Source: Trypanosoma brucei
Lineage: Eukaryota
Reading direction: 5' to 3'
Assembly (NCBI GenBank): GCA_000002445.1
Contig: CH464491.1
Span: forward strand, 2,304,001 to 2,368,000
Length of the DNA: 64,000 nucleotides
The notes beneath the pieces were generated by a model that was not told the origin of the DNA, searched no databases, and worked only from the letters and a program-made list of their open reading frames with translations. The translations under genes were made by a program, and so were the position numbers. Shown here piece by piece: positions 1 through 64,000 of this stretch. Position 1 is the first letter of the stretch. Every line of letters starts with the position of its first letter.

Positions 1-835
1 CCCCCCTTTTCCCTCCCAAAACGTACACACGTGATTGAAGGCGGTAGATTCTCCCGTCACACATGTTCCTGCAGCACATGCCATTAAACTCCCAACAGCA
101 CTACGCGACACGCTTCGCCTTTACAGCAACGGAAGCGGGATGTCTCTCTGGTGACAATTACTGTTGCCCTTATATCCAACAAATGTTTGTGTGCTATGTG
201 TATCTTTAATGCTTCTTTTTTCCTTTCTTGCCTATTTGATCGTTGTTTATTAGCATTGTTTGCTTAATTTTCACTTATTGCTTTTTTTTTCCCCCCATAC
301 GATCGCGTGCGCGGTCCGTGGAAGTAGAGTACAATTCTTCCATAATAGCTTCAAAGAAGGACATTATTAATACGCAATGGAATTAAACTCGTGAACGGCT
401 TATGTCGCTTACTGAATTTCCATTCCCGTGCCGGGTGGTTATGACTCGTAATATAAGGAGGGAAAACTGCACGACGAGGTGAGGTCCGGTAATGACAAAT
501 TCGTTTCAAATATATTTTAGTTGGCTCCTCAACTTACCGGAGTTTGTGGAAAATGGCGAAAAGGTCTCGGTAATCTGTTGGAGTGGATTTGTTGAGAAGA
601 GGCCGGCGATTTTCTCCGCGAACGTCTCGATGAGTTTGGTAGGAGGAGATGTCTTCTACCTCACTTTTACGTTAGGGTTTAAACATTTTACTCTTTATTC
701 TTGTGAAGCTGTTGTTGTTGCTGTTGTTGCTATGGTGTGTCCTAAACTATAAATTCGTGATAGTTGACTTCGGTTGAAACGTAATATTACGTAACTATTA
801 TATCACTCTTTTTCCCCCACTCACCGTCTCGCCGC

Positions 836-1699
836 ATGAGTTTAGTAAGCGTCACAAATCGAATGACCTACCGTGCAGCTGTTGTTGATCTGGATGGCAC
901 CCTGTTAAATGAGAATCACCGTATCAGTGCTTACACTCTCGATACCATCCAAAAGTTATTAAAGCGCAATATTCCTGTTGTTATTGCTACGGGCCGCCCA
1001 CATCCCGATGTCTTTCACACAATAAAAAGCTGTGGCCTACAGGGAACCTATGTGATTACTTCCAATGGTGCACGTGTTAGTGACCCGCAGCTTAATGTCA
1101 TTGCCTCTTTTAACCTTAGCGAAGATGTGGTGTCGGAGCTAATTGGGCTCGGATCATCTGGGGAGGACATTCAGGACCCAAAAGAGGTACCGTACACAGT
1201 TAATTTGTTTCAACACGATGAGTGGGTAACAGATGCTGCAAGGGATGAGTTGCTTCTAATGTTTGCTTCTTCCGGTTTCCATTACAGAGTAGTGGATGAC
1301 TTGCAGGCCCACCAAAAGGATGGTGTGCATGAGCTTGTCTTCTTGGCACAACCAAATACTTTGCATTTGCTGGAGGGAGTTGTGAAGAAGCGCTTCGAGG
1401 GCAGGATCTCCGTCATGCGCTCCACATCAATTACACTCGATGTTGTCCACCACAATGCAAATAAAGCTACTGCTATGGCGAAGGTGGCTGAACTTCTGGG
1501 TTTGGAACTGAAGGACATTGTTTCCTTTGGGGACGGCATGAATGATGTCCAAATGCTTGCTGCCGCTGGAAAGGGTTATATCATGGGAAATGCACAACAA
1601 CGTTTAAAAGATGCCCTTCCACATCTGGAGGTTATTGGCACCAATGCGGAAGACAGCGTGGCGAAGAAACTTCGCGAACTGTTCAATATTGAAGACTAG
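836..1699 (+). CDS. HAD-superfamily hydrolase, Cof-like (subfamily IIB) phosphatase
   Basis: 287 aa ORF. HAD motif I 'VVDLDGTLLN' is near the N-terminus and motif IV 'GDGMNDVQML' near the C-terminus, with the Cof-type cap region between them. The codon usage looks coding. Confidence 0.8.
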   Translation: MSLVSVTNRMTYRAAVVDLDGTLLNENHRISAYTLDTIQKLLKRNIPVVIATGRPHPDVFHTIKSCGLQGTYVITSNGARVSDPQLNVIASFNLSEDVVSELIGLGSSGEDIQDPKEVPYTVNLFQHDEWVTDAARDELLLMFASSGFHYRVVDDLQAHQKDGVHELVFLAQPNTLHLLEGVVKKRFEGRISVMRSTSITLDVVHHNANKATAMAKVAELLGLELKDIVSFGDGMNDVQMLAAAGKGYIMGNAQQRLKDALPHLEVIGTNAEDSVAKKLRELFNIED

Positions 1700-2413
1700 G
1701 GGATGAGAACACATCCGCAAGCGATTATACATGTGAACAAATACACACATGAACACATAAAAAGAAAAAGAAAAATAGACACGCACGCGGACACGTGTGT
1801 GAATGTAAATTACATGTGAGTGAAGCTGTAAAGGGGTAAACCGAGCCGTGAATTTTACACCATTTCCGTGTGCCGTTTAGGAAGAAAAAATAAATTCTTT
1901 TCCTTGTGCGTGTTCCTTACACGACAAAATACGTGAAGCAAAAGAAAAAAAAGAAACAATGACCAGACCGAGGAGAGAAGAGAAGAGAAGAGAAGGAAGA
2001 AAGAGGTTGATGCGCTGGAGTTGTTCTCTTTTACTCGGCGTCGCATGTTATGCATCGGTGGCGCGTCTGCTGTTGCTGTTGCCTCATGGTATGAATATAT
2101 ACACAAATATGCCTCAACATCTGTTGTTCCTCGCTCACACACATACGCATTTCCTTTCCGTCCACGTATTGCCATACCATCCTTTATTGATAAACTATAT
2201 TAAAAGAAAAAAAAACATTTTCGTTTTTTTCTCTTGCTGCTACTCTCAGATGCATGAGAACTTATGAGGGGCACCTCCTCTCTTCCATGTGCACTCTGCC
2301 AAACTTCTGTTTCGTTTTGTTTTGCTTTACCGATGCTGATGCTGATACTGCTTCCCTTACGTTTCTGCATACTTGTATCATCCCGTCAGCTTGACACCAT
2401 ATTAATACGTAAA

Positions 2414-2416
<3 letters not shown>

Positions 2417-2452
<36 letters not shown>
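2417..2452. repeat. (AT)18 microsatellite
   Basis: Direct read. Confidence 0.95.
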
Positions 2453-2456
<4 letters not shown>

Positions 2457-2920
2457 ATGTAAGAAAACCTATACATATGCACGCTAATCTCTTTGTGCAC
2501 GTGTTTTGTTTTGTTTTCCTTTGTGCATTCTCCTTTTCTCTGTATTTTATCTGCCTGCCTCATCCCTTCGCCTCCCCTTCTACTCATGCGCATACCTGTA
2601 TATGTTTATTTACTCATATGTTTTCATTTATTTATTTCCTCCTGTCGTGTCCATACCATCATCTCGCTCCCTCTTTTTCATTCAGTCCCCCACCCGCATT
2701 TTTTTCTTTGTAAATTCATGCGGGATGAAGGAAATATGGGTGAGCTGATGGTGAGGATGGAAATGGAAGATGAACAAGAGAACAGGAGGGTTTATATAAA
2801 TGTAAGTGAATACAAATGTGTAAAATAATAAAAGAAAAACAAAAAAAAAATCCTTTTTTTAAAAAAAGAGAAGGGGCTGGTGTGGGAGTCTGACGGCGGC
2901 AAAGTTGGAGCAAAGGGAAG

Positions 2921-2953
2921 TGTATGTGTATGTATGTGTGTGTGTGTGTGTGT
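2921..2953. repeat. (TGTA/TG)n imperfect microsatellite
   Basis: Direct read. Confidence 0.9.
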
Positions 2954-3663
2954 CTTGGGATGTTGATGATGTGGCGTGACGAAAAGGTGGAGGTAGCCGA
3001 GAAAAACACTGAGAAAGGGAAAATGAAGTGAAATGAAACAAATTAATTAATTATTAATGAGTAAAGTTAATGGAGATAATATGGCAGAGCATTAAGGTCA
3101 GAGAGGGAGGTAGGTAAAATAAAGGGGAGCGTGTATGTATGAATATGTGTGAAGAAGAAGCATACATGTAGGGGGGAACTGTGCTCCATTTCTCTAACAA
3201 AAAGAACTTCGTCTTATACAGGATTTGTTCCAACCTACCGCTGAAGGAATAGTAGTTCATTCCCTCTCCCGGACTGGTGATTTAGCTTTACTGATTTTTG
3301 ACCCAATAAACGACTTGTTTCAGGTGTATGTACGTACATCTTTCTCCACGGGAATATTTGTAAGGGTTACCTTCCCAATGTTAAGTTACTTCTTGTAAAA
3401 CCCTATGCAATTTAAGGCAAAGAAAGTTTATTACGCATGTTTCCCCCTCTTTTGTATGATACTACCATGCCATATGTTGTTTGTAACACTTCCGTTAGCG
3501 ACAAAAGACCCGCTCTTTACTACCAAAATAACAAAATATCGCGGGATTTTAGCGAGCTTTGGGAAGAAAAGGCACTCGTGTATAAACTTTAGCCACTGGG
3601 TAGTGGGCATACTAAATATAGATTCAGTTTCATTACACACACGAAAGAAACGAAAAAGAAAAA

Positions 3664-4563
3664 ATGCATGGTGGCGCAAACTCTGCAGTGGCCTCTGTGC
3701 ATGTAGATCCGACTGCCCAGCTGCAATACAACAGGCAGCGGGGGACCGAAGCTTACGCGGAATGCGAATATTCTGACGGTTCTGCGGATGAGAACAATCG
3801 TTACCCCCAACGGGGGCAGCCGCCACAAACGCATGAAACAGCGGCCGTCTCCATAACGGACAACAGGCAGCAGAGCAACATGACACCACGTGCGCACGCA
3901 GGCGGGACCGGGGGCGGTGGCGGTGGCTCAACCATGCGACGCAATGTTATTAATAGGTTTGATTATGGAATCATATCACCTAGTGATGCACGCAGTCTGT
4001 TTCTAGGTGCATCCCTGCTCAACATCTTTTTCGCTATTCTTGGTACTTCTCTATCGCAACTCGACGAAGTTGGTGGTGCGTGTTTTACTTTTTGGGGTTA
4101 CAAAACGGATTGTGACTCGGTAAGTTACACTATCCGCACTCAACTTCTGCCGTGTGCACCCATTCGCGGGAGACTTCAGACTGGAGCCGCATTTTCTATC
4201 ATATCTATTTGCCTCTTGGCATCAATTATTTATCTTTATATCAGGTCTGCGTTGGCAAAGTACATGTCACAATATAATGCAGAGGGGCAAACTCCGGCAC
4301 GCAGGATGGAATCGCGTAGCGGCATCTTGCCAGCGGAAGACTCGATTGTGGCGAGTAATAAGTGGACTATTGTAGCGGTGGGTGGTGTTGTGGTATTGTG
4401 TGAGGTCATTAGTTGGGCAATGACTATAAGTGTGTACGTATCCCGTTTCTGTGAGGATGCCAGTTTGGATCGTAACAAAGTTTATGGACCTGGTTTCGCC
4501 CTTTTAATAGTGGGGACGCTGTTGTTTCTAATGGCGCTTGTAGTTTTCGCACTTAGGGCATAG
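3664..4563 (+). CDS. amastin-like surface membrane protein
   Basis: 299 aa ORF with a perfect amastin signature C-[IVLYF]-[TS]-[LF]-[WF]-G-x-[KRQ]-x-[DENT]-C, here 'CFTFWGYKTDC'. Four hydrophobic segments are spaced as in amastins. The true start may be an internal Met (MRRNVINRF..., near 3935), because the N-terminal 90 aa are hydrophilic and G-rich. Confidence 0.7.
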   Translation: MHGGANSAVASVHVDPTAQLQYNRQRGTEAYAECEYSDGSADENNRYPQRGQPPQTHETAAVSITDNRQQSNMTPRAHAGGTGGGGGGSTMRRNVINRFDYGIISPSDARSLFLGASLLNIFFAILGTSLSQLDEVGGACFTFWGYKTDCDSVSYTIRTQLLPCAPIRGRLQTGAAFSIISICLLASIIYLYIRSALAKYMSQYNAEGQTPARRMESRSGILPAEDSIVASNKWTIVAVGGVVVLCEVISWAMTISVYVSRFCEDASLDRNKVYGPGFALLIVGTLLFLMALVVFALRA

Positions 4564-5566
4564 AATCTCTCCTTGTGTGCCATTTAGGAGGTATTACGGT
4601 GAAAATTCTGTAGGAAGGTGGAAGGGAGGTGCATGTGTGTGTGTGTATGTGTGTGTATGTGGAGGGGAGAAGATTCGGTCCCACCCACGTTTGCGTATGG
4701 AGCAAGCTGCCAGGTAAACGAGAAAACTAAATAAATGAATTGTACCACCAAAGGGCAAGAAAAGGGGGGGAGGCATGCGGAAGTGGGGAGAAACGAGGTG
4801 GGATAAATAAAACAACAAAGAAAAACTGTACAACGGTGTCTACACTGGTGCCGAGCACTTCCCGAAGGGAAGAAATGGGAGGTTTGTTGTATGCTGGAGG
4901 GGAAGTGGAAGTGATCTCACTTTGATTTTGCAATTATTATACAATTTTACAAGAAAAAATGTTTTTGTTTTTCACCTCTCGGGTGTAGAGAAGTGTTTAA
5001 GAAAGGGAAGCCTCTCAACTGCGCACGCATATATGTTTGCATATAGACGGTATAAATTCATGCATACGACGAGCTCGTTTTATTTTAAATTTTAGTTTTC
5101 TCTCTTCCCTCTTCGGTTTGTTCCACCTTGTATTTTCATCCACATAACCCGCTTTCTGACATTTTTTTTCTCCTCCTTATGTTCTTTTGTATATCGTTTT
5201 GTAGTTTCCAGACTTCAGTGTTACTTTTTCCATTTTATTCCTTCCACCGCCCCCTCCCACAATTTTTTATGCCATTGGGCGTCTCACCCCGCCACCACGT
5301 GTTTTATCGCAATTGTAAATGAGAAGGTAATGCATGGAAGGAGGAAAGAGGGGGGTTATATTTAATATCAGCGTTTGTGTTTGTGCTTACCGCATTTCTT
5401 ATCTTTTAACGTATCTTTACTCTTTTTCTCTGATTATTTTCCATTCCCTTATTATTGCCTTGGATGTTTGGGAGAGGGAATAGGGGGTATATTTCTGCCA
5501 ATGGGGGGAGGGGGTCCTGTCGGGAGGCGGTACCAAACAAACGCCTCTGACGGGCTTTTTTATTTT

Positions 5567-5577
5567 GTGTGTGTGTG

Positions 5578-5609
<32 letters not shown>

Positions 5610-5630
5610 CGTGTGTGTGCGTGTGTGTGG
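5567..5630. repeat. (GT)n microsatellite with GC interruptions, about 64 bp
   Basis: Direct read. Confidence 0.95.
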
Positions 5631-5792
5631 AGACCGTTTCTGTATGACAATAGCCGTTAAGTTCCCCCAACTCACTTTGCTTACCGTTTGTTGTTACCGT
5701 TGTAGTAGTGGCATCTACTTTTCAGATTAAGATTTTGATTCTCTACCTCCTAGTGAGCTTCATCTCGCACACGCGTATAAAATATATTTATA

Positions 5793-5794
<2 letters not shown>

Positions 5795-5824
<30 letters not shown>
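5795..5824. repeat. (TA)15 microsatellite
   Basis: Direct read. Confidence 0.95.
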
Positions 5825-5827
<3 letters not shown>

Positions 5828-6167
5828 TTGCTATATTATTCTTTTTTTTGGTGAGCTCGGCAACCCTCAGGTGTGGCAAAATTATCCAATCTTGCCCTTT
5901 GTGGTGTGTTCTTACAAACTCAAGTACACAAGGTAGTAGTGGCACTAGGGTGCGGATGGGTTGGTTTGGCTGCGATTAGGGGGGAGGATAGCAACTGACG
6001 TTGGGCGCGACTTTTGAAACAACAACTGAGGTAATTTTCCTTTTACAAAACTAACGATAACAACAGTGACAATACGTAAACATACACTTTAGATTTCTGT
6101 TTATTAATAACTAAACATATATCACTCCACGGCGCAAGGTGAGAGTGTATAGCGAACGGGGGAAAGG

Positions 6168-7577
6168 GTGAAGATAAGGCACGACCCCAATCTTGGGAGA
6201 GTGCTCATGGAATCAAAACACCCCGAAGTGAGGGGGAAAACTCGCGCGGAAGCAGTGTTTGAGGAAACTGTGTTGGATGAAAGGGAGGAAAAAGAACATC
6301 CACATCCAAGGGACGAAAACAGCGCAAATGTTGTGGGGGGGCAAACCTATAAGTCGACTAATTTGAGTGATGTTTCCTTAACGTTGGATGTAACGGCACT
6401 CGGAGCGGGGCCGTCAGCGCGAGATGAGGCAACGCCCCCCGAGCCCCACTCGGAGGGTTCAGAGGCGCACTCCTCGGCGGCTGCTCCCGCATCAGAACCT
6501 TATGTGCACTCTATCAGTGAGCAGAAACCGGTGAAAGAGAAGGTATATCTGAATGGCAATGATTCCCTCCTCTCTGTTGATGTTGGGCGAAACAGCATTC
6601 CCCGTTCTTCCTCGCAGCATTCGGAATGCGTCTCCGCAGAAAAGGAAAAAGTTAATGTGGCAGAGGAAACGGAACAGCACGAGCCAGTTAATGGCAGCAG
6701 AGATAATTGTGCGGAGGAGAGGCGAGAGGAAGTAAGGGCGATATATGCCAAACTCCCCCTGTATCGATTTCCATGTGATTCAAACCAGTCACAGGAGTTG
6801 TCCCAAACGTTTGTACCATCACCAGCGGAAGCAACTACCTCCGCAGGATGTTGGGAAATGGGAGCATGTGCTACAACTGCGAGGCCCGCAGTAGCGGCGG
6901 GCAAACAACAGTGTGCGTATGTGAAGGGGCAACAGCTTCGAGCCACCAGTGATAGCGGACTTCCTCACTCTCAAAGCTCGGATGGAACCACCAGTGTCTG
7001 TACTCGCGCCCCTTCCGACCGTGCTACACTTCCTCAATGTCTTCACAATGCCTTAGTAATTTGTTGGAATACGGAGAGCCGTTGGCTTGTTGTAACATTC
7101 TGCACGTTCTTGGCTTTTCTGTTGACTCTTGTCGCTCACCCACTTTCGTTAATGGATGTTGTAGGTGGCGGCTGCTACACTTTTTGGGGCTACAAAAATG
7201 ACTGTGATAAGAGTACATACACTTACCGCACAGGTCTTCTTAAGTGTGTTGGCTTAAGGCGGGTGCTCAGTGCTGGGGTTGTATTCAACATATTAGCTAT
7301 AATTTTGCTCGCGGCGGCGTTGGGGTGCTGCATTTTGTTCTTGAAGAGAGATGTGTTCCACAAGTGGAATCTCGTGGTGTTTGTTTTGTTATGCTTAACG
7401 GCTTTAGTGCAATTAGTTTCATGGATGTTGGTTGTTACCATGTTTTTACTTCGCTTCTGCGAGGACACAAAACAACCAAGAAGAACAGCTTATGGTGTTG
7501 CGTTTGGTATGAACGTCACCTCCTGGATACTCGTCTTCGTTAGTTTAGTTGTCATGAAGGTATTTCCAAAGGGTTGA
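6168..7577 (+). CDS. amastin-like surface membrane protein with a long N-terminal extension
   Basis: 469 aa ORF whose C-terminal 170 aa carry the amastin signature 'CYTFWGYKNDC' and four TM segments. It is a paralog of the 3664-4563 gene. The N-terminal 300 aa are hydrophilic and E/S/A-rich, so the true start is uncertain. Confidence 0.65.
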   Translation: MKIRHDPNLGRVLMESKHPEVRGKTRAEAVFEETVLDEREEKEHPHPRDENSANVVGGQTYKSTNLSDVSLTLDVTALGAGPSARDEATPPEPHSEGSEAHSSAAAPASEPYVHSISEQKPVKEKVYLNGNDSLLSVDVGRNSIPRSSSQHSECVSAEKEKVNVAEETEQHEPVNGSRDNCAEERREEVRAIYAKLPLYRFPCDSNQSQELSQTFVPSPAEATTSAGCWEMGACATTARPAVAAGKQQCAYVKGQQLRATSDSGLPHSQSSDGTTSVCTRAPSDRATLPQCLHNALVICWNTESRWLVVTFCTFLAFLLTLVAHPLSLMDVVGGGCYTFWGYKNDCDKSTYTYRTGLLKCVGLRRVLSAGVVFNILAIILLAAALGCCILFLKRDVFHKWNLVVFVLLCLTALVQLVSWMLVVTMFLLRFCEDTKQPRRTAYGVAFGMNVTSWILVFVSLVVMKVFPKG

Positions 7578-8572
7578 AAGGGAGAAGGGTACTCTGAAGC
7601 ATTTTGTTTTTTTTCCCCCCTCATCCTTCACACTCTCAGCCCCTCTACCATCAATATTTGCTTTAATTTGTTTTGCTTTGTTCTCAGTTTGTCTGCTTGT
7701 CATAGCCTCCCATACATAAGCGGATGGAAAGAAGAAGGAATATGATTGATGTGTTTCTAAATTTCATTTCTGCCCGAAGCCGGATTCTACTTTTTTGTAT
7801 TCCCCTTTTGAGGCATATATGTAATATTCACGAAGGCAACGATCGGTGTCTGCTTATGTGCTATTGTTTATTGCGCTTCGTTGGTTGTTTGGCAATTTTT
7901 TTTCTGTTACTTCTATACACTTTCTTTTCTCTTCTTCTGCCATTTACCATACACAAACAATAAACATGTAAGGACTCGAAGAGTTTAAGGCATCCAGCTG
8001 ACAAAATTAAATATCATCAACTGATTTTACGGTGGTGTGACTATTTCGAAGTAAAAAATAAGAAAATAAAAGGAAGGAAAACAAGTGAGCACATACCTAT
8101 CCATAAATTACTTTTTATCGACTGTGTGAAGTATCACGCATTTGATTCCACCAGTCAGAGTAAGGAAGGAAGTGCGAGCGTGTAACAGAAGCGGAAGGTT
8201 TCATTCTTTTGTTGTGTCTGTGTAAAGCCTGAACTTCACCAAGGGGGAATAAAGAAGGGAAAAGAAAAAAGTTTCTTTCCTTTCTTTTTTTTTTTCGTCC
8301 TGCTACGACTGGGCGGCCGATATCCCCTCCAATTCAGGATTACTCCCACGAGGAGCAAATATATTGCGGAGGTGGAAGCTCAACAGTTACTACCGTTGTG
8401 AGAAAAGCAAGTGGGAAGAGAGATTGTTATCATTATTATTATTTATTTTCATCATTATTATTTTTCGACTGAAGGAGTCAGAGAGGAGCGGAAAGAAACA
8501 AACCAATAAGTCAACAAGCGGAGGAAAGGGAAAGAGAGAAGAAAGAAGGGGGTAAAGGCAGAACCAAGAATT

Positions 8573-9196
8573 ATGAGCGTGGGCAAACCTATCACACGTG
8601 ACTCTTCCAAACAACTCTGGCGGCACATCAAATCAAGTGGGGAAGAGGAGTTGACTTACACGCATAATCCATATGATGACTCCCCAAATCGCCGTAAGGA
8701 ACGGGAAAAATCTCTAAATGTCTGCCGTCACTACGCGGAGGGTCGTTGCAATCGCGGTAGCACTTGCCGTTTCCACCACGAGACGCGGCACAACATCATC
8801 GTAACGCCACACGTCACTCCCAAATTCTCAAGCATTGCCCCCCTCAAGGGATTACCAACATCACCGCTTGGAGCATATTTGAGTTCACCTCCCAACAGAT
8901 CGTGTAATGGTTGCTTGCTTTCGCCTACGCATCACAACAACAGTATGAGTTACAACAGCAGCACGAACAGTTCCATGAAAATATTGAGTGAATCCTCCAG
9001 CACTATTCCTCACCTTCAGCTTCCTGAGAGCTTATCAACTCACTGCCGCTCTTCCACTTATGTTGCGTCAGGTATGAATGGGGAGCAACCGCCCCATGAC
9101 GTTTTGATATTGAGTTCGTCGCTTGGTTCTTTGAATGTTGGCGATCATGTTTCCAGAAATAACGGCGGCTTTTTGCTTACTGCGCAGCAAAGGTAA
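8573..9196 (+). CDS. CCCH-type zinc finger protein (C-x7-C-x5-C-x3-H), probable RNA-binding
   Basis: 207 aa ORF. It has a single 'CRHYAEGRCNRGSTCRFHH' CCCH finger followed by an S/N-rich low-complexity tail. Confidence 0.6.
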   Translation: MSVGKPITRDSSKQLWRHIKSSGEEELTYTHNPYDDSPNRRKEREKSLNVCRHYAEGRCNRGSTCRFHHETRHNIIVTPHVTPKFSSIAPLKGLPTSPLGAYLSSPPNRSCNGCLLSPTHHNNSMSYNSSTNSSMKILSESSSTIPHLQLPESLSTHCRSSTYVASGMNGEQPPHDVLILSSSLGSLNVGDHVSRNNGGFLLTAQQR

Positions 9197-10065
9197 GAGC
9201 AAAGAAAAAAGAAAGAGAGAGAGACACCTCATTTCTGCTTGCCTTTACCTTGCCCGTCCTCTGGCTCTTCTTTTCTACTTTTTATTTCCTCTCACTAATT
9301 CATACTGTTCTTTCTTTTGGTAACTTCTTTTGTTTGTTTTTCTCGTGCCTTTCTTTTTTACTTTTTTTTTTGTGCTTCATCCTACTAAGATTCTTTATAT
9401 ATATATAATTTGGCTCTCCAGCTGGTATGGTAACAACACTTTATGATGGGCCCTCCAAAGGGCAATAAGTTGTTTGTCCACAACGAACGAGTATCTTTCG
9501 CTTGTGTTTGTTTTTTTTTAAATTAAAAAAAAAAATTTCCCGTTTTGTTTTGAGCGAAACGTTTTCGGTTGCTTTGTTGGTTTCCACGTTCCTTCGTTCC
9601 AATACATCTATATATATACTTGTATATATTTGTATATATGATTTTTTTTTTGCGTGCGTTTGAAGAATAACAATAGCGGTACCAGCATTGATATTACTAT
9701 TGTTATTTCGCTTACAAGCATCTTCTCGTAACTGGCGCCGTAGCAAAAAAAAATCTTAAAAAAAAAGAGAGAAAGGAAGGAAGGAAAATAAAACGAAGGG
9801 AAAGGGAAAGGAAACGGTAGATTATATTTCAATATGTTTGCATTTCAAAAATGACAACATGTTTCTGGTTCCCTTTTCACCTTTTACTTTTCGTCATTTA
9901 TAAACCCATCGGTTCGTTTGCTTGTTCGTTTTTTTTATTTTTTTCCTCCCTTGTTGATGCCGTGACAGGCTGCGACAGTAGATATATATAAATTACAAAA
10001 GTTGGCCCCTTTCCTTTTTTGTAAAAAAAATACCTTTCACGGTAAAAAAACAAAAAATAAATTTT

Positions 10066-10150
10066 ATCTATATCTATCTATATCTATCTATATATACATA
10101 CATGTACATATATATTTTATATATTTTATATATTTATATATTTATATATG
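10066..10150. repeat. compound (TATC)n/(TA)n/(TATATTT)n simple-sequence block
   Basis: Direct read. Confidence 0.85.
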
Positions 10151-13100
10151 CTGATTTGTACCATAAAATACCAAAGTGAATTTACAAATGATAAACTGGC
10201 GTTTCTTCTCCCTTCTTATTTATTACTTTACTCTTTATTAAGAGGATATGCTCGTACGTGTCTGTCTCTGTGTGCTTGTGTGTGTTTATTTGTATGGCTG
10301 TGAGAAGTGAGGGGAAAAGGGAAGTTATGATTATGAAAATAATAATTATTATAATTGCAATTTTGGTGTGCATACAGTGAGTGGTTGGTTTATATTTGTT
10401 CATGTTTTTGATAACTTCTCTGGGTATCTCAATGTATTTTTATGTAGTTTGTTCGCCTCGGAAATACGAAAAGTGGAAGGGTTTGGTGAAAGTAAAGTAG
10501 AAAATAAAACTAAGAGGATATGTTTTAATTTTTGAAAAAAAAAAGCAACAGAAAGACAGAGAAATGGTAAATGAGGAAGTGAATCACTAGCGGAAATATA
10601 AAAGGCGAGTAAAAGAAAAACAACACCAACAACAACGACAAATAAGTCACTACAGCGGCGGGAAGCGCACGAGTCCACCCGCTAGACAACCGTTAGCCGG
10701 TTCACACGGCGTCATGTTGTAAAAAGAAGGTAAAAAAAAAACGGAAACGGTGGTAACGTTAAATATATTTAATAATTTTTTTATTTATTATGGTTGTACA
10801 GCTGAGTACGTCGGTTCACACTCGGATTGTTTTTTTTTCTTGTTTGATCTTTTCCACCGCTTGCGTTTATGATATGTTTATTCCTGTCGGATCGGACGGT
10901 ATTTTTAGATGTACTCTAAGATTATTTATGTGCCCTTTTACCCGTGTACTTCATGCCATCATGTCTTCTTTTTTTTTTTTTTTACTTCCCCTTTCAACTC
11001 GGTGTTATTTTTCCTGTTAGCCACACCGCTGGTGAATAAACCGGGACGAGGGGAGCAAGAGTGGTGTAACGGGGTAGTGAAATGAAAGGTTGTGGCAACT
11101 TCTCTTCTTCTTGTTGTTACTTTGTTTTGTTTTGTTTTGTTTTTTTTCCACCCCTCCTTCTTTACTTACGTTCGATGTCATTTTTGTTTGTTTGCCAACA
11201 CTTCACCCAGCTGCAGTGCCCATTTCCCCCCCTTTTTTTTTTGTCACCGTGTTTTGCATATTCTCTTCCTTATGTGGTTCCGCCTTTCATCCTCTTAATT
11301 TCAATAAATGAGAGGAAACAAAACGAATGACCCCTTGATAAACGAGGCATGTAAGGCCGCTGCTCCACGATTTCATGTTCCATTTCTCGCTTTTTGTTGC
11401 TACCAAAAAAATAAAATAAAATAAAAATTAAAATGTATTCAATTCGGATCACATATTTGCGTGTGTATTTATACTTATTTATATTTATTTATATGTATTT
11501 ATATGTATTTAAACATCTGGGGAGCGGAAGGAACGGGATTTTCTCTCTTTCTTTTCTTTTTCCCCCCCCCCCCCCACTCCCTCCGCTTTCCTTTTGTTAT
11601 GTGGAGATTGAGAAGAAAGGAGGCGTTGTGTTGCGCTCGCCTGTTCGCATGTGGAGAATTTCTTTCGGGACATGTATAAAAAACGAGTTACGGAAATATA
11701 ACAACTTCAGCACGTTACCACAAGTGAGGAAATGCGAGAATAAGAGAGAAGGAGAAGGAGGAGGAGAAGGAAGGATATTAATTATTGGAAAGGGGGGAAA
11801 ACATATATTGCTTGAAACACCCCATAAACTGGACAGAATCTGAAGGCACAACACGGCTTTTTTAAAAGTTTAGTTCTAGTTTTAGTTTTAGTTTTTTTGT
11901 GTGTGCTTTGTTCGTTATGTTTCGTGTTTGTGTTATATTTGAAGGGTGTGCCCCATTTCCATCGTGTTACCTTTTTCTTTTTTGGCTTATTTCTCGGCCA
12001 CAACACATCACATGAGATCGCTTCACCTCACTTTCCTCTTCTTCTCATTTCTCTCACTTTTTTTTAAAAAAAAGAAATCTGCGAAGTCTTTCATTACTTT
12101 GTTTCCTTTGCTGTTTTACTGTTGCTGTTTACTGTTACTGTTGTTGTTTTTCCGCACTTGTAACTCAATTCCCGAGTGTGTATGCGCCTTTTCTTGTTTT
12201 ACCCGTCAATTCGGCTTCATTTTTTTCCTTTTGCTATACGGGTTAATTGTGCATTCTTGTGTGGTTATACGCGCGACCAGAATAATGATAAGCGCGGCAT
12301 ATTACAAACAAACAAACAAAATTCTTCAACTCCTTAACACTTTTTTTTTTTGATGTTTCCTTTGCTTTCATCTCATTTAAATATTGCCCGCAATTTGTTT
12401 CCAGCGATAAATAAAAATAGGGAACGTAAAAGGAATGGCGGTCAACTGCCAATCAGGGAATTACAAAAGGCCGCCGTACCGTCGGATATATTCCCCTCTT
12501 TTTGTTTTTTTTCACTCCTTTTGTATATCTGTGGTTTGCGTTAAGTCATACTTTTGTTTTTGTTGTCGTTGTTTTTCGATGTTTCTTTTCTTCCTTTAAA
12601 AAAAAAAAAAATGTTGCTTAAAGCCTTAAAGTGTGTTACGTTTGTAATTAAAGCCTGCGGTCGCCTTTTTTTTTTTTTATGCTTTTGTCATGTTCTTCTA
12701 TATATCCTTTACCCGCTGGGATTCGTTCACACCCATTGTTATTTGTTCGCCTTCCGTTATGGTTTCCCTTCTGTTTTTTTTTCTGCTTTCAACTTCTTCA
12801 GTTTCATCTTTGTTTTGCGTTTTTTTTTTTCTGTGTCTTTAATGCATATTTATTTTTCTTGCGCCGTCGCCTCTTTTTTTCTTTTTCTTTTTTTCGGCTG
12901 GACGTTTTGGAACTCCTTATGTTCTTTCGTGTATATTTGTTGCTATGGGACGTTGGGCCGCTGAAACTTCATAACAGTCGAAGCAGAAAAGAAGAGAAAA
13001 AGGAAAAGAAAAAGGCAAACAAACGAAGATGAAAAAAAAAAAGAAAAGTGGTTGAAATAAAAAGAAAAAAAAGGGAGAACTAAAGGAAGTGCCTGTGACG

Positions 13101-14130
13101 AACCAAAAGGGGAAGAGAGGAATATGTGTTTTGTTTGTATATTCATATATTTACAAATTATCAAAACGTGTTAATTACTTTTCTTTCGCTTCTCGAGCGA
13201 CCGTGCTTTCTTCCTCGAGAAGAAAAATTTGTCGTTTTATGTTTTTTGTTTTTAAAATAAAAAATTTATGTATTTGGTTTTCCTTTTCTTTTCTTTTCTT
13301 TTTTTTTTTACTCTCCCTCTCTCTCTCTTTCTTCTTTTTTCAGAGGAGTGTGGAGGAAAAAGAAACAGAAAACAACGACAGCACATCTTTATAATGTTTT
13401 ATTTATGCATTCGTTTTTTGTTTCTTTTTTTTTCTTTTTTGCTTTGTTCAATTTCCGATGATACGAAATATTTTCCTCTTTTTGTCACCAACGACTGCAC
13501 TGACTGGATTCGGGTTGGGAATTGAGAGTTGGTTGGTGAAGAGGGAATGAGAAATTGCAGTCGCCGCTTTCTCTTTTTTTTTCTTTTTTCTTTTTATTAT
13601 TGTCGTTTGGTTTCGTCCATTTGCTTCTGCTCACTCGTGTTTGTGCCTTTATTTTCTCAGGTAACTGCCTCATATCACCGACTGCTGCGTAGAGGGGGGG
13701 AAAAAAAAACAGCAACAACAACAACTAAAGATGTGGAAATGATAAAGTTACGGCGTTTGTTTCTCCATTCCAAGCCGTAACGCAAATTTAAAACATGTGA
13801 GTGTGTAACGCGGTGAGGAGGAAGGAACCGAGGGAAAGAAGGTTCAAAAAAAAAAAAAAAGAAACAGAGGAAAGAAAAAGAAAGAAAAACAAGGAAGATT
13901 AAATTGAACTAATTAATTAAATTATAAAATAAACAAACAAATAAATTCAAATTCAAATAAATACCAGGAGCGGTAGAAGTGTAGAGTGGAAACGAAAGAC
14001 CTCATGGCGCGGTTGATAAAAATGTTGCTCGCGGTGCATTTGGTTTTCGCAGATGTTCTGCCGCGTCAACAAAAGAGATGAAAAACTATGAAATGATCAA
14101 CTCCAACATACCATACTGTTCAATTTCCTT

Positions 14131-14162
14131 TTTTACTTTTACTTTTACTTTTACTTTTACTT
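14131..14162. repeat. (TTTTAC)5 minisatellite
   Basis: Direct read. Confidence 0.9.
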
Positions 14163-14410
14163 GTTTTTTTCTTTTTTCACTTCTTTTTTTTTTATCAAAT
14201 CAATTTTTGAATATTTCCTGTTTTTTTTTTTTTACGTTACTGCGGTTGCTCATGTTTACAAACTCCAGAGGAGAAAAAATAAAATACAAAAAAAAAACAC
14301 CGCACGCACAAAAATTCACAAAAGCAACACAAACAACATGAAATTTCATTTAAAAAAAAAACAACTGTGATACACCCAAAGTGCGTTACATAACATGAAA
14401 TGATCTCTCT

Positions 14411-14462
14411 GTGTCTGTGTGTGTGTGTGTGTGTCTATGTGTATTTTAATATATATATATAT
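14411..14462. repeat. (GT)n followed by (AT)n microsatellites
   Basis: Direct read. Confidence 0.9.
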
Positions 14463-15387
14463 AAATATGTCAAAAATTATTGAAAACAAAAGAGAGATAT
14501 ATATTTTTTTAAAAATGTTTTTAGTTCAAAAAGATTTTTTTTAAAACACTTCAAAAGCTTACTAAATAAAATGATCGTAAAATAACTCACAAAAAAATTA
14601 CAATAAACAACAACCATTATAACAATTTCCACAAATCTCCTTTTCAATAAACAAAGTTAAGAATACATATATACATTCAAGCCAGGTTCACAAAAGGTAT
14701 TATAGGAAGAGAACAACAAACACCTACTACAGAAACAAATGTTAAAACAACAACAGTAACAAACATTAAAGAAAAATATCAGGTAGAAAAAATGGTTTTC
14801 CCTACATGCCACCACAAAAGCATAAGGAGGTCCACTACAATTATACTGTTGTTCCCAGATATACGGGTGTGCGCCTAAAGGGACACGTGACGTTCAAATT
14901 GGATATCCCTCCCATTGTTGACCGTATCTCACATTATTGGATATGTTGTAATCACTGACGGCTTGCTGTGAACTGCCACAGCTGTACACATGCACACACA
15001 TGTGATTCGGTTTTTCTTCTCCCAATATCCTTCCTTTCATATAATATAGGCAACCACACAATATTGGCACAACACCTGCTATCAAACTACCCTAACCCAA
15101 GTGTCTGTTTGTTTCTTTACGTCACTGGGAGGGTTTTAACAAGAACTAACATTGAGTCTGACTATGTGTGGGGGAGAAGAGAATGGTGGATTGGATCAGG
15201 CACATGTGTCCTACAGTGGCAGTGCGAGTGAGCAAAACATTGCGGAAATGATTGTAGACCCATCAGGTTCCCGTCAGCCCACAGCATTCCAACTCACACT
15301 CGATTGCAATAAGGCAGGAATGGGAAATGTGGATAAGGAACGTGTGGAAGCTATTATACGTAATGTAAGGGAAGGCTCACCTTTTTT

Positions 15388-16881
15388 ATGAATGAGCAGC
15401 GTTTGGCTGAGGGTCGAGAGAAGCAACTGCAAGAGCTGAAGCGGAAATCATCTCTCTTCACTCAGTTGTTGGGTGGTGAACGAAACGCTGCGCAGCGGAA
15501 ACAGTGGGAGCTGAAGGTTTCCAAAATAGAACAGGAGCTTGAGGCTACGCGTCGACTGGGAACTTATATCCATTTAGACATGGACATGTTTTATGCTGCT
15601 GTTGAAATCAAGAAGCATCCGGAGTACGCCGCCATTCCGCTTGCCATAGGCACAATAACGAGGTTGATAACAACAAATTATGTTGCGCGTGGACGTGGTA
15701 TTCGTCAAGGTATGCCAGGTTTCCTTGCTCTAAAAATCTGCCCGAATTTGCTCATTCTGCCTCCTGATTTCGATGCTTACAATGAGGAATCCAATACTGT
15801 GCGCCGTATTGTTGCTGAATACGACCCTAATTATATCAGCTTTGGTTTGGATGACTTTACTCTCGAAGTAAGTGCCTACATAGAGCGTTTTGAGGGAACC
15901 AAAACAGCCGAAGATGTGGCTTCTGAACTGCGTGTGCGTGTATTTGGTGAAACAAAGTTGACAGCAAGTGCTGGTATTGGACCCACTGCAGCACTTGCCA
16001 AGATTGCCAGTAATATTAATAAGCCGAATGGACAACATGATCTTAATCTTCACACCCGAGGGGATGTGATGACATACGTCAGGGATTTGGGTCTACGTTC
16101 TGTGCCTGGTGTTGGGAAGGTTACGGAAGCTCTGTTGAAGGGACTGGGTATCACCACTCTCTCAGATATTTACAATAGGCGTGTTGAACTTTGTTACATT
16201 TTGCACAATAATTTATTTCGCTTTTTGCTTGGAGCTTCCATTGGCATTATGCAATGGCCCGATGCAGCAACGGCAGCCAATACCGAGAATTGTGAGGGGG
16301 CTACTGGAGAGCAACGGAAGGCAATCAGTAGCGAGCGATCCATCACTACTCCACGAACCAAAGAAGGTATGCAGGAAATGCTTGATACCGTATTCAATGG
16401 TGCCTATGAAGAAATGCGGAAGAGTGAGCTAATGTGTAGACGCATTTCGTTAAGAATTAGGTGGGCCTCCTATCGTTATCAACAATACACAAAAAGTTTG
16501 ATACAATATTCAGATGACTCTGCAACCCTTCGCCGCGCAGTGGATGGTTTACTGTTACCGCATGCTGCAAAGTATTCAGAGATTTCACTGTTGGGGGTAC
16601 GTTTTCTTGACCTTATCTCTGCAAAAGACTTTCATATGAAAAGAAAGGGTGGTAACCAACTGTCTATTTCACAATTTATTCGCCCCAAGAAGCCGGGTGA
16701 GGTAACAGCAACCACCGGTATAAAAAGGGAGAGAACTACTGAACCGAAACAGGTTGTTGGAGTGAATCTATCATCAGATGACGAGGATGAGAATGATAGT
16801 GTTGGCTTGGCATCTAGCTCCACTATACTCGTTTCAACTGACAAAGGTACTGTTGAGAGGGAAGTTACCATAATTGAGTGA
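15388..16881 (+). CDS. DNA polymerase kappa (Y-family/DinB-like), array copy 1. The N-terminal 79 codons (15152-15391) lie in another frame because of a 1-nt loss, so this may be a pseudogene or a sequence error.
   Basis: The 497 aa ORF carries the Y-family catalytic motif 'HLDMDMFYAAVE', the 'SAGIGPTAALAKIAS' thumb motif and an HhH-like 'VPGVGKVTEALLKGLGI'. The upstream 79-aa ORF 'MSLTMCGG...GSPFL' is homologous to the N-terminus of the other copies but is frame-shifted at 15388. Confidence 0.6.
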   Translation: MNEQRLAEGREKQLQELKRKSSLFTQLLGGERNAAQRKQWELKVSKIEQELEATRRLGTYIHLDMDMFYAAVEIKKHPEYAAIPLAIGTITRLITTNYVARGRGIRQGMPGFLALKICPNLLILPPDFDAYNEESNTVRRIVAEYDPNYISFGLDDFTLEVSAYIERFEGTKTAEDVASELRVRVFGETKLTASAGIGPTAALAKIASNINKPNGQHDLNLHTRGDVMTYVRDLGLRSVPGVGKVTEALLKGLGITTLSDIYNRRVELCYILHNNLFRFLLGASIGIMQWPDAATAANTENCEGATGEQRKAISSERSITTPRTKEGMQEMLDTVFNGAYEEMRKSELMCRRISLRIRWASYRYQQYTKSLIQYSDDSATLRRAVDGLLLPHAAKYSEISLLGVRFLDLISAKDFHMKRKGGNQLSISQFIRPKKPGEVTATTGIKRERTTEPKQVVGVNLSSDDEDENDSVGLASSSTILVSTDKGTVEREVTIIE

Positions 16882-17287
16882 AATGAGGACATCAGTCAAT
16901 AGAAATTCCCACATTGCCCAATGGCATTCATATACAAATCACCTATACACAAGTACCCATAAACAAAACACATTATACACATGTATTGTTATACAGCTAT
17001 CATATGTTTTCATTTTTTGAAGTTATACTTTATATGGTTTATTACTTACATTGTTTTTTTCTTAAGCATGCTTGTGCTCATGTACAACCAGTGGAGCAAC
17101 TGGCTAATAACTCCTTCATCTTTGTGCGGACACCTTGGTGTATCCTATACTTTCTTTGAGGCCTTCTAATCCAGGTACTTTTTACACACTGTGACGCTAA
17201 TAAGTGTAGTTCTTTCTTTTGATTAATGTCTACTGCGTGCAGTGATGCGAAAAAGTCTGTACTTTATTTGTATGTTTATCTTCGGGT

Positions 17288-18181
17288 TTGATTTGTTTGG
17301 TTGCTGATGGCAGTGGAAGGCCTCTGCAATTATGTTTGTGTTTTTGTTTCTTTGTGTTGCTGTTTTTCTATATTTTTGGAGTTTGTTTTTTTTCTTCCTG
17401 TTTTTTTGCACTTCTTTTCTTTGCTTTCCTCTTGCAACATATTTTTTTATGTAATTGTATTTTTTTTGTGTGTGTAATGGTGGCGGATGTTGTTTTTGTT
17501 TTAGTAGTTGAAGTTTTTGTTTGTTGTTGGATTGAGAGCGACAACGGTAGTTTGCTGATGGTTTCGTTTATTTACAGCTGCGTCTCTAGTCGTCTGATGT
17601 TTGCTAGTGTGAAGAGGGCTGTTGGGCAATATTCATGTTTTCATGTGATTTGTTCCCCGCGCTTCCACAGTAACTATGTTGTGGGGGTCAACAAGGCGCC
17701 TAGTTGGATCGCGTCCCCGACAGAAAGGCGACGAAAGTTTGGTGAAGAGTGCCTTGCCGAAGGTAAAGAGCGGGATGGCGACATGGATGTAGAGCTTGTT
17801 CCCGTGGACGTGAAAAAGCTTGCTTTGCCCCTGCACCTCACGGACTCGATCCCGCAGGATATCGTCGATAATATCGTTGCGAGAGATAGAACACTTGTTT
17901 TCGCGCCAAACATGAAGATACTAGACCTGCACAGGCGGTTGTCCCGGATGAAGTATCGGATAAGCGTCCAGCCGCTTGGGAAGGTGCTGCACTTCCGATT
18001 CTTTCGGCTGTGTAAATTGTCCAGCGGTATGCCCGGAGATGTTACAGTGGAAACCTTCCGCAGCATCCAGCAGAAACTCTCCGAGTACACAAGATTTTTG
18101 GTGATGGATGAACGTTGGCCACTGGAGTTGTCATTAGAAATTACCCCCATTATTGAGCATCAACGGAAAGCAATGCTTTGA
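17288..18181 (+). other. partial duplicate (5' 0.9 kb) of the downstream Y-family paralog gene (=40702-41595), truncated by a scaffold gap
   Basis: The 297 aa ORF is identical except for 1 aa to the first 297 aa of the 40702-42636 ORF. The preceding intergenic region is of the array-terminal type. It ends at the N run beginning at 18186. Confidence 0.5.
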
Positions 18182-18185
18182 TGCC

Positions 18186-18286
18186 ANNNNNNNNNNNNNN
18201 NNNNNNNNNNNNNNNNNNNNNNNNNNNNNNNNNNNNNNNNNNNNNNNNNNNNNNNNNNNNNNNNNNNNNNNNNNNNNNNNNNNNNN
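18186..18286. other. assembly gap (N run)
   Basis: About 100 consecutive N. The sequence resumes in the middle of an array intergenic unit. Confidence 0.95.
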
Positions 18287-18899
18287 ACATGTATTGTTAT
18301 ACACCTATCATATGTTTTCATTTTTTGAAGTTATACTTTATATGGTTTATTACTTACATTGTTTTTTTCTTAAGCATGCTTGTGCTCATGTACAACCAGT
18401 GGAGCAACTGGCTAATAACTCCTTCATCTTTGTGCGGACACCTTGGTGTATCCTATACTTTCTTTGAGGCCTTCTAATCCAGGTACTTTTTACACACTGT
18501 GACGCTAATAAGTGTAGTTCTTTCTTTTGATTAATGTCTACTGCGTGCAGTGATGCGAAAAAGTGTGTACTTTATTTGTATGTTTATCTTCGGGTTTGAT
18601 TTGTTTGGTTGCTGATGACAGCGGAAGGTCTCTGCAATTATGAAAACTCATAAGGAGGTCCACTATAATTATACTGTTGTTCCCAGATATACGGGTGTGC
18701 GCCTAAAGGGACACGTGACGTTCAAATTGGATATCCCTCCCATTGTTGACCGTATCTCACATTATTGGATATGTTGTAATCACTGACGGCTTGCTGTGAA
18801 CTGCCACAGCTGTACACATGCACACACATGTGATTCGGTTTTTCTTCTCCTAATATCCTTCCTTTCATATAATATAGGCAACCACACAATATTGGCACA

Positions 18900-18979
18900 A
18901 CACCTGCTATCAAACTACCCTAACCCAAGTGTCTGTTTGTTTCTTTACGTCACTGGGAGGGTTTTAACAAGAACTAACA
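18900..18979 (+). promoter_or_regulatory. putative trans-splicing acceptor region (polypyrimidine tract plus AG) upstream of the pol kappa ATG. It is repeated in every array unit.
   Basis: 'ctgtttgtttctttacgtcactgggagggttttaacaagaactaacattgagtctgactATG' contains a pyrimidine tract followed by several AG dinucleotides 10-45 nt before the ATG. This is the typical kinetoplastid organisation. Nothing has been mapped experimentally. Confidence 0.3.
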
Positions 18980-20704
18980 TTGAGTCTGACTATGTGTGGG
19001 GGAGAAGAGAATGGTGGATTGGATCAGGCACATGTGTCCTACAGTGGCAGTGCGAGTGAGCAAAACATTGCGGAAATGATTGTAGACCCATCAGCTTCCC
19101 GTCAGCCCACAGCATTCCAACTCACACTCGATTGCAATAAGGCAGGAATGGGAAATGTGGATAAGGAGCGTGTCGCTGCAGTGATACATGAGATGTCTGC
19201 GGGATCAGGGTACCTTTGCAATCAGCAGCGTTTATCAAAAAGTCGAGAGAAGCAACTGCAAGAACTCAAGCGGAAATCATCTCTCTTCACTCAGTTGTTG
19301 GGTGGTGAACGAAACGCTGCGCGGCGGACGCAGTGGGAGGTGAAGGTTTCCAAAATAGAACAGGAGCTTGAGGCTACGCGTCGACTGGGAACTTATATCC
19401 ATTTAGACATGGACATGTTTTATGCTGCTGTTGAAATCAAGAAGCATCCGGAGTACGCCAACGTTCCGCTTGCAGTTGGAACTAAAACAATGCTAACAAC
19501 CGCAAATTATGTTGCTAGAGGTTGTGGTGTCCGTCCTGGTATGCCAGGTTATATCGGATTGAAGATTTGCCCGAATTTGCTCATTCTGCCTCCTGATTTC
19601 GATACTTACAATGAGGAATCCAATACTGTGCGCCGTATTGTTGCTGAATACGACCCTAATTACATCAGCTTTGGTTTGGATGAACTGACCCTTGAGGTAA
19701 GTGCCTACATAGAGCGTTTTGAGGGAACCAAAACAGCCGAAGATGTGGCTTCTGAACTGCGTGTGCGTGTATTTGGTGAAACAAAGTTGACAGCAAGTGC
19801 TGGTATTGGACCCACTGCAGCACTTGCCAAGATTGCCAGTAATATTAATAAGCCGAATGGACAACATGATCTTAATCTTCACACCCGAGGGGATGTGATG
19901 ACATACGTCAGGGATTTGGGTCTACGTTCTGTGCCTGGTATTGGGAAGGCTATGGAAGCTCTGTTGAAGGGACTGGGTATCACCACTCTCTCAGATATTT
20001 ACAATAGGCGTGTTGAACTTTGTTATATCTTTACCGAAAAAACATATCGCTTTTTGCTTGGAGCTTCCATTGGCATTATGCAATGGCCCGATGCGTGTAA
20101 TATACCGGGTGGCTCTGTCGATGATGGGACAGGTGTGGGAAGGAAGTCAGTTGGTAGTGAACGTACATTCAAAATATTGCAAAGCAAAGAGGAATTACAG
20201 GAAATTGTTGATTTTATTTTTAATTCTTCGTATGATGAACTAAAGAAACATGAGCTGATGTGTAGACAGGTTTCGTTAAGAATAAGGTGGGCAACCTATC
20301 GATCCCGGCAGTATACTATGAATTTAGCCCAACATTCAGATGACTCTGCAACCCTTCGCCGCGCAGTGGATGGTTTACTGTTACCGCATGCTGCAAAGTA
20401 CTCAGATATGTCGTTACTGGGGATGCGTCTGTTAGACCTTATCTTTGCAAAAGACTTTCATATGAAAAGAAAGGGTGGTAACCAACTGTCTATTTCACAA
20501 TTTATTCGCCCCAAGAAGCCGGGTGAGGTAACAGCAACCACCGGTATAAAAAGGGAGAGGACTACTGAACCGAAACAGGTTGTGGAAATAATAATATCAT
20601 CAGATGACGAGGATGAGAATGATAGTGTTGGCTTGGCATCTAGCTCCACTATACTCGTTTCAACTGGCAAAGGTACTGTTGAGAGGGAAGTTACCATAAT
20701 TTAG
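18980..20704 (+). CDS. DNA polymerase kappa (Y-family), array copy 2
   Basis: 574 aa ORF with DMDMFYAAVE, SAGIGPTAALAKIAS and an HhH motif. It carries variant cassettes 'KTMLTTANYVARGCGVRPGMPGYIGL' and 'IFTEKTYRF...TFKILQSKEELQEI'. Confidence 0.85.
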   Translation: MSLTMCGGEENGGLDQAHVSYSGSASEQNIAEMIVDPSASRQPTAFQLTLDCNKAGMGNVDKERVAAVIHEMSAGSGYLCNQQRLSKSREKQLQELKRKSSLFTQLLGGERNAARRTQWEVKVSKIEQELEATRRLGTYIHLDMDMFYAAVEIKKHPEYANVPLAVGTKTMLTTANYVARGCGVRPGMPGYIGLKICPNLLILPPDFDTYNEESNTVRRIVAEYDPNYISFGLDELTLEVSAYIERFEGTKTAEDVASELRVRVFGETKLTASAGIGPTAALAKIASNINKPNGQHDLNLHTRGDVMTYVRDLGLRSVPGIGKAMEALLKGLGITTLSDIYNRRVELCYIFTEKTYRFLLGASIGIMQWPDACNIPGGSVDDGTGVGRKSVGSERTFKILQSKEELQEIVDFIFNSSYDELKKHELMCRQVSLRIRWATYRSRQYTMNLAQHSDDSATLRRAVDGLLLPHAAKYSDMSLLGMRLLDLIFAKDFHMKRKGGNQLSISQFIRPKKPGEVTATTGIKRERTTEPKQVVEIIISSDDEDENDSVGLASSSTILVSTGKGTVEREVTII

Positions 20705-21497
20705 TGAAGTGAGGACATCAGTCAATGGAAACGCTCACATTGCCCAATGGCATTCATATACAAATCACCTATACACAAGTACCCATAAACAAAACACATT
20801 ATACACATGTATTGTTATACAGCTATCATATGTTTTCATTTTTTGAAGTTATACTTTATATGGTTTATTACTTACATTGTTTTTTTCTTAAGCATGCTTG
20901 TGCTCATGTACAACCAGTGGAGCAACTGGCTAATAACTCCTTCATCTTTGTGCGGACACCTTGGTGTATCCTATACTTTCTTTGAGGCCTTCTAATCCAG
21001 GTACTTTTTACACACTGTGACGCTAATAAGTGTAGTTCTTTCTTTTGATTAATGTCTACTGCGTGCAGTGATGTGAAAAAGTCTGTACTTTATTTGTATG
21101 TTTATCTTCGGGTTTGATTTGTTTGGTTGCTGATGACAGCGGAAGGCCTCTGCAATTATGAAAACTCATAAGGAGGTCCACTATAATTATACTGTTGTTC
21201 CCAGATATACGGGTGTGCGCCTAAAGGGACACGTGACGTTCAAATTGGATATCCCTCCCATTGTTGACCGTATCTCACATTATTGGATATGTTGTAATCA
21301 CTGACGGCTTGCTGTGAACTGCCACAGCTGTACACATGCACACACATGTGATTCGGTTTTTCTTCTCCCAATATCCTTCCTTTCATATAATATAGGCAAC
21401 CACACAATATTGGCACAACACCTGCTATCAAACTACCCTAACCCAAGTGTCTGTTTGTTTCTTTACGTCATTGGGAGGGTTTTAACAAGAACTAACA

Positions 21498-23228
21498 TTG
21501 AGTCTGACTATGTGTGGGGGAGAAGAGAATGGTGGATTGGATCAGGCACATGTGTCCTACAGTGGCAGTGCGAGTGAGCAAAACATTGCGGAAATGATTG
21601 TAGACCCATCAGCTTCCCGTCAGCCCACAGCATTCCAACTCACACTCGATTGCAATAAGGCAGGAATGGGAAATGTGGATAAGGAACGTGTGGAAGCTAT
21701 TATACGTGGTGCCGGGGAAGGCACACCTTTTTTATTAAATGAACAACGTTTGGTTGAGGGTCGAGAGAAGCAACTGCGGGAACTCAAACGGAAATCATCT
21801 CTCTTCACTCGGTTGTTGGGTGGTGAACGAAACGCTGCGCAGCGGACGCAATGGGAGGTGAAGGTTTCCAAAATAGAACAGGAGCTTGAGGCTACGCGTC
21901 GACTGGGAACTTATATCCATTTAGACATGGACATGTTTTATGCTGCTGTTGAAATCAAGAAGCATCCGGAGTACGCCACCATTCCGCTTGCCATAGGCAC
22001 CATGACGAGGCTACAAACAGCAAATTACATTGCGCGTGGACGTGGTATTCGTCAAGGTATGCCAGGTTTCCTTGCTCTAAAAATCTGCCCGAATTTGCTC
22101 ATTCTGCCTCCTGATGATGATTCTTACAATGAGGAATCCAATACTGTGCGCCGTATTGTTGCTGAATACGACCCTAATTACATAGTTGTTGGTTTGGATG
22201 AACTAGCCCTTGAGGTAAGTGCCTACATAGAGCGTTTTGAGGGAACCAAAACAGCCGAAGATGTGGCTTCTGAACTGCGTGTGCGTGTATTTGGTGAAAC
22301 AAAGTTGACAGCAAGTGCTGGTATTGGACCCACTGCAGCACTTGCCAAGATTGCCAGTAATATTAATAAGCCGAATGGACAACATGATCTTAATCTTCAT
22401 ACCCGAGAGGATGTGATGACATACGTCAGGGATTTGGGTCTACGTTCTGTGCCTGGTGTTGGGAAGGTTACGGAAGCTCTGTTGAAGGGACTGGGTATCA
22501 CCACTCTCTCAGATATTTACAATAGGCGTGTTGAACTTTGTTACATTTTGCACAATAATTTATTTCGCTTTTTGCTTGGAGCTTCCATTGGCATTATGCA
22601 ATGGCCCGATGCAGCAACGGCAGCCAATACCGAGAATTGTGAGGGGGCTACTGGAGAGCAACGGAAGGCAATCAGTAGCGAGCGATCCATCACTACTCCA
22701 CGAACCAAAGAAGGTATGCAGGAAATGGTTGATACCGTATTCAATGGTGCCTATGAAGAAATGCGGAAGAGTGAGATAATGTGTAGACGGATATCCCTCA
22801 CAATTAGATGGGCGTCTTATCGTTATCAACAATACACAAAAAGTTTGATACAACATTCAGATGACTCTGCAACCCTTCGCCGCGCAGTAGACGAGCTCAT
22901 GTTACCGCACGCTGCAAAGTATTCAGAGATGTGTTTGTTGGGGGTACGTCTCTCGGACCTTATCTCTGCAAAAGACTTTCATATGAAAAGAAAGGGTGGT
23001 AACCAACTGTCTATTTCACAATTTATTCGCCCCAAGAAGCCGGGTGAGGTAACAGCAACCACCGGTATAAAAAGGGAGAGGACTACTGAACCGAAACAGG
23101 TTGTGGAAATAATAATATCATCAGATGACGAGGATGAGAATGATAGTGTTGGCTTGGCATCTAGCTCCACTATACTCGTTTCAACTGACAAAGGTACTGT
23201 TGAGAGGGAAGTTACCATAATTGAGTGA
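21498..23228 (+). CDS. DNA polymerase kappa (Y-family), array copy 3
   Basis: 576 aa ORF with the same catalytic motifs. Its cassettes are 'TMTRLQTANYIARGRGIRQ' plus 'PPDDDSYNEE' plus 'ILHNNLFRF...SITTPRTKEGMQEM'. Confidence 0.85.
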   Translation: MSLTMCGGEENGGLDQAHVSYSGSASEQNIAEMIVDPSASRQPTAFQLTLDCNKAGMGNVDKERVEAIIRGAGEGTPFLLNEQRLVEGREKQLRELKRKSSLFTRLLGGERNAAQRTQWEVKVSKIEQELEATRRLGTYIHLDMDMFYAAVEIKKHPEYATIPLAIGTMTRLQTANYIARGRGIRQGMPGFLALKICPNLLILPPDDDSYNEESNTVRRIVAEYDPNYIVVGLDELALEVSAYIERFEGTKTAEDVASELRVRVFGETKLTASAGIGPTAALAKIASNINKPNGQHDLNLHTREDVMTYVRDLGLRSVPGVGKVTEALLKGLGITTLSDIYNRRVELCYILHNNLFRFLLGASIGIMQWPDAATAANTENCEGATGEQRKAISSERSITTPRTKEGMQEMVDTVFNGAYEEMRKSEIMCRRISLTIRWASYRYQQYTKSLIQHSDDSATLRRAVDELMLPHAAKYSEMCLLGVRLSDLISAKDFHMKRKGGNQLSISQFIRPKKPGEVTATTGIKRERTTEPKQVVEIIISSDDEDENDSVGLASSSTILVSTDKGTVEREVTIIE

Positions 23229-24018
23229 AATGAGGACATCAGTCAATAGAAATTCCCACATTGCCCAATGGTATTCATATACAAATCACCTATACACAAG
23301 TACCCATAAACAAAACACATTATACACATGTATTGTTATACACCTATCATATGTTTTCATTTTTTGAAGTTATACTTTATATGGTTTATTACTTACATTG
23401 TTTTTTTCTTAAGCATGCTTGTGCTCATGTACAACCAGTGGAGCAACTGGCTAATAACTCCTTCATCTTTGTGCGGACACCTTGGTGTATCCTATACTTT
23501 CTTTGAGGCCTTCTAATCCAGGTACTTTTTACACACTGTGACGCTAATAAGTGTAGTTCTTTCTTTTGATTAATGTCTACTGCGTGCAGTGATGCGAAAA
23601 AGTCTGTACTTTATTTGTATGTTTATCTTCGGGTTTGATTTGTTTGGTTGCTGATGACAGCGGAAGGCCTCTGCAATTATGAAAACTCATAAGGAGGTCC
23701 ACTATAATTATACTGTTGTTCCCAGATATACGGGTGTGCGCCTAAAGGGACACGTGACGTTCAAATTGGATATCCCTCCCATTGTTGACCGTATCTCACA
23801 TTATTGGATATGTTGTAATCACTGACGGCTTGCTGTGAACTGCCACAGCTGTACACATGCACACACATGTGATTCGGTTTTTCTTCTCCCAATATCCTTC
23901 CTTTCATATAATATAGGCAACCACACAATATTGGCACAACACCTGCTATCAAACTACCCTAACCCAAGTGTCTGTTTGTTTCTTTACGTCACTGGGAGGG
24001 TTTTAACAAGAACTAACA

Positions 24019-25746
24019 TTGAGTCTGACTATGTGTGGGGGAGAAGAGAATGGTGGATTGGATCAGGCACATGTGTCCTACAGTGGCAGTGCGAGTGAGC
24101 AAAACATTGCGGAAATGATTGTAGACCCATCAGGTTCCCGTCAGCCCACAGCATTCCAACTCACACTCGATTGCAATAAGGCAGGAATGGGAAATGTGGA
24201 TAAGGAACGTGTGGAAGCTATTATACGTAATGTATCTGAGGGTTCTTCCTTTTTGATGAATGAGCAGCGGAAGGCTGAGGGTCGAGAGAAGCAACTGCAA
24301 GAGCTCAAGCGGAAATCATCTCTCTTCACTCAGTTGTTGGGTGGTGAACGAAACGCTGCGCGGCGGAAACAGTGGGAGCTGAAGGTTTCCAAAATAGAAC
24401 AGGAGCTTGAGGCTACGCGTCGACTGGGAACTTATATCCATTTAGACATGGACATGTTTTATGCTGCTGTTGAAATCAAGAAGCATCCGGAGTACGCCAA
24501 CGTTCCGCTTGCAGTTGGGAGTGTGTCAATGTTGTCTACCGCAAATTATGTTGCACGTGAATGTGGTATTCGCTCCGGTATGCCAGGTTATATCGGATTG
24601 AAGGTCTGCCCGAATTTGCTCATTCTGCCTCCTGATTTCGATGCTTACAATGAAGAATCCAATACTGTGCGCCGTATTGTTGATGAATACGACCCTAATT
24701 TTACCTCTCTCGGTTTGGATGACTTGACCCTCGAGGTAAGTGCCTACATAGAGCGTTTTGAGGGAACCAAAACAGCCGAAGATGTGGCTTCTGAACTGCG
24801 TGTGCGTGTATTTGGTGAAACAAAGTTGACAGCAAGTGCTGGTATTGGACCCACTGCAGCACTTGCCAAGATTGCCAGTAATATTAATAAGCCGAATGGA
24901 CAACATGATCTTAATCTTCATACCCGAGGGGATGTGATGACATACGTCAGGGATTTGGGTCTACGTTCTGTGCCTGGTGTTGGGAAGGTTACGGAAGCTC
25001 TGTTGAAGGGACTGGGTATCACCACTCTCTCAGATATTTACAATAGGCGTGTTGAACTTTGTTACATTTTGCACAATAATTTATTTCGCTTTTTGCTTGG
25101 AGCTTCCATTGGCATTATGCAATGGCCCGATGCAGCAACGGCAGCCAATACCGAGAATTGTGAGGGGGCTACTGGAGGGCAACGGAAGGCAATCAGTAGC
25201 GAGCGATCTTTTTATGTGTTACATAGCAAAGAGCAGTTGCATGAAATGATTTACAGTATTTTTGAAGAGGCCTATGAAGAAATGCGACAGAATGAGATGT
25301 TGTGTCGTCAGATCTCCTTGCTTGTGCGTTGGTCGTCTTATCGTTATCAACAATACACAAAAAGTTTGATACAATATTCAGATGACTCTGCAACCCTTCG
25401 CCGCGCAGTGGATGGTTTACTGTTACCGCACGCTGCAAAGTATTCAGAGATGTGTTTGTTGGGGGTACGTTTTCTTGACCTTATCTCTGCAAAAGACTTT
25501 CATATGAAAAGAAAGGGTGGTAACCAACTGTCTATTTCACAATTTATTCGCCCCAAGAAGCCGGGTGAGGTAACAGCAACCACCGGTATAAAAAGGGAGA
25601 GGACTACTGAACCGAAACAGGTTGTGGAAATAATAATATCATCAGACGACGAGGATGAGAATGATAGTGTTGGCTTGGCATCTAGCTCCACTATACTCGT
25701 TTCAACTGACAAAGGTACTGTTGAGAGGGAAGTTACCATAATTTAG
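24019..25746 (+). CDS. DNA polymerase kappa (Y-family), array copy 4
   Basis: 575 aa ORF. Its cassettes are 'GSVSMLSTANYVARECGIRSGMPGYIGLKVCP' and 'SFYVLHSKEQLHEMIYSIFEEAYEEMRQNEMLCRQISLLVRW'. Confidence 0.85.
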   Translation: MSLTMCGGEENGGLDQAHVSYSGSASEQNIAEMIVDPSGSRQPTAFQLTLDCNKAGMGNVDKERVEAIIRNVSEGSSFLMNEQRKAEGREKQLQELKRKSSLFTQLLGGERNAARRKQWELKVSKIEQELEATRRLGTYIHLDMDMFYAAVEIKKHPEYANVPLAVGSVSMLSTANYVARECGIRSGMPGYIGLKVCPNLLILPPDFDAYNEESNTVRRIVDEYDPNFTSLGLDDLTLEVSAYIERFEGTKTAEDVASELRVRVFGETKLTASAGIGPTAALAKIASNINKPNGQHDLNLHTRGDVMTYVRDLGLRSVPGVGKVTEALLKGLGITTLSDIYNRRVELCYILHNNLFRFLLGASIGIMQWPDAATAANTENCEGATGGQRKAISSERSFYVLHSKEQLHEMIYSIFEEAYEEMRQNEMLCRQISLLVRWSSYRYQQYTKSLIQYSDDSATLRRAVDGLLLPHAAKYSEMCLLGVRFLDLISAKDFHMKRKGGNQLSISQFIRPKKPGEVTATTGIKRERTTEPKQVVEIIISSDDEDENDSVGLASSSTILVSTDKGTVEREVTII

Positions 25747-26539
25747 TGAAATGAGGACATCAGTCAATAGAAATTCCCACATTGCCCAATGGCATTCATA
25801 TACAAATCACCTATACACAAGTACCCATAAACAAAACACATTATACACATGTATTGTTATACAGCTATCATATGTTTTCATTTTTTGAAGTTATACTTTA
25901 TATGGTTTATTACTTACATTGTTTTTTTCTTAAGCATGCTTGTGCTCATGTACAACCAGTGGAGCAACTGGCTAATAACTCCTTCATCTTTGTGCGGACA
26001 CCTTGGTGTATCCTATACTTTCTTTGAGGCCTTCTAATCCAGGTACTTTTTACACACTGTGACGCTAATAAGTGTAGTTCTTTCTTTTGATTAATGTCTA
26101 CTGCGTGCGGTGATGCGAAAAAGTCTGTACTTTATTTGTATGTTTATCTTCGGGTTTGATTTGTTTGGTTGCTGATGACAGTGGAAGGTCTCTGCAATTA
26201 TGAAAACTCATAAGGAGGTCCACTATAATTATACTGTTGTTCCCAGATATACGGGTGTGCGCCTAAAGGGACAGGTGACGTTCAAATTGGATATCCCTCC
26301 CATTGTTGACCGTATCTCACATTATTGGATATGTTGTAATCACTGACGGCTTGCTGTGAACTGCCACAGCTGTACACATGCACACACATGTGATTCGGTT
26401 TTTCTTCTCCCAATATCCTTCCTTTCATATAATATAGGCAACCACACAATATTGGCACAACACCTGCTATCAAACTACCCTAACCCAAGTGTCTGTTTGT
26501 TTCTTTACGTCACTGGGAGGGTTTTAACAAGAACTAACA

Positions 26540-28267
26540 TTGAGTCTGACTATGTGTGGGGGAGAAGAGAATGGTGGATTGGATCAGGCACATGTGTCCT
26601 ACAGTGGCAGTGCGAGTGAGCAAAACATTGCGGAAATGATTGTAGGCCCATCAGGTTCCCGTCAGCCCACAGCATTCCAACTCACACTCGATTGCAATAA
26701 GGCAGGAATGGGAAATGTGGATAAGGAACGTGTGGAAGCTATTATACGTAATGTATCTGAGGGTTCTTCCTTTTTGATGAATGAGCAGCGGAAGGCTGAG
26801 GGTCGAGAGAAGCAACTGCAAGAACTCAAGCGGAAATCATCTCTCTTCACTCAGTTGTTGGGTGGTGAACGAAACGCTGCGCAGCGGAAACAGTGGGAGC
26901 TGAAGGTTTCCAAAATAGAACAGGAGCTTGAGGCTACGCGTCGACTGGGAACTTATATCCATTTAGACATGGACATGTTTTATGCTGCTGTTGAAATCAA
27001 GAAGCATCCGGAGTACGCCGCCATTCCACTTGCAGTTGGGAGTGTGTCAATGTTGTCTACCGCAAATTATGTTGCACGTGAATGTGGTATTCGCTCCGGT
27101 ATGCCAGGTTATATCGGATTGAAGGTCTGCCCGAATTTGCTCATTCTGCCTCCTGATTTCGATGCTTACAATGAGGAATCCAATACTGTGCGCCGTATTG
27201 TTGCTGAATACGACCCTAATTTTACCTCTCTCGGTTTGGATGAACTGACCCTTGAGGTAAGTGCCTACATAGAGCGCTTTGAGGGAACCAAAACAGCCGA
27301 AGATGTGGCTTCTGAACTGCGTGTGCGTGTATTTGGTGAAACAAAGTTGACAGCAAGTGCTGGTATTGGACCCACTGCAGCACTTGCCAAGATTGCCAGT
27401 AATATTAATAAGCCGAATGGACAACATGATCTTAATCTTCATACCCGAGAGGATGTGATGACATACGTCAGGGATTTGGGTCTACGTTCTGTGCCTGGTA
27501 TTGGGAAGGTTACGGAAGCTCTGTTGAAGGGACTGGGTATCACCACTCTCTCAGATATTTACAATAGGCGTGTTGAACTTTGTTATATTTTTACCGAAAA
27601 AACATATTGTTTTTTGCTTGGAGCTTCCATTGGCATTATGCAATGGCCCGATATGTGCAGCATACTTGGTGCCTCCATCGATGATGGGACAGGTGTGGGA
27701 AGGAAGTCAGTTGGGTGTGAACGTACATTCAAAACATTTCAAAACAAAGAAGAATTGCAGGAAATGGTTGATTTCTTAGTCGACTACTCATATGATGAAC
27801 TAAAGAAACATGAGCTGATGTGTAGACAGGTTTCGTTAAAAATTCGATGGAATTCCTACCGTCATCAACAATACACAAAGAATTTGACTCAATATTCAGA
27901 TGACTCTGCAACCCTTCGCCGCGCAGTAGACGAGCTCATGTTACCGCACGCTGCAAAGTATTCAGAGATGCGGCTGCTGGGGGTACGTTTTCTTGACCTT
28001 ATCTTTGCAAAAGACTTTCATATGAAAAAAAAGGGTGGTAACCAACTGTCTATTTCACAATTTATTCGCCCCAAGAAGCCGGGTGAGGTAACAGCAACCA
28101 CCGGTATAAAAAGGGAGAGGACTACTGAACCGAAACAGGTTGTGGAAATAATAATATCATCAGATGACGAGGATGAGAATGATAGTGTTGGCTTGGCATC
28201 TAGCTCCACTGTACTCGTTTCAACTGACAAAGGTACTGTTGAGAGGGAAGTTACCATAATTGAGTGA
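26540..28267 (+). CDS. DNA polymerase kappa (Y-family), array copy 5
   Basis: 575 aa ORF with a unique middle cassette 'PDMCSILGASIDDG...TFKTFQNKEELQEMVDFLVDYSYDELKKHE'. The intergenic region that follows is 103 bp shorter than in other units and has about 90 bp of substituted sequence. Confidence 0.85.
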   Translation: MSLTMCGGEENGGLDQAHVSYSGSASEQNIAEMIVGPSGSRQPTAFQLTLDCNKAGMGNVDKERVEAIIRNVSEGSSFLMNEQRKAEGREKQLQELKRKSSLFTQLLGGERNAAQRKQWELKVSKIEQELEATRRLGTYIHLDMDMFYAAVEIKKHPEYAAIPLAVGSVSMLSTANYVARECGIRSGMPGYIGLKVCPNLLILPPDFDAYNEESNTVRRIVAEYDPNFTSLGLDELTLEVSAYIERFEGTKTAEDVASELRVRVFGETKLTASAGIGPTAALAKIASNINKPNGQHDLNLHTREDVMTYVRDLGLRSVPGIGKVTEALLKGLGITTLSDIYNRRVELCYIFTEKTYCFLLGASIGIMQWPDMCSILGASIDDGTGVGRKSVGCERTFKTFQNKEELQEMVDFLVDYSYDELKKHELMCRQVSLKIRWNSYRHQQYTKNLTQYSDDSATLRRAVDELMLPHAAKYSEMRLLGVRFLDLIFAKDFHMKKKGGNQLSISQFIRPKKPGEVTATTGIKRERTTEPKQVVEIIISSDDEDENDSVGLASSSTVLVSTDKGTVEREVTIIE

Positions 28268-28957
28268 AATGAGGACATCAGTCAATAGAAATTCCCTTTA
28301 TTCTAGCGGCATATTTATAGATATTTATTTCGGTTTTCCCATTCGGCAGAGAGAAATACAACATGTATTAAGTATTGGGGAGCAACTGGCTAATAACTCC
28401 TTCATCTTTGTGCGGACACCTTGGTGTATCCTATACTTTCTTTGAGGCCTTCTAATCCAGGTACTTTTTACACACTGTGACGCTAATAAGTGTAGTTCTT
28501 TCTTTTGATTAATGTCTACTGCGTGCAGTGATGCGAAAAAGTGTGTACTTTATTTGTATGTTTATCTTCGGGTTTGATTTGTTTGGTTGCTGATGACAGC
28601 GGAAGGCCTCTGCAATTATGAAAACTCATAAGGAGGTCCACTATAATTATACTGTTGTTCCCAGATATACGGGTGTGCGCCTAAAGGGACAGGTGACGTT
28701 CAAATTGGATATCCCTCCCATTGTTGACCGTATCTCACATTATTGGATATGTTGTAATCACTGACGGCTTGCTGTGAACTGCCACAGCTGTACACATGCA
28801 CACACATGTGATTCGGTTTTTCTTCTCCCAATATCCTTCCTTTCATATAATATAGGCAACCACACAATATTGGCACAACACCTGCTATCAAACTACCCTA
28901 ACCCAAGTGTCTGTTTGTTTCTTTACGTCATTGGGAGGGTTTTAACAAGAACTAACA

Positions 28958-30685
28958 TTGAGTCTGACTATGTGTGGGGGAGAAGAGAATGGTGGATTGG
29001 ATCAGGCACATGTGTCCTACAGTGGCAGTGCGAGTGAGCAAAACATTGCGGAAATGATTGTAGACCCATCAGGTTCCCGTCAGCCCACAGCATTCCAACT
29101 CACACTCGATTGCAATAAGGCAGGAATGGGAAATGTGGATAAGGAACGTGTGGAAGCTATTATACGTAATGTATCTGAGGGTTCTTCCTTTTTGATGAAT
29201 GAGCAGCGGAAAGCTGAGGGTCGAGAGAAGCAACTGCAAGAGCTGAAGCGGAAATCATCTCTCTTCACTCGGTTGTTGGGTGGTGAACGAAACGCTGCGC
29301 AGCGGAAACAGTGGGAGCTGAAGGTTTCCAAAATAGAACAGGAGCTTGAGGCTACGCGTCGACTGGGAACTTATATCCATTTAGACATGGACATGTTTTA
29401 TGCTGCTGTTGAAATCAAGAAGCATCCGGAGTACGCCGCCATTCCGCTTGCCATAGGCACAATAACGAGGTTGATAACAACAAATTATGTTGCGCGTGGA
29501 CGTGGTATTCGTCAAGGTATGCCAGGTTTCCTTGCTCTAAAAATCTGCCCGAATTTGCTCATTCTGCCTCCTGATTTCGATGCTTACAACGAAGAATCCA
29601 ATACTGTGCGCCGTATTGTTGCTGAATACGACCCTAATTATATCAGCTTTGGTTTGGATGACTTTACTCTCGAAGTAAGTGCCTACATAGAGCGTTTTGA
29701 GGGAACCAAAACAGCCGAAGATGTGGCTTCTGAACTGCGTGTGCGTGTATTTGGTGAAACAAAGCTGACAGCAAGTGCTGGTATTGGACCCACTGCAGCA
29801 CTTGCCAAGATTGCCAGTAATATTAATAAGCCGAATGGACAACATGATCTTAATCTTCATACCCGAGAGGATGTGATGACATACGTCAGGGATTTGGGTC
29901 TACGTTCTGTGCCTGGTGTTGGGAAGGTTACGGAAGCTCTGTTGAAGGGACTGGGTATCACCACTCTCTCAGATATTTACAATAGGCGTGTTGAACTTTG
30001 TTACATTTTGCACAATAATTTATTTCGCTTTTTGCTTGGAGCTTCCATTGGCATTATGCAATGGCCCGATGCAGCAACGGCAGCCAATACCGAGAATTGT
30101 GAGGGGGCTACTGGAGAGCAACGGAAGGCAATCAGTAGCGAGCGATCCATCACTACTCCACGAACCAAAGAAGGTATGCAGGAAATGCTTGATACCGTAT
30201 TCAATGGTGCCTATGAAGAAATGCGGAAGAGTGAGATAATGTGTAGACGGATATCCCTCACAATTAGATGGGCCTCTTATCGTTATCAACAATACACAAA
30301 AAGTTTGATACAACATTCAGATGACTCTGCAACCCTTCGCCGCGCAGTGGATGGTTTACTGTTACCGCACGCTGCAAAGTATTCAGAGATGTGTTTGTTG
30401 GGGGTACGTCTCTCGGACCTTATCTCTGCAAAAGACTTTCATATGAAAAGAAAGGGTGGTAACCAACTGTCTATTTCACAATTTATTCGCCCCAAGAAGC
30501 CGGGTGAGGTAACAGCAACCACCGGTATAAAAAGGGAGAGGACTACTGAACCGAAACAGGTTGTGGAAATAATAATATCATCAGACGACGAGGATGAGAA
30601 TGATAGTGTTGGCTTGGCATCTAGCTCCACTATACTCGTTTCAACTGGCAAAGGTACTGTTGAGAGGGAAGTTACCATAATTTAG
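28958..30685 (+). CDS. DNA polymerase kappa (Y-family), array copy 6
   Basis: 575 aa ORF. Its cassette types match copy 1 (TITRLITTNYVARGRGIRQ, NYISFGLDDFTLEV). Confidence 0.85.
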   Translation: MSLTMCGGEENGGLDQAHVSYSGSASEQNIAEMIVDPSGSRQPTAFQLTLDCNKAGMGNVDKERVEAIIRNVSEGSSFLMNEQRKAEGREKQLQELKRKSSLFTRLLGGERNAAQRKQWELKVSKIEQELEATRRLGTYIHLDMDMFYAAVEIKKHPEYAAIPLAIGTITRLITTNYVARGRGIRQGMPGFLALKICPNLLILPPDFDAYNEESNTVRRIVAEYDPNYISFGLDDFTLEVSAYIERFEGTKTAEDVASELRVRVFGETKLTASAGIGPTAALAKIASNINKPNGQHDLNLHTREDVMTYVRDLGLRSVPGVGKVTEALLKGLGITTLSDIYNRRVELCYILHNNLFRFLLGASIGIMQWPDAATAANTENCEGATGEQRKAISSERSITTPRTKEGMQEMLDTVFNGAYEEMRKSEIMCRRISLTIRWASYRYQQYTKSLIQHSDDSATLRRAVDGLLLPHAAKYSEMCLLGVRLSDLISAKDFHMKRKGGNQLSISQFIRPKKPGEVTATTGIKRERTTEPKQVVEIIISSDDEDENDSVGLASSSTILVSTGKGTVEREVTII

Positions 30686-31478
30686 TGAAATGAGGGCATC
30701 AGTCAATAGAAATTCCCACATTGCCCAATGGCATTCATATACAAATCACCTATACACAAGTACCCATAAACAAAACACATTATACACATGTATTGTTATA
30801 CACCTATCATATGTTTTCATTTTTTGAAGTTATACTTTATATGGTTTATTACTTACATTGTTTTTTTCTTAAGCATGCTTGTGCTCATGTACAACCAGTG
30901 GAGCAACTGGCTAATAACTCCTTCATCTTTGTGCGGACACCTTGGTGTATCCTATACTTTCTTTGAGGCCTTCTAATCCAGGTACTTTTTACACACTGTG
31001 ACGCTAATAAGTGTAGTTCTTTCTTTTGATTAATGTCTACTGCGTGCAGTGATGCGAAAAAGTGTGTACTTTATTTGTATGTTTATCTTCGGGTTTGATT
31101 TGTTTGGTTGCTGATGACAGTGGAAGGTCTCTGCAATTATGAAAACTCATAAGGAGGTCCACTATAATTATACTGTTGTTCCCAGATATACGGGTGTGCG
31201 CCTAAAGGGACACGTGACGTTCAAATTGGATATCCCTCCCATTGTTGACCGTATCTCACATTATTGGATATGTTGTAATCACTGACGGCTTGCTGTGAAC
31301 TGCCACAGCTGTACACATGCACACACATGTGATTCGGTTTTTCTTCTCCTAATATCCTTCCTTTCATATAATATAGGCAACCACACAATATTGGCACAAC
31401 ACCTGCTATCAAACTACCCTAACCCAAGTGTCTGTTTGTTTCTTTACGTCACTGGGAGGGTTTTAACAAGAACTAACA

Positions 31479-32762
31479 TTGAGTCTGACTATGTGTGGGG
31501 GAGAAGAGAATGGTGGATTGGATCAGGCACATGTGTCCTACAGTGGCAGTGCGAGTGAGCAAAACATTGCGGAAATGATTGTAGACCCATCAGCTTCCCG
31601 TCAGCCCACAGCATTCCAACTCACACTCGATTGCAATAAGGCAGGAATGGGAAATGTGGATAAGGAACGTGTGGAAGCTATTATACGTAATGTATCTGAG
31701 GGTTCTTCCTTTTTGATGAATGAGCAGCGGAAAGCTGAGGGTCGAGAGAAGCAACTGCAAGAGCTGAAGCGGAAATCATCTCTCTTCACTCAGTTGTTGG
31801 ATGGTGAACGAAACGCTGCGCAGCGGAAACAGTGGGAGCTGAAGGTTTCCAAAATAGAACAGGAGCTTGAGGCTACGCGTCGACTGNGAACTTATATCCA
31901 TTTAGACATGGACATGTTTTATGCTGCTGTTGANATCAAGAAGCATCCGGAGTACGCCGCCATTCCGCTTGCCATAGNNNNNNNNNNNNNNNNNNNNNNN
32001 NNNNNNNNNNNNNNNNNNNNNNNNNNNNNNNNNNNNNNNNNNNNNNNNNNNNNNNNNNNNNNNNNNNNNNNNNNNNNCGAACTTTGTTATATCTTTACCG
32101 AAAAAACATATCGCTTTTTGCTTGGAGCTTCCATTGGCATTATGCAATGGCCCGATGCGTGTAATATACCGGGTGGCTCTGTCGATGATGGGACAGGTGT
32201 GGGAAGGAAGTCAGTTGGTAGTGAACGTACATTCAAAATATTGCAAAGCAAAGAGGAATTACAGGAAATTGTTGATTTTATTTTTAATTCTTCGTATGAT
32301 GAACTAAAGAAACATGAGCTGATGTGTAGACAGGTTTCGTTAAGAATAAGGTGGGCAACCTATCGATCCCGGCAGTATACTATGAATTTAGCCCAACATT
32401 CAGATGACTCTGCAACCCTTCGCCGCGCAGTGGATGGTTTACTGTTACCGCATGCTGCAAAGTACTCAGATATGTCGTTACTGGGGATGCGTCTGTTAGA
32501 CCTTATCTTTGCAAAAGACTTTCATATGAAAAAAAAGGGTGGTAACCAACTGTCTATTTCACAATTTATTCGCCCCAAGAAGCCGGGTGAGGTAACAGCA
32601 ACCACCGGTATAAAAAGGGAGAGGACTACTGAACCGAAACAGGTTGTGGAAATAATAATATCATCAGATGACGAGGATGAGAATGATAGTGTTGGCTTGG
32701 CATCTAGCTCCACTATACTCGTTTCAACTGGCAAAGGTACTGTGAGAGGGAAGTTACCATAA
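31479..32762 (+). CDS. DNA polymerase kappa (Y-family), array copy 7. Incomplete, interrupted by a 100-N gap and ambiguous bases, with a 1-nt deletion near the 3' end.
   Basis: The ORF is read through the N run at 31978-32077 (translated as X). About 420 bp of coding sequence is missing. The C-terminus reads 'GKGTVRGKLP*' instead of 'GKGTVEREVTII*' because of a missing t near 32742. Confidence 0.5.
   Translation: MSLTMCGGEENGGLDQAHVSYSGSASEQNIAEMIVDPSASRQPTAFQLTLDCNKAGMGNVDKERVEAIIRNVSEGSSFLMNEQRKAEGREKQLQELKRKSSLFTQLLDGERNAAQRKQWELKVSKIEQELEATRRLXTYIHLDMDMFYAAVXIKKHPEYAAIPLAIXXXXXXXXXXXXXXXXXXXXXXXXXXXXXXXXXXELCYIFTEKTYRFLLGASIGIMQWPDACNIPGGSVDDGTGVGRKSVGSERTFKILQSKEELQEIVDFIFNSSYDELKKHELMCRQVSLRIRWATYRSRQYTMNLAQHSDDSATLRRAVDGLLLPHAAKYSDMSLLGMRLLDLIFAKDFHMKKKGGNQLSISQFIRPKKPGEVTATTGIKRERTTEPKQVVEIIISSDDEDENDSVGLASSSTILVSTGKGTVRGKLP
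31978..32077. other. assembly gap (100 N) inside pol kappa copy 7. Single ambiguous bases also occur at 31887 and 31934.
   Basis: N run. Confidence 0.95.
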
Positions 32763-33555
32763 TTTAGTGAAGTGAGGACATCAGTCAATGGAAACGCTCA
32801 CATTGCCCAATGGCATTCATATACAAATCACCTATACACAAGTACCCATAAACAAAACACATTATACACATGTATTGTTATACAGCTATCATATGTTTTC
32901 ATTTTTTGAAGTTATACTTTATATGGTTTATTACTTACATTGTTTTTTCTTAAGCATGCTTGTGCTCATGTACAACCAGTGGAGCAACTGGCTAATAACT
33001 CCTTCATCTTTGTGCGGACACCTTGGTGTATCCTATACTTTCTTTGAGGCCTTCTAATCCAGGTACTTTTTACACACTGTGACGCTAATAAGTGTAGTTC
33101 TTTTGATTAATGTCTACTGCGTGCAGTGATGCGAAAAAGTGTGTACTTTATTTGTATGTTTATCTTCGGGTTTGATTTGTTTGGTTGCTGATGACAGTGG
33201 AAGGCCTCTGCAATTATGAAAACTCATAAGGAGGTCCACTACAATTATACTGTTGTTCCCAGATATACGGGTGTGCGCCTAAAGGGACACGTGACGTTCA
33301 AATTGGATATCCCTCCCATTGTTGACCGTATCTCACATTATTGGATATGTTGTAATCACTGACGGCTTGCTGTGAACTGCCACAGCTGTACACATGCACA
33401 CACATGTGATTCGGTTTTTCTTCTCCCAATATCCTTCCTTTCATATAATATAGGCAACCACACAATATTGGCACAACACCTGCTATCAAACTACCCTAAC
33501 CCAAGTGTCTGTTTGTTTCTTTACGTCACTGGGAGGGTTTTAACAAGAACTAACA

Positions 33556-35280
33556 TTGAGTCTGACCATGTGTGGGGGAGAAGAGAATGGTGGATTGGAT
33601 CAGGCACATGTGTCCTACAGTGGCAGTGCGAGTGAGCAAAACATTGCGGAAATGATTGTAGGCCCATCAGCTTCCATCACCATGGGTTTTCCGTTTTCCA
33701 TCGATTGCAATAAGGCAGGAATGGGAAATGTGGATAAGGAACGTGTGGAAGCTATTATACGTGATGCCAGGGAAGGATCCCCCTTTCTATTGAATGAACA
33801 ACGTTTGGCTGAGGGTCGAGAGAAGCAACTGCAAGAGCTCAAACGGAAATCATCTCTCTTCACTCAGTTGTTGGGTGGTGAACGAAACGCTGCGCAGCGG
33901 AAACAGTGGGAGCTGAAGGTTTCCAAAATGGAGCAGGAGCTTGAGGCTACGCGTCGACTGGGAACTTATATCCATTTAGACATGGACATGTTTTATGCTG
34001 CTGTTGAAATCAAGAAGCATCCGGAGTACGCCACCATTCCGCTTGCCATAGGCACCATGACGAGGCTACAAACAGCAAATTACATTGCGCGTGGACGTGG
34101 TGTCCGTCCCGGTATGCCAGGTTTCCTTGCTCTAAAAATCTGCCCAAATCTACTATTACTCCCTCCCGATGATGATTCTTACTATTTGGAATCCAATATC
34201 GTACGTCGTATTGTTGCTGAATACGACCCTAATTACATAGTTGTTGGTTTGGATGACTTTACTCTCGAAGTAAGTGCCTACATAGAGCGTTTTGAGGGAA
34301 CCAAAACAGCCGAAGATGTGGCTTCTGAACTGCGTGTGCGTGTATTTGGTGAAACAAAGTTGACAGCAAGTGCTGGTATTGGACCCACTGCAGCACTTGC
34401 CAAGATTGCCAGTAATATTAATAAGCCGAATGGACAACATGATCTTAATCTTCACACCCGAGGGGATGTGATGACATACGTCAGGGATTTGGGTCTACGT
34501 TCTGTGCCTGGTGTTGGGAAGGTTACGGAAGCTCTGTTGAAGGGACTGGGTATCACCACTCTCGGCGACATTCACGATAGGCGTGTTGAACTTTGTTACA
34601 TTTTGCACAATAATTTATTTCGCTTTTTGCTTGGAGCTTCCATTGGCATTATGCAATGGCCCGATGCAGCAACGGCAGCCAATACCGAGAATTGTGAGGG
34701 GGCTACTGGAGGGCAACGGAAGGCAATCAGTAGCGAGCGATCTTTTTATGTGTTACATAGCAAAGAGCAGTTGCATGAAATGATTTACAGTATTTTTGAA
34801 GAGGCCTATGAAGAAATGCGACAGAATGAGATGTTGTGTCGTCAGATCTCCTTGCTTGTGCGTTGGTCGTCTTATCGTTATCAACAATACACAAAAAGTT
34901 TGATACAATATTCAGATGACTCTGCAACCCTTCGCCGCGCAGTGGATGGTTTACTGTTACCGCACGCTGCAAAGTATTCAGAGATGTGTTTGTTGGGGGT
35001 ACGTTTTCTTGACCTTATCTCTGCAAAAGACTTTCATATGAAAAGAAAGGGTGGTAACCAACTGTCTATTTCACAATTTATTCGCCCCAAGAAGCCGGGT
35101 GAGGTAACAGCAACCACCGGTATAAAAAGGGAGAGGACTACTGAACCGAAACAGGTTGTGGAAATAATAATATCATCAGACGACGAGGATGAGAATGATA
35201 GTGTTGGCTTGGCATCTAGCTCCACTATACTCGTTTCAACTGACAAAGGTACTGTTGAGAGGGAAGTTACCATAATTTAG
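33556..35280 (+). CDS. DNA polymerase kappa (Y-family), array copy 8
   Basis: 574 aa ORF. It has a unique N-terminal patch 'GPSASITMGFPFSID' (a 27-nt block replacing the usual 30 nt) and the cassette 'LLLLPPDDDSYYLESNIVRR'. Confidence 0.85.
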   Translation: MSLTMCGGEENGGLDQAHVSYSGSASEQNIAEMIVGPSASITMGFPFSIDCNKAGMGNVDKERVEAIIRDAREGSPFLLNEQRLAEGREKQLQELKRKSSLFTQLLGGERNAAQRKQWELKVSKMEQELEATRRLGTYIHLDMDMFYAAVEIKKHPEYATIPLAIGTMTRLQTANYIARGRGVRPGMPGFLALKICPNLLLLPPDDDSYYLESNIVRRIVAEYDPNYIVVGLDDFTLEVSAYIERFEGTKTAEDVASELRVRVFGETKLTASAGIGPTAALAKIASNINKPNGQHDLNLHTRGDVMTYVRDLGLRSVPGVGKVTEALLKGLGITTLGDIHDRRVELCYILHNNLFRFLLGASIGIMQWPDAATAANTENCEGATGGQRKAISSERSFYVLHSKEQLHEMIYSIFEEAYEEMRQNEMLCRQISLLVRWSSYRYQQYTKSLIQYSDDSATLRRAVDGLLLPHAAKYSEMCLLGVRFLDLISAKDFHMKRKGGNQLSISQFIRPKKPGEVTATTGIKRERTTEPKQVVEIIISSDDEDENDSVGLASSSTILVSTDKGTVEREVTII

Positions 35281-36073
35281 TGAAATGAGGACATCAGTCA
35301 ATAGAAATTCCCACATTGCCCAATGGCATTCATATACAAATCACCTATACACAAGTACCCATAAACAAAACACATTATACACATGTATTGTTATACACCT
35401 ATCATATGTTTTCATTTTTTGAAGTTATACTTTATATGGTTTATTACTTACATTGTTTTTTTCTTAAGCATGCTTGTGCTCATGTACAACCAGTGGAGCA
35501 ACTGGCTAATAACTCCTTCATCTTTGTGCGGACACCTTGGTGTATCCTATACTTTCTTTGAGGCCTTCTAATCCAGGTACTTTTTACACACTGTGACGCT
35601 AATAAGTGTAGTTCTTTCTTTTGATTAATGTCTACTGCGTGCAGTGATGTGAAAAAGTCTGTACTTTATTTGTATGTTTATCTTCGGGTTTGATTTGTTT
35701 GGTTGCTGATGACAGTGGAAGGTCTCTGCAATTATGAAAACTCATAAGGAGGTCCACTATAATTATACTGTTGTTCCCAGATATACGGGTGTGCGCCTAA
35801 AGGGACAGGTGACGTTCAAATTGGATATCCCTCCCATTGTTGACCGTATCTCACATTATTGGATATGTTGTAATCACTGACGGCTTGCTGTGAACTGCCA
35901 CAGCTGTACACATGCACACACATGTGATTCGGTTTTTCTTCTCCCAATATCCTTCCTTTCATATAATATAGGCAACCACACAATATTGGCACAACACCTG
36001 CTATCAAACTACCCTAACCCAAGTGTCTGTTTGTTTCTTTACGTCACTGGGAGGGTTTTAACAAGAACTAACA

Positions 36074-37801
36074 TTGAGTCTGACTATGTGTGGGGGAGAA
36101 GAGAATGGTGGATTGGATCAGGCACATGTGTCCTACAGTGGCAGTGCGAGTGAGCAAAACATTGCGGAAATGATTGTAGACCCATCAGGTTCCCGTCAGC
36201 CCACAGCATTCCAACTCACACTCGATTGCAATAAGGCAGGAATGGGAAATGTGGATAAGGAACGTGTGGAAGCTATTATACGTGATGCCAGGGAAGGCAC
36301 ACCTTTTTTATTAAATGAACAACGTTTGGCTGAGGGTCGAGAGAAGCAACTGCAAGAGCTGAAGCGGAAATCATCTCTCTTCACTCGGTTGTTGGGTGGT
36401 GAACGAAACGCTGCGCAGCGGAAACAGTGGGAGCTGAAGGTTTCCAAAATAGAACAGGAGCTTGAGGCTACGCGTCGACTGGGAACTTATATCCATTTAG
36501 ACATGGACATGTTTTATGCTGCTGTTGAAATCAAGAAGCATCCGGAGTACGCCACCATTCCGCTTGCCATAGGCACCATGACTATGATAATAACAACAAA
36601 TTATGTTGCGCGTGGACGTGGTATTCGTCAAGGTATGCCAGGTTTCCTTGCTCTAAAAATCTGCCCAAATCTACTATTACTCCCTCCCGATGATGATTCC
36701 TACTATTTGGAATCCAATATCGTACGTCGTATTGTTGCTGAATACGACCCTAATTATATAGTTGTTGGTTTGGATGACTTTACTCTCGAAGTAAGTGCCT
36801 ACATAGAGCGTTTTGAGGGAACCAAAACAGCCGAAGATGTGGCTTCTGAACTGCGTGTGCGTGTATTTGGTGAAACAAAGTTGACAGCAAGTGCTGGTAT
36901 TGGACCCACTGCAGCACTTGCCAAGATTGCCAGTAATATTAATAAGCCGAATGGACAACATGATCTTAATCTTCACACGCGAGGGGATGTGATGACATAC
37001 GTCAGGGATTTGGGTCTACGTTCTGTGCCTGGTGTTGGGAAGGTTACGGAAGCTCTGTTGAAGGGACTGGGTATCACCACTCTCTCAGATATTTACAATA
37101 GGCGTGTTGAACTTTGTTACATTTTGCACAATAATTTATTTCGCTTTTTGCTTGGAGCTTCCATTGGCATTATGCAATGGCCCGATGCAGCAACGGCAGC
37201 CAATACCGAGAATTGTGAGGGGGCTACTGGAGAGCAACGGAAGGCAATCAGTAGCGAGCGATCCATCACTACTCCACGAACCAAAGAAGGTATGCAGGAA
37301 ATGGTTGATACCGTATTCAATGGTGCCTATGAAGAAATGCGGAAGAGTGAGATAATGTGTAGACGGATATCCCTCACAATTAGATGGGCCTCTTATCGTT
37401 ATCAACAATACACAAAAAGTTTGATACAATATTCAGATGACTCTGCAACCCTTCGCCGCGCAGTAGACGAGCTCATGTTACCGCACGCTGCAAAGTATTC
37501 AGAGATGTGTTTGTTGGGGGTACGTCTCTCGGACCTTATCTCTGCAAAAGACTTTCATATGAAAAGAAAGGGTGGTAACCAACTGTCTATTTCACAATTT
37601 ATTCGCCCCAAGAAGCCGGGTGAGGTAACAGCAACCACCGGTATAAAAAGGGAGAGGACTACTGAACCGAAACAGGTTGTGGAAATAATAATATCATCAG
37701 ATGACGAGGATGAGAATGATAGTGTTGGCTTGGCATCTAGCTCCACTATACTCGTTTCAACTGGCAAAGGTACTGTTGAGAGGGAAGTTACCATAATTTA
37801 G
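36074..37801 (+). CDS. DNA polymerase kappa (Y-family), array copy 9
   Basis: 575 aa ORF with cassette 'TMTMIITTNYVARGRGIRQ' plus 'LLLLPPDDDSYYLESNIVRR'. Confidence 0.85.
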   Translation: MSLTMCGGEENGGLDQAHVSYSGSASEQNIAEMIVDPSGSRQPTAFQLTLDCNKAGMGNVDKERVEAIIRDAREGTPFLLNEQRLAEGREKQLQELKRKSSLFTRLLGGERNAAQRKQWELKVSKIEQELEATRRLGTYIHLDMDMFYAAVEIKKHPEYATIPLAIGTMTMIITTNYVARGRGIRQGMPGFLALKICPNLLLLPPDDDSYYLESNIVRRIVAEYDPNYIVVGLDDFTLEVSAYIERFEGTKTAEDVASELRVRVFGETKLTASAGIGPTAALAKIASNINKPNGQHDLNLHTRGDVMTYVRDLGLRSVPGVGKVTEALLKGLGITTLSDIYNRRVELCYILHNNLFRFLLGASIGIMQWPDAATAANTENCEGATGEQRKAISSERSITTPRTKEGMQEMVDTVFNGAYEEMRKSEIMCRRISLTIRWASYRYQQYTKSLIQYSDDSATLRRAVDELMLPHAAKYSEMCLLGVRLSDLISAKDFHMKRKGGNQLSISQFIRPKKPGEVTATTGIKRERTTEPKQVVEIIISSDDEDENDSVGLASSSTILVSTGKGTVEREVTII

Positions 37802-38594
37802 TGAAATGAGGACATCAGTCAATAGAAATTCCCACATTGCCCAATGGCATTCATATACAAATCACCTATACACAAGTACCCATAAACAAAACACATTATA
37901 CACATGTATTGTTATACACCTATCATATGTTTTCATTTTTTGAAGTTATACTTTATATGGTTTATTACTTACATTGTTTTTTTCTTAAGCATGCTTGTGC
38001 TCATGTACAACCAGTGGAGCAACTGGCTAATAACTCCTTCATCTTTGTGCGGACACCTTGGTGTATCCTATACTTTCTTTGAGGCCTTCTAATCCAGGTA
38101 CTTTTTACACACTGTGACGCTAATAAGTGTAGTTCTTTCTTTTGATTAATGTCTACTGCGTGCAGTGATGCGAAAAAGTCTGTACTTTATTTGTATGTTT
38201 ATCTTCGGGTTTGATTTGTTTGGTTGCTGATGACAGTGGAAGGTCTCTGCAATTATGAAAACTCATAAGGAGGTCCACTATAATTATACTGTTGTTCCCA
38301 GATATACGGGTGTGCGCCTAAAGGGACACGTGACGTTCAAATTGGATATCCCTCCCATTGTTGACCGTATCTCACATTATTGGATATGTTGTAATCACTG
38401 ACGGCTTGCTGTGAACTGCCACAGCTGTACACATGCACACACATGTGATTCGGTTTTTCTTCTCCCAATATCCTTCCTTTCATATAATATAGGCAACCAC
38501 ACAATATTGGCACAACACCTGCTATCAAACTACCCTAACCCAAGTGTCTGTTTGTTTCTTTACGTCACTGGGAGGGTTTTAACAAGAACTAACA

Positions 38595-40322
38595 TTGAGT
38601 CTGACTATGTGTGGGGGAGAAGAGAATGGTGGATTGGATCAGGCACATGTGTCCTACAGTGGCAGTGCGAGTGAGCAAAACATTGCGGAAATGATTGTAG
38701 ACCCATCAGGTTCCCGTCAGCCCACAGCATTCCAACTCACACTCGATTGCAATAAGGCAGGAATGGGAAATGTGGATAAGGAACGTGTGGAAGCTATTAT
38801 ACGTAATGTATCTGAGGGTTCTTCCTTTTTGATGAATGAACAACGTTTGGCTGAGGGTCGAGAGAAGCAACTGCAAGAGCTCAAACGGAAATCATCTCTC
38901 TTCACTCAGTTGTTGGGTGGTGAACGAAACGCTGCGCAGCGGAAACAGTGGGAGCTGAAGGTTTCCAAAATAGAACAGGAGCTTGAGGCTACGCGTCGAC
39001 TGGGAACTTATATCCATTTAGACATGGACATGTTTTATGCTGCTGTTGAAATCAAGAAGCATCCGGAGTACGCCGCCATTCCGCTTGCCATAGGCACCAT
39101 GACGAGGCTACAAACAGCAAATTACATTGCGCGTGGACGTGGTGTTCGATGTAGCATGCCAGGTTTCCTTGCTCTAAAAATCTGCCCGAATTTGCTCATT
39201 CTGCCTCCTGATTTCGATGCTTACAACGAGGAATCCAATACTGTGCGCCGTATTGTTGCTGAATACGACCCTAATTATATCAGCTTTGGTTTGGATGAAC
39301 TGACCCTTGAGGTAAGTGCCTACATAGAGCGTTTTGAGGGAACCAAAACAGCCGAAGATGTGGCTTCTGAACTGCGTGTGCGTGTATTTGGTGATACAAA
39401 GTTGACAGCAAGTGCTGGTATTGGACCCACTGCAGCACTTGCCAAGATTGCCAGTAATATTAATAAGCCGAATGGACAACATGATCTTAATCTTCATACC
39501 CGAGAGGATGTGATGACATACGTCAGGGATTTGGGTCTACGTTCTGTGCCTGGTGTTGGGAAGGTTACGGAAGCTCTGTTGAAGGGACTGGGTATCACCA
39601 CTCTCTCAGATATTTACAATAGGCGTGTTGAACTTTGTTACATTTTGCACAATAATTTATTTCGCTTTTTGCTTGGAGCTTCCATTGGCATTGTGCAATG
39701 GCCCGATGCAGCAACGGCAGCCAATACCGAGAATTGTGAGGGGGCTACTGGAGGGCAACGGAAGGCAATCAGTAGCGAGCGATCCATCACTACTCCACGA
39801 ACCAAAGAAGGTATGCAGGAAATGGTTGATACCGTATTCAATGGTGCCTATGAAGAAATGCGGAAGAGTGAGCTGATGTGTAGACGCATTTCGTTAAGAA
39901 TAAGGTGGGCCTCCTATCGTTATCAACAATACACAAAAAGTTTGATACAATATTCAGATGACTCTGCAACCCTTCGCCGCGCAGTGGATGGTTTACTGTT
40001 ACCGCATGCTGCAAAGTATTCAGAGATTTCACTGTTGGGGGTACGTTTTCTTGACCTTATCTTTGCAAAAGACTTTCATATGAAAAGAAAGGGTGGTAAC
40101 CAACTGTCTATTTCACAATTTATTCGCCCCAAGAAGCCGGGTGAGGTAACAGCAACCACCGGTATAAAAAGGGAGAGGACTACTGAACCGAAACAGGTTG
40201 TGGAAATAATAATATCATCAGACGACGAGGATGAGAATGATAGTGTTGGCTTGGCATCTAGCTCCACTATACTCGTTTCAACTGACAAAGGTACTGTTGA
40301 GAGGGAAGTTACCATAATTTAG
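38595..40322 (+). CDS. DNA polymerase kappa (Y-family), array copy 10 (terminal)
   Basis: 575 aa ORF. It has 'RGVRCSMPGF' and, like copy 1, 'YSEISLLGVRFLDL'. The intergenic region after it has a 30-bp deletion relative to other units. Confidence 0.85.
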   Translation: MSLTMCGGEENGGLDQAHVSYSGSASEQNIAEMIVDPSGSRQPTAFQLTLDCNKAGMGNVDKERVEAIIRNVSEGSSFLMNEQRLAEGREKQLQELKRKSSLFTQLLGGERNAAQRKQWELKVSKIEQELEATRRLGTYIHLDMDMFYAAVEIKKHPEYAAIPLAIGTMTRLQTANYIARGRGVRCSMPGFLALKICPNLLILPPDFDAYNEESNTVRRIVAEYDPNYISFGLDELTLEVSAYIERFEGTKTAEDVASELRVRVFGDTKLTASAGIGPTAALAKIASNINKPNGQHDLNLHTREDVMTYVRDLGLRSVPGVGKVTEALLKGLGITTLSDIYNRRVELCYILHNNLFRFLLGASIGIVQWPDAATAANTENCEGATGGQRKAISSERSITTPRTKEGMQEMVDTVFNGAYEEMRKSELMCRRISLRIRWASYRYQQYTKSLIQYSDDSATLRRAVDGLLLPHAAKYSEISLLGVRFLDLIFAKDFHMKRKGGNQLSISQFIRPKKPGEVTATTGIKRERTTEPKQVVEIIISSDDEDENDSVGLASSSTILVSTDKGTVEREVTII

Positions 40323-40701
40323 TGAAATGAGGACATCAGTCAATAGAAATTCCCACATTGCCCAATGGCATTCATATACAAATCACCTATACACAAGTAT
40401 TGTTATACAGCTATCATATGTTTTCATTTTTTGAAGTTATACTTTATATGGTTTATTACTTACATTGTTTTTTTCTTAAGCATGCTTGTGCTCATGTACA
40501 ACCAGTGGAGCAACTGGCTAATAACTCCTTCATCTTTGTGCGGACACCTTGGTGTATCCTATACTTTCTTTGAGGCCTTCTAATCCAGGTACTTTTTACA
40601 CACTGTGACGCTAATAAGTGTAGTTCTTTCTTTTGATTAATGTCTACTGCGTGCAGTGATGCGAAAAAGTCTGTACTTTATTTGTATGTTTATCTTCGGG
40701 T

Positions 40702-42636
40702 TTGATTTGTTTGGTTGCTGATGGCAGTGGAAGGCCTCTGCAATTATGTTTGTGTTTTTGTTTCTCTGTGTTGCTGTTTTTCTATATTTTTGGAGTTTGT
40801 TTTTTTTCTTCCTGTTTTTTTGCACTTCTTTTCTTTGCTTTCCTCTTGCAACATATTTTTTTATGTAATTGTATTTTTTTTGTGTGTGTAATGGTGGCGG
40901 ATGTTGTTTTTGTTTTAGTAGTTGAAGTTTTTGTTTGTTGTTGGATTGAGAGCGACAACGGTAGTTTGCTGATGGTTTCGTTTATTTACAGCTGCGTCTC
41001 TAGTCGTCTGATGTTTGCTAGTGTGAAGAGGGCTGTTGGGCAATATTCATGTTTTCATGTGATTTGTTCCCCGCGCTTCCACAGTAACTATGTTGTGGGG
41101 GTCAACAAGGCGCCTAGTTGGATCGCGTCCCCGACAGAAAGGCGACGAAAGTTTGGTGAAGAGTGCCTTGCCGAAGGTAAAGAGCGGGATGGCGACATGG
41201 ATGTAGAGCTTGTTCCCGTGGACGTGAAAAAGCTTGCTTTGCCCCTGCACCTCACGGACTCGATCCCGCAGGATATCGTCGATAATATCGTTGCGAGAGA
41301 TAGAACACTTGTTTTCGCGCCAAACATGAAGATACTAGACCTGCACAGGCGGTTGTCCCGGATGAAGTATCGGATAAGCGTCCAGCCGCTTGGGAAGGTG
41401 CTGCACTTCCGATTCTTTCGGCTGTGTAAATTGTCCAGCGGTATGCCCGGAGATGTTACAGTGGAAACCTTCCGCAGCATCCAGCAGAAACTCTCCGAGT
41501 ACACAAGATTTTTGGTGATGGATGAACGTTGGCCACTGGAGTTGTCATTAGAAATTACCCCCATTATTGAGCATCAACGGAAGCAAATGCTTGAATGCCA
41601 AGGGGAATGCCGCGTTTCAACGGCGGAGGATGTAATGGAGTTACTTAGTAGTGTTTTTTCCGCTGAGCTCCGCGTGGGGGCGTGGTGCGGTTTGTCTTGC
41701 ACACCAGTCTTGGCGAAGATGGCGTGCGACGAGTGTCACAGGAAACACAAACTATGCCGACAGGACTATTCTCGCGGTGGGGTAGTAGGTACCGTGCGTT
41801 ACGATATTAGGTCGCACAAGGAGGCAAAGGAGTTTGTGCAGAACCTTTCGTTGGGCGATATTCCTGTTGTTGGGAAGCCACAGGCGAGGCTCCTGGAAGA
41901 TGTTTATGGCATTACCAAATGCGGCGGGATTGCGGATCAGGAGGTAAGACTGGGTTTCAGCCTGTCGCAGTCGACGATGGAGTTCTTCCTCTCTGTAGCG
42001 TATGGCACCGTTCGACTCCCTAGCGAGGCCACCACCACGCTTTTGCGCAAACCGCCGAGATGTAAGGCCGCCCATATACGGCGCGAGTCACAGTTTGGCC
42101 GTGTGGTATCAGACGAACAGTTTATCAACACCGTAATGTCCGTCTTCGACAACGTGTACACAGACCTTGTGGAACATGATTTCGTGACGGGACGGGTCAT
42201 GATCGAGACACGCCGCACACTCCCGCGCACTCATTGGGTGGTTGAAGAGAGCGAAGACATTGCGCCCCGAACGAACGACCGCGATTTGCTGCGGGAGGTA
42301 ACGATCCGCCTCGCAAGACGTTTTGCCCCACGGCGAACCGAAGAGCTGCGAGACATTTACAGCGTTGGTGTTCATTTCGGAGACGTGCGCTCGTGGTCAG
42401 AGAATGAGAGGTTGCAGAAGAAAGCTGTTGCAGTGAGCGAAGGGGGCAGCCCCACGACAGGCGGAAGGAAGGATGGCGTTATCGGTGCGGCGAACGGTGT
42501 CCCGGCGCCTACAGTGCCCAAGGGTAGCTCTTCCGCTGGGGCACGACAGCAGAAAAGAAAGAGAACGGGCACCGGTCCAAAGCCGTTGAGGAAAGGCAAG
42601 ATGGGGGCGGCATCGGGAATTCGCATCGTCACATAA
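40702..42636 (+). CDS. divergent Y-family DNA polymerase-like protein (distant pol kappa paralog). Catalytic motifs appear degenerate.
   Basis: The 644 aa ORF aligns by eye to the pol kappa copies: 'TAEDVMELLSSVFSAELRVGAWCGLSCTPVLAKMAC' vs 'TAEDVASELRVRVFGETKLTASAGIGPTAALAKIAS'; 'LSLGDIPVVGKPQARLLEDVYGITKCGGIAD' vs 'LGLRSVPGVGKVTEALLKGLGITTLSDI'; 'SGMPGD' vs 'PGMPGY'; 'LELSLEITPIIE' vs 'LDELTLEVSAYIE'. The first 100 codons are pyrimidine-rich leader that partly lies inside the array repeat. The true start is probably a downstream Met, for example MFASVKR near 41015. Confidence 0.65.
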   Translation: MICLVADGSGRPLQLCLCFCFSVLLFFYIFGVCFFSSCFFALLFFAFLLQHIFLCNCIFFVCVMVADVVFVLVVEVFVCCWIESDNGSLLMVSFIYSCVSSRLMFASVKRAVGQYSCFHVICSPRFHSNYVVGVNKAPSWIASPTERRRKFGEECLAEGKERDGDMDVELVPVDVKKLALPLHLTDSIPQDIVDNIVARDRTLVFAPNMKILDLHRRLSRMKYRISVQPLGKVLHFRFFRLCKLSSGMPGDVTVETFRSIQQKLSEYTRFLVMDERWPLELSLEITPIIEHQRKQMLECQGECRVSTAEDVMELLSSVFSAELRVGAWCGLSCTPVLAKMACDECHRKHKLCRQDYSRGGVVGTVRYDIRSHKEAKEFVQNLSLGDIPVVGKPQARLLEDVYGITKCGGIADQEVRLGFSLSQSTMEFFLSVAYGTVRLPSEATTTLLRKPPRCKAAHIRRESQFGRVVSDEQFINTVMSVFDNVYTDLVEHDFVTGRVMIETRRTLPRTHWVVEESEDIAPRTNDRDLLREVTIRLARRFAPRRTEELRDIYSVGVHFGDVRSWSENERLQKKAVAVSEGGSPTTGGRKDGVIGAANGVPAPTVPKGSSSAGARQQKRKRTGTGPKPLRKGKMGAASGIRIVT

Positions 42637-42852
42637 GTGGTGTTGATGGTGGCCACTAATTGCAGATTCTTATTTGGTCGTGGGAGCACTGTTGCTTGCA
42701 AGTGGCCGGTGTACTGCGCGGGGGCAACACTTCAACATGCAGCCGGGCTGAACGGGGCGCGAAGGAAACAGCCGTCGAACCAGAGGTTCTACAAACCCGC
42801 GATGCGTTGATGAGCTAAACGCTTCGTCGAGCACGTACGCTACTCAAAGGCT

Positions 42853-44394
42853 TTGAGTATCATGCAAAGGTCGCTGTACCTGCCATTCTTTTCTCATCCC
42901 TGCTCATTATTCATTTGCGTCCTTTCCAGGACTTCCTTTTCACCCATTTTCTGTATCCTCATCCTTCGCCTGCAGGTAGCGCTCAGATACCGCGGCATGT
43001 GGCGTCACAGCTGTATTCTTCATGGAATACCCCCTGCAGAGGGGCTGATGACAACCCCCGGAACGCTGCCGCCCACTTCATCCTCTCCGCGTTGTACGCA
43101 CACTTGTGTGGTTCGTGACCAACACCGCGGCCGTGACAACCGCGATTTCGCGCTTTTATCCACGTCGGCATCTCCCGGGGGTCGGCTGCTCTCCTTGCAT
43201 ATCGATAGCGAGCGGGCGGAACTGCGCCAGGCGCGGATCGCAGCTGTGAGTGATTCCCTGTTGAAAACAAGGGGGGCCGCCATGCACTTGCGTCTGACTT
43301 CCTCCCGGAGTGGTGGCGTGGCGCGCGGCGCTGGGTTTGACGCTGGCGAACAAACTCGGGGGAAAGTGCCAACGCCCCTTCAAATGACACCGTGGAGCCG
43401 CGTGGATACCACTGTTTTGGTTACAGATGACTATTGTGAACCGGTACGGCGCCTCCGGCTGTACAGTGAGCATGAGGACACCGCGGTCGTAATGGCGCCG
43501 GACGCGTTGTACCAACTGCGGTTGGATCCGCTGATAAGGGAGTGCTTCTTCGATGTGGGTTGCGCGGCTGTGAACGCAACGGCGGTGGACTGCTGGGGGC
43601 CGCATTGCGCGGTCGTCGGATTTTCTTCGGGTGATTTGTCCGTTGTTGACTGGCGTGACCCAGGTGGTGGTCCGCTGCTGCGGACCAGGCCGCCTCAGCC
43701 ACCATTTGTTGCCCTACCGAAGTGCGGACGGCGCCTTGCAACTGCTCCACTATTTACAGGTGTGATGTCGTGTTGCTCGCTGGATGATGGATTCCGAATT
43801 GTGTGCGGGTTTGGAGATTTCGCCGGAACAGTTGTGGTTGCAGACCTGCGGAAAGCCGTGACGAACTCGAGCGATAAAAGGAAGAGTGGTCGCCGTTCTT
43901 TGGGGAAGGAAGGTCAGGATGCCGTTCTTACTGGCTCCTTTTCATCACCCACCTCCTACCCAGTATGCGACATGAGGCACTGTCGTGACAGCTTTGGCAC
44001 AATTGGCATGGTAGACACAGGAGGGACGGCACTCCTAACGTCAATAGGTGCACTGGAGTCGGGCGCTCTAAAGGCCCGTCGAGCACGGTGTGGGGCGGTT
44101 GCCAATGGAACCTTCGTGAGCGAACTCAAGCGTGGTGATGATGTTCCTATTAAGCATACGCGTGCCCTGCGGTGTGACGTTTCACCAAATGGATCTTTTG
44201 TAGCGAGCACGGCTGCGGGGCCTTGGTCAGCTTCACTTACAACCCTTTGTGGTAGGAGTGTTCCTCTTGGTTTCGGCTACTCTGCGGTGGAGGGGCTTGG
44301 AGAAGAGGTGTTCACGTCGATTTCATGTATGGGATCGGTCGTGGGCGCTCAGGCAATAGATGGGAGCGTCGTCCACGCCACCATTGAACCGTAA
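42853..44394 (+). CDS. hypothetical protein, possibly WD-repeat-like
   Basis: 513 aa ORF with coding-like composition. It has weak WD-like strands ('GDLSVVDWRD', 'RIVCGFGDFAGTVVVADLRK'). The N-terminal 50 codons look like leader, so the start is probably the internal Met 'MWRHS' or 'MTTPGT'. Confidence 0.45.
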   Translation: MSIMQRSLYLPFFSHPCSLFICVLSRTSFSPIFCILILRLQVALRYRGMWRHSCILHGIPPAEGLMTTPGTLPPTSSSPRCTHTCVVRDQHRGRDNRDFALLSTSASPGGRLLSLHIDSERAELRQARIAAVSDSLLKTRGAAMHLRLTSSRSGGVARGAGFDAGEQTRGKVPTPLQMTPWSRVDTTVLVTDDYCEPVRRLRLYSEHEDTAVVMAPDALYQLRLDPLIRECFFDVGCAAVNATAVDCWGPHCAVVGFSSGDLSVVDWRDPGGGPLLRTRPPQPPFVALPKCGRRLATAPLFTGVMSCCSLDDGFRIVCGFGDFAGTVVVADLRKAVTNSSDKRKSGRRSLGKEGQDAVLTGSFSSPTSYPVCDMRHCRDSFGTIGMVDTGGTALLTSIGALESGALKARRARCGAVANGTFVSELKRGDDVPIKHTRALRCDVSPNGSFVASTAAGPWSASLTTLCGRSVPLGFGYSAVEGLGEEVFTSISCMGSVVGAQAIDGSVVHATIEP

Positions 44395-44621
44395 TGGGAG
44401 TTATTTGAGTGCCAGAAGATTGATCACCCGGTGGGCAGTTTTTTGTGTGTGCCTTCTCTGTGAATTACTGTGGTGCAGTTGTAAAATATTTCCACCGATG
44501 TCTCTCTTCTCACGGGCGCAATATTGAGAAACTCGGTCGGATCTTTTTTTTCCTCCCTCTTACGGGACCACAATAAAAACTGAAACCAATGAAATGGGTT
44601 GCTTCAAACCCCTGCTGTTAG

Positions 44622-46496
44622 TTGAATTGTTGTTCGTGCTTTATGACAACTTTTCCCCCTGTGGTGTACTGCACCGCTGATGCTACAGTTTCGCCGTCAC
44701 CCGCCGTTTGTCTTTTGACTGCCGGCTGTAGGCGGCCGTGTTGCAGTTGGCGAATAGCGCTTAAGGTAAGTTTTTCACAAACCCCCATCGCCCAGTGTTT
44801 TTCTTACAACCTGCTATCATTTGCCCTTTGTCTTCGCTTATGTGTTGCGATGCGCTTACGCACGCAAGTAGTGGGAATAGGACAGCTTAGAACATCTTTT
44901 ACTTCACGAATTTGTATGGGTCGTAGGAGCAACTCTGTCTTCTTCCATCTTTGGCTGAGCTTTGCTTCCCTTTGCCTGGGAAACAGCGACAGTTCAGAGG
45001 GGTCACCCCCAGTTTCTAATGGGACATCGCCTGTAGTTTTGAGTGATCAGTCGGTAGCTAATATGGAAGCAAACGACTCTCAATGGAAGCCTATTCGCAT
45101 CGTGGTATCGGCGAAGGACCTTGATGACTCACTGAAGTATTGCGTGGTGGCCGGCGTCCCCCGGCCCGACTTTATGGGCGGGACTTTGCGCTGCAAAACT
45201 GGCGATGTATTGACGAATGAAAAACGACTAATACTTACAGAGCACGCCCTTCCCAGTGCTATCCACTTACATGCCGAGAGACTTCTTGTTGGCATGGAAA
45301 TCGACAACATCGTCGTTCCAGAGTTTGATTCACCTGCGTGTAAAAGTTTCACCGTTCCCATACATCACCGTTCTGTCGGTGTGCCGCAGGCGGATATTAT
45401 TTTGTACGTGGCTTCTGGGCCTGCGCCTCACGATGGTCCCGCTTACGCAACAACATGTGCTTCGCTTCTCTCTGGGCGTCCAATCGCAGGGGCCATAAAT
45501 TTCTCTCCTAGCGCAATCACTGAGTCGTACCTGTACATTCGGACCGTCGCCCACGAAATAGCCCACGTGCTTGGCTTCAATTTCGAAGCCATGAAGCAGC
45601 TCAACATGGTGGGTACAAAAAATATCCGAGGTAAGTCCTCTGTGAAGGTTGTAAAGACACCCAATGTAGTTAAGGTGGCACGTCAATATTACGGTTGCGG
45701 CAAGATCACTGGCATGGAACTGGAAGATAATGGGGATGACAGCGTACGTAACTCGCACTGGAAACGCCGCATTGCAAGAGACGATCTAATGACTGCCATC
45801 ATGGGGGTTAGTCACTACAGTGAGCTAACATTGGCCTTTTTCCTTGATACGGGGTTTTATAGGGTAAATTGGGAGAAAGGGGAACGTATGCGATGGGGCC
45901 ATGGGGCGGGCTGCAGTTTCATAGAGGGAAAATGCATGGAAAACAATGAAACAAACTTCCCAGACATGTTCTGTAACGACTCTGCGGAAACGCTGTCCTG
46001 CACACATGACCGACAAGCACTTGGGCGCTGCACTGTGCATTCATATGCCGTACCCATAGAGGAAAGTGTGCGATACTTCACGATGTCCTGGGTAGGAGGC
46101 AGTGACAATAATCTAATGGACTATTGCCCTGTTGTAGAACCCTATACGGATAGCTACTGCCGAGATGGTCGGCGGGAGCTGTTACCCGGTAGCCGCATAG
46201 GGGAGAGTTCACGTTGCGTTAAGGGTGAAGGACTAGTTGCCTTCACTACTCATGTTGGCGACATATGTGTGGAGATTCATTGTGGAAAGAGGAGGGGAGT
46301 TAGTATACGTTACAGTGGTGATGATAGCTGGCACGTGTGCCCAGAGGGTGGGCATGTGACGCCCGATAAAACCTTTTCAGAAGGCCGCATTGTGTGCCCT
46401 AAGTGGGAAGAAGTTTGCGACGACAATGCCATGACTCTATCATGTCTAGCTGCCGTGTTCGCCATCTTCGTCAGTGCCCTTTCTTTGGTTGTATGA
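44622..46496 (+). CDS. GP63/leishmanolysin-family zinc metalloprotease (major surface protease)
   Basis: 624 aa ORF. It has the zinc-binding 'VAHEIAHVLGF' (HExxH) and a downstream 'NSHWKRR' third-His region with a Met-turn 'TAIMGV'. It is Cys-rich and has a C-terminal hydrophobic tail 'LSCLAAVFAIFVSALSLVV' consistent with a GPI signal. The true start is likely the internal Met 'MRLRTQVV' or 'MGRRSNSVFFHLWLSFASLCLG' (signal peptide). Confidence 0.8.
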   Translation: MNCCSCFMTTFPPVVYCTADATVSPSPAVCLLTAGCRRPCCSWRIALKVSFSQTPIAQCFSYNLLSFALCLRLCVAMRLRTQVVGIGQLRTSFTSRICMGRRSNSVFFHLWLSFASLCLGNSDSSEGSPPVSNGTSPVVLSDQSVANMEANDSQWKPIRIVVSAKDLDDSLKYCVVAGVPRPDFMGGTLRCKTGDVLTNEKRLILTEHALPSAIHLHAERLLVGMEIDNIVVPEFDSPACKSFTVPIHHRSVGVPQADIILYVASGPAPHDGPAYATTCASLLSGRPIAGAINFSPSAITESYLYIRTVAHEIAHVLGFNFEAMKQLNMVGTKNIRGKSSVKVVKTPNVVKVARQYYGCGKITGMELEDNGDDSVRNSHWKRRIARDDLMTAIMGVSHYSELTLAFFLDTGFYRVNWEKGERMRWGHGAGCSFIEGKCMENNETNFPDMFCNDSAETLSCTHDRQALGRCTVHSYAVPIEESVRYFTMSWVGGSDNNLMDYCPVVEPYTDSYCRDGRRELLPGSRIGESSRCVKGEGLVAFTTHVGDICVEIHCGKRRGVSIRYSGDDSWHVCPEGGHVTPDKTFSEGRIVCPKWEEVCDDNAMTLSCLAAVFAIFVSALSLVV

Positions 46497-47678
46497 ATCG
46501 TGTGACGTGTGGGGATCAAATATCAACCCCGTGGCTCCCGCGTCAGTCCCAACGTAGCAAGGAGGGGACGTGTTGTTTAACAAAAAGTATTCTTTTTTTT
46601 TTTGCCTTTCTATCACCCCCTTCCGGAAGGTTACAGGGGTCTTTTAAAACCGTTTATATATTTTATTGCTCCCTATCACGTCGCTGGAAAATATGAACCG
46701 TGGAGTGGGACAAGTTTGTTTTGTTCCGCGGTACTCTCCCTTCCGGGAATGGTTGGGGTTACTGATTGCGCTTGTTGGCTGAAGGATGAGCGAGTGGTCA
46801 TTGGGAAGGGAGGAAGGAACGAAATAGAATTCGACTAATGATAAATAATTTTAAATAGTGTCCCTCTGCAACCGTCCCTTTTCCAGCTTATTCTTTCGGT
46901 TGAGCGTGTAAGGGGGGATTGTGAACGCCCTCATGGTGTTTACAGTTTTTCTCATCCCTATGTTTCGATCTTCTTTTTGGGGGGTTTACCGCTTTCGATG
47001 CGGGGACTGAGTGTGGCAATTGCTTCGTTCCACTTGGCGGTTGGGAAATCACACCAAGTGCTCATTTTTAAACTTCCCGAGTGAGGATCTCTTGTAGCTT
47101 CGATGCCCTTCACCTTTTCATGTTTTTTTTCGCCTTCCTTTAACTGTGGTGAGAAGAAACTCCCAGCATACGGACGTTTAATACAGTGCAACTAAAGGGA
47201 TGAAGAGGACGAGGATGGAGAATTGTACGGGGTGAATGATTTTTTTACAAACACAGCTGAAAGGTGAGAAAAAGAGGGAAGGTAATAAAGAAAATTGAAA
47301 ACAGAACGTGTATGTGTAGCTCTCGTGGCACACGCTTGTGGCGGGGGCCTGCGTTTTTCGCTCATATACGCGCACACTCTTTGTTCTGTATTTCTTTACT
47401 TGAATCAGCAATGTGTTTTTTTTTCTCGTTTTGGCTCTTGTCCCCCCCCCCCCCAGGAGAGGGGGGACGTTGTTGAACGTTAAGGACCGACTGCAAGTCC
47501 TCGGAAGAGTGCACGGGCTCTGTTTCCATTGAGCTTCGGTGAAAAGAATCTGTTCTCAGCAACATGGTTTCACGCGCGAGCGAGCGATGTGTATTTTAAC
47601 GGATAATTGGCCTACCGCTAACGCTCATTGCGTGATCCAAAGGTGGGCTAATGATAACTCTTTCTCCCTCACATCTGT

Positions 47679-49781
47679 ATGCGCTTATGCAATAAATGGC
47701 AGATCTTAGACTTATGTACTTATTTGTTGTTTAAATGGCATCCCTTACACATTTTTTTCTCGTCTTGTCCATGGGAAACAAAAAAACATTCGCTAGCGAG
47801 CACAATAGGGAAGAGGCTTTGCATGCGCAAGGGGGGAAATGATGCATTTAACAACAGTTCTCAGGAGGGTTTGCGAGTGGTGGGGGAGGTGGGGCGAACG
47901 ACCCCACCTTCAGCATTTGAGCATGCACGGGATCTGATATGCGGCATTCTCGCCAACTGGCCGTACCCATCCCAAGCAGTGTCTCTTCTGCTCTGCGGCC
48001 CTTCCGGAAACGGTAAAAGTTATCTTGTACGAGCTGCTGCTGAAAAGGTCCGCACACAAGATTTTCACCGCCATGTCATAGCAGTCATGCCTTCGTTGGC
48101 CCATTCTTTATCAAGGCGTCATGCGGATGGGAGTACGGCTTTTCGAAAAGATATCCGTAGGGCTATCCAGACAGCGGTTATGAACGAGGAACTGTCGCTT
48201 CCCAACAGCAGCGGCGGCTTAGGGGTCAGTGGTGGTACCGAGTTTGCTGTTCTCGTTGTTCTCGATCATATGGAATTGTTCTTATCAGCCGCCAGTGATG
48301 CTGCGACTCCTGCTCAAGGCAGTGGACCAAAATCAGGACTAGTGGTTGATGTGGCACCACTTAACCCCTCCGTGTTGTGTGATCTCTATGATGTGCTACG
48401 CGGAAGGGAGCTATTCGATCGGGGTGAGTTGACTGCTATGAATTTGAAGGTGGTCCTTTTCGTAACGCTCTTCAGTGGTTCGTACGATGACGTAGATCCC
48501 TTTGCCAGAGCAAAGCTATTCTGCTCCCACGTGTCGTTGAACACACCAACGGAGCGGGAACGCCTCACGTTCTTTACAGGACATGCTGACCTTCCCTACA
48601 CCTTGTGCACTGCTTTGGCAGCACGTACAGGCGGCATTATTTACAGAGGACTGGTCGAAATCATTGAGCATGCGAAAAGCATCTTTTGCAATGTTGTTTC
48701 CGAGGAGGGTCGCCTATTGCTTTCCAACGAGGATGCTGAATCAGCTAGAAATGATGGAAGCAGCGACTATTCAAATGCTTCAAACGCTGTAGGGTTAGCT
48801 GTAAATGTATCACTGCATGTGATCCGAGCATTCGCGGCAAGCGATTCCGCGGCTGCAAGGGACTTTCGGCGGAGTGTTGGCTACGTGGACGTTCAGCAAA
48901 CACGGTGGGACGATATCGCTGGTTTGGACAGTGCCAAATCGACGCTTAAGCGCCTCGTATTGCAGCCACTGCAGTCGAACTTGGTGTACCAGCGCTTTGG
49001 GCTTCAACCATCCACGGGGGTTCTCCTTTACGGTCCACCGGGGACGGGGAAAACGATGCTTGCGAGGGCGATAGCAACGGAACTCAATGCTTCCTTCATC
49101 TACCTCGACCTCCCCCAGCTGATCCAAGCGGAGATGGGCGAGTCCGAGCGGCGCCTTCGGGAGTTCTTCGACGCCGCGCGAGATCGAAGCCCATCCGTCA
49201 TGTTTATTGATGAACTCCAGGCAGCATTCGGCGCTCGTAGTCGAACTGCATCTGTTCACGATTCGAGACTTGTCTCGCAATTTCTTAACTTGCTCGATGC
49301 GGCACGTGAGGACAGCTCTTATTTCACCCTCTTTGTAGGTGCAACAAACGTTGTACACACGTTAGATGGTGAGCTTTTACGCGCTGGTCGGCTCGACACG
49401 ATGGTGGAGGTCCCACCCCTGGACGAGGAGGCGAGGCTTGGATTAGTACGCCGCGTGGTGTATGGAGAGTGGGTTGCCTGGGCTGCATATGCAGCAACGG
49501 AAGCCGCTGGCAACCTAAGATGTGGCATGGATGGTATGGAGGCGCTGACACGTCGGCTTGTTGACGGCACGGTAGGGTTCAGTGGGGCTCAGTTGCGTCA
49601 GACGTTGAACGTGTTCGCTCTGCAGTTTCTTCGACTCAGATGTGGTACAACTACTGGCAGCGGTAATGCGGCATCCACTATTACTCTGCAGGACACCGCC
49701 GCAGGCATGGATGCGTCTGAGTCTCACAATCGTATTGAAGAGGCACTAAGGTTTGCGCTGTCGAGCGCAGTGCGTTACTAG
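47679..49781 (+). CDS. AAA+ ATPase with two AAA modules (degenerate D1, canonical D2), CDC48/PEX1/PEX6-like
   Basis: 700 aa ORF. D2 has Walker A 'GPPGTGKT', Walker B 'VMFIDELQA' and an arginine-finger region. D1 has a degenerate 'GPSGNGKSYL' P-loop. Confidence 0.8.
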   Translation: MRLCNKWQILDLCTYLLFKWHPLHIFFSSCPWETKKHSLASTIGKRLCMRKGGNDAFNNSSQEGLRVVGEVGRTTPPSAFEHARDLICGILANWPYPSQAVSLLLCGPSGNGKSYLVRAAAEKVRTQDFHRHVIAVMPSLAHSLSRRHADGSTAFRKDIRRAIQTAVMNEELSLPNSSGGLGVSGGTEFAVLVVLDHMELFLSAASDAATPAQGSGPKSGLVVDVAPLNPSVLCDLYDVLRGRELFDRGELTAMNLKVVLFVTLFSGSYDDVDPFARAKLFCSHVSLNTPTERERLTFFTGHADLPYTLCTALAARTGGIIYRGLVEIIEHAKSIFCNVVSEEGRLLLSNEDAESARNDGSSDYSNASNAVGLAVNVSLHVIRAFAASDSAAARDFRRSVGYVDVQQTRWDDIAGLDSAKSTLKRLVLQPLQSNLVYQRFGLQPSTGVLLYGPPGTGKTMLARAIATELNASFIYLDLPQLIQAEMGESERRLREFFDAARDRSPSVMFIDELQAAFGARSRTASVHDSRLVSQFLNLLDAAREDSSYFTLFVGATNVVHTLDGELLRAGRLDTMVEVPPLDEEARLGLVRRVVYGEWVAWAAYAATEAAGNLRCGMDGMEALTRRLVDGTVGFSGAQLRQTLNVFALQFLRLRCGTTTGSGNAASTITLQDTAAGMDASESHNRIEEALRFALSSAVRY

Positions 49782-50075
49782 TGGCATCCTCAGAGCTGTA
49801 ACGAGAGAGCTTTAATATCTTCTTTGCGATGCACGGAAATTCACCTGCGCATCGGATTGTTGAATTCGAAAGTGTTTCGAGGATACTAACTTTTTTTTTT
49901 TTGCGGTGTCTGCCGCTCTCTGCCTCTGCAGGTTGATTGAAGTGACCAGGCCATCAGCTGGCCGCGCCTTCCCACACACGCTGAAACACCACAATAACGA
50001 GTAAATACCGGAAACTGTTCATTGTATTTCATCCGTCCTTGTATAACTCTCCTTACGTTGGGGAGTTGAAATGAA

Positions 50076-50567
50076 TTGTACCTTGTTGTCTTACCCCATT
50101 TGTCTCCAAATCAAAAGCGAAAGGGTATTGAAAAGGGCAAGAACGTAAGTCTACGCGATACATTGGAGATCACAACCATGGGAAGGATAGGGGACACTCC
50201 GATGATCATCATTGGCCTTCTCGGTTTTATGGGTGTCGCAGCTGCGGCGATTGGCGCGCACTGGCTACATCCGAACCTTCCTGAGAAAGACAGACGGGCC
50301 TGGGACTACGCAGTTCAGTTCAACCTTATCCACACTGCAGCAATGATGGCTATCTTTGCCGTTTGCAAGTCAGTTCATCCGGAAGGCAGCGCCGCTAAGT
50401 GGCTCAACCGCAGTTTCGTGTTATTGTTCGCTGGAACAACGATCTTTTGCGGTACCGTCTATGCCATCTGCTTGGGAGTCCCTGGAAAACAAGTGGGTCC
50501 TCTGGCTCCTGTCGGCGCCATCACAATGATGTTGGGGTGGGTGTCTGTTGCAATTGCAGGTTTCTAA
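50076..50567 (+). CDS. TMEM256/DUF423-family small membrane protein
   Basis: 163 aa ORF, with a likely start at M near 50187 (about 126 aa). It has four hydrophobic segments. The motifs 'AAAAIGAHW', 'FAGTTIFCGTVY' and 'LAPVGAITMMLGWVSVA' match the DUF423 pattern of human TMEM256 ('YGAHG', 'ASGTTLFCTSFY', 'LAPAGGTLLLLGWLA'). Confidence 0.55.
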   Translation: MYLVVLPHLSPNQKRKGIEKGKNVSLRDTLEITTMGRIGDTPMIIIGLLGFMGVAAAAIGAHWLHPNLPEKDRRAWDYAVQFNLIHTAAMMAIFAVCKSVHPEGSAAKWLNRSFVLLFAGTTIFCGTVYAICLGVPGKQVGPLAPVGAITMMLGWVSVAIAGF

Positions 50568-50939
50568 GGATTAAAAAATACCAACAACGCGGATGGGGGT
50601 TAGGGGAAGTTGTATACATATATGCATGGTCAAAGGACATCGCGTAAAGATGTCCACTGCAAACCAACATAAGCGGGGGTGACCTCAAGAAATCCGTAAA
50701 ACGTTGTGCAGCAAGAATGCTGCGACATTTCCCCGCATGTTTTCTTTTTGCTTGTCTTTTTTTCCTGCTTAGTTGTTTGAATAATGAATTGCTAGCTGTA
50801 TCGCTGCAGCGCTATGTTTAAGGATGTTCCACCATCACATTGGTGAATAAGATTTTGACATCGGTGCTTCGCTGCCGTTCTCAATGCAGGTGGGTGACGG
50901 TCAGGTGCACTCTCTCTATTTCCCTCAGTTTTTTTTCCT

Positions 50940-51416
50940 TTGCTATCTCTGCCTCGCTGGTGGCCGCGCTGCAATAAGAAGGAACATACAAAGGGTAACA
51001 AAACCCTCGTAAGAGCAATGAGCGCACAAGGGGATCCACTTCTCCAGGGAACCTATATCCAGGATGACGTGGAGGATGTTCGTTCTACTTCGAAAGCAAT
51101 TGAGCAATTTGAAGCATGTTTGGCGAGCGGCCAACCAATTCATAGCACAAAGTTCCCCAAGAGAAATCATAAGCCAGCACCAGGGACGCCGTTATATCGT
51201 GCAGCAGCAAAAGTCGGTCAAAAACTCCACGGGGGACAAGGGCTTCAACACTCCCAGCAGCAACAACAACAATTAGTTCGGCGAAGGACACTGACAAGCG
51301 CCACGCACCGACCATCCGAAAAACAGGGGCTCTCTGAGGAGGCGTTGGAACGCCTAGAAGATATTGAAGCGGTTCACCGGCTGGGAGCTGATTCTAGTGA
51401 TGACAATGACGATTGA
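50940..51416 (+). CDS. hypothetical protein with an acidic C-terminus
   Basis: 158 aa ORF with a probable start at M near 51019 (MSAQGDPLL). It contains a polyQ stretch and an acidic tail 'SSDDNDD'. There is weak codon evidence only. Confidence 0.35.
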   Translation: MLSLPRWWPRCNKKEHTKGNKTLVRAMSAQGDPLLQGTYIQDDVEDVRSTSKAIEQFEACLASGQPIHSTKFPKRNHKPAPGTPLYRAAAKVGQKLHGGQGLQHSQQQQQQLVRRRTLTSATHRPSEKQGLSEEALERLEDIEAVHRLGADSSDDNDD

Positions 51417-51968
51417 CAGAACCACGAACTTTTGCGCGGCAACGTTCCTGCAACTCTTGCCTCAAGTCGAGAGAGGAGTTGAAAAAAAGAAAGGTGTGTG
51501 ACACGTGATCTTTGGTCTTTCACGCCATGTGATGTCAGGATCACGCTACCGTGGACAGAGGGAATAGACTTGAATGGTAGAACTCAGTTTTTAGCTTTTC
51601 TCCCATTGTTCTTCGACACTTTTTTACGGCCGTCGGTAACCACTACAGTTTGAGTCGCACCTGCTGTTTCTAACATAAAGGGGAGTTTTGCCCTACTTCT
51701 CAGTGTGTGGTGTTTCAGCAAGTTGAAGAAGAAAGGGAAAGGATATCTCAGTTCTCCGGTTTGTGGGCCCTTCTAAGAATTGATGCGCTGCTGCGGTCAT
51801 TGTGCCACCACACTTCCCGCTAACTGGTGGAACGTACATCATCCCCTCTATATTCCTAAAACCCCCTTTATAACCTACTCCTTCCCTTCTTTTTATTACA
51901 TGCGTTACCTGCGGGAAAGTAACGGCCCCCGCCGGTTACCCACGTCGTAGGTCCTCCATGCAGAATAG

Positions 51969-53831
51969 ATGGAAGAGGTCAGTAACGTGGTGAAGACTTA
52001 CTACGAAGTGATTGGAAAGAAGGATGAGGACATCTTCGAGCTCTACCGTGACAACAGGCGGCTACAAAAACAACTAGATGAAACGTTAACCGGCGAAGAG
52101 GATCGTGAGGCCGAGCGGCGGATTCTAAAGTTGCTTGTTGCGGCGTTACAGACAGAACTGAAAGAAAAGCATCTGTTCATTCAGGAGCAGGAAAGGGAAA
52201 GGAATGCGCTGCAGAGTGCCCTCGTGCGGGCTCGTGAGGCGCTCAACATGAACTCCGAGTTGGATCACCCCGCCAATGACGTTGTAGATTCCCTCATCGC
52301 CCATTATATGATGTGCTACGAGTTGCAGACACAACTACGGGCACTCCTACAGGTCTCCATAAATAATTGTACAGCTGCGCGATTTATGCTAATGGAAAAT
52401 GAGGAACGGGAACGCCGTATCATCGCAGAAACCAGTGAGTTATCGTATACCACTATAGTTTCGTCGGCTCAACACACGCGGGCCGCTATTATACAACGGG
52501 ACCTGCTGCGGTTAGAATACGAGGATGTAGAGCGGGAGCACCGTCAGAAGGAGGAGCTCGTTCGGAAGCAGCACTTGGTGGAGCATCATCGACAGGAAAG
52601 GCTTTTGGAAATGTGGCAGGAGAAGGCAAACACGGCCGTTGACAGTCTCATGTTGCACCAGACTCTGACGGTTCATGAAAGGAAAGAGAAGGAGCTGTTG
52701 ATGGAGGGCGCAAGCGCTCGTCTCGATTTGATGGCGGAACAGAGTGCCGATTTACTTCGAATTTTGGCGTTTATCTTCAGGTCATTTCGGCGTTTTGATG
52801 AGCAGCTGCAGGAGGCCCACGGGAGGGCGGCTGAAGCACAAAAGAAGACTGAGAAGATGCAAATTAGTCTTTCCCAGGCGCGAGCCTGCGTCCGTGTATT
52901 GCAACACCCGGAAAGGACGGAAGTTAATACCCGTGCATTAGATAAAAGTGATTTTAGGGATAGGACGGATGAAGGCAACCCTCATCCGCTGTCACTGCTT
53001 TCGATCGATCGGCAGGGGGAATGTGCCGACCTGCATGCGTTGCGAGAGGAACACGCGGCACTCAAAACAGAATGGCAGAAGTACGTCGAGCGGGAACGTA
53101 TGATGCGACAGCAGTTGGTTTTAGCAACAAACCGCCACAGGGTGGAGAGGGACGACCTGGAGGCCAAAGCTGCAGAAGAACAACGTCGGCATGCAGTCCT
53201 CACCGTGGAGGTGAAGCGCACGAAAAAAGACATGAGGCAACGTACGAAGGAAGTGCGCCAGCTGCAGCAGCAGCTGCAAGATGTGCGAATGGAACTGGAA
53301 CGTAGTGTGGACCGTTGCCGCGATCTGGAGGGCCTTAACGATACCTTAAAAGAGAAGAATACTGTACTTCAAGACCGCGTGGAGACACAGCAAAAAGAAC
53401 ATGCCCTACGTGAAGAGCAGCTACAAGATCAAGTACGCACGAAGGAGACGTGGTGGGATGAAAAGAACCGCACGTATCAGGAGCACATCGCGTCCCTCCA
53501 GCAGCAACTCCGTGATGACAAAGACGGGTTTTTGAAGGAATTGAAAGAATGGACTGTTGTTCTTGACGATGCGCAAAGGAAGATTGCAGCAGCGGAGGGT
53601 GAGCGTGACAAGGAGAGGGCGCTGCGCTGTATGATGGAAGAACAGCACAGGGACGAGATTCGGCTGATTAAAAATGTCACGAACAACGAAAAAATGAAGT
53701 TGACGCGAGCGCTGCAAAAGAAAATTGGCAAACTCGAGATGGCTTGCAGGCGCAGCGCCGACGTCATTGCAGAACTACGTGAGGCGCTGCACCGAAGCAA
53801 AGGCGCTGCCGTAGATGATATAATGTTGTGA
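51969..53831 (+). CDS. coiled-coil protein (hypothetical)
   Basis: 620 aa ORF that is E/R/Q/L-rich with heptad-like periodicity throughout and no recognisable catalytic motifs. Confidence 0.55.
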   Translation: MEEVSNVVKTYYEVIGKKDEDIFELYRDNRRLQKQLDETLTGEEDREAERRILKLLVAALQTELKEKHLFIQEQERERNALQSALVRAREALNMNSELDHPANDVVDSLIAHYMMCYELQTQLRALLQVSINNCTAARFMLMENEERERRIIAETSELSYTTIVSSAQHTRAAIIQRDLLRLEYEDVEREHRQKEELVRKQHLVEHHRQERLLEMWQEKANTAVDSLMLHQTLTVHERKEKELLMEGASARLDLMAEQSADLLRILAFIFRSFRRFDEQLQEAHGRAAEAQKKTEKMQISLSQARACVRVLQHPERTEVNTRALDKSDFRDRTDEGNPHPLSLLSIDRQGECADLHALREEHAALKTEWQKYVERERMMRQQLVLATNRHRVERDDLEAKAAEEQRRHAVLTVEVKRTKKDMRQRTKEVRQLQQQLQDVRMELERSVDRCRDLEGLNDTLKEKNTVLQDRVETQQKEHALREEQLQDQVRTKETWWDEKNRTYQEHIASLQQQLRDDKDGFLKELKEWTVVLDDAQRKIAAAEGERDKERALRCMMEEQHRDEIRLIKNVTNNEKMKLTRALQKKIGKLEMACRRSADVIAELREALHRSKGAAVDDIML

Positions 53832-54199
53832 ATGTTGTATAGCTGTCCCAAGCTACCTCTTTTTTTTCTACATATCACTGTACAGTCACATGCTACTCAA
53901 CCCACGCTGTGAAGGGCGATGGGGCCGTCCTTTGTAATGTGTTAATTGTGTATTGCCAGTTTAGCACAGTGTTTGCACATGAGTTACCTTGGACCACCAT
54001 TTTCCTTCTTCAATGATCTATTCCTTTTCCACTTTTTCCCCCGCTGTCTTTTCTCCCCGCTCTCCTTCTGCATTGCCTGACACCTGAAAATAAGTGGTAT
54101 TACCCACAGGAAGTTGACAGAGGCCTGCGGACAACAGAGCGCAGCAACTTACGAAAAAAAATAATATATAACACACTAGTCGGGCGGCGCAGGAAAGCA

Positions 54200-55405
54200 A
54201 TGACAGCAACCGCAAGGAGTGACGAGGAGGAGCGGGCGGGTCTTCATGAGGAGACGGATATGCAGGCAAATGTTCCAACCATACCCACTTTCGAAGCTAT
54301 GGGGTTAAAAAAAGATCTGCTTCACGGTATGTATGGCTACGGTTACAAGAAACCTACCGCCATCCAGAAGCGCTTCGTTGCGCCGTTCCTACAGTCGCGG
54401 GATCTGGTAGCACAGGCATCGTCAGGCTCGGGAAAGACTTCAGCATTCTGTATTTGTCTTTTGCAGGCAAGTGAACCCACATTACGTGAGACACAGGGAC
54501 TTGTTCTGAGCCCCACAAGGGAGCTGGCACTACAAACTCAGGACTTGTGCAATAACATAGGCCATTACATGGGCATCTCTGCTTATGCCGCCATTGGGGG
54601 GAAAAGCATAGAAGATGATCTCCGGCGCTTAGAGAGTGGCGTGCAGATCGTGTCTGGTACCCCCGGCCGCGTGTTTGATATGATTAAGCGCCGTCATCTG
54701 CGTGTTAATCATCTCAAAACACTTGTTTTGGATGAGGCGGACGAAATGCTTGGAAAGGGGTTTAAAGCACAGATACATGATATTTACCGTATGATTCCGC
54801 CACTTCAAGTAGTACTTGTATCTGCTACCTTGCCGGTGGATGTGCTGGATATGACTGAGAAGTTCATGACAGAACCAGTGCGCATTCTTGTGAAGCGCGA
54901 CGAGATCACTGTAGATTCCATTATGCAGTACTTCGTTTCCGTGGATGAAGAAAAGAATAAATTTGATACATTATGTGATTTGTACGATACTCTGACCATT
55001 GCTCATGCCGTGATATTCTGCAATACCCGCAAGAAAGTAGAGCAACTCGCGAAGAAAATGACCAAGGAGAAATTCACCGTTAGTTTCATGCATGGAGATA
55101 TGCCCCAGGCGGAGCGGGATGAGATTATGCGAAACTTCCGCGAGGGCAAAAGTCGTGTGTTGATTTCAACGGACTTGTGGTCACGCGGTATTGATGTCGA
55201 GCAGATATCGCTGGTACTCAACTACGACTTGCCCTTCTCCCGTGAACAGTACATCCATCGTATTGGTCGCACGGGGCGAATGGGGCGGAAGGGGCTGGCA
55301 ATTAGTTTTGTGAAGCACGATGAACTGAGGCTGTTGCGTGACATTGAGCAGTTCTACGCCACACAAATTGAAGAACTACCAGCAAACGTCGGTGAACAGT
55401 TCTAA
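54200..55405 (+). CDS. ATP-dependent DEAD-box RNA helicase, eIF4A-like
   Basis: 401 aa ORF with the full motif set: Q 'TAIQKRF', I '[10 protein letters not shown]', Ia 'PTRELA', II 'VLDEADEML', III 'SAT' and VI '[13 protein letters not shown]'. Its size and architecture match eIF4A/eIF4AIII. Confidence 0.85.
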
Positions 55406-56386
55406 CTGTGGGGGAAGCCAGGAAGTGGTCAAATAGCTTAGTGGAAGTGAGGTACTCGTGGATCGTGTGGTTCAGATACTGTGACATGGAGGATGGATGC
55501 ACGACTTTACATAAAAAACTTTTAGGGAGAAAGAAATCTGGGGGCGGACAAAGAACGGTGTCGCTTAAAGGAAATGAAAAAGGAAGAATACGTGATGAGG
55601 AGGAAAGGGGCGAAAAAGCAAATAAGCAACAGTAAAACAATAATGATTGTCGGAATTACAATCGTAGTTGGGGCATCCATACCCTGTGCGAAGGCAGAGA
55701 CTAAGCTCCCGCTCCCCTCTATCTCCTGTTGCCCTTCGCCCTCATTCAGGTGCAGCTCAAAGGCTACGGTGAAAGTGTAGCATGACTATGCTCCCTTGCT
55801 AAAGGGGTTCAACACTTGAGAGGAGGGGGCAAAGTAGTTTGTGCAAAGCATGTTGACAACCACGGCCGCAGTCTTCGATATGGTGATCTTTTACTTTTTT
55901 TTCCTGGGTTTCTCCAAGCGCATGCAGGTTAGCAAGAATCATTTAGGTTATGCGTGAACTGCCATTTTCCATCTCTCGATTTTTGGGCCAACAGCTGTCG
56001 ACAGCGGAGTGGTTACAGTGCAGACGCACATGCACGGAGTACTGTACAGTTTGCGATACGAAACTTTATGACGAGTGAATCAAAGAGCCATGAACAACTT
56101 TGACGAGGAGGAGCCACAACTCAAAAGAGGGGGGAGTATCTGGTGTTGCATTCCCCACAAAATCAAGCGGCGTGGTCTTACTCATTTGATACTACAGTTC
56201 AGGTGTCATGCGTTGGTGCTGATTTGCTGCGGTTGAGTCAAGGAACAGAAGAAGTGGTGAGGAGTGACATGCTCACTTTTCTTTGCCGTCGATTCGTATC
56301 TCTCACTGCAGGCTCCCACACTACGTCTCGCAGTGTACTTTCCTTCGTTCGAATCTCCTTTCACAGCATAGGAAGGTGCATATATC

Positions 56387-58108
56387 ATGGCGCTTTTATC
56401 ACTGGACGTGATTGTGCGACTTCGAAGTCGCCACGAAGAGGGAGGAGACTATGGATCACCAGTCACGCAAGAGAAGTTACGAGCGATTGAATTTGTTGTT
56501 AGAAACATGAAGTCAACGGCACCATGGCCTCCACCAGCTGCAAGCGATGGAAAGCCACTTGCCATGCCGAGCGAAGAAGCGTATGGAGCGTTAGCCCCAT
56601 CCGTGTTCTATTACGCACCCCTAGGTGGCCGTTTTTCAAAGGAGTTTCGGGAGGCGCTTCGGCGCGGAATAACTCGTCTGCTCACCGAATTAGTCTTACG
56701 ACAACTGGTTAACATGAGGCAGGAGAAAATTACTGGGGCCCGCTCCAGCGGCAATACATCCGGCATAGAATCGTTCGTCTCCTTCCGTGGGGGCTGCCAC
56801 AATAGGGAGGTGGCTTATGTGCACTGGTCACCTGGGTTGTTGAGCCTCCTTCTCTCCGCAGTGGATACAAGTGAGTTGCGTTTTGATGCGTCCCTACCAC
56901 TTGGTTCGACACTGGTTCCGTTCACTAGAGAAATGAAAGCGCCAACTGTGCAGCAGTCAACGGGCACGGAACTACTTGGTAGCCACGGTCTCCATGGGAG
57001 TATAAATTACAAGAGCGGTGGCAATGATCACGTTCACAAGTACGAGAACTTAGTCTGTCAATTGCACGCAGAAATGCAGAGAATGGAGGTCATCCAGCAG
57101 AGCTTACACGATGAGCGGACGGCGGACCGTCTTGCGGATTTTCTTTACCATTTCCATTTGAAACCAGCGGAGCAGATGCGAGAGGCTGGTGGTGATGCGC
57201 TGAAGCTGCAGCGGTATCGGGATGCGCTGGATTGCTACTGCAAGGCCCTATCCACTGTGCAAAAGGGATTGCTTGTCCCATACCGCCACGCCTTGCGACC
57301 CCCGCCATCACTGGAAGATCGCGTGGAGGGGACGATGGAGGAGGATATACTCGATGAAGCGACAGCATTTGCACTTGTAGCCAGCTCACCTTCCGCGAAA
57401 AGAGAGAGAACATTTTTGGCACCTGCAAACAGATACTTCAACACCCTTCTTCAACTTGATATCCTCGAGGCCACGGATGGGGAAGGCAAAGAGATCTGCG
57501 GCATGCGTAGTGATTCCTTGCTCTTCGGATGTCGTGCTGTCTTTCCGCGTGCGCGTCCTCTGTTCCATGTGTGGTACATGCTACACCGCCATGCAGTCGT
57601 AGCCGTTGCAAACGCGGCGCACACTCTTCTGTTATTGCAAGCAGCGCAAACCCCATCTTTCAATTCCGTGATGCCTGAGTCCGAGACATGCGTCACTGAA
57701 CTGTCATCTAAGGAACTAAGGCACAGACAGGCGCGAGCGGGGCGATGGTGTGGACGGGCACTAGGTATGCTTCAGTGTATCAATGTGTGGCTGGGTGATT
57801 GCTTTAAAAATCCAGCTGCAGAAGGCGCAGCCCCGACAAGAGAGTGGATATGGGTTCAATCAATGAGGTTCAAAATTTTACTTCGTCGGGCAAGGCTAAT
57901 GCAGCTTGTGGGGACGTTCGAGGAATGGAATCGTGCAGTTGAAGCAACGGATGAGCAACTACGCGTCCTCCAAGCCCAGTCAGATTTGTCATGCTGTGCC
58001 TCCGAAGTTCAAGGAATTTTAGACGATGTTCGTGAGCGTCTTGGGCAAGAGAGGTCTCTTCTGCAACGTAACCACGACAGAGGGAGTGGGTTGGTGTTGC
58101 GGTTATGA
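56387..58108 (+). CDS. hypothetical protein
   Basis: 573 aa ORF with a sustained coding-like composition and no motif I can name. Confidence 0.45.
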   Translation: MALLSLDVIVRLRSRHEEGGDYGSPVTQEKLRAIEFVVRNMKSTAPWPPPAASDGKPLAMPSEEAYGALAPSVFYYAPLGGRFSKEFREALRRGITRLLTELVLRQLVNMRQEKITGARSSGNTSGIESFVSFRGGCHNREVAYVHWSPGLLSLLLSAVDTSELRFDASLPLGSTLVPFTREMKAPTVQQSTGTELLGSHGLHGSINYKSGGNDHVHKYENLVCQLHAEMQRMEVIQQSLHDERTADRLADFLYHFHLKPAEQMREAGGDALKLQRYRDALDCYCKALSTVQKGLLVPYRHALRPPPSLEDRVEGTMEEDILDEATAFALVASSPSAKRERTFLAPANRYFNTLLQLDILEATDGEGKEICGMRSDSLLFGCRAVFPRARPLFHVWYMLHRHAVVAVANAAHTLLLLQAAQTPSFNSVMPESETCVTELSSKELRHRQARAGRWCGRALGMLQCINVWLGDCFKNPAAEGAAPTREWIWVQSMRFKILLRRARLMQLVGTFEEWNRAVEATDEQLRVLQAQSDLSCCASEVQGILDDVRERLGQERSLLQRNHDRGSGLVLRL

Positions 58109-58677
58109 AAAGGCAGCCCTCAGTCGCATCATCTTTGCCGTATTTGCCTTCCCTACTCCAGAGTGTGTGCCCCCTATCGTTTCTCCCAATTCGGTTTCAA
58201 TATCTTCATTTCGTTTTCGAGAGACGCGATGGCTTTCTCTCTCCCTTGATTTCGTCTTTTGCCTGCCGCCGTAACCAACTCGGATTCGGGCGGTCGAGTG
58301 GGGGTCAGACCGAAGTATAGGCAAACCAGCCTACTGAATGCAGTAACGTAAAACGAAGGTGTTCGAGTAGACGTGGTCCACCAAGCACGCGGTGGGAAAA
58401 CAACCAAGAAGGTAGAAGGGGAGGGAAAAGGGCAGTCGTGCGTCGAACGCATACAAAAGGGCCGTAGCCTGCCTTGGTATGGCACCACACACACACACAC
58501 CAGTCGTGCAGACGTGTTCCATTACAGTGCTTGAAACCAAATGTGGTTATTCACCACTTGCTCTCCACTTACTTACTAGCACTAGATTGTCACTTCTGTC
58601 ACCCCGCTTCTCTCGTGGAGGGGGACCACACAAATATTTAGCGATAATCAAATAGTCCCTCAGTTCTGCAGCAGGCA

Positions 58678-59634
58678 ATGGACCGCTTGCTTCAGTTCCA
58701 CAGCCAATCCGGAGTGGGTTTCATGAGGGGCTCACCACCGCCAGGTTCATCCGGAGGCCTGTCACGGTTAACTGCCGTGGTGCCCGTCGCTGCACCCGGT
58801 TCGGTGGAGGCGGAAACGGTGACAACTCTAGAGACGTTCTTTGAGGTGGTTGCTACGGTGACTGAGTCTATCGACCGAGTAAATGTGTTAATGTGCGAAA
58901 TGTCTAAGAAGCACGAACAAGCCATGGACACAGTGAACGTGGCAAAGTGTGACGCGATTAGAAAGGAAGTTGGCGATTTGGATGACGAAATTAACAATAC
59001 AATCCAGAAGGCGTGTAAGGGGGTCGAGGATATGGAAAACCTAACGAAGAAACTCAAAGAAACTCCGGAGATGGAGGGACGGTTTGCGGGAGTTATTCGT
59101 TTAGAGGAGAACCAACGGCGGTTCGTGCTCCAGAAACTCTCGGAGACAATGGAAGGCCTGCAAAAGCGCCAGCTGGTGGCGGAGAAAAACTACCTCTCGC
59201 AGACGGAGCGGCGGATAAAAATTGCCTACAGCAATCCAGACGGAGGCGAGATGGACGACGAAACAGCCCACCAACTGGCCATGCAGGTGATGGAAAAGGG
59301 TGCAACAACAGCCATTTTCCAGCAGAGCAAAGAAGTTCTGGCTCAAATGCTTGAAACTAGGAGCGACATCTACCGCATTGAAATGTCTATGCGGTCCCTA
59401 AACCGAGTCTTCAGCGACCTGGCAATCCTTGTAGAGGAGCAGGGAGACCTCATGAATGTGATTATCAGAAACATTGACTCGACAAACTTGTACATGGAGA
59501 AAGCCCACAGGGAGCTACAACAGGCACGTGCTTACCAAAGGGCGAGTCGAAGCAAACTGATGTGTCTTCTGATGATTGGGGTTATAATCATTGCTCTTTT
59601 TGTTGCCGCTGGTTTGCTAGGGTCGTTATTGTAA
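58678..59634 (+). CDS. syntaxin-like Qa-SNARE
   Basis: 318 aa ORF. It has a C-terminal TM anchor 'LMCLLMIGVIIIALFVAAGLLGSLL' preceded by a t-SNARE heptad motif with a central Gln ('LAILVEEQGDLMNVIIRNID'), and a helical N-terminal region (Habc-like). Confidence 0.75.
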   Translation: MDRLLQFHSQSGVGFMRGSPPPGSSGGLSRLTAVVPVAAPGSVEAETVTTLETFFEVVATVTESIDRVNVLMCEMSKKHEQAMDTVNVAKCDAIRKEVGDLDDEINNTIQKACKGVEDMENLTKKLKETPEMEGRFAGVIRLEENQRRFVLQKLSETMEGLQKRQLVAEKNYLSQTERRIKIAYSNPDGGEMDDETAHQLAMQVMEKGATTAIFQQSKEVLAQMLETRSDIYRIEMSMRSLNRVFSDLAILVEEQGDLMNVIIRNIDSTNLYMEKAHRELQQARAYQRASRSKLMCLLMIGVIIIALFVAAGLLGSLL

Positions 59635-60319
59635 AGTAGCAGCAACCCACATGTACACACGAATATGTATGCACATGTGTGCATCTTCAGCCGTTGTGCG
59701 GTGATTGATTTGATTTCGTTTTGTTTTTTGCTTTTGCTCAATCATTTGCCCTCTACAGGATGCGAACACAAAGCGAGCATCCCCCAGGTGCTCAGAGGGA
59801 CTAGTACACAGTTGACAGTCCTGAGAGTAACTGTGGTTATTTTGGCACGCAGCGGCACTTAATCTACACCGTTACTCTCCTACCGACAGCGTTGTTTCCT
59901 TCCGTCTCGTTTCCATTACATCACATGCAGGCAGCTTGATGCAAAGAAGATGATCTGCACCGCCCATGCACTGGGGACGTGAGTAAGAAAATATATCGTG
60001 GGGTATGAGTAGGTACTTTTATTCCCTGCGTGGCCTTGTTTGCTTGTGAAACGGTTGTGGTGAATAAGGATCATGCCACAACGCTGTGTTATAAACGGTG
60101 TGGTGTAGTGCTAGAGCTTACCTTGCAGTGGTGGGAAAACTGTAGAGTGATTGGGGAGTGATTTATGTGCTGTCAGGTACAATAACGCCGGTCGCGGCGT
60201 CCTTGAAGCCTGAAGCAACGCCGTTCCTGTTGTTGGTACCGGCGGAAGTCGTCACCTCTCAGTTTCTCCACTTTGGTTCTTCATAATCACATCTACGTAT
60301 GCTCAAGTGCTACTAACTC

Positions 60320-61153
60320 ATGATAAATCAAACAGGCTTCGCAAGCGCCTTAGCCTCGCGCACAGCGTTGCGGCACTCCGCGTTACGCATGCTCCCGGTT
60401 CGTCGCGATTGTTTTACCCTTTTCTCCTGCCGCCGCTGCTTCAGTTTTTCGCGGGCACGAGCACCGCGTGTGAACTTAGAGGAGGTTCGCTTCGACAAAC
60501 AATCCGCACGGTACGCCGGTACGGTATTTGGAGTGCCTACCGACGCGGTGGTTTTCTACGCGAAAGTTGGAGCCGCTGTGGTCGGGGTTTTAATAGTGTT
60601 CTGTATTTTTGTCAAAGGCTACGGTATACTTGCTCGTCTCAACCTTGGTACTGTTGCGCGGTTGGGGTTCACGTCTGGGTTTCTTTCCTGTATGGTGCTG
60701 AATGCAGTTTTCATTGGAATAGCTAGACGGTTTCGCATCAGCCCAAACGCTGTGTACAATCAGTCCATCGCCATCGTCATGCAAAATGAGAAGGTCGTTC
60801 AGCATCTCGGCCCCCATCCACGAACAGGAGATTTTAAGGCGTACTGTCAAACCGGTGGCTTCCGATTGCCGCTAATCCGGCGCATTCGTAGCGGCTCGTA
60901 TGAGCTGTCAGACCTCCTTGGATTGAAGCCACAGAAGTTGCAAATGATGTTTGTTCTTCGAAACCAAGCAAATGGCGGTGAGGGTTTTGTTACATGTGAA
61001 GTGCGGCGGGAGACAACGGGCTTTCTAAGCTCAGCGAACACGTTCAGGTCACTCGCAGTGACGTTAACGGACCCGTCGCGCTCATCAGCGCGAACGATCG
61101 TATTAATTGGAAAGCCTGAGGACGTTGTGTATCGTGGGTTAATGAACCTGTAG
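60320..61153 (+). CDS. hypothetical single-pass membrane protein with an Arg-rich N-terminal presequence (possibly mitochondrial)
   Basis: 277 aa ORF. The N-terminus 'ASALASRTALRHSALRMLPVRR' resembles a mitochondrial targeting peptide. It has one TM segment 'AAVVGVLIVFCIFV'. Confidence 0.4.
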   Translation: MINQTGFASALASRTALRHSALRMLPVRRDCFTLFSCRRCFSFSRARAPRVNLEEVRFDKQSARYAGTVFGVPTDAVVFYAKVGAAVVGVLIVFCIFVKGYGILARLNLGTVARLGFTSGFLSCMVLNAVFIGIARRFRISPNAVYNQSIAIVMQNEKVVQHLGPHPRTGDFKAYCQTGGFRLPLIRRIRSGSYELSDLLGLKPQKLQMMFVLRNQANGGEGFVTCEVRRETTGFLSSANTFRSLAVTLTDPSRSSARTIVLIGKPEDVVYRGLMNL

Positions 61154-61597
61154 AGGCGGGGAACAGTTCGTTTATGGTGCGTGTGACTGTGCACCGCATT
61201 CGTGTACGTTAAAGGCGGAAGCAATTTTACCGGAGGTGGGAACAGAATCTGCTGTCGAGATGAGATCATCGAACGGGAGAGAGCATCAAAAAAATGTTTG
61301 ACAACTTTATTTCCCAGCTTATGAGAAACACTTGTTTGATTATGAGGTGTGTAACGCTTTTGTTTCCACTTTGCCTGTATTTTCAATCCTGCTGTGCAAC
61401 ATTCGACGTGCACGACCGTAGAGGCACAGAGTAAGGGAGAAAGGATCTAGGGAGGGGAAGATAGGGCGCCCCCTCCCGTGCTTACATCGTGTGCGTTAAA
61501 ACCAGCCACCGAGGTGGCAAAGGACCGCCTAACGGCAATTATTACATGATTCGATTGTTACGGCGGTCACGTTTGGCATTGTCATCTTGAATGTAGT

Positions 61598-63124
61598 GTG
61601 TTCCATGTAGTTCCTCGTGCGCTACCGCACGGATGCAAACACACGAGTATCCGCATGGATGTGCTCTTCCCTTCATGTGTTGGCATCGCCGTGCAGCATG
61701 CACCGCATGCAGGACACTTTTTCTCTTTCACCTTTGCTTTGCCACTGATAGTTATAGACCCGTTCCCCAGTGCAGGGTCCCACTGCATGATAAAACGAAG
61801 ACAACACACAGATGTGTGCTACTACTCCCATGATCGGACAGGCATGAATAGGCTTCATCCACTGCAGCTTCTGTTGGCTTACGAGGAGACTCGCTGTCCG
61901 TACGACCTGCCGGGGGAAAAGGAAAGAAGACGCCTTGTTGGTTATCCTTCATGGACGGAGGCGGCACTCACTGCCTGGTCGCGCCAATCAGTCAAATACA
62001 GCGTGGCTGGGGAGGTAGAAAAGAGATGTGAGGGGAGCAAATCACCGGTGTTGTTGATGGATGGGGGAACGGGGCAACCGGAGCCTGTGGCCAAAGGTGC
62101 AGTGAATACACCTACGAGCGGGGAAGCTGAAAAGGCAATAAGGATTACTGAAGCGCCCCTATTGGTGAGGCTGGTGGCACGCGAAGTTGTGGCGGCATCC
62201 CGCCTTATTGACGACTCGGCGACAAGTGAGGACGCAATGGGTAGCCAAGTTGATGGTGTGTTTACTTCTCATTGCAAACCGGTACGCTCAACTGAGTCTC
62301 ATGCGCTTGAAAATCGAAGTGCCAACCCTGCACGGGAGTTGCTCAGAGTGAAACAACCGGCGACACGAGACATTGGGGTTGGCAGTGACATATGTGATCC
62401 CGGTAAAGGCCCTGCTGAGGAACGGGAAAGTTCCGGTCAAACGCGGCAAAGTGCCGTAGAGGACATCATGGTGGCACAAGGGAATCAAGTGGGTGATCTT
62501 CTTTCAAACACCGTGGAACGTCTCTACGCAAAGCTACAGGGGACCGCGCTAAAGGTCGTTGCCATTGATGACCTAAATCGACAATTAACCGAGAAGTTTG
62601 AATCCTTAAAACCGAGGGACCATGTGGAGGATAAGACTGAACTCAGCATATATCTGTATTCTCTTCGTCGTCAGGTAGAAAACCTGAAAAGGGAATGGGA
62701 TGTCCATAAAACTGCGCTGGAGGCATCGGAGCAGCGGCTACGAGGAAACAAAACGGATCCTTCAGAGCGGACGGTTCGGGTGCAAATTGTGAAAGACTAC
62801 GAAACGCCCCCGGTTCCTTACAAAAAGGGACCGTTCAGGCCGCTTGTTATACCAGCAGTCGGAAAGGAAGGGGAAAAGAAGAGCTCAGCCTCATATTCAG
62901 ATAACTCTGAGTGGACCAGTGAGTCTTCAAGCTCGGTGCCCGCCTCGTCGCGCAGTGTTGTGTCGTCTTCTTCGTACACATCGACTTCCTCTCAACCAAC
63001 GCCGACGTCTTCGTCTACAGACCACTCTTCCTCGTTTTCCACACTGAATTCGTCACCTTCTCGGCGAACGTCTTCGGTTAGCTTCTCATCGGAAGAAATC
63101 GACTCTGGAAGTACTCTTAGTTAG
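61598..63124 (+). CDS. hypothetical protein with a Ser/Thr-rich C-terminus
   Basis: 508 aa ORF. The C-terminal 80 aa are S/T-rich low complexity. The start is uncertain and may be the internal Met 'MNRLHPLQ'. Confidence 0.4.
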   Translation: MFHVVPRALPHGCKHTSIRMDVLFPSCVGIAVQHAPHAGHFFSFTFALPLIVIDPFPSAGSHCMIKRRQHTDVCYYSHDRTGMNRLHPLQLLLAYEETRCPYDLPGEKERRRLVGYPSWTEAALTAWSRQSVKYSVAGEVEKRCEGSKSPVLLMDGGTGQPEPVAKGAVNTPTSGEAEKAIRITEAPLLVRLVAREVVAASRLIDDSATSEDAMGSQVDGVFTSHCKPVRSTESHALENRSANPARELLRVKQPATRDIGVGSDICDPGKGPAEERESSGQTRQSAVEDIMVAQGNQVGDLLSNTVERLYAKLQGTALKVVAIDDLNRQLTEKFESLKPRDHVEDKTELSIYLYSLRRQVENLKREWDVHKTALEASEQRLRGNKTDPSERTVRVQIVKDYETPPVPYKKGPFRPLVIPAVGKEGEKKSSASYSDNSEWTSESSSSVPASSRSVVSSSSYTSTSSQPTPTSSSTDHSSSFSTLNSSPSRRTSSVSFSSEEIDSGSTLS

Positions 63125-64000
63125 TTGCCATGAGATTTCCCCGCGATGGAAGCAATATAGACGTATCCGGATAGAATCAAGCATAGAACACTAGAAACAC
63201 CTCAGTTTTGTAGGTGTGCCGCTATTTCCACCGTATTTTTTTTGTTGGTTGTTTGATCATTTAGTTTGGCTAGTACAAGCTGCTACACCCTGCCGCAAAG
63301 GAATGGGGTAAGTGACATGTTCTCTCCCCACAGGTAAATTAACTGTTTCTCATTTATGTCGTTCATAATTCGTCCGTTCGTTTCCCTTTGCGATTTTCTC
63401 GGTACTTAGAAACGAAAGCAACCACACAGTAACACCAGGACGAAACCTGTCATTAATAGGCAACGGAATGTGACATTCGGTGAGGAGTTGTGTGTGTGGG
63501 GGGGACGTCTCTCGTTGGAGAACACTTGGCACGGGAGCATAAAGTTTCAATGGGTGTAGTGGAACTAACTGGTGAAGCGGTTGTTGTGACCGAAGGCGCT
63601 GGGGTGGGGCGGGGTGGCGGCGCTCTGCGAGGCGAGTGGAAGAGAAAAGAAGGAACCCTACACATTTAAGTCATGGGGGGGGTGCGTTTACCAGCGGATG
63701 CACAAAACTTTCATAGGCTTAGGACGTGCGCCTGCCTGGTTCATGTCGCACTGGAGTTATGGTCGATTTGTATGTGCGTGCAATTGGCGGCGGAAACGGG
63801 CGCCTAAACATTTACATCCCCCTTTTTTTTTTTTGAACCCTCACGATTGTTGGCTACTTAGTGCCGTTTCATTGCCATTTGTTGGGGTGACTGTAACGCA
63901 ACTAATCTTAATTCACTGCATGTCTTTTTTGTCGTCAACGCATGGAACCATTGGTTTCTGTATTGTAACAAGACGGCTGCAATTGTGTAAGGGCCTGTTT

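What the first reader, a model, noticed from the sequence alone, without database searches (positions are those of the whole stretch)
40702..42636. Highly diverged, probably catalytically dead Y-family polymerase paralog directly flanking the array
The 644-aa ORF downstream of the last pol kappa copy is recognisably homologous to the array genes in the palm/thumb/HhH regions (TAEDV..., ...TPVLAKMAC, IPVVGKPQARLLEDVYGIT) but has only 25-30% identity. By eye, the positions of the catalytic acidic motifs are changed: DMDMFYAAVE appears as about 'DIVDNIVARDR', and the S-LDE motif appears as 'LELSLEI'. It also has a basic K/R-rich C-terminal tail. This may be a pseudo-polymerase derived from the array, perhaps a non-catalytic scaffold or regulator.
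Basis: inference. Interest (0 to 1): 0.7.

Follow-up and report, generated by a model that had tools for sequence, protein, structure and literature searches.

The report
Dead pol kappa paralogue on kinetoplast DNA
The gene after the Trypanosoma brucei DNA polymerase kappa array (Tb927.11.8700) is an ancient, conserved polymerase-kappa relative that has lost a catalytic aspartate and the nucleotide-binding motifs, and a published tagging screen lists it among the proteins located on the mitochondrial (kinetoplast) DNA, so it most likely acts as a DNA-binding or adaptor protein and not as a polymerase.

Summary

GLDELTLEV appears as WPLELSLEI, and this Asp is never acidic in the 30 distinct family members tabulated. 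The motif I call is probably misplaced: a relaxed profile alignment puts DMDMFYAAVE opposite GDMDVELVPVD, and 'NIVARDR' matches the fingers motif ANYIARGRG. The steric gate, [ST]xNYxAR, KPNG and the N-clasp are all absent. A polymerase-dead protein is therefore very likely.

It does not derive from the T. brucei array. The gene order polK-A, polK-B, paralogue recurs in T. cruzi, T. melophagium and Leishmania mexicana. Family N-termini look like mitochondrial presequences. TrypTag source data list Tb927.11.8700 among 19 'kinetoplast' proteins, and its mRNA is present in both life stages.

My best reading is a non-catalytic kDNA-bound pseudo-polymerase, functionally analogous to bacterial ImuB but of independent origin. 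The mechanism is inferred. Interest is moderate.

The parts
40972..42636 (+). CDS of Tb927.11.8700 (554 aa from the orthologue-conserved ATG plus a TAA stop). The TREU927 annotation starts at ATG 40891 (581 aa). The 40702 start is a bacterial-code TTG artefact.
   Evidence: The identity with Tb927.11.8700 rests on the CDS length of 1746 nt and on the neighbouring genes.
40972..41190 (+). N-terminal extension (aa 1-73). It resembles a mitochondrial presequence: no acidic residue before aa 56 and 4 K/R in the first 40 aa. It has no N-clasp.
   Evidence: One search gives the composition across 25 family members. One search shows the N-clasp motif in 0/25. pLDDT is below 50 in both models. The targeting function is inferred, and it agrees with the TrypTag 'kinetoplast' listing.
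41191..41223 (+). Probable motif I remnant GDMDVELVPVD (D75, D77). The steric-gate FY is replaced by EL, and AA by VP.
   Evidence: Relaxed hhalign aligns it with hLDMDMFYAAVE, at low confidence. Column counts: Asp1 is D in 11/20 (A2) and 16/20 (A5). No beta1 strand is predicted and pLDDT is below 50.
41239..41304 (+). Fingers remnant LPLHLTDSIPQDIVDNIVARDR. PLH corresponds to canonical PLA/PFAVG, and NIVARDR to ANYIARGRG.
   Evidence: alignment. H93 is invariant in the family. [ST]xNYxAR is found in 0/25.
41530..41559 (+). Motif III remnant WPLELSLEIT. The catalytic Asp is replaced by Leu189 (41536-41538), and Glu190 (41539-41541) is retained.
   Evidence: (alignments). The position is N/L/G/V/T/R and never D/E. 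Glu is present in 19/20.
41677..41727 (+). Conserved palm strand and helix GAWCGLSCTPVLAKMAC. Lys249 is invariant and corresponds to the canonical LAKIAS lysine.
   Evidence: pLDDT is 90-96.
41815..42006 (+). Thumb with a helix-hairpin-helix (aa 282-345, including IPVVGKPQARLLEDVYGIT).
   Evidence: A PDB profile search hits only the pol kappa and Pol IV thumb, E 7e-5. Pfam IMS_HHH scores 15.1 bits, below its cut-off. hhalign covers it. pLDDT is above 90.
42076..42423 (+). Little-finger/PAD-like domain (aa 369-484). Family-conserved residues are G376 and R377 (within ...FGR...) and R454/R455 (within ...APRR...).
   Evidence: The hhalign alignment runs to residue 477 (profile column 484). Model 1 predicts a beta-alpha-beta-beta-alpha-beta topology with pLDDT 60-88. 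Model 2 is poor here.
42541..42633 (+). Basic C-terminal tail (ARQQKRKRTGTGPKPLRKGK) followed by a conserved hydrophobic terminal peptide (ASGIRIVT). The family consensus is PRGIxVVM in Trypanosoma and VDxV-h-h-V in Leishmaniinae.
   Evidence: A role in DNA or partner binding is inferred.
40373..40748 (+). Upstream intergenic segment shared at 97-98% identity with the spacer of every array repeat. The array repeat unit ends here, just ahead of the paralogue's own T-rich 5' region.
16958..18186 (+). A 99.2%-identical second copy of the paralogue's upstream region and first 209 codons (annotated XP_828923.1, 234 aa). It ends exactly at a 100-N scaffold gap (18187-18286), so it is probably an assembly artefact and not a real truncated gene.
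   Evidence: The read-depth copy number of Tb927.11.8700 is 1.
15164..40322 (+). Context: a tandem array of 10 canonical pol kappa copies (about 571 aa) with DMDMFY and GLDEL intact in the copies read in full.

Best explanation
Tb927.11.8700 is an ancient, trypanosomatid-wide paralogue of DNA polymerase kappa. It keeps the Y-family architecture: the C-terminal half of the palm, the thumb with its helix-hairpin-helix, and the little finger.

It has lost the machinery for nucleotide addition. One of the three metal-binding carboxylates is gone (the motif III Asp is Leu in T. brucei and Asn, Gly, Val, Thr or Arg elsewhere). The steric-gate aromatic residue, the fingers motif [ST]xNYxAR, the KPNG triphosphate-binding lysine motif and the pol kappa N-clasp are also absent.

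The protein carries an N-terminal mitochondrial presequence-like extension, and a published tagging screen places it on the kinetoplast (mitochondrial DNA network).

The most likely mechanism has three steps:
1. The protein is imported into the mitochondrion.
2. It binds kDNA through the retained thumb, little finger, the Lys249 helix and the basic C-terminal tail. Likely targets are primer-template junctions, gaps or lesions in minicircles.
3. It acts without catalysis, as an occupancy or recruitment factor. It would mark or shield such sites and recruit or regulate active kDNA repair or replication enzymes through its conserved C-terminal peptide.

Basis of each step:
- Shown here: the homology, the loss of the motifs, the conservation and the synteny.
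- From published datasets: the kinetoplast listing and mRNA expression.
- Inferred: DNA binding, the preferred substrate and partner recruitment.
For: Homology and fold:
- BLASTP E 2e-11.
- Pfam IMS above its cut-off.
- hhalign probability 99.7% from E190 to the end of the PAD.
- The PDB profile search hits only pol kappa and Pol IV.

Loss of catalysis:
- The motif III Asp position is never acidic in the two 20-sequence family alignments (30 distinct sequences), while Glu is present in 19/20.
- HMMER aligns canonical glDEltldvt with L. braziliensis fpNELAIDVT.
- KPNG, [ST]xNYxAR and the N-clasp motif occur in 0/25 paralogues, against 15/18, 15/18 and 12/18 canonical sequences.
- Most canonical representatives found in the same search keep DMDMF[FY] and GLDEL.
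- From my own knowledge of the field (not checked here): Asp-to-Asn at this position (E. coli dinB D103N) and D198A/E199A in human pol kappa are standard polymerase-dead mutants.

Functional gene under selection:
- The ORF is intact in more than 25 species or clusters.
- Identity is about 50% within Trypanosoma. That equals the T. brucei to T. cruzi identity of canonical pol kappa (48%).
- mRNA is about 1.2 copies per cell in bloodstream forms and 1.3 in procyclic forms.

Ancient origin:
- The order polK, polK, paralogue, hypothetical gene is conserved in T. melophagium, T. cruzi and L. mexicana.

Location:
- N-termini have 0 acidic and 4-10 basic residues in the first 40 aa in most members.
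- Tb927.11.8700 is listed under 'kinetoplast' (19 proteins) in the TrypTag source data (PMC9981465).
- The gene identity was established through a CDS length of 1746 nt, the annotation 'DNA PolY-like superfamily domain', the neighbour Tb927.11.8710 (1533 nt) and eIF4AIII Tb927.11.8770.
Against: - T. brucei and most family members keep an Asp at the probable motif I position (D75: 11/20 and 16/20). Glu190 and an acidic residue at position 194 are conserved. A non-canonical metal site therefore cannot be strictly excluded.
- The N-terminal (motif I and fingers) alignment has low confidence. It appears only with relaxed hhalign settings, HMMER cannot align it, and both AF2 models leave residues 70-79 unstructured.
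- The helix-hairpin-helix glycine is lost outside Trypanosoma, which weakens the claim of conserved DNA binding.
- The basic tail (KRKR...RKGK) could also be read as a nuclear localisation signal.
- I saw the TrypTag localisation only as an entry in a source-data list. I did not see the images or learn which terminus was tagged.
- There are no binding, interaction or phenotype data for this protein.
Confidence: 0.6

Rival explanations
1. It is a kDNA packaging or structural protein. The degenerate Y-family fold and the basic tail would serve only as a general DNA-binding module, comparable in role to the basic kinetoplast-associated proteins. It would have no specific link to lesion bypass, gaps or other polymerases.
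For: - TrypTag lists it under 'kinetoplast', meaning the disc and not the antipodal replication sites.
- The C-terminal tail is lysine/arginine-rich.
- The fingers and dNTP-pocket motifs are lost, and the helix-hairpin-helix glycine is not conserved outside Trypanosoma.
Against: - Strong conservation of palm and thumb residues (GAWCG..TP.LAKMAC, Glu190, G376-R377 within the FGR/YGR motif) and of the whole multi-domain architecture suggests more than non-specific charge binding.
- mRNA abundance is low, about 1 copy per cell, which is atypical for a bulk packaging protein.
- The extreme C-terminal peptide is conserved and is shared with canonical trypanosomatid pol kappas, which points to a partner interaction.
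Confidence: 0.2
2. It is a 'prozyme'-type partner. The dead paralogue would form a complex with an active pol kappa and activate or regulate it, as the dead paralogues of AdoMetDC and deoxyhypusine synthase do in trypanosomatids. A candidate partner is the mitochondrial pol kappa form described in T. cruzi.
For: - A dead paralogue encoded next to its active relatives is conserved across trypanosomatids.
- The prozyme strategy recurs in this lineage (PMC3663545 and PMC5201418).
- Canonical and dead copies share a hydrophobic C-terminal peptide.
- In T. cruzi and T. melophagium the short pol kappa form has a presequence-like N-terminus. One T. cruzi pol kappa is reported to be mitochondrial (PMC7576959 and PMC10719067).
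Against: - As far as I know, Y-family polymerases work as monomers on DNA and are not known to need homodimerisation.
- This T. brucei window has no presequence-bearing short pol kappa. All 10 array copies start MCGGEENGG... and are closer to the long T. cruzi form. Yet the dead paralogue is retained.
- There is no interaction evidence.
Confidence: 0.1
3. It is still an enzyme: a polymerase or nucleotidyl transferase with a non-canonical active site built from D75, E190 and E194, or an enzyme with a different activity.
For: - D75 and D77 are present in T. brucei.
- Glu190 is nearly invariant.
- An acidic residue at position 194 is invariant.
Against: - The motif III Asp, which bridges both metals in known Y-family structures, is never acidic.
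- D75 is N, A, S, T, R or E in several members.
- The steric gate, the fingers Tyr/Arg and the KPNG lysine that hold the incoming nucleotide are all missing.
- The acidic residue at position 194 also exists in active enzymes (LEV/LDI), where it is not catalytic.
- The beta1 strand that should carry D75 is not predicted.
Confidence: 0.07
4. It is a decaying pseudogene or an annotation artefact with no function.
For: - Similarity to the array genes is low (24%).
- NCBI names it 'hypothetical protein'.
- A truncated second copy exists in the assembly.
Against: - Full-length intact ORFs occur in all sampled trypanosomatid genera, with conserved motifs and synteny.
- mRNA is detected in both life stages.
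- The tagged protein has a specific localisation.
- The truncated copy abuts an N gap.
Confidence: 0.01

Closest known systems
Eukaryotic DNA polymerase kappa / DinB branch of the Y family (human POLK; T. cruzi Pol kappa; the adjacent T. brucei array genes)
   Same: - Common descent is clear. It gives the best sequence, profile and structure matches.
- The domain order is the same: palm, fingers, palm, thumb (helix-hairpin-helix), little finger.
- The genomic neighbourhood is the same, and the hydrophobic extreme C-terminal peptide resembles that of trypanosomatid pol kappas.
   Different: - The motif III Asp is replaced.
- The steric gate, [ST]xNYxAR, KPNG and the N-clasp are absent.
- The fingers region cannot be aligned by HMMER.
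- It has a presequence-like N-terminus and a kinetoplast listing.
- It has presumably no polymerase activity.
[quoted passage not shown]
   Same: Both have a Y-family fold without a complete catalytic carboxylate set. Both are maintained by selection and presumed to act as a non-catalytic hub or adaptor at DNA (PMC6511836 and PMC11791113). This is the closest functional analogy.
   Different: - The origin is independent: it derives from the eukaryotic pol kappa lineage, and no NCBIfam bacterial family is hit.
- There is no ImuA/DnaE2 context, no beta-clamp motif and no RecA-NT motif.
- It is eukaryotic and organellar (kDNA).
- Its partners are unknown.
Trypanosomatid 'prozymes' (dead paralogues of AdoMetDC, DHS)
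   Same: It is a lineage-typical case of a conserved, catalytically dead paralogue kept beside an active enzyme (PMC3663545 and PMC5201418).
   Different: Prozymes act by obligate hetero-oligomerisation with the active subunit. No such complex is known or predicted here, and Y-family polymerases are monomeric enzymes.
Rev1 (a Y-family member whose main role is as a scaffold)
   Different: Rev1 keeps an intact active site and has BRCT, UBM and C-terminal polymerase-interaction domains, none of which was detected here.

Membership tests
Y-family DNA polymerase superfamily (by descent and fold) | Palm domain homologous to Pfam IMS (PF00817) | tested here: met
   PF00817 scores 24.8 bits against a cut-off of 23.2, E 2.3e-5, but covers only profile positions 66-148. 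hhalign gives probability 99.7%.
Y-family DNA polymerase superfamily (by descent and fold) | Thumb with a helix-hairpin-helix, and a little-finger/PAD domain C-terminal to the palm | tested here: met
   - The thumb aligns to pol kappa and Pol IV chains in the PDB, E 7e-5.
- The hhalign alignment continues through the PAD to residue 477 (profile column 484).
- Foldseek aligns about 435 columns to pol kappa.
- Pfam IMS_HHH is below its cut-off and IMS_C is not detected.
Catalytically competent Y-family polymerase | Three conserved carboxylates (motif I Asp; motif III Asp-Glu) | tested here: not met
   The motif III Asp is Leu189 in T. brucei and N/L/G/V/T/R in 20/20 sequences of each of the two family alignments. 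Glu is kept in 19/20. The motif I Asp is present in T. brucei (D75) but only in 11/20 and 16/20 of the family, and its alignment has low confidence.
Catalytically competent Y-family polymerase | Nucleotide-binding residues: steric-gate Tyr/Phe, fingers [ST]xNYxAR, and the lysine of KPNG | tested here: not met
   The steric-gate position is mostly Leu (L80 in T. brucei). [ST]xNYxAR and KPNG occur in 0/25 paralogues and in 15/18 canonical sequences.
Catalytically competent Y-family polymerase | Template-directed primer extension in vitro | not testable with these tools
   This needs a biochemical assay.
DNA polymerase kappa orthologue group | Closest relatives among Y-family branches are pol kappa/DinB | tested here: met
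DNA polymerase kappa orthologue group | N-clasp extension preceding the palm | tested here: not met
   The motif KAG[ML]..VDK occurs in 12/18 canonical trypanosomatid-like pol kappas and in 0/25 paralogues. The 73 aa before the motif I remnant are presequence-like and unstructured.
ImuB family | Sequence membership and ImuA/DnaE2 gene context; beta-clamp and RecA-NT motifs | tested here: not met
   No NCBIfam hit with E below 1 other than a spurious one. The nearest relatives are eukaryotic pol kappa. The gene is eukaryotic and nuclear-encoded. The resemblance to ImuB is functional only.
Trypanosomatid prozyme-type pseudoenzyme | Catalytically dead paralogue of an active enzyme encoded in the same genome | tested here: met
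   (by sequence criteria).
Trypanosomatid prozyme-type pseudoenzyme | Physical complex with the active paralogue, and activation of it | not testable with these tools
   This needs co-purification and activity assays, or complex structure prediction, which was not available here.
Kinetoplast (kDNA)-associated proteins | Experimental localisation to the kDNA disc | tested here: met
   Literature data were used and no new experiment was done. Tb927.11.8700 is listed under 'kinetoplast' in the TrypTag source data (PMC9981465). The gene identity was verified.

The most novel reading that the evidence does not exclude
A eukaryotic, organellar counterpart of the bacterial ImuB principle. A pol kappa-derived pseudo-polymerase sits on kinetoplast DNA, recognises gaps or lesions in minicircles, and serves as the hub that recruits or hands over to active kDNA polymerases or ligases (for example Pol beta-PAK, POLI-type enzymes or mitochondrial pol kappa). 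This would be a convergently evolved 'dead Y-family adaptor' governing damage tolerance in a mitochondrial genome.
Probability: 0.2. Interest if true: 0.7.

Novelty: new variant of a known kind. Interest (0 to 1): 0.5.

Why it matters
Trypanosomatid genome papers count pol kappa copies as evidence of expanded translesion capacity. By gene order, the third Leishmania 'POLK' gene (LmjF/LmxM.28.1430, LinJ.28.1550) is probably the orthologue of this gene. It has been treated as a polymerase in gene-family surveys and in a drug-resistance transcriptome study (PMC7576959, PMC12578213, PMC6626383). Showing that this conserved member lacks the catalytic machinery changes that count.

Together with the published kinetoplast listing, it also defines a concrete and uncharacterised kDNA protein. 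It is absent from the curated kDNA maintenance table in PMC10719067. It is a eukaryotic example of an inactivated Y-family polymerase kept for a non-catalytic role. It is a testable entry point into how gaps and lesions in the minicircle network are recognised.

Tried and rejected
I tested DMDMFYAAVE = DIVDNIVARDR. It was rejected in favour of GDMDVELVPVD by relaxed hhalign with two family profiles, by the roughly 105-aa spacing to motif III, and by the predicted order of secondary-structure elements. The alternative register still has low confidence.\n- **hhalign -glob.** With the Trypanosoma-only profile it gave a meaningless alignment.\n- **HMMER on the N-terminal third.** A canonical palm/fingers HMM run with filters off could not align it. 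All Trypanosoma hits start at the Glu of the DE motif.\n- **Word-indexed homologue searches.** The single sequence and the Trypanosoma profile returned only 11 Trypanosoma proteins. The exhaustive representative search was needed to reach other genera. A third search with a non-Trypanosoma profile recovered Leishmania, Porcisia and Leptomonas.\n- **NCBIfam.** No bacterial DinB, UmuC or ImuB model was hit.\n- **PDB sequence search.** The protein is not a subunit of any solved trypanosomal complex.\n- **Foldseek against afdb50.** The library was not available.\n- **Second AF2 model with a deeper alignment.** It improved the palm and thumb, degraded the PAD, and did not resolve residues 70-79.\n- **Gene-ID guesses.** Tb927.11.8540/8550/8510/8520, Tbg972.11.9730, TcCLB.503755.40 and LmjF/LmxM.28.1440 gave no main-text hits for the paralogue. 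The ID was finally fixed through eIF4AIII (Tb927.11.8770) and a supplementary table of CDS lengths.\n- **Leishmania ID.** Supplements of PMC7576959 did not hold the Leishmania IDs. The equation LmxM.28.1430 = paralogue therefore rests on gene order only.\n- **'Derived from the array' and 'pseudogene'.** Both were considered and rejected on synteny and conservation.\n- **The 234-aa upstream copy.** I rejected it as a genuine truncated gene because it ends at an N gap.
Full report
**1. What is at the coordinates**

The window is Trypanosoma brucei brucei TREU927 chromosome 11. The ORF translation is 100% identical to a T. b. gambiense 'hypothetical protein, conserved' apart from three substitutions. 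It equals TREU927 XP_828934.1 over the shared length.

The 644-aa ORF at 40702-42636 is produced by a bacterial TTG start. Its first 90 codons are the T-rich intergenic tract. The ATG at 40972 gives a 554-aa protein whose N-terminus (MVSFIYSCVSS...) lines up with the orthologues' starts (MSFTSCVRY..., MLFTSCARY...). AG dinucleotides at 40917-40926 follow the polypyrimidine tract and lie between the annotated ATG (40891) and 40972. I therefore take 40972-42636 as the CDS. TREU927 annotates 581 aa.

Upstream lie ten canonical pol kappa copies (15164-40322), which are 84-97% identical to the last copy at the protein level. The last copy ends at 40322. The array's spacer sequence continues to 40748, immediately before the paralogue's own 5' region.

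**2. Is it a Y-family homologue**

Yes, by every test run:
- BLASTP against the last array copy gives 24% identity over 254 aa, E 2e-11.
- Pfam IMS is just above its gathering score, but only for the C-terminal half of the model.
- A profile of 11 Trypanosoma orthologues finds only pol kappa and Pol IV chains in the PDB, through the thumb.
- hhalign against 19 canonical pol kappas gives probability 99.7%, E 4e-26. The alignment runs from Glu190 through thumb and little finger to residue 477 (profile column 484).
- Two AlphaFold2 models have a confident palm and thumb (pLDDT 84-97 in model 2); the little finger is moderately confident (pLDDT about 60-88) in model 1 only.
- Foldseek's best hits are human pol kappa (E 8e-13, about 435 aligned columns).

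**3. The catalytic motifs**

Canonical GLDELTLEV aligns with WPLELSLEI, so the Asp becomes Leu189 and the Glu (E190) is kept. In two family alignments (20 sequences each, 30 distinct) this Asp position is N, L, G, V, T or R and never acidic. The Glu is present in 19/20. Leishmania has Asn there. To my knowledge this is the same change as the classical polymerase-dead E. coli dinB D103N allele.

With relaxed alignment settings, both family profiles place hLDMDMFYAAVEIK opposite GDMDVELVPVDVK (aa 74-86). They place PLA opposite PLH, ANYIARGRG opposite DNIVARDR, and then run into motif III. The spacing and the predicted helix/strand order agree with this register.

This part of the alignment has low confidence. 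HMMER cannot reproduce it, and AF2 leaves residues 70-79 unstructured. On this register T. brucei retains D75 and D77. The first Asp is D in only 11/20 (A2) or 16/20 (A5) family members. The steric-gate position is Leu.

Independently of any alignment, KPNG, [ST]xNYxAR and the N-clasp motif are found in 0/25 paralogues, against 15/18, 15/18 and 12/18 canonical sequences. Most canonical representatives retrieved in the same search keep DMDMF[FY] and GLDEL. I conclude that polymerase activity is very probably lost. I put this sub-claim at about 0.85.

**4. Age and distribution**

The exhaustive profile search found 40 hits. Three Trypanosoma clusters scored strongly. Twelve further motif-less clusters had E values from 1e-20 to 4e-6, including Phytomonas, Angomonas, Leptomonas and Lotmaria. 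The remainder were canonical pol kappas. A follow-up search added Leishmania (five species), Porcisia and Leptomonas seymouri.

Synteny is conserved. T. melophagium, T. cruzi and L. mexicana chromosome 28 all have two IMS-domain genes, then the paralogue, then a Pfam-less hypothetical gene. The paralogue is therefore ancient. It predates the T. brucei amplification and is not a derivative of the array.

Its T. brucei to T. cruzi identity (about 50%) matches that of canonical pol kappa (48%). Between Trypanosoma and Leishmania it has diverged more (about 26% against 42-44%).

By gene order, and because LmjF28.1410 is the first pol kappa gene after the amastins (PMC2794310), the Leishmania orthologue is probably LmjF/LmxM.28.1430. 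That gene is annotated 'DNA polymerase kappa, putative' and is counted as a POLK copy. This equation is an inference.

**5. Gene identity and published data**

eIF4AIII is Tb927.11.8770 (PMC11888146). It matches the 401-aa DEAD-box ORF at 54200-55405.

[quoted passage not shown] It is followed in the numbering by Tb927.11.8710 (hypothetical, 1533 nt). A CDS of 1746 nt is 581 codons plus a stop, which is exactly the TREU927 model. A CDS of 1533 nt fits the next ORF, 42853-44394. The candidate is therefore Tb927.11.8700.

The same table gives about 47 RPKM in bloodstream forms and 69 RPKM in procyclic forms, or roughly 1.2-1.3 mRNAs per cell.

The TrypTag genome-wide tagging resource lists Tb927.11.8700 among only 19 proteins with a 'kinetoplast' localisation (PMC9981465, source data for Extended Data Fig. 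8f). No paper in the searchable library mentions the ID in its main text. It is absent from the kDNA-protein table of the review PMC10719067.

**6. Other features**

Family N-termini resemble mitochondrial presequences. An example is Leishmania MFRAARAGRTVALSLPHRRAALL..., with 9 basic and 0 acidic residues in the first 40. T. brucei has no acidic residue before position 56. This fits the kinetoplast listing.

The C-terminus has a basic tail and a conserved hydrophobic terminal peptide: PRGIxVVM in Trypanosoma and VDxV-h-h-V in Leishmaniinae. Canonical trypanosomatid pol kappas end similarly (EVTII, DEVIVLS, RVIFCI). This suggests a shared partner-binding peptide, which is an inference.

**7. 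Interpretation**

The best-supported reading is a catalytically inactive, pol kappa-derived pseudo-polymerase that resides on kDNA and works through binding and not through synthesis.

The retained thumb, little finger, Lys249 helix and basic tail are the plausible DNA-binding surface. Minicircle gaps, primer-template junctions or lesions are plausible targets. The C-terminal peptide is a plausible recruitment handle.

The nearest functional precedent is bacterial ImuB, a dead Y-family hub (PMC6511836), but the origin is independent. The trypanosomatid prozyme paradigm is a rival mechanism. A purely structural DNA-packaging role is another. Residual non-canonical catalysis is unlikely but not excluded.

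**8. Verdict**

The motif I details and the 'derived from the array' origin do not.

The Y-family similarity and the localisation already exist in databases. The loss of the catalytic apparatus, the pan-trypanosomatid conservation and the link between these facts are, as far as the searchable literature shows, not described.

I rate it a new variant of a known kind (inactivated Y-family polymerase), of moderate interest.

Noticed in passing
window 16958-18186 and 18187-18286: There is a 99.2%-identical duplicate of the paralogue's upstream region and first 209 codons (annotated as the 234-aa XP_828923.1). It sits between pol kappa copies 1 and 2 and ends exactly at a run of 100 N. The last 87 bases are only 95% identical, as expected for low-quality contig ends. 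It is probably a scaffolding artefact; the published read-depth copy number of the gene is 1.
   Followed up: yes
window 31478-32762 (N run 31978-32077; single N at 31887 and 31934): The apparently truncated 427-aa pol kappa copy spans another 100-N gap. Its 'internal deletion' (residues 163-341 missing) is an assembly gap and not a real deletion.
   Followed up: partly
window 15164-16881: The first pol kappa copy has a frame change near 15379-15388. Residues 1-75 are in one frame and residues 73-571 in another. This may be a pseudogene or a sequencing error.
   Followed up: no
window 15164-40322: The ten pol kappa copies are unusually divergent for a T. brucei tandem array, at 84-97% amino-acid identity to the last copy. 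This suggests diversification and not pure dosage amplification.
   Followed up: no
window 15164-40322 compared with L004 7510-9054, L001 7876-9426: T. cruzi and T. melophagium have a long pol kappa and a short (about 515 aa) pol kappa with a presequence-like N-terminus (MQRCWARVSPAVFHRRIRGKKR...). All T. brucei array copies start MCGGEENGG... and are closer to the long T. cruzi form (48% against 42%). No presequence-bearing canonical pol kappa is present at this T. brucei locus. The review PMC10719067 lists Tb927.11.8530 as 'Pol kappa' of kDNA on the basis of T. cruzi data only.
   Followed up: partly
C-termini of window 38607-40319 and 40972-42633; P0030, P0037, P0078 etc.: Both canonical trypanosomatid pol kappas and the dead paralogues end in a short hydrophobic peptide, often preceded by acidic residues (EVTII, DEVIVLS, VDSVVYV, PRGIVVVM). 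This looks like a SIM-like or beta-strand-addition motif, which may be a shared partner-binding site.
   Followed up: no
L002 10001-12178 (L. mexicana chr 28): By gene order, the Leishmania orthologue of the dead paralogue is probably LmxM/LmjF.28.1430 (LinJ.28.1550). That gene is annotated 'DNA polymerase kappa, putative', is counted as a POLK copy in two papers, and is reported as up-regulated in antimony-resistant L. amazonensis. Pfam detects no IMS domain in it.
   Followed up: partly
window 42853-44394: The next gene (Tb927.11.8710, about 510 aa, no Pfam domain) lies in a markedly GC-richer stretch (0.58 against 0.44 upstream). It keeps its position after the paralogue in T. melophagium, T. 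cruzi and probably L. mexicana.
   Followed up: no
window 9200-15100: A stretch of about 6 kb with low GC (0.35-0.39) and no long ORF lies between a CCCH zinc-finger gene (8573-9196) and the first pol kappa copy.
   Followed up: no
P0028, P0033, P0039 (unnamed Logan clusters): A divergent sub-group of the dead-paralogue family has large insertions in the fingers region and a TAVQAK motif in place of TPVLAK. It comes from unidentified organisms, possibly early-branching kinetoplastids.
   Followed up: no
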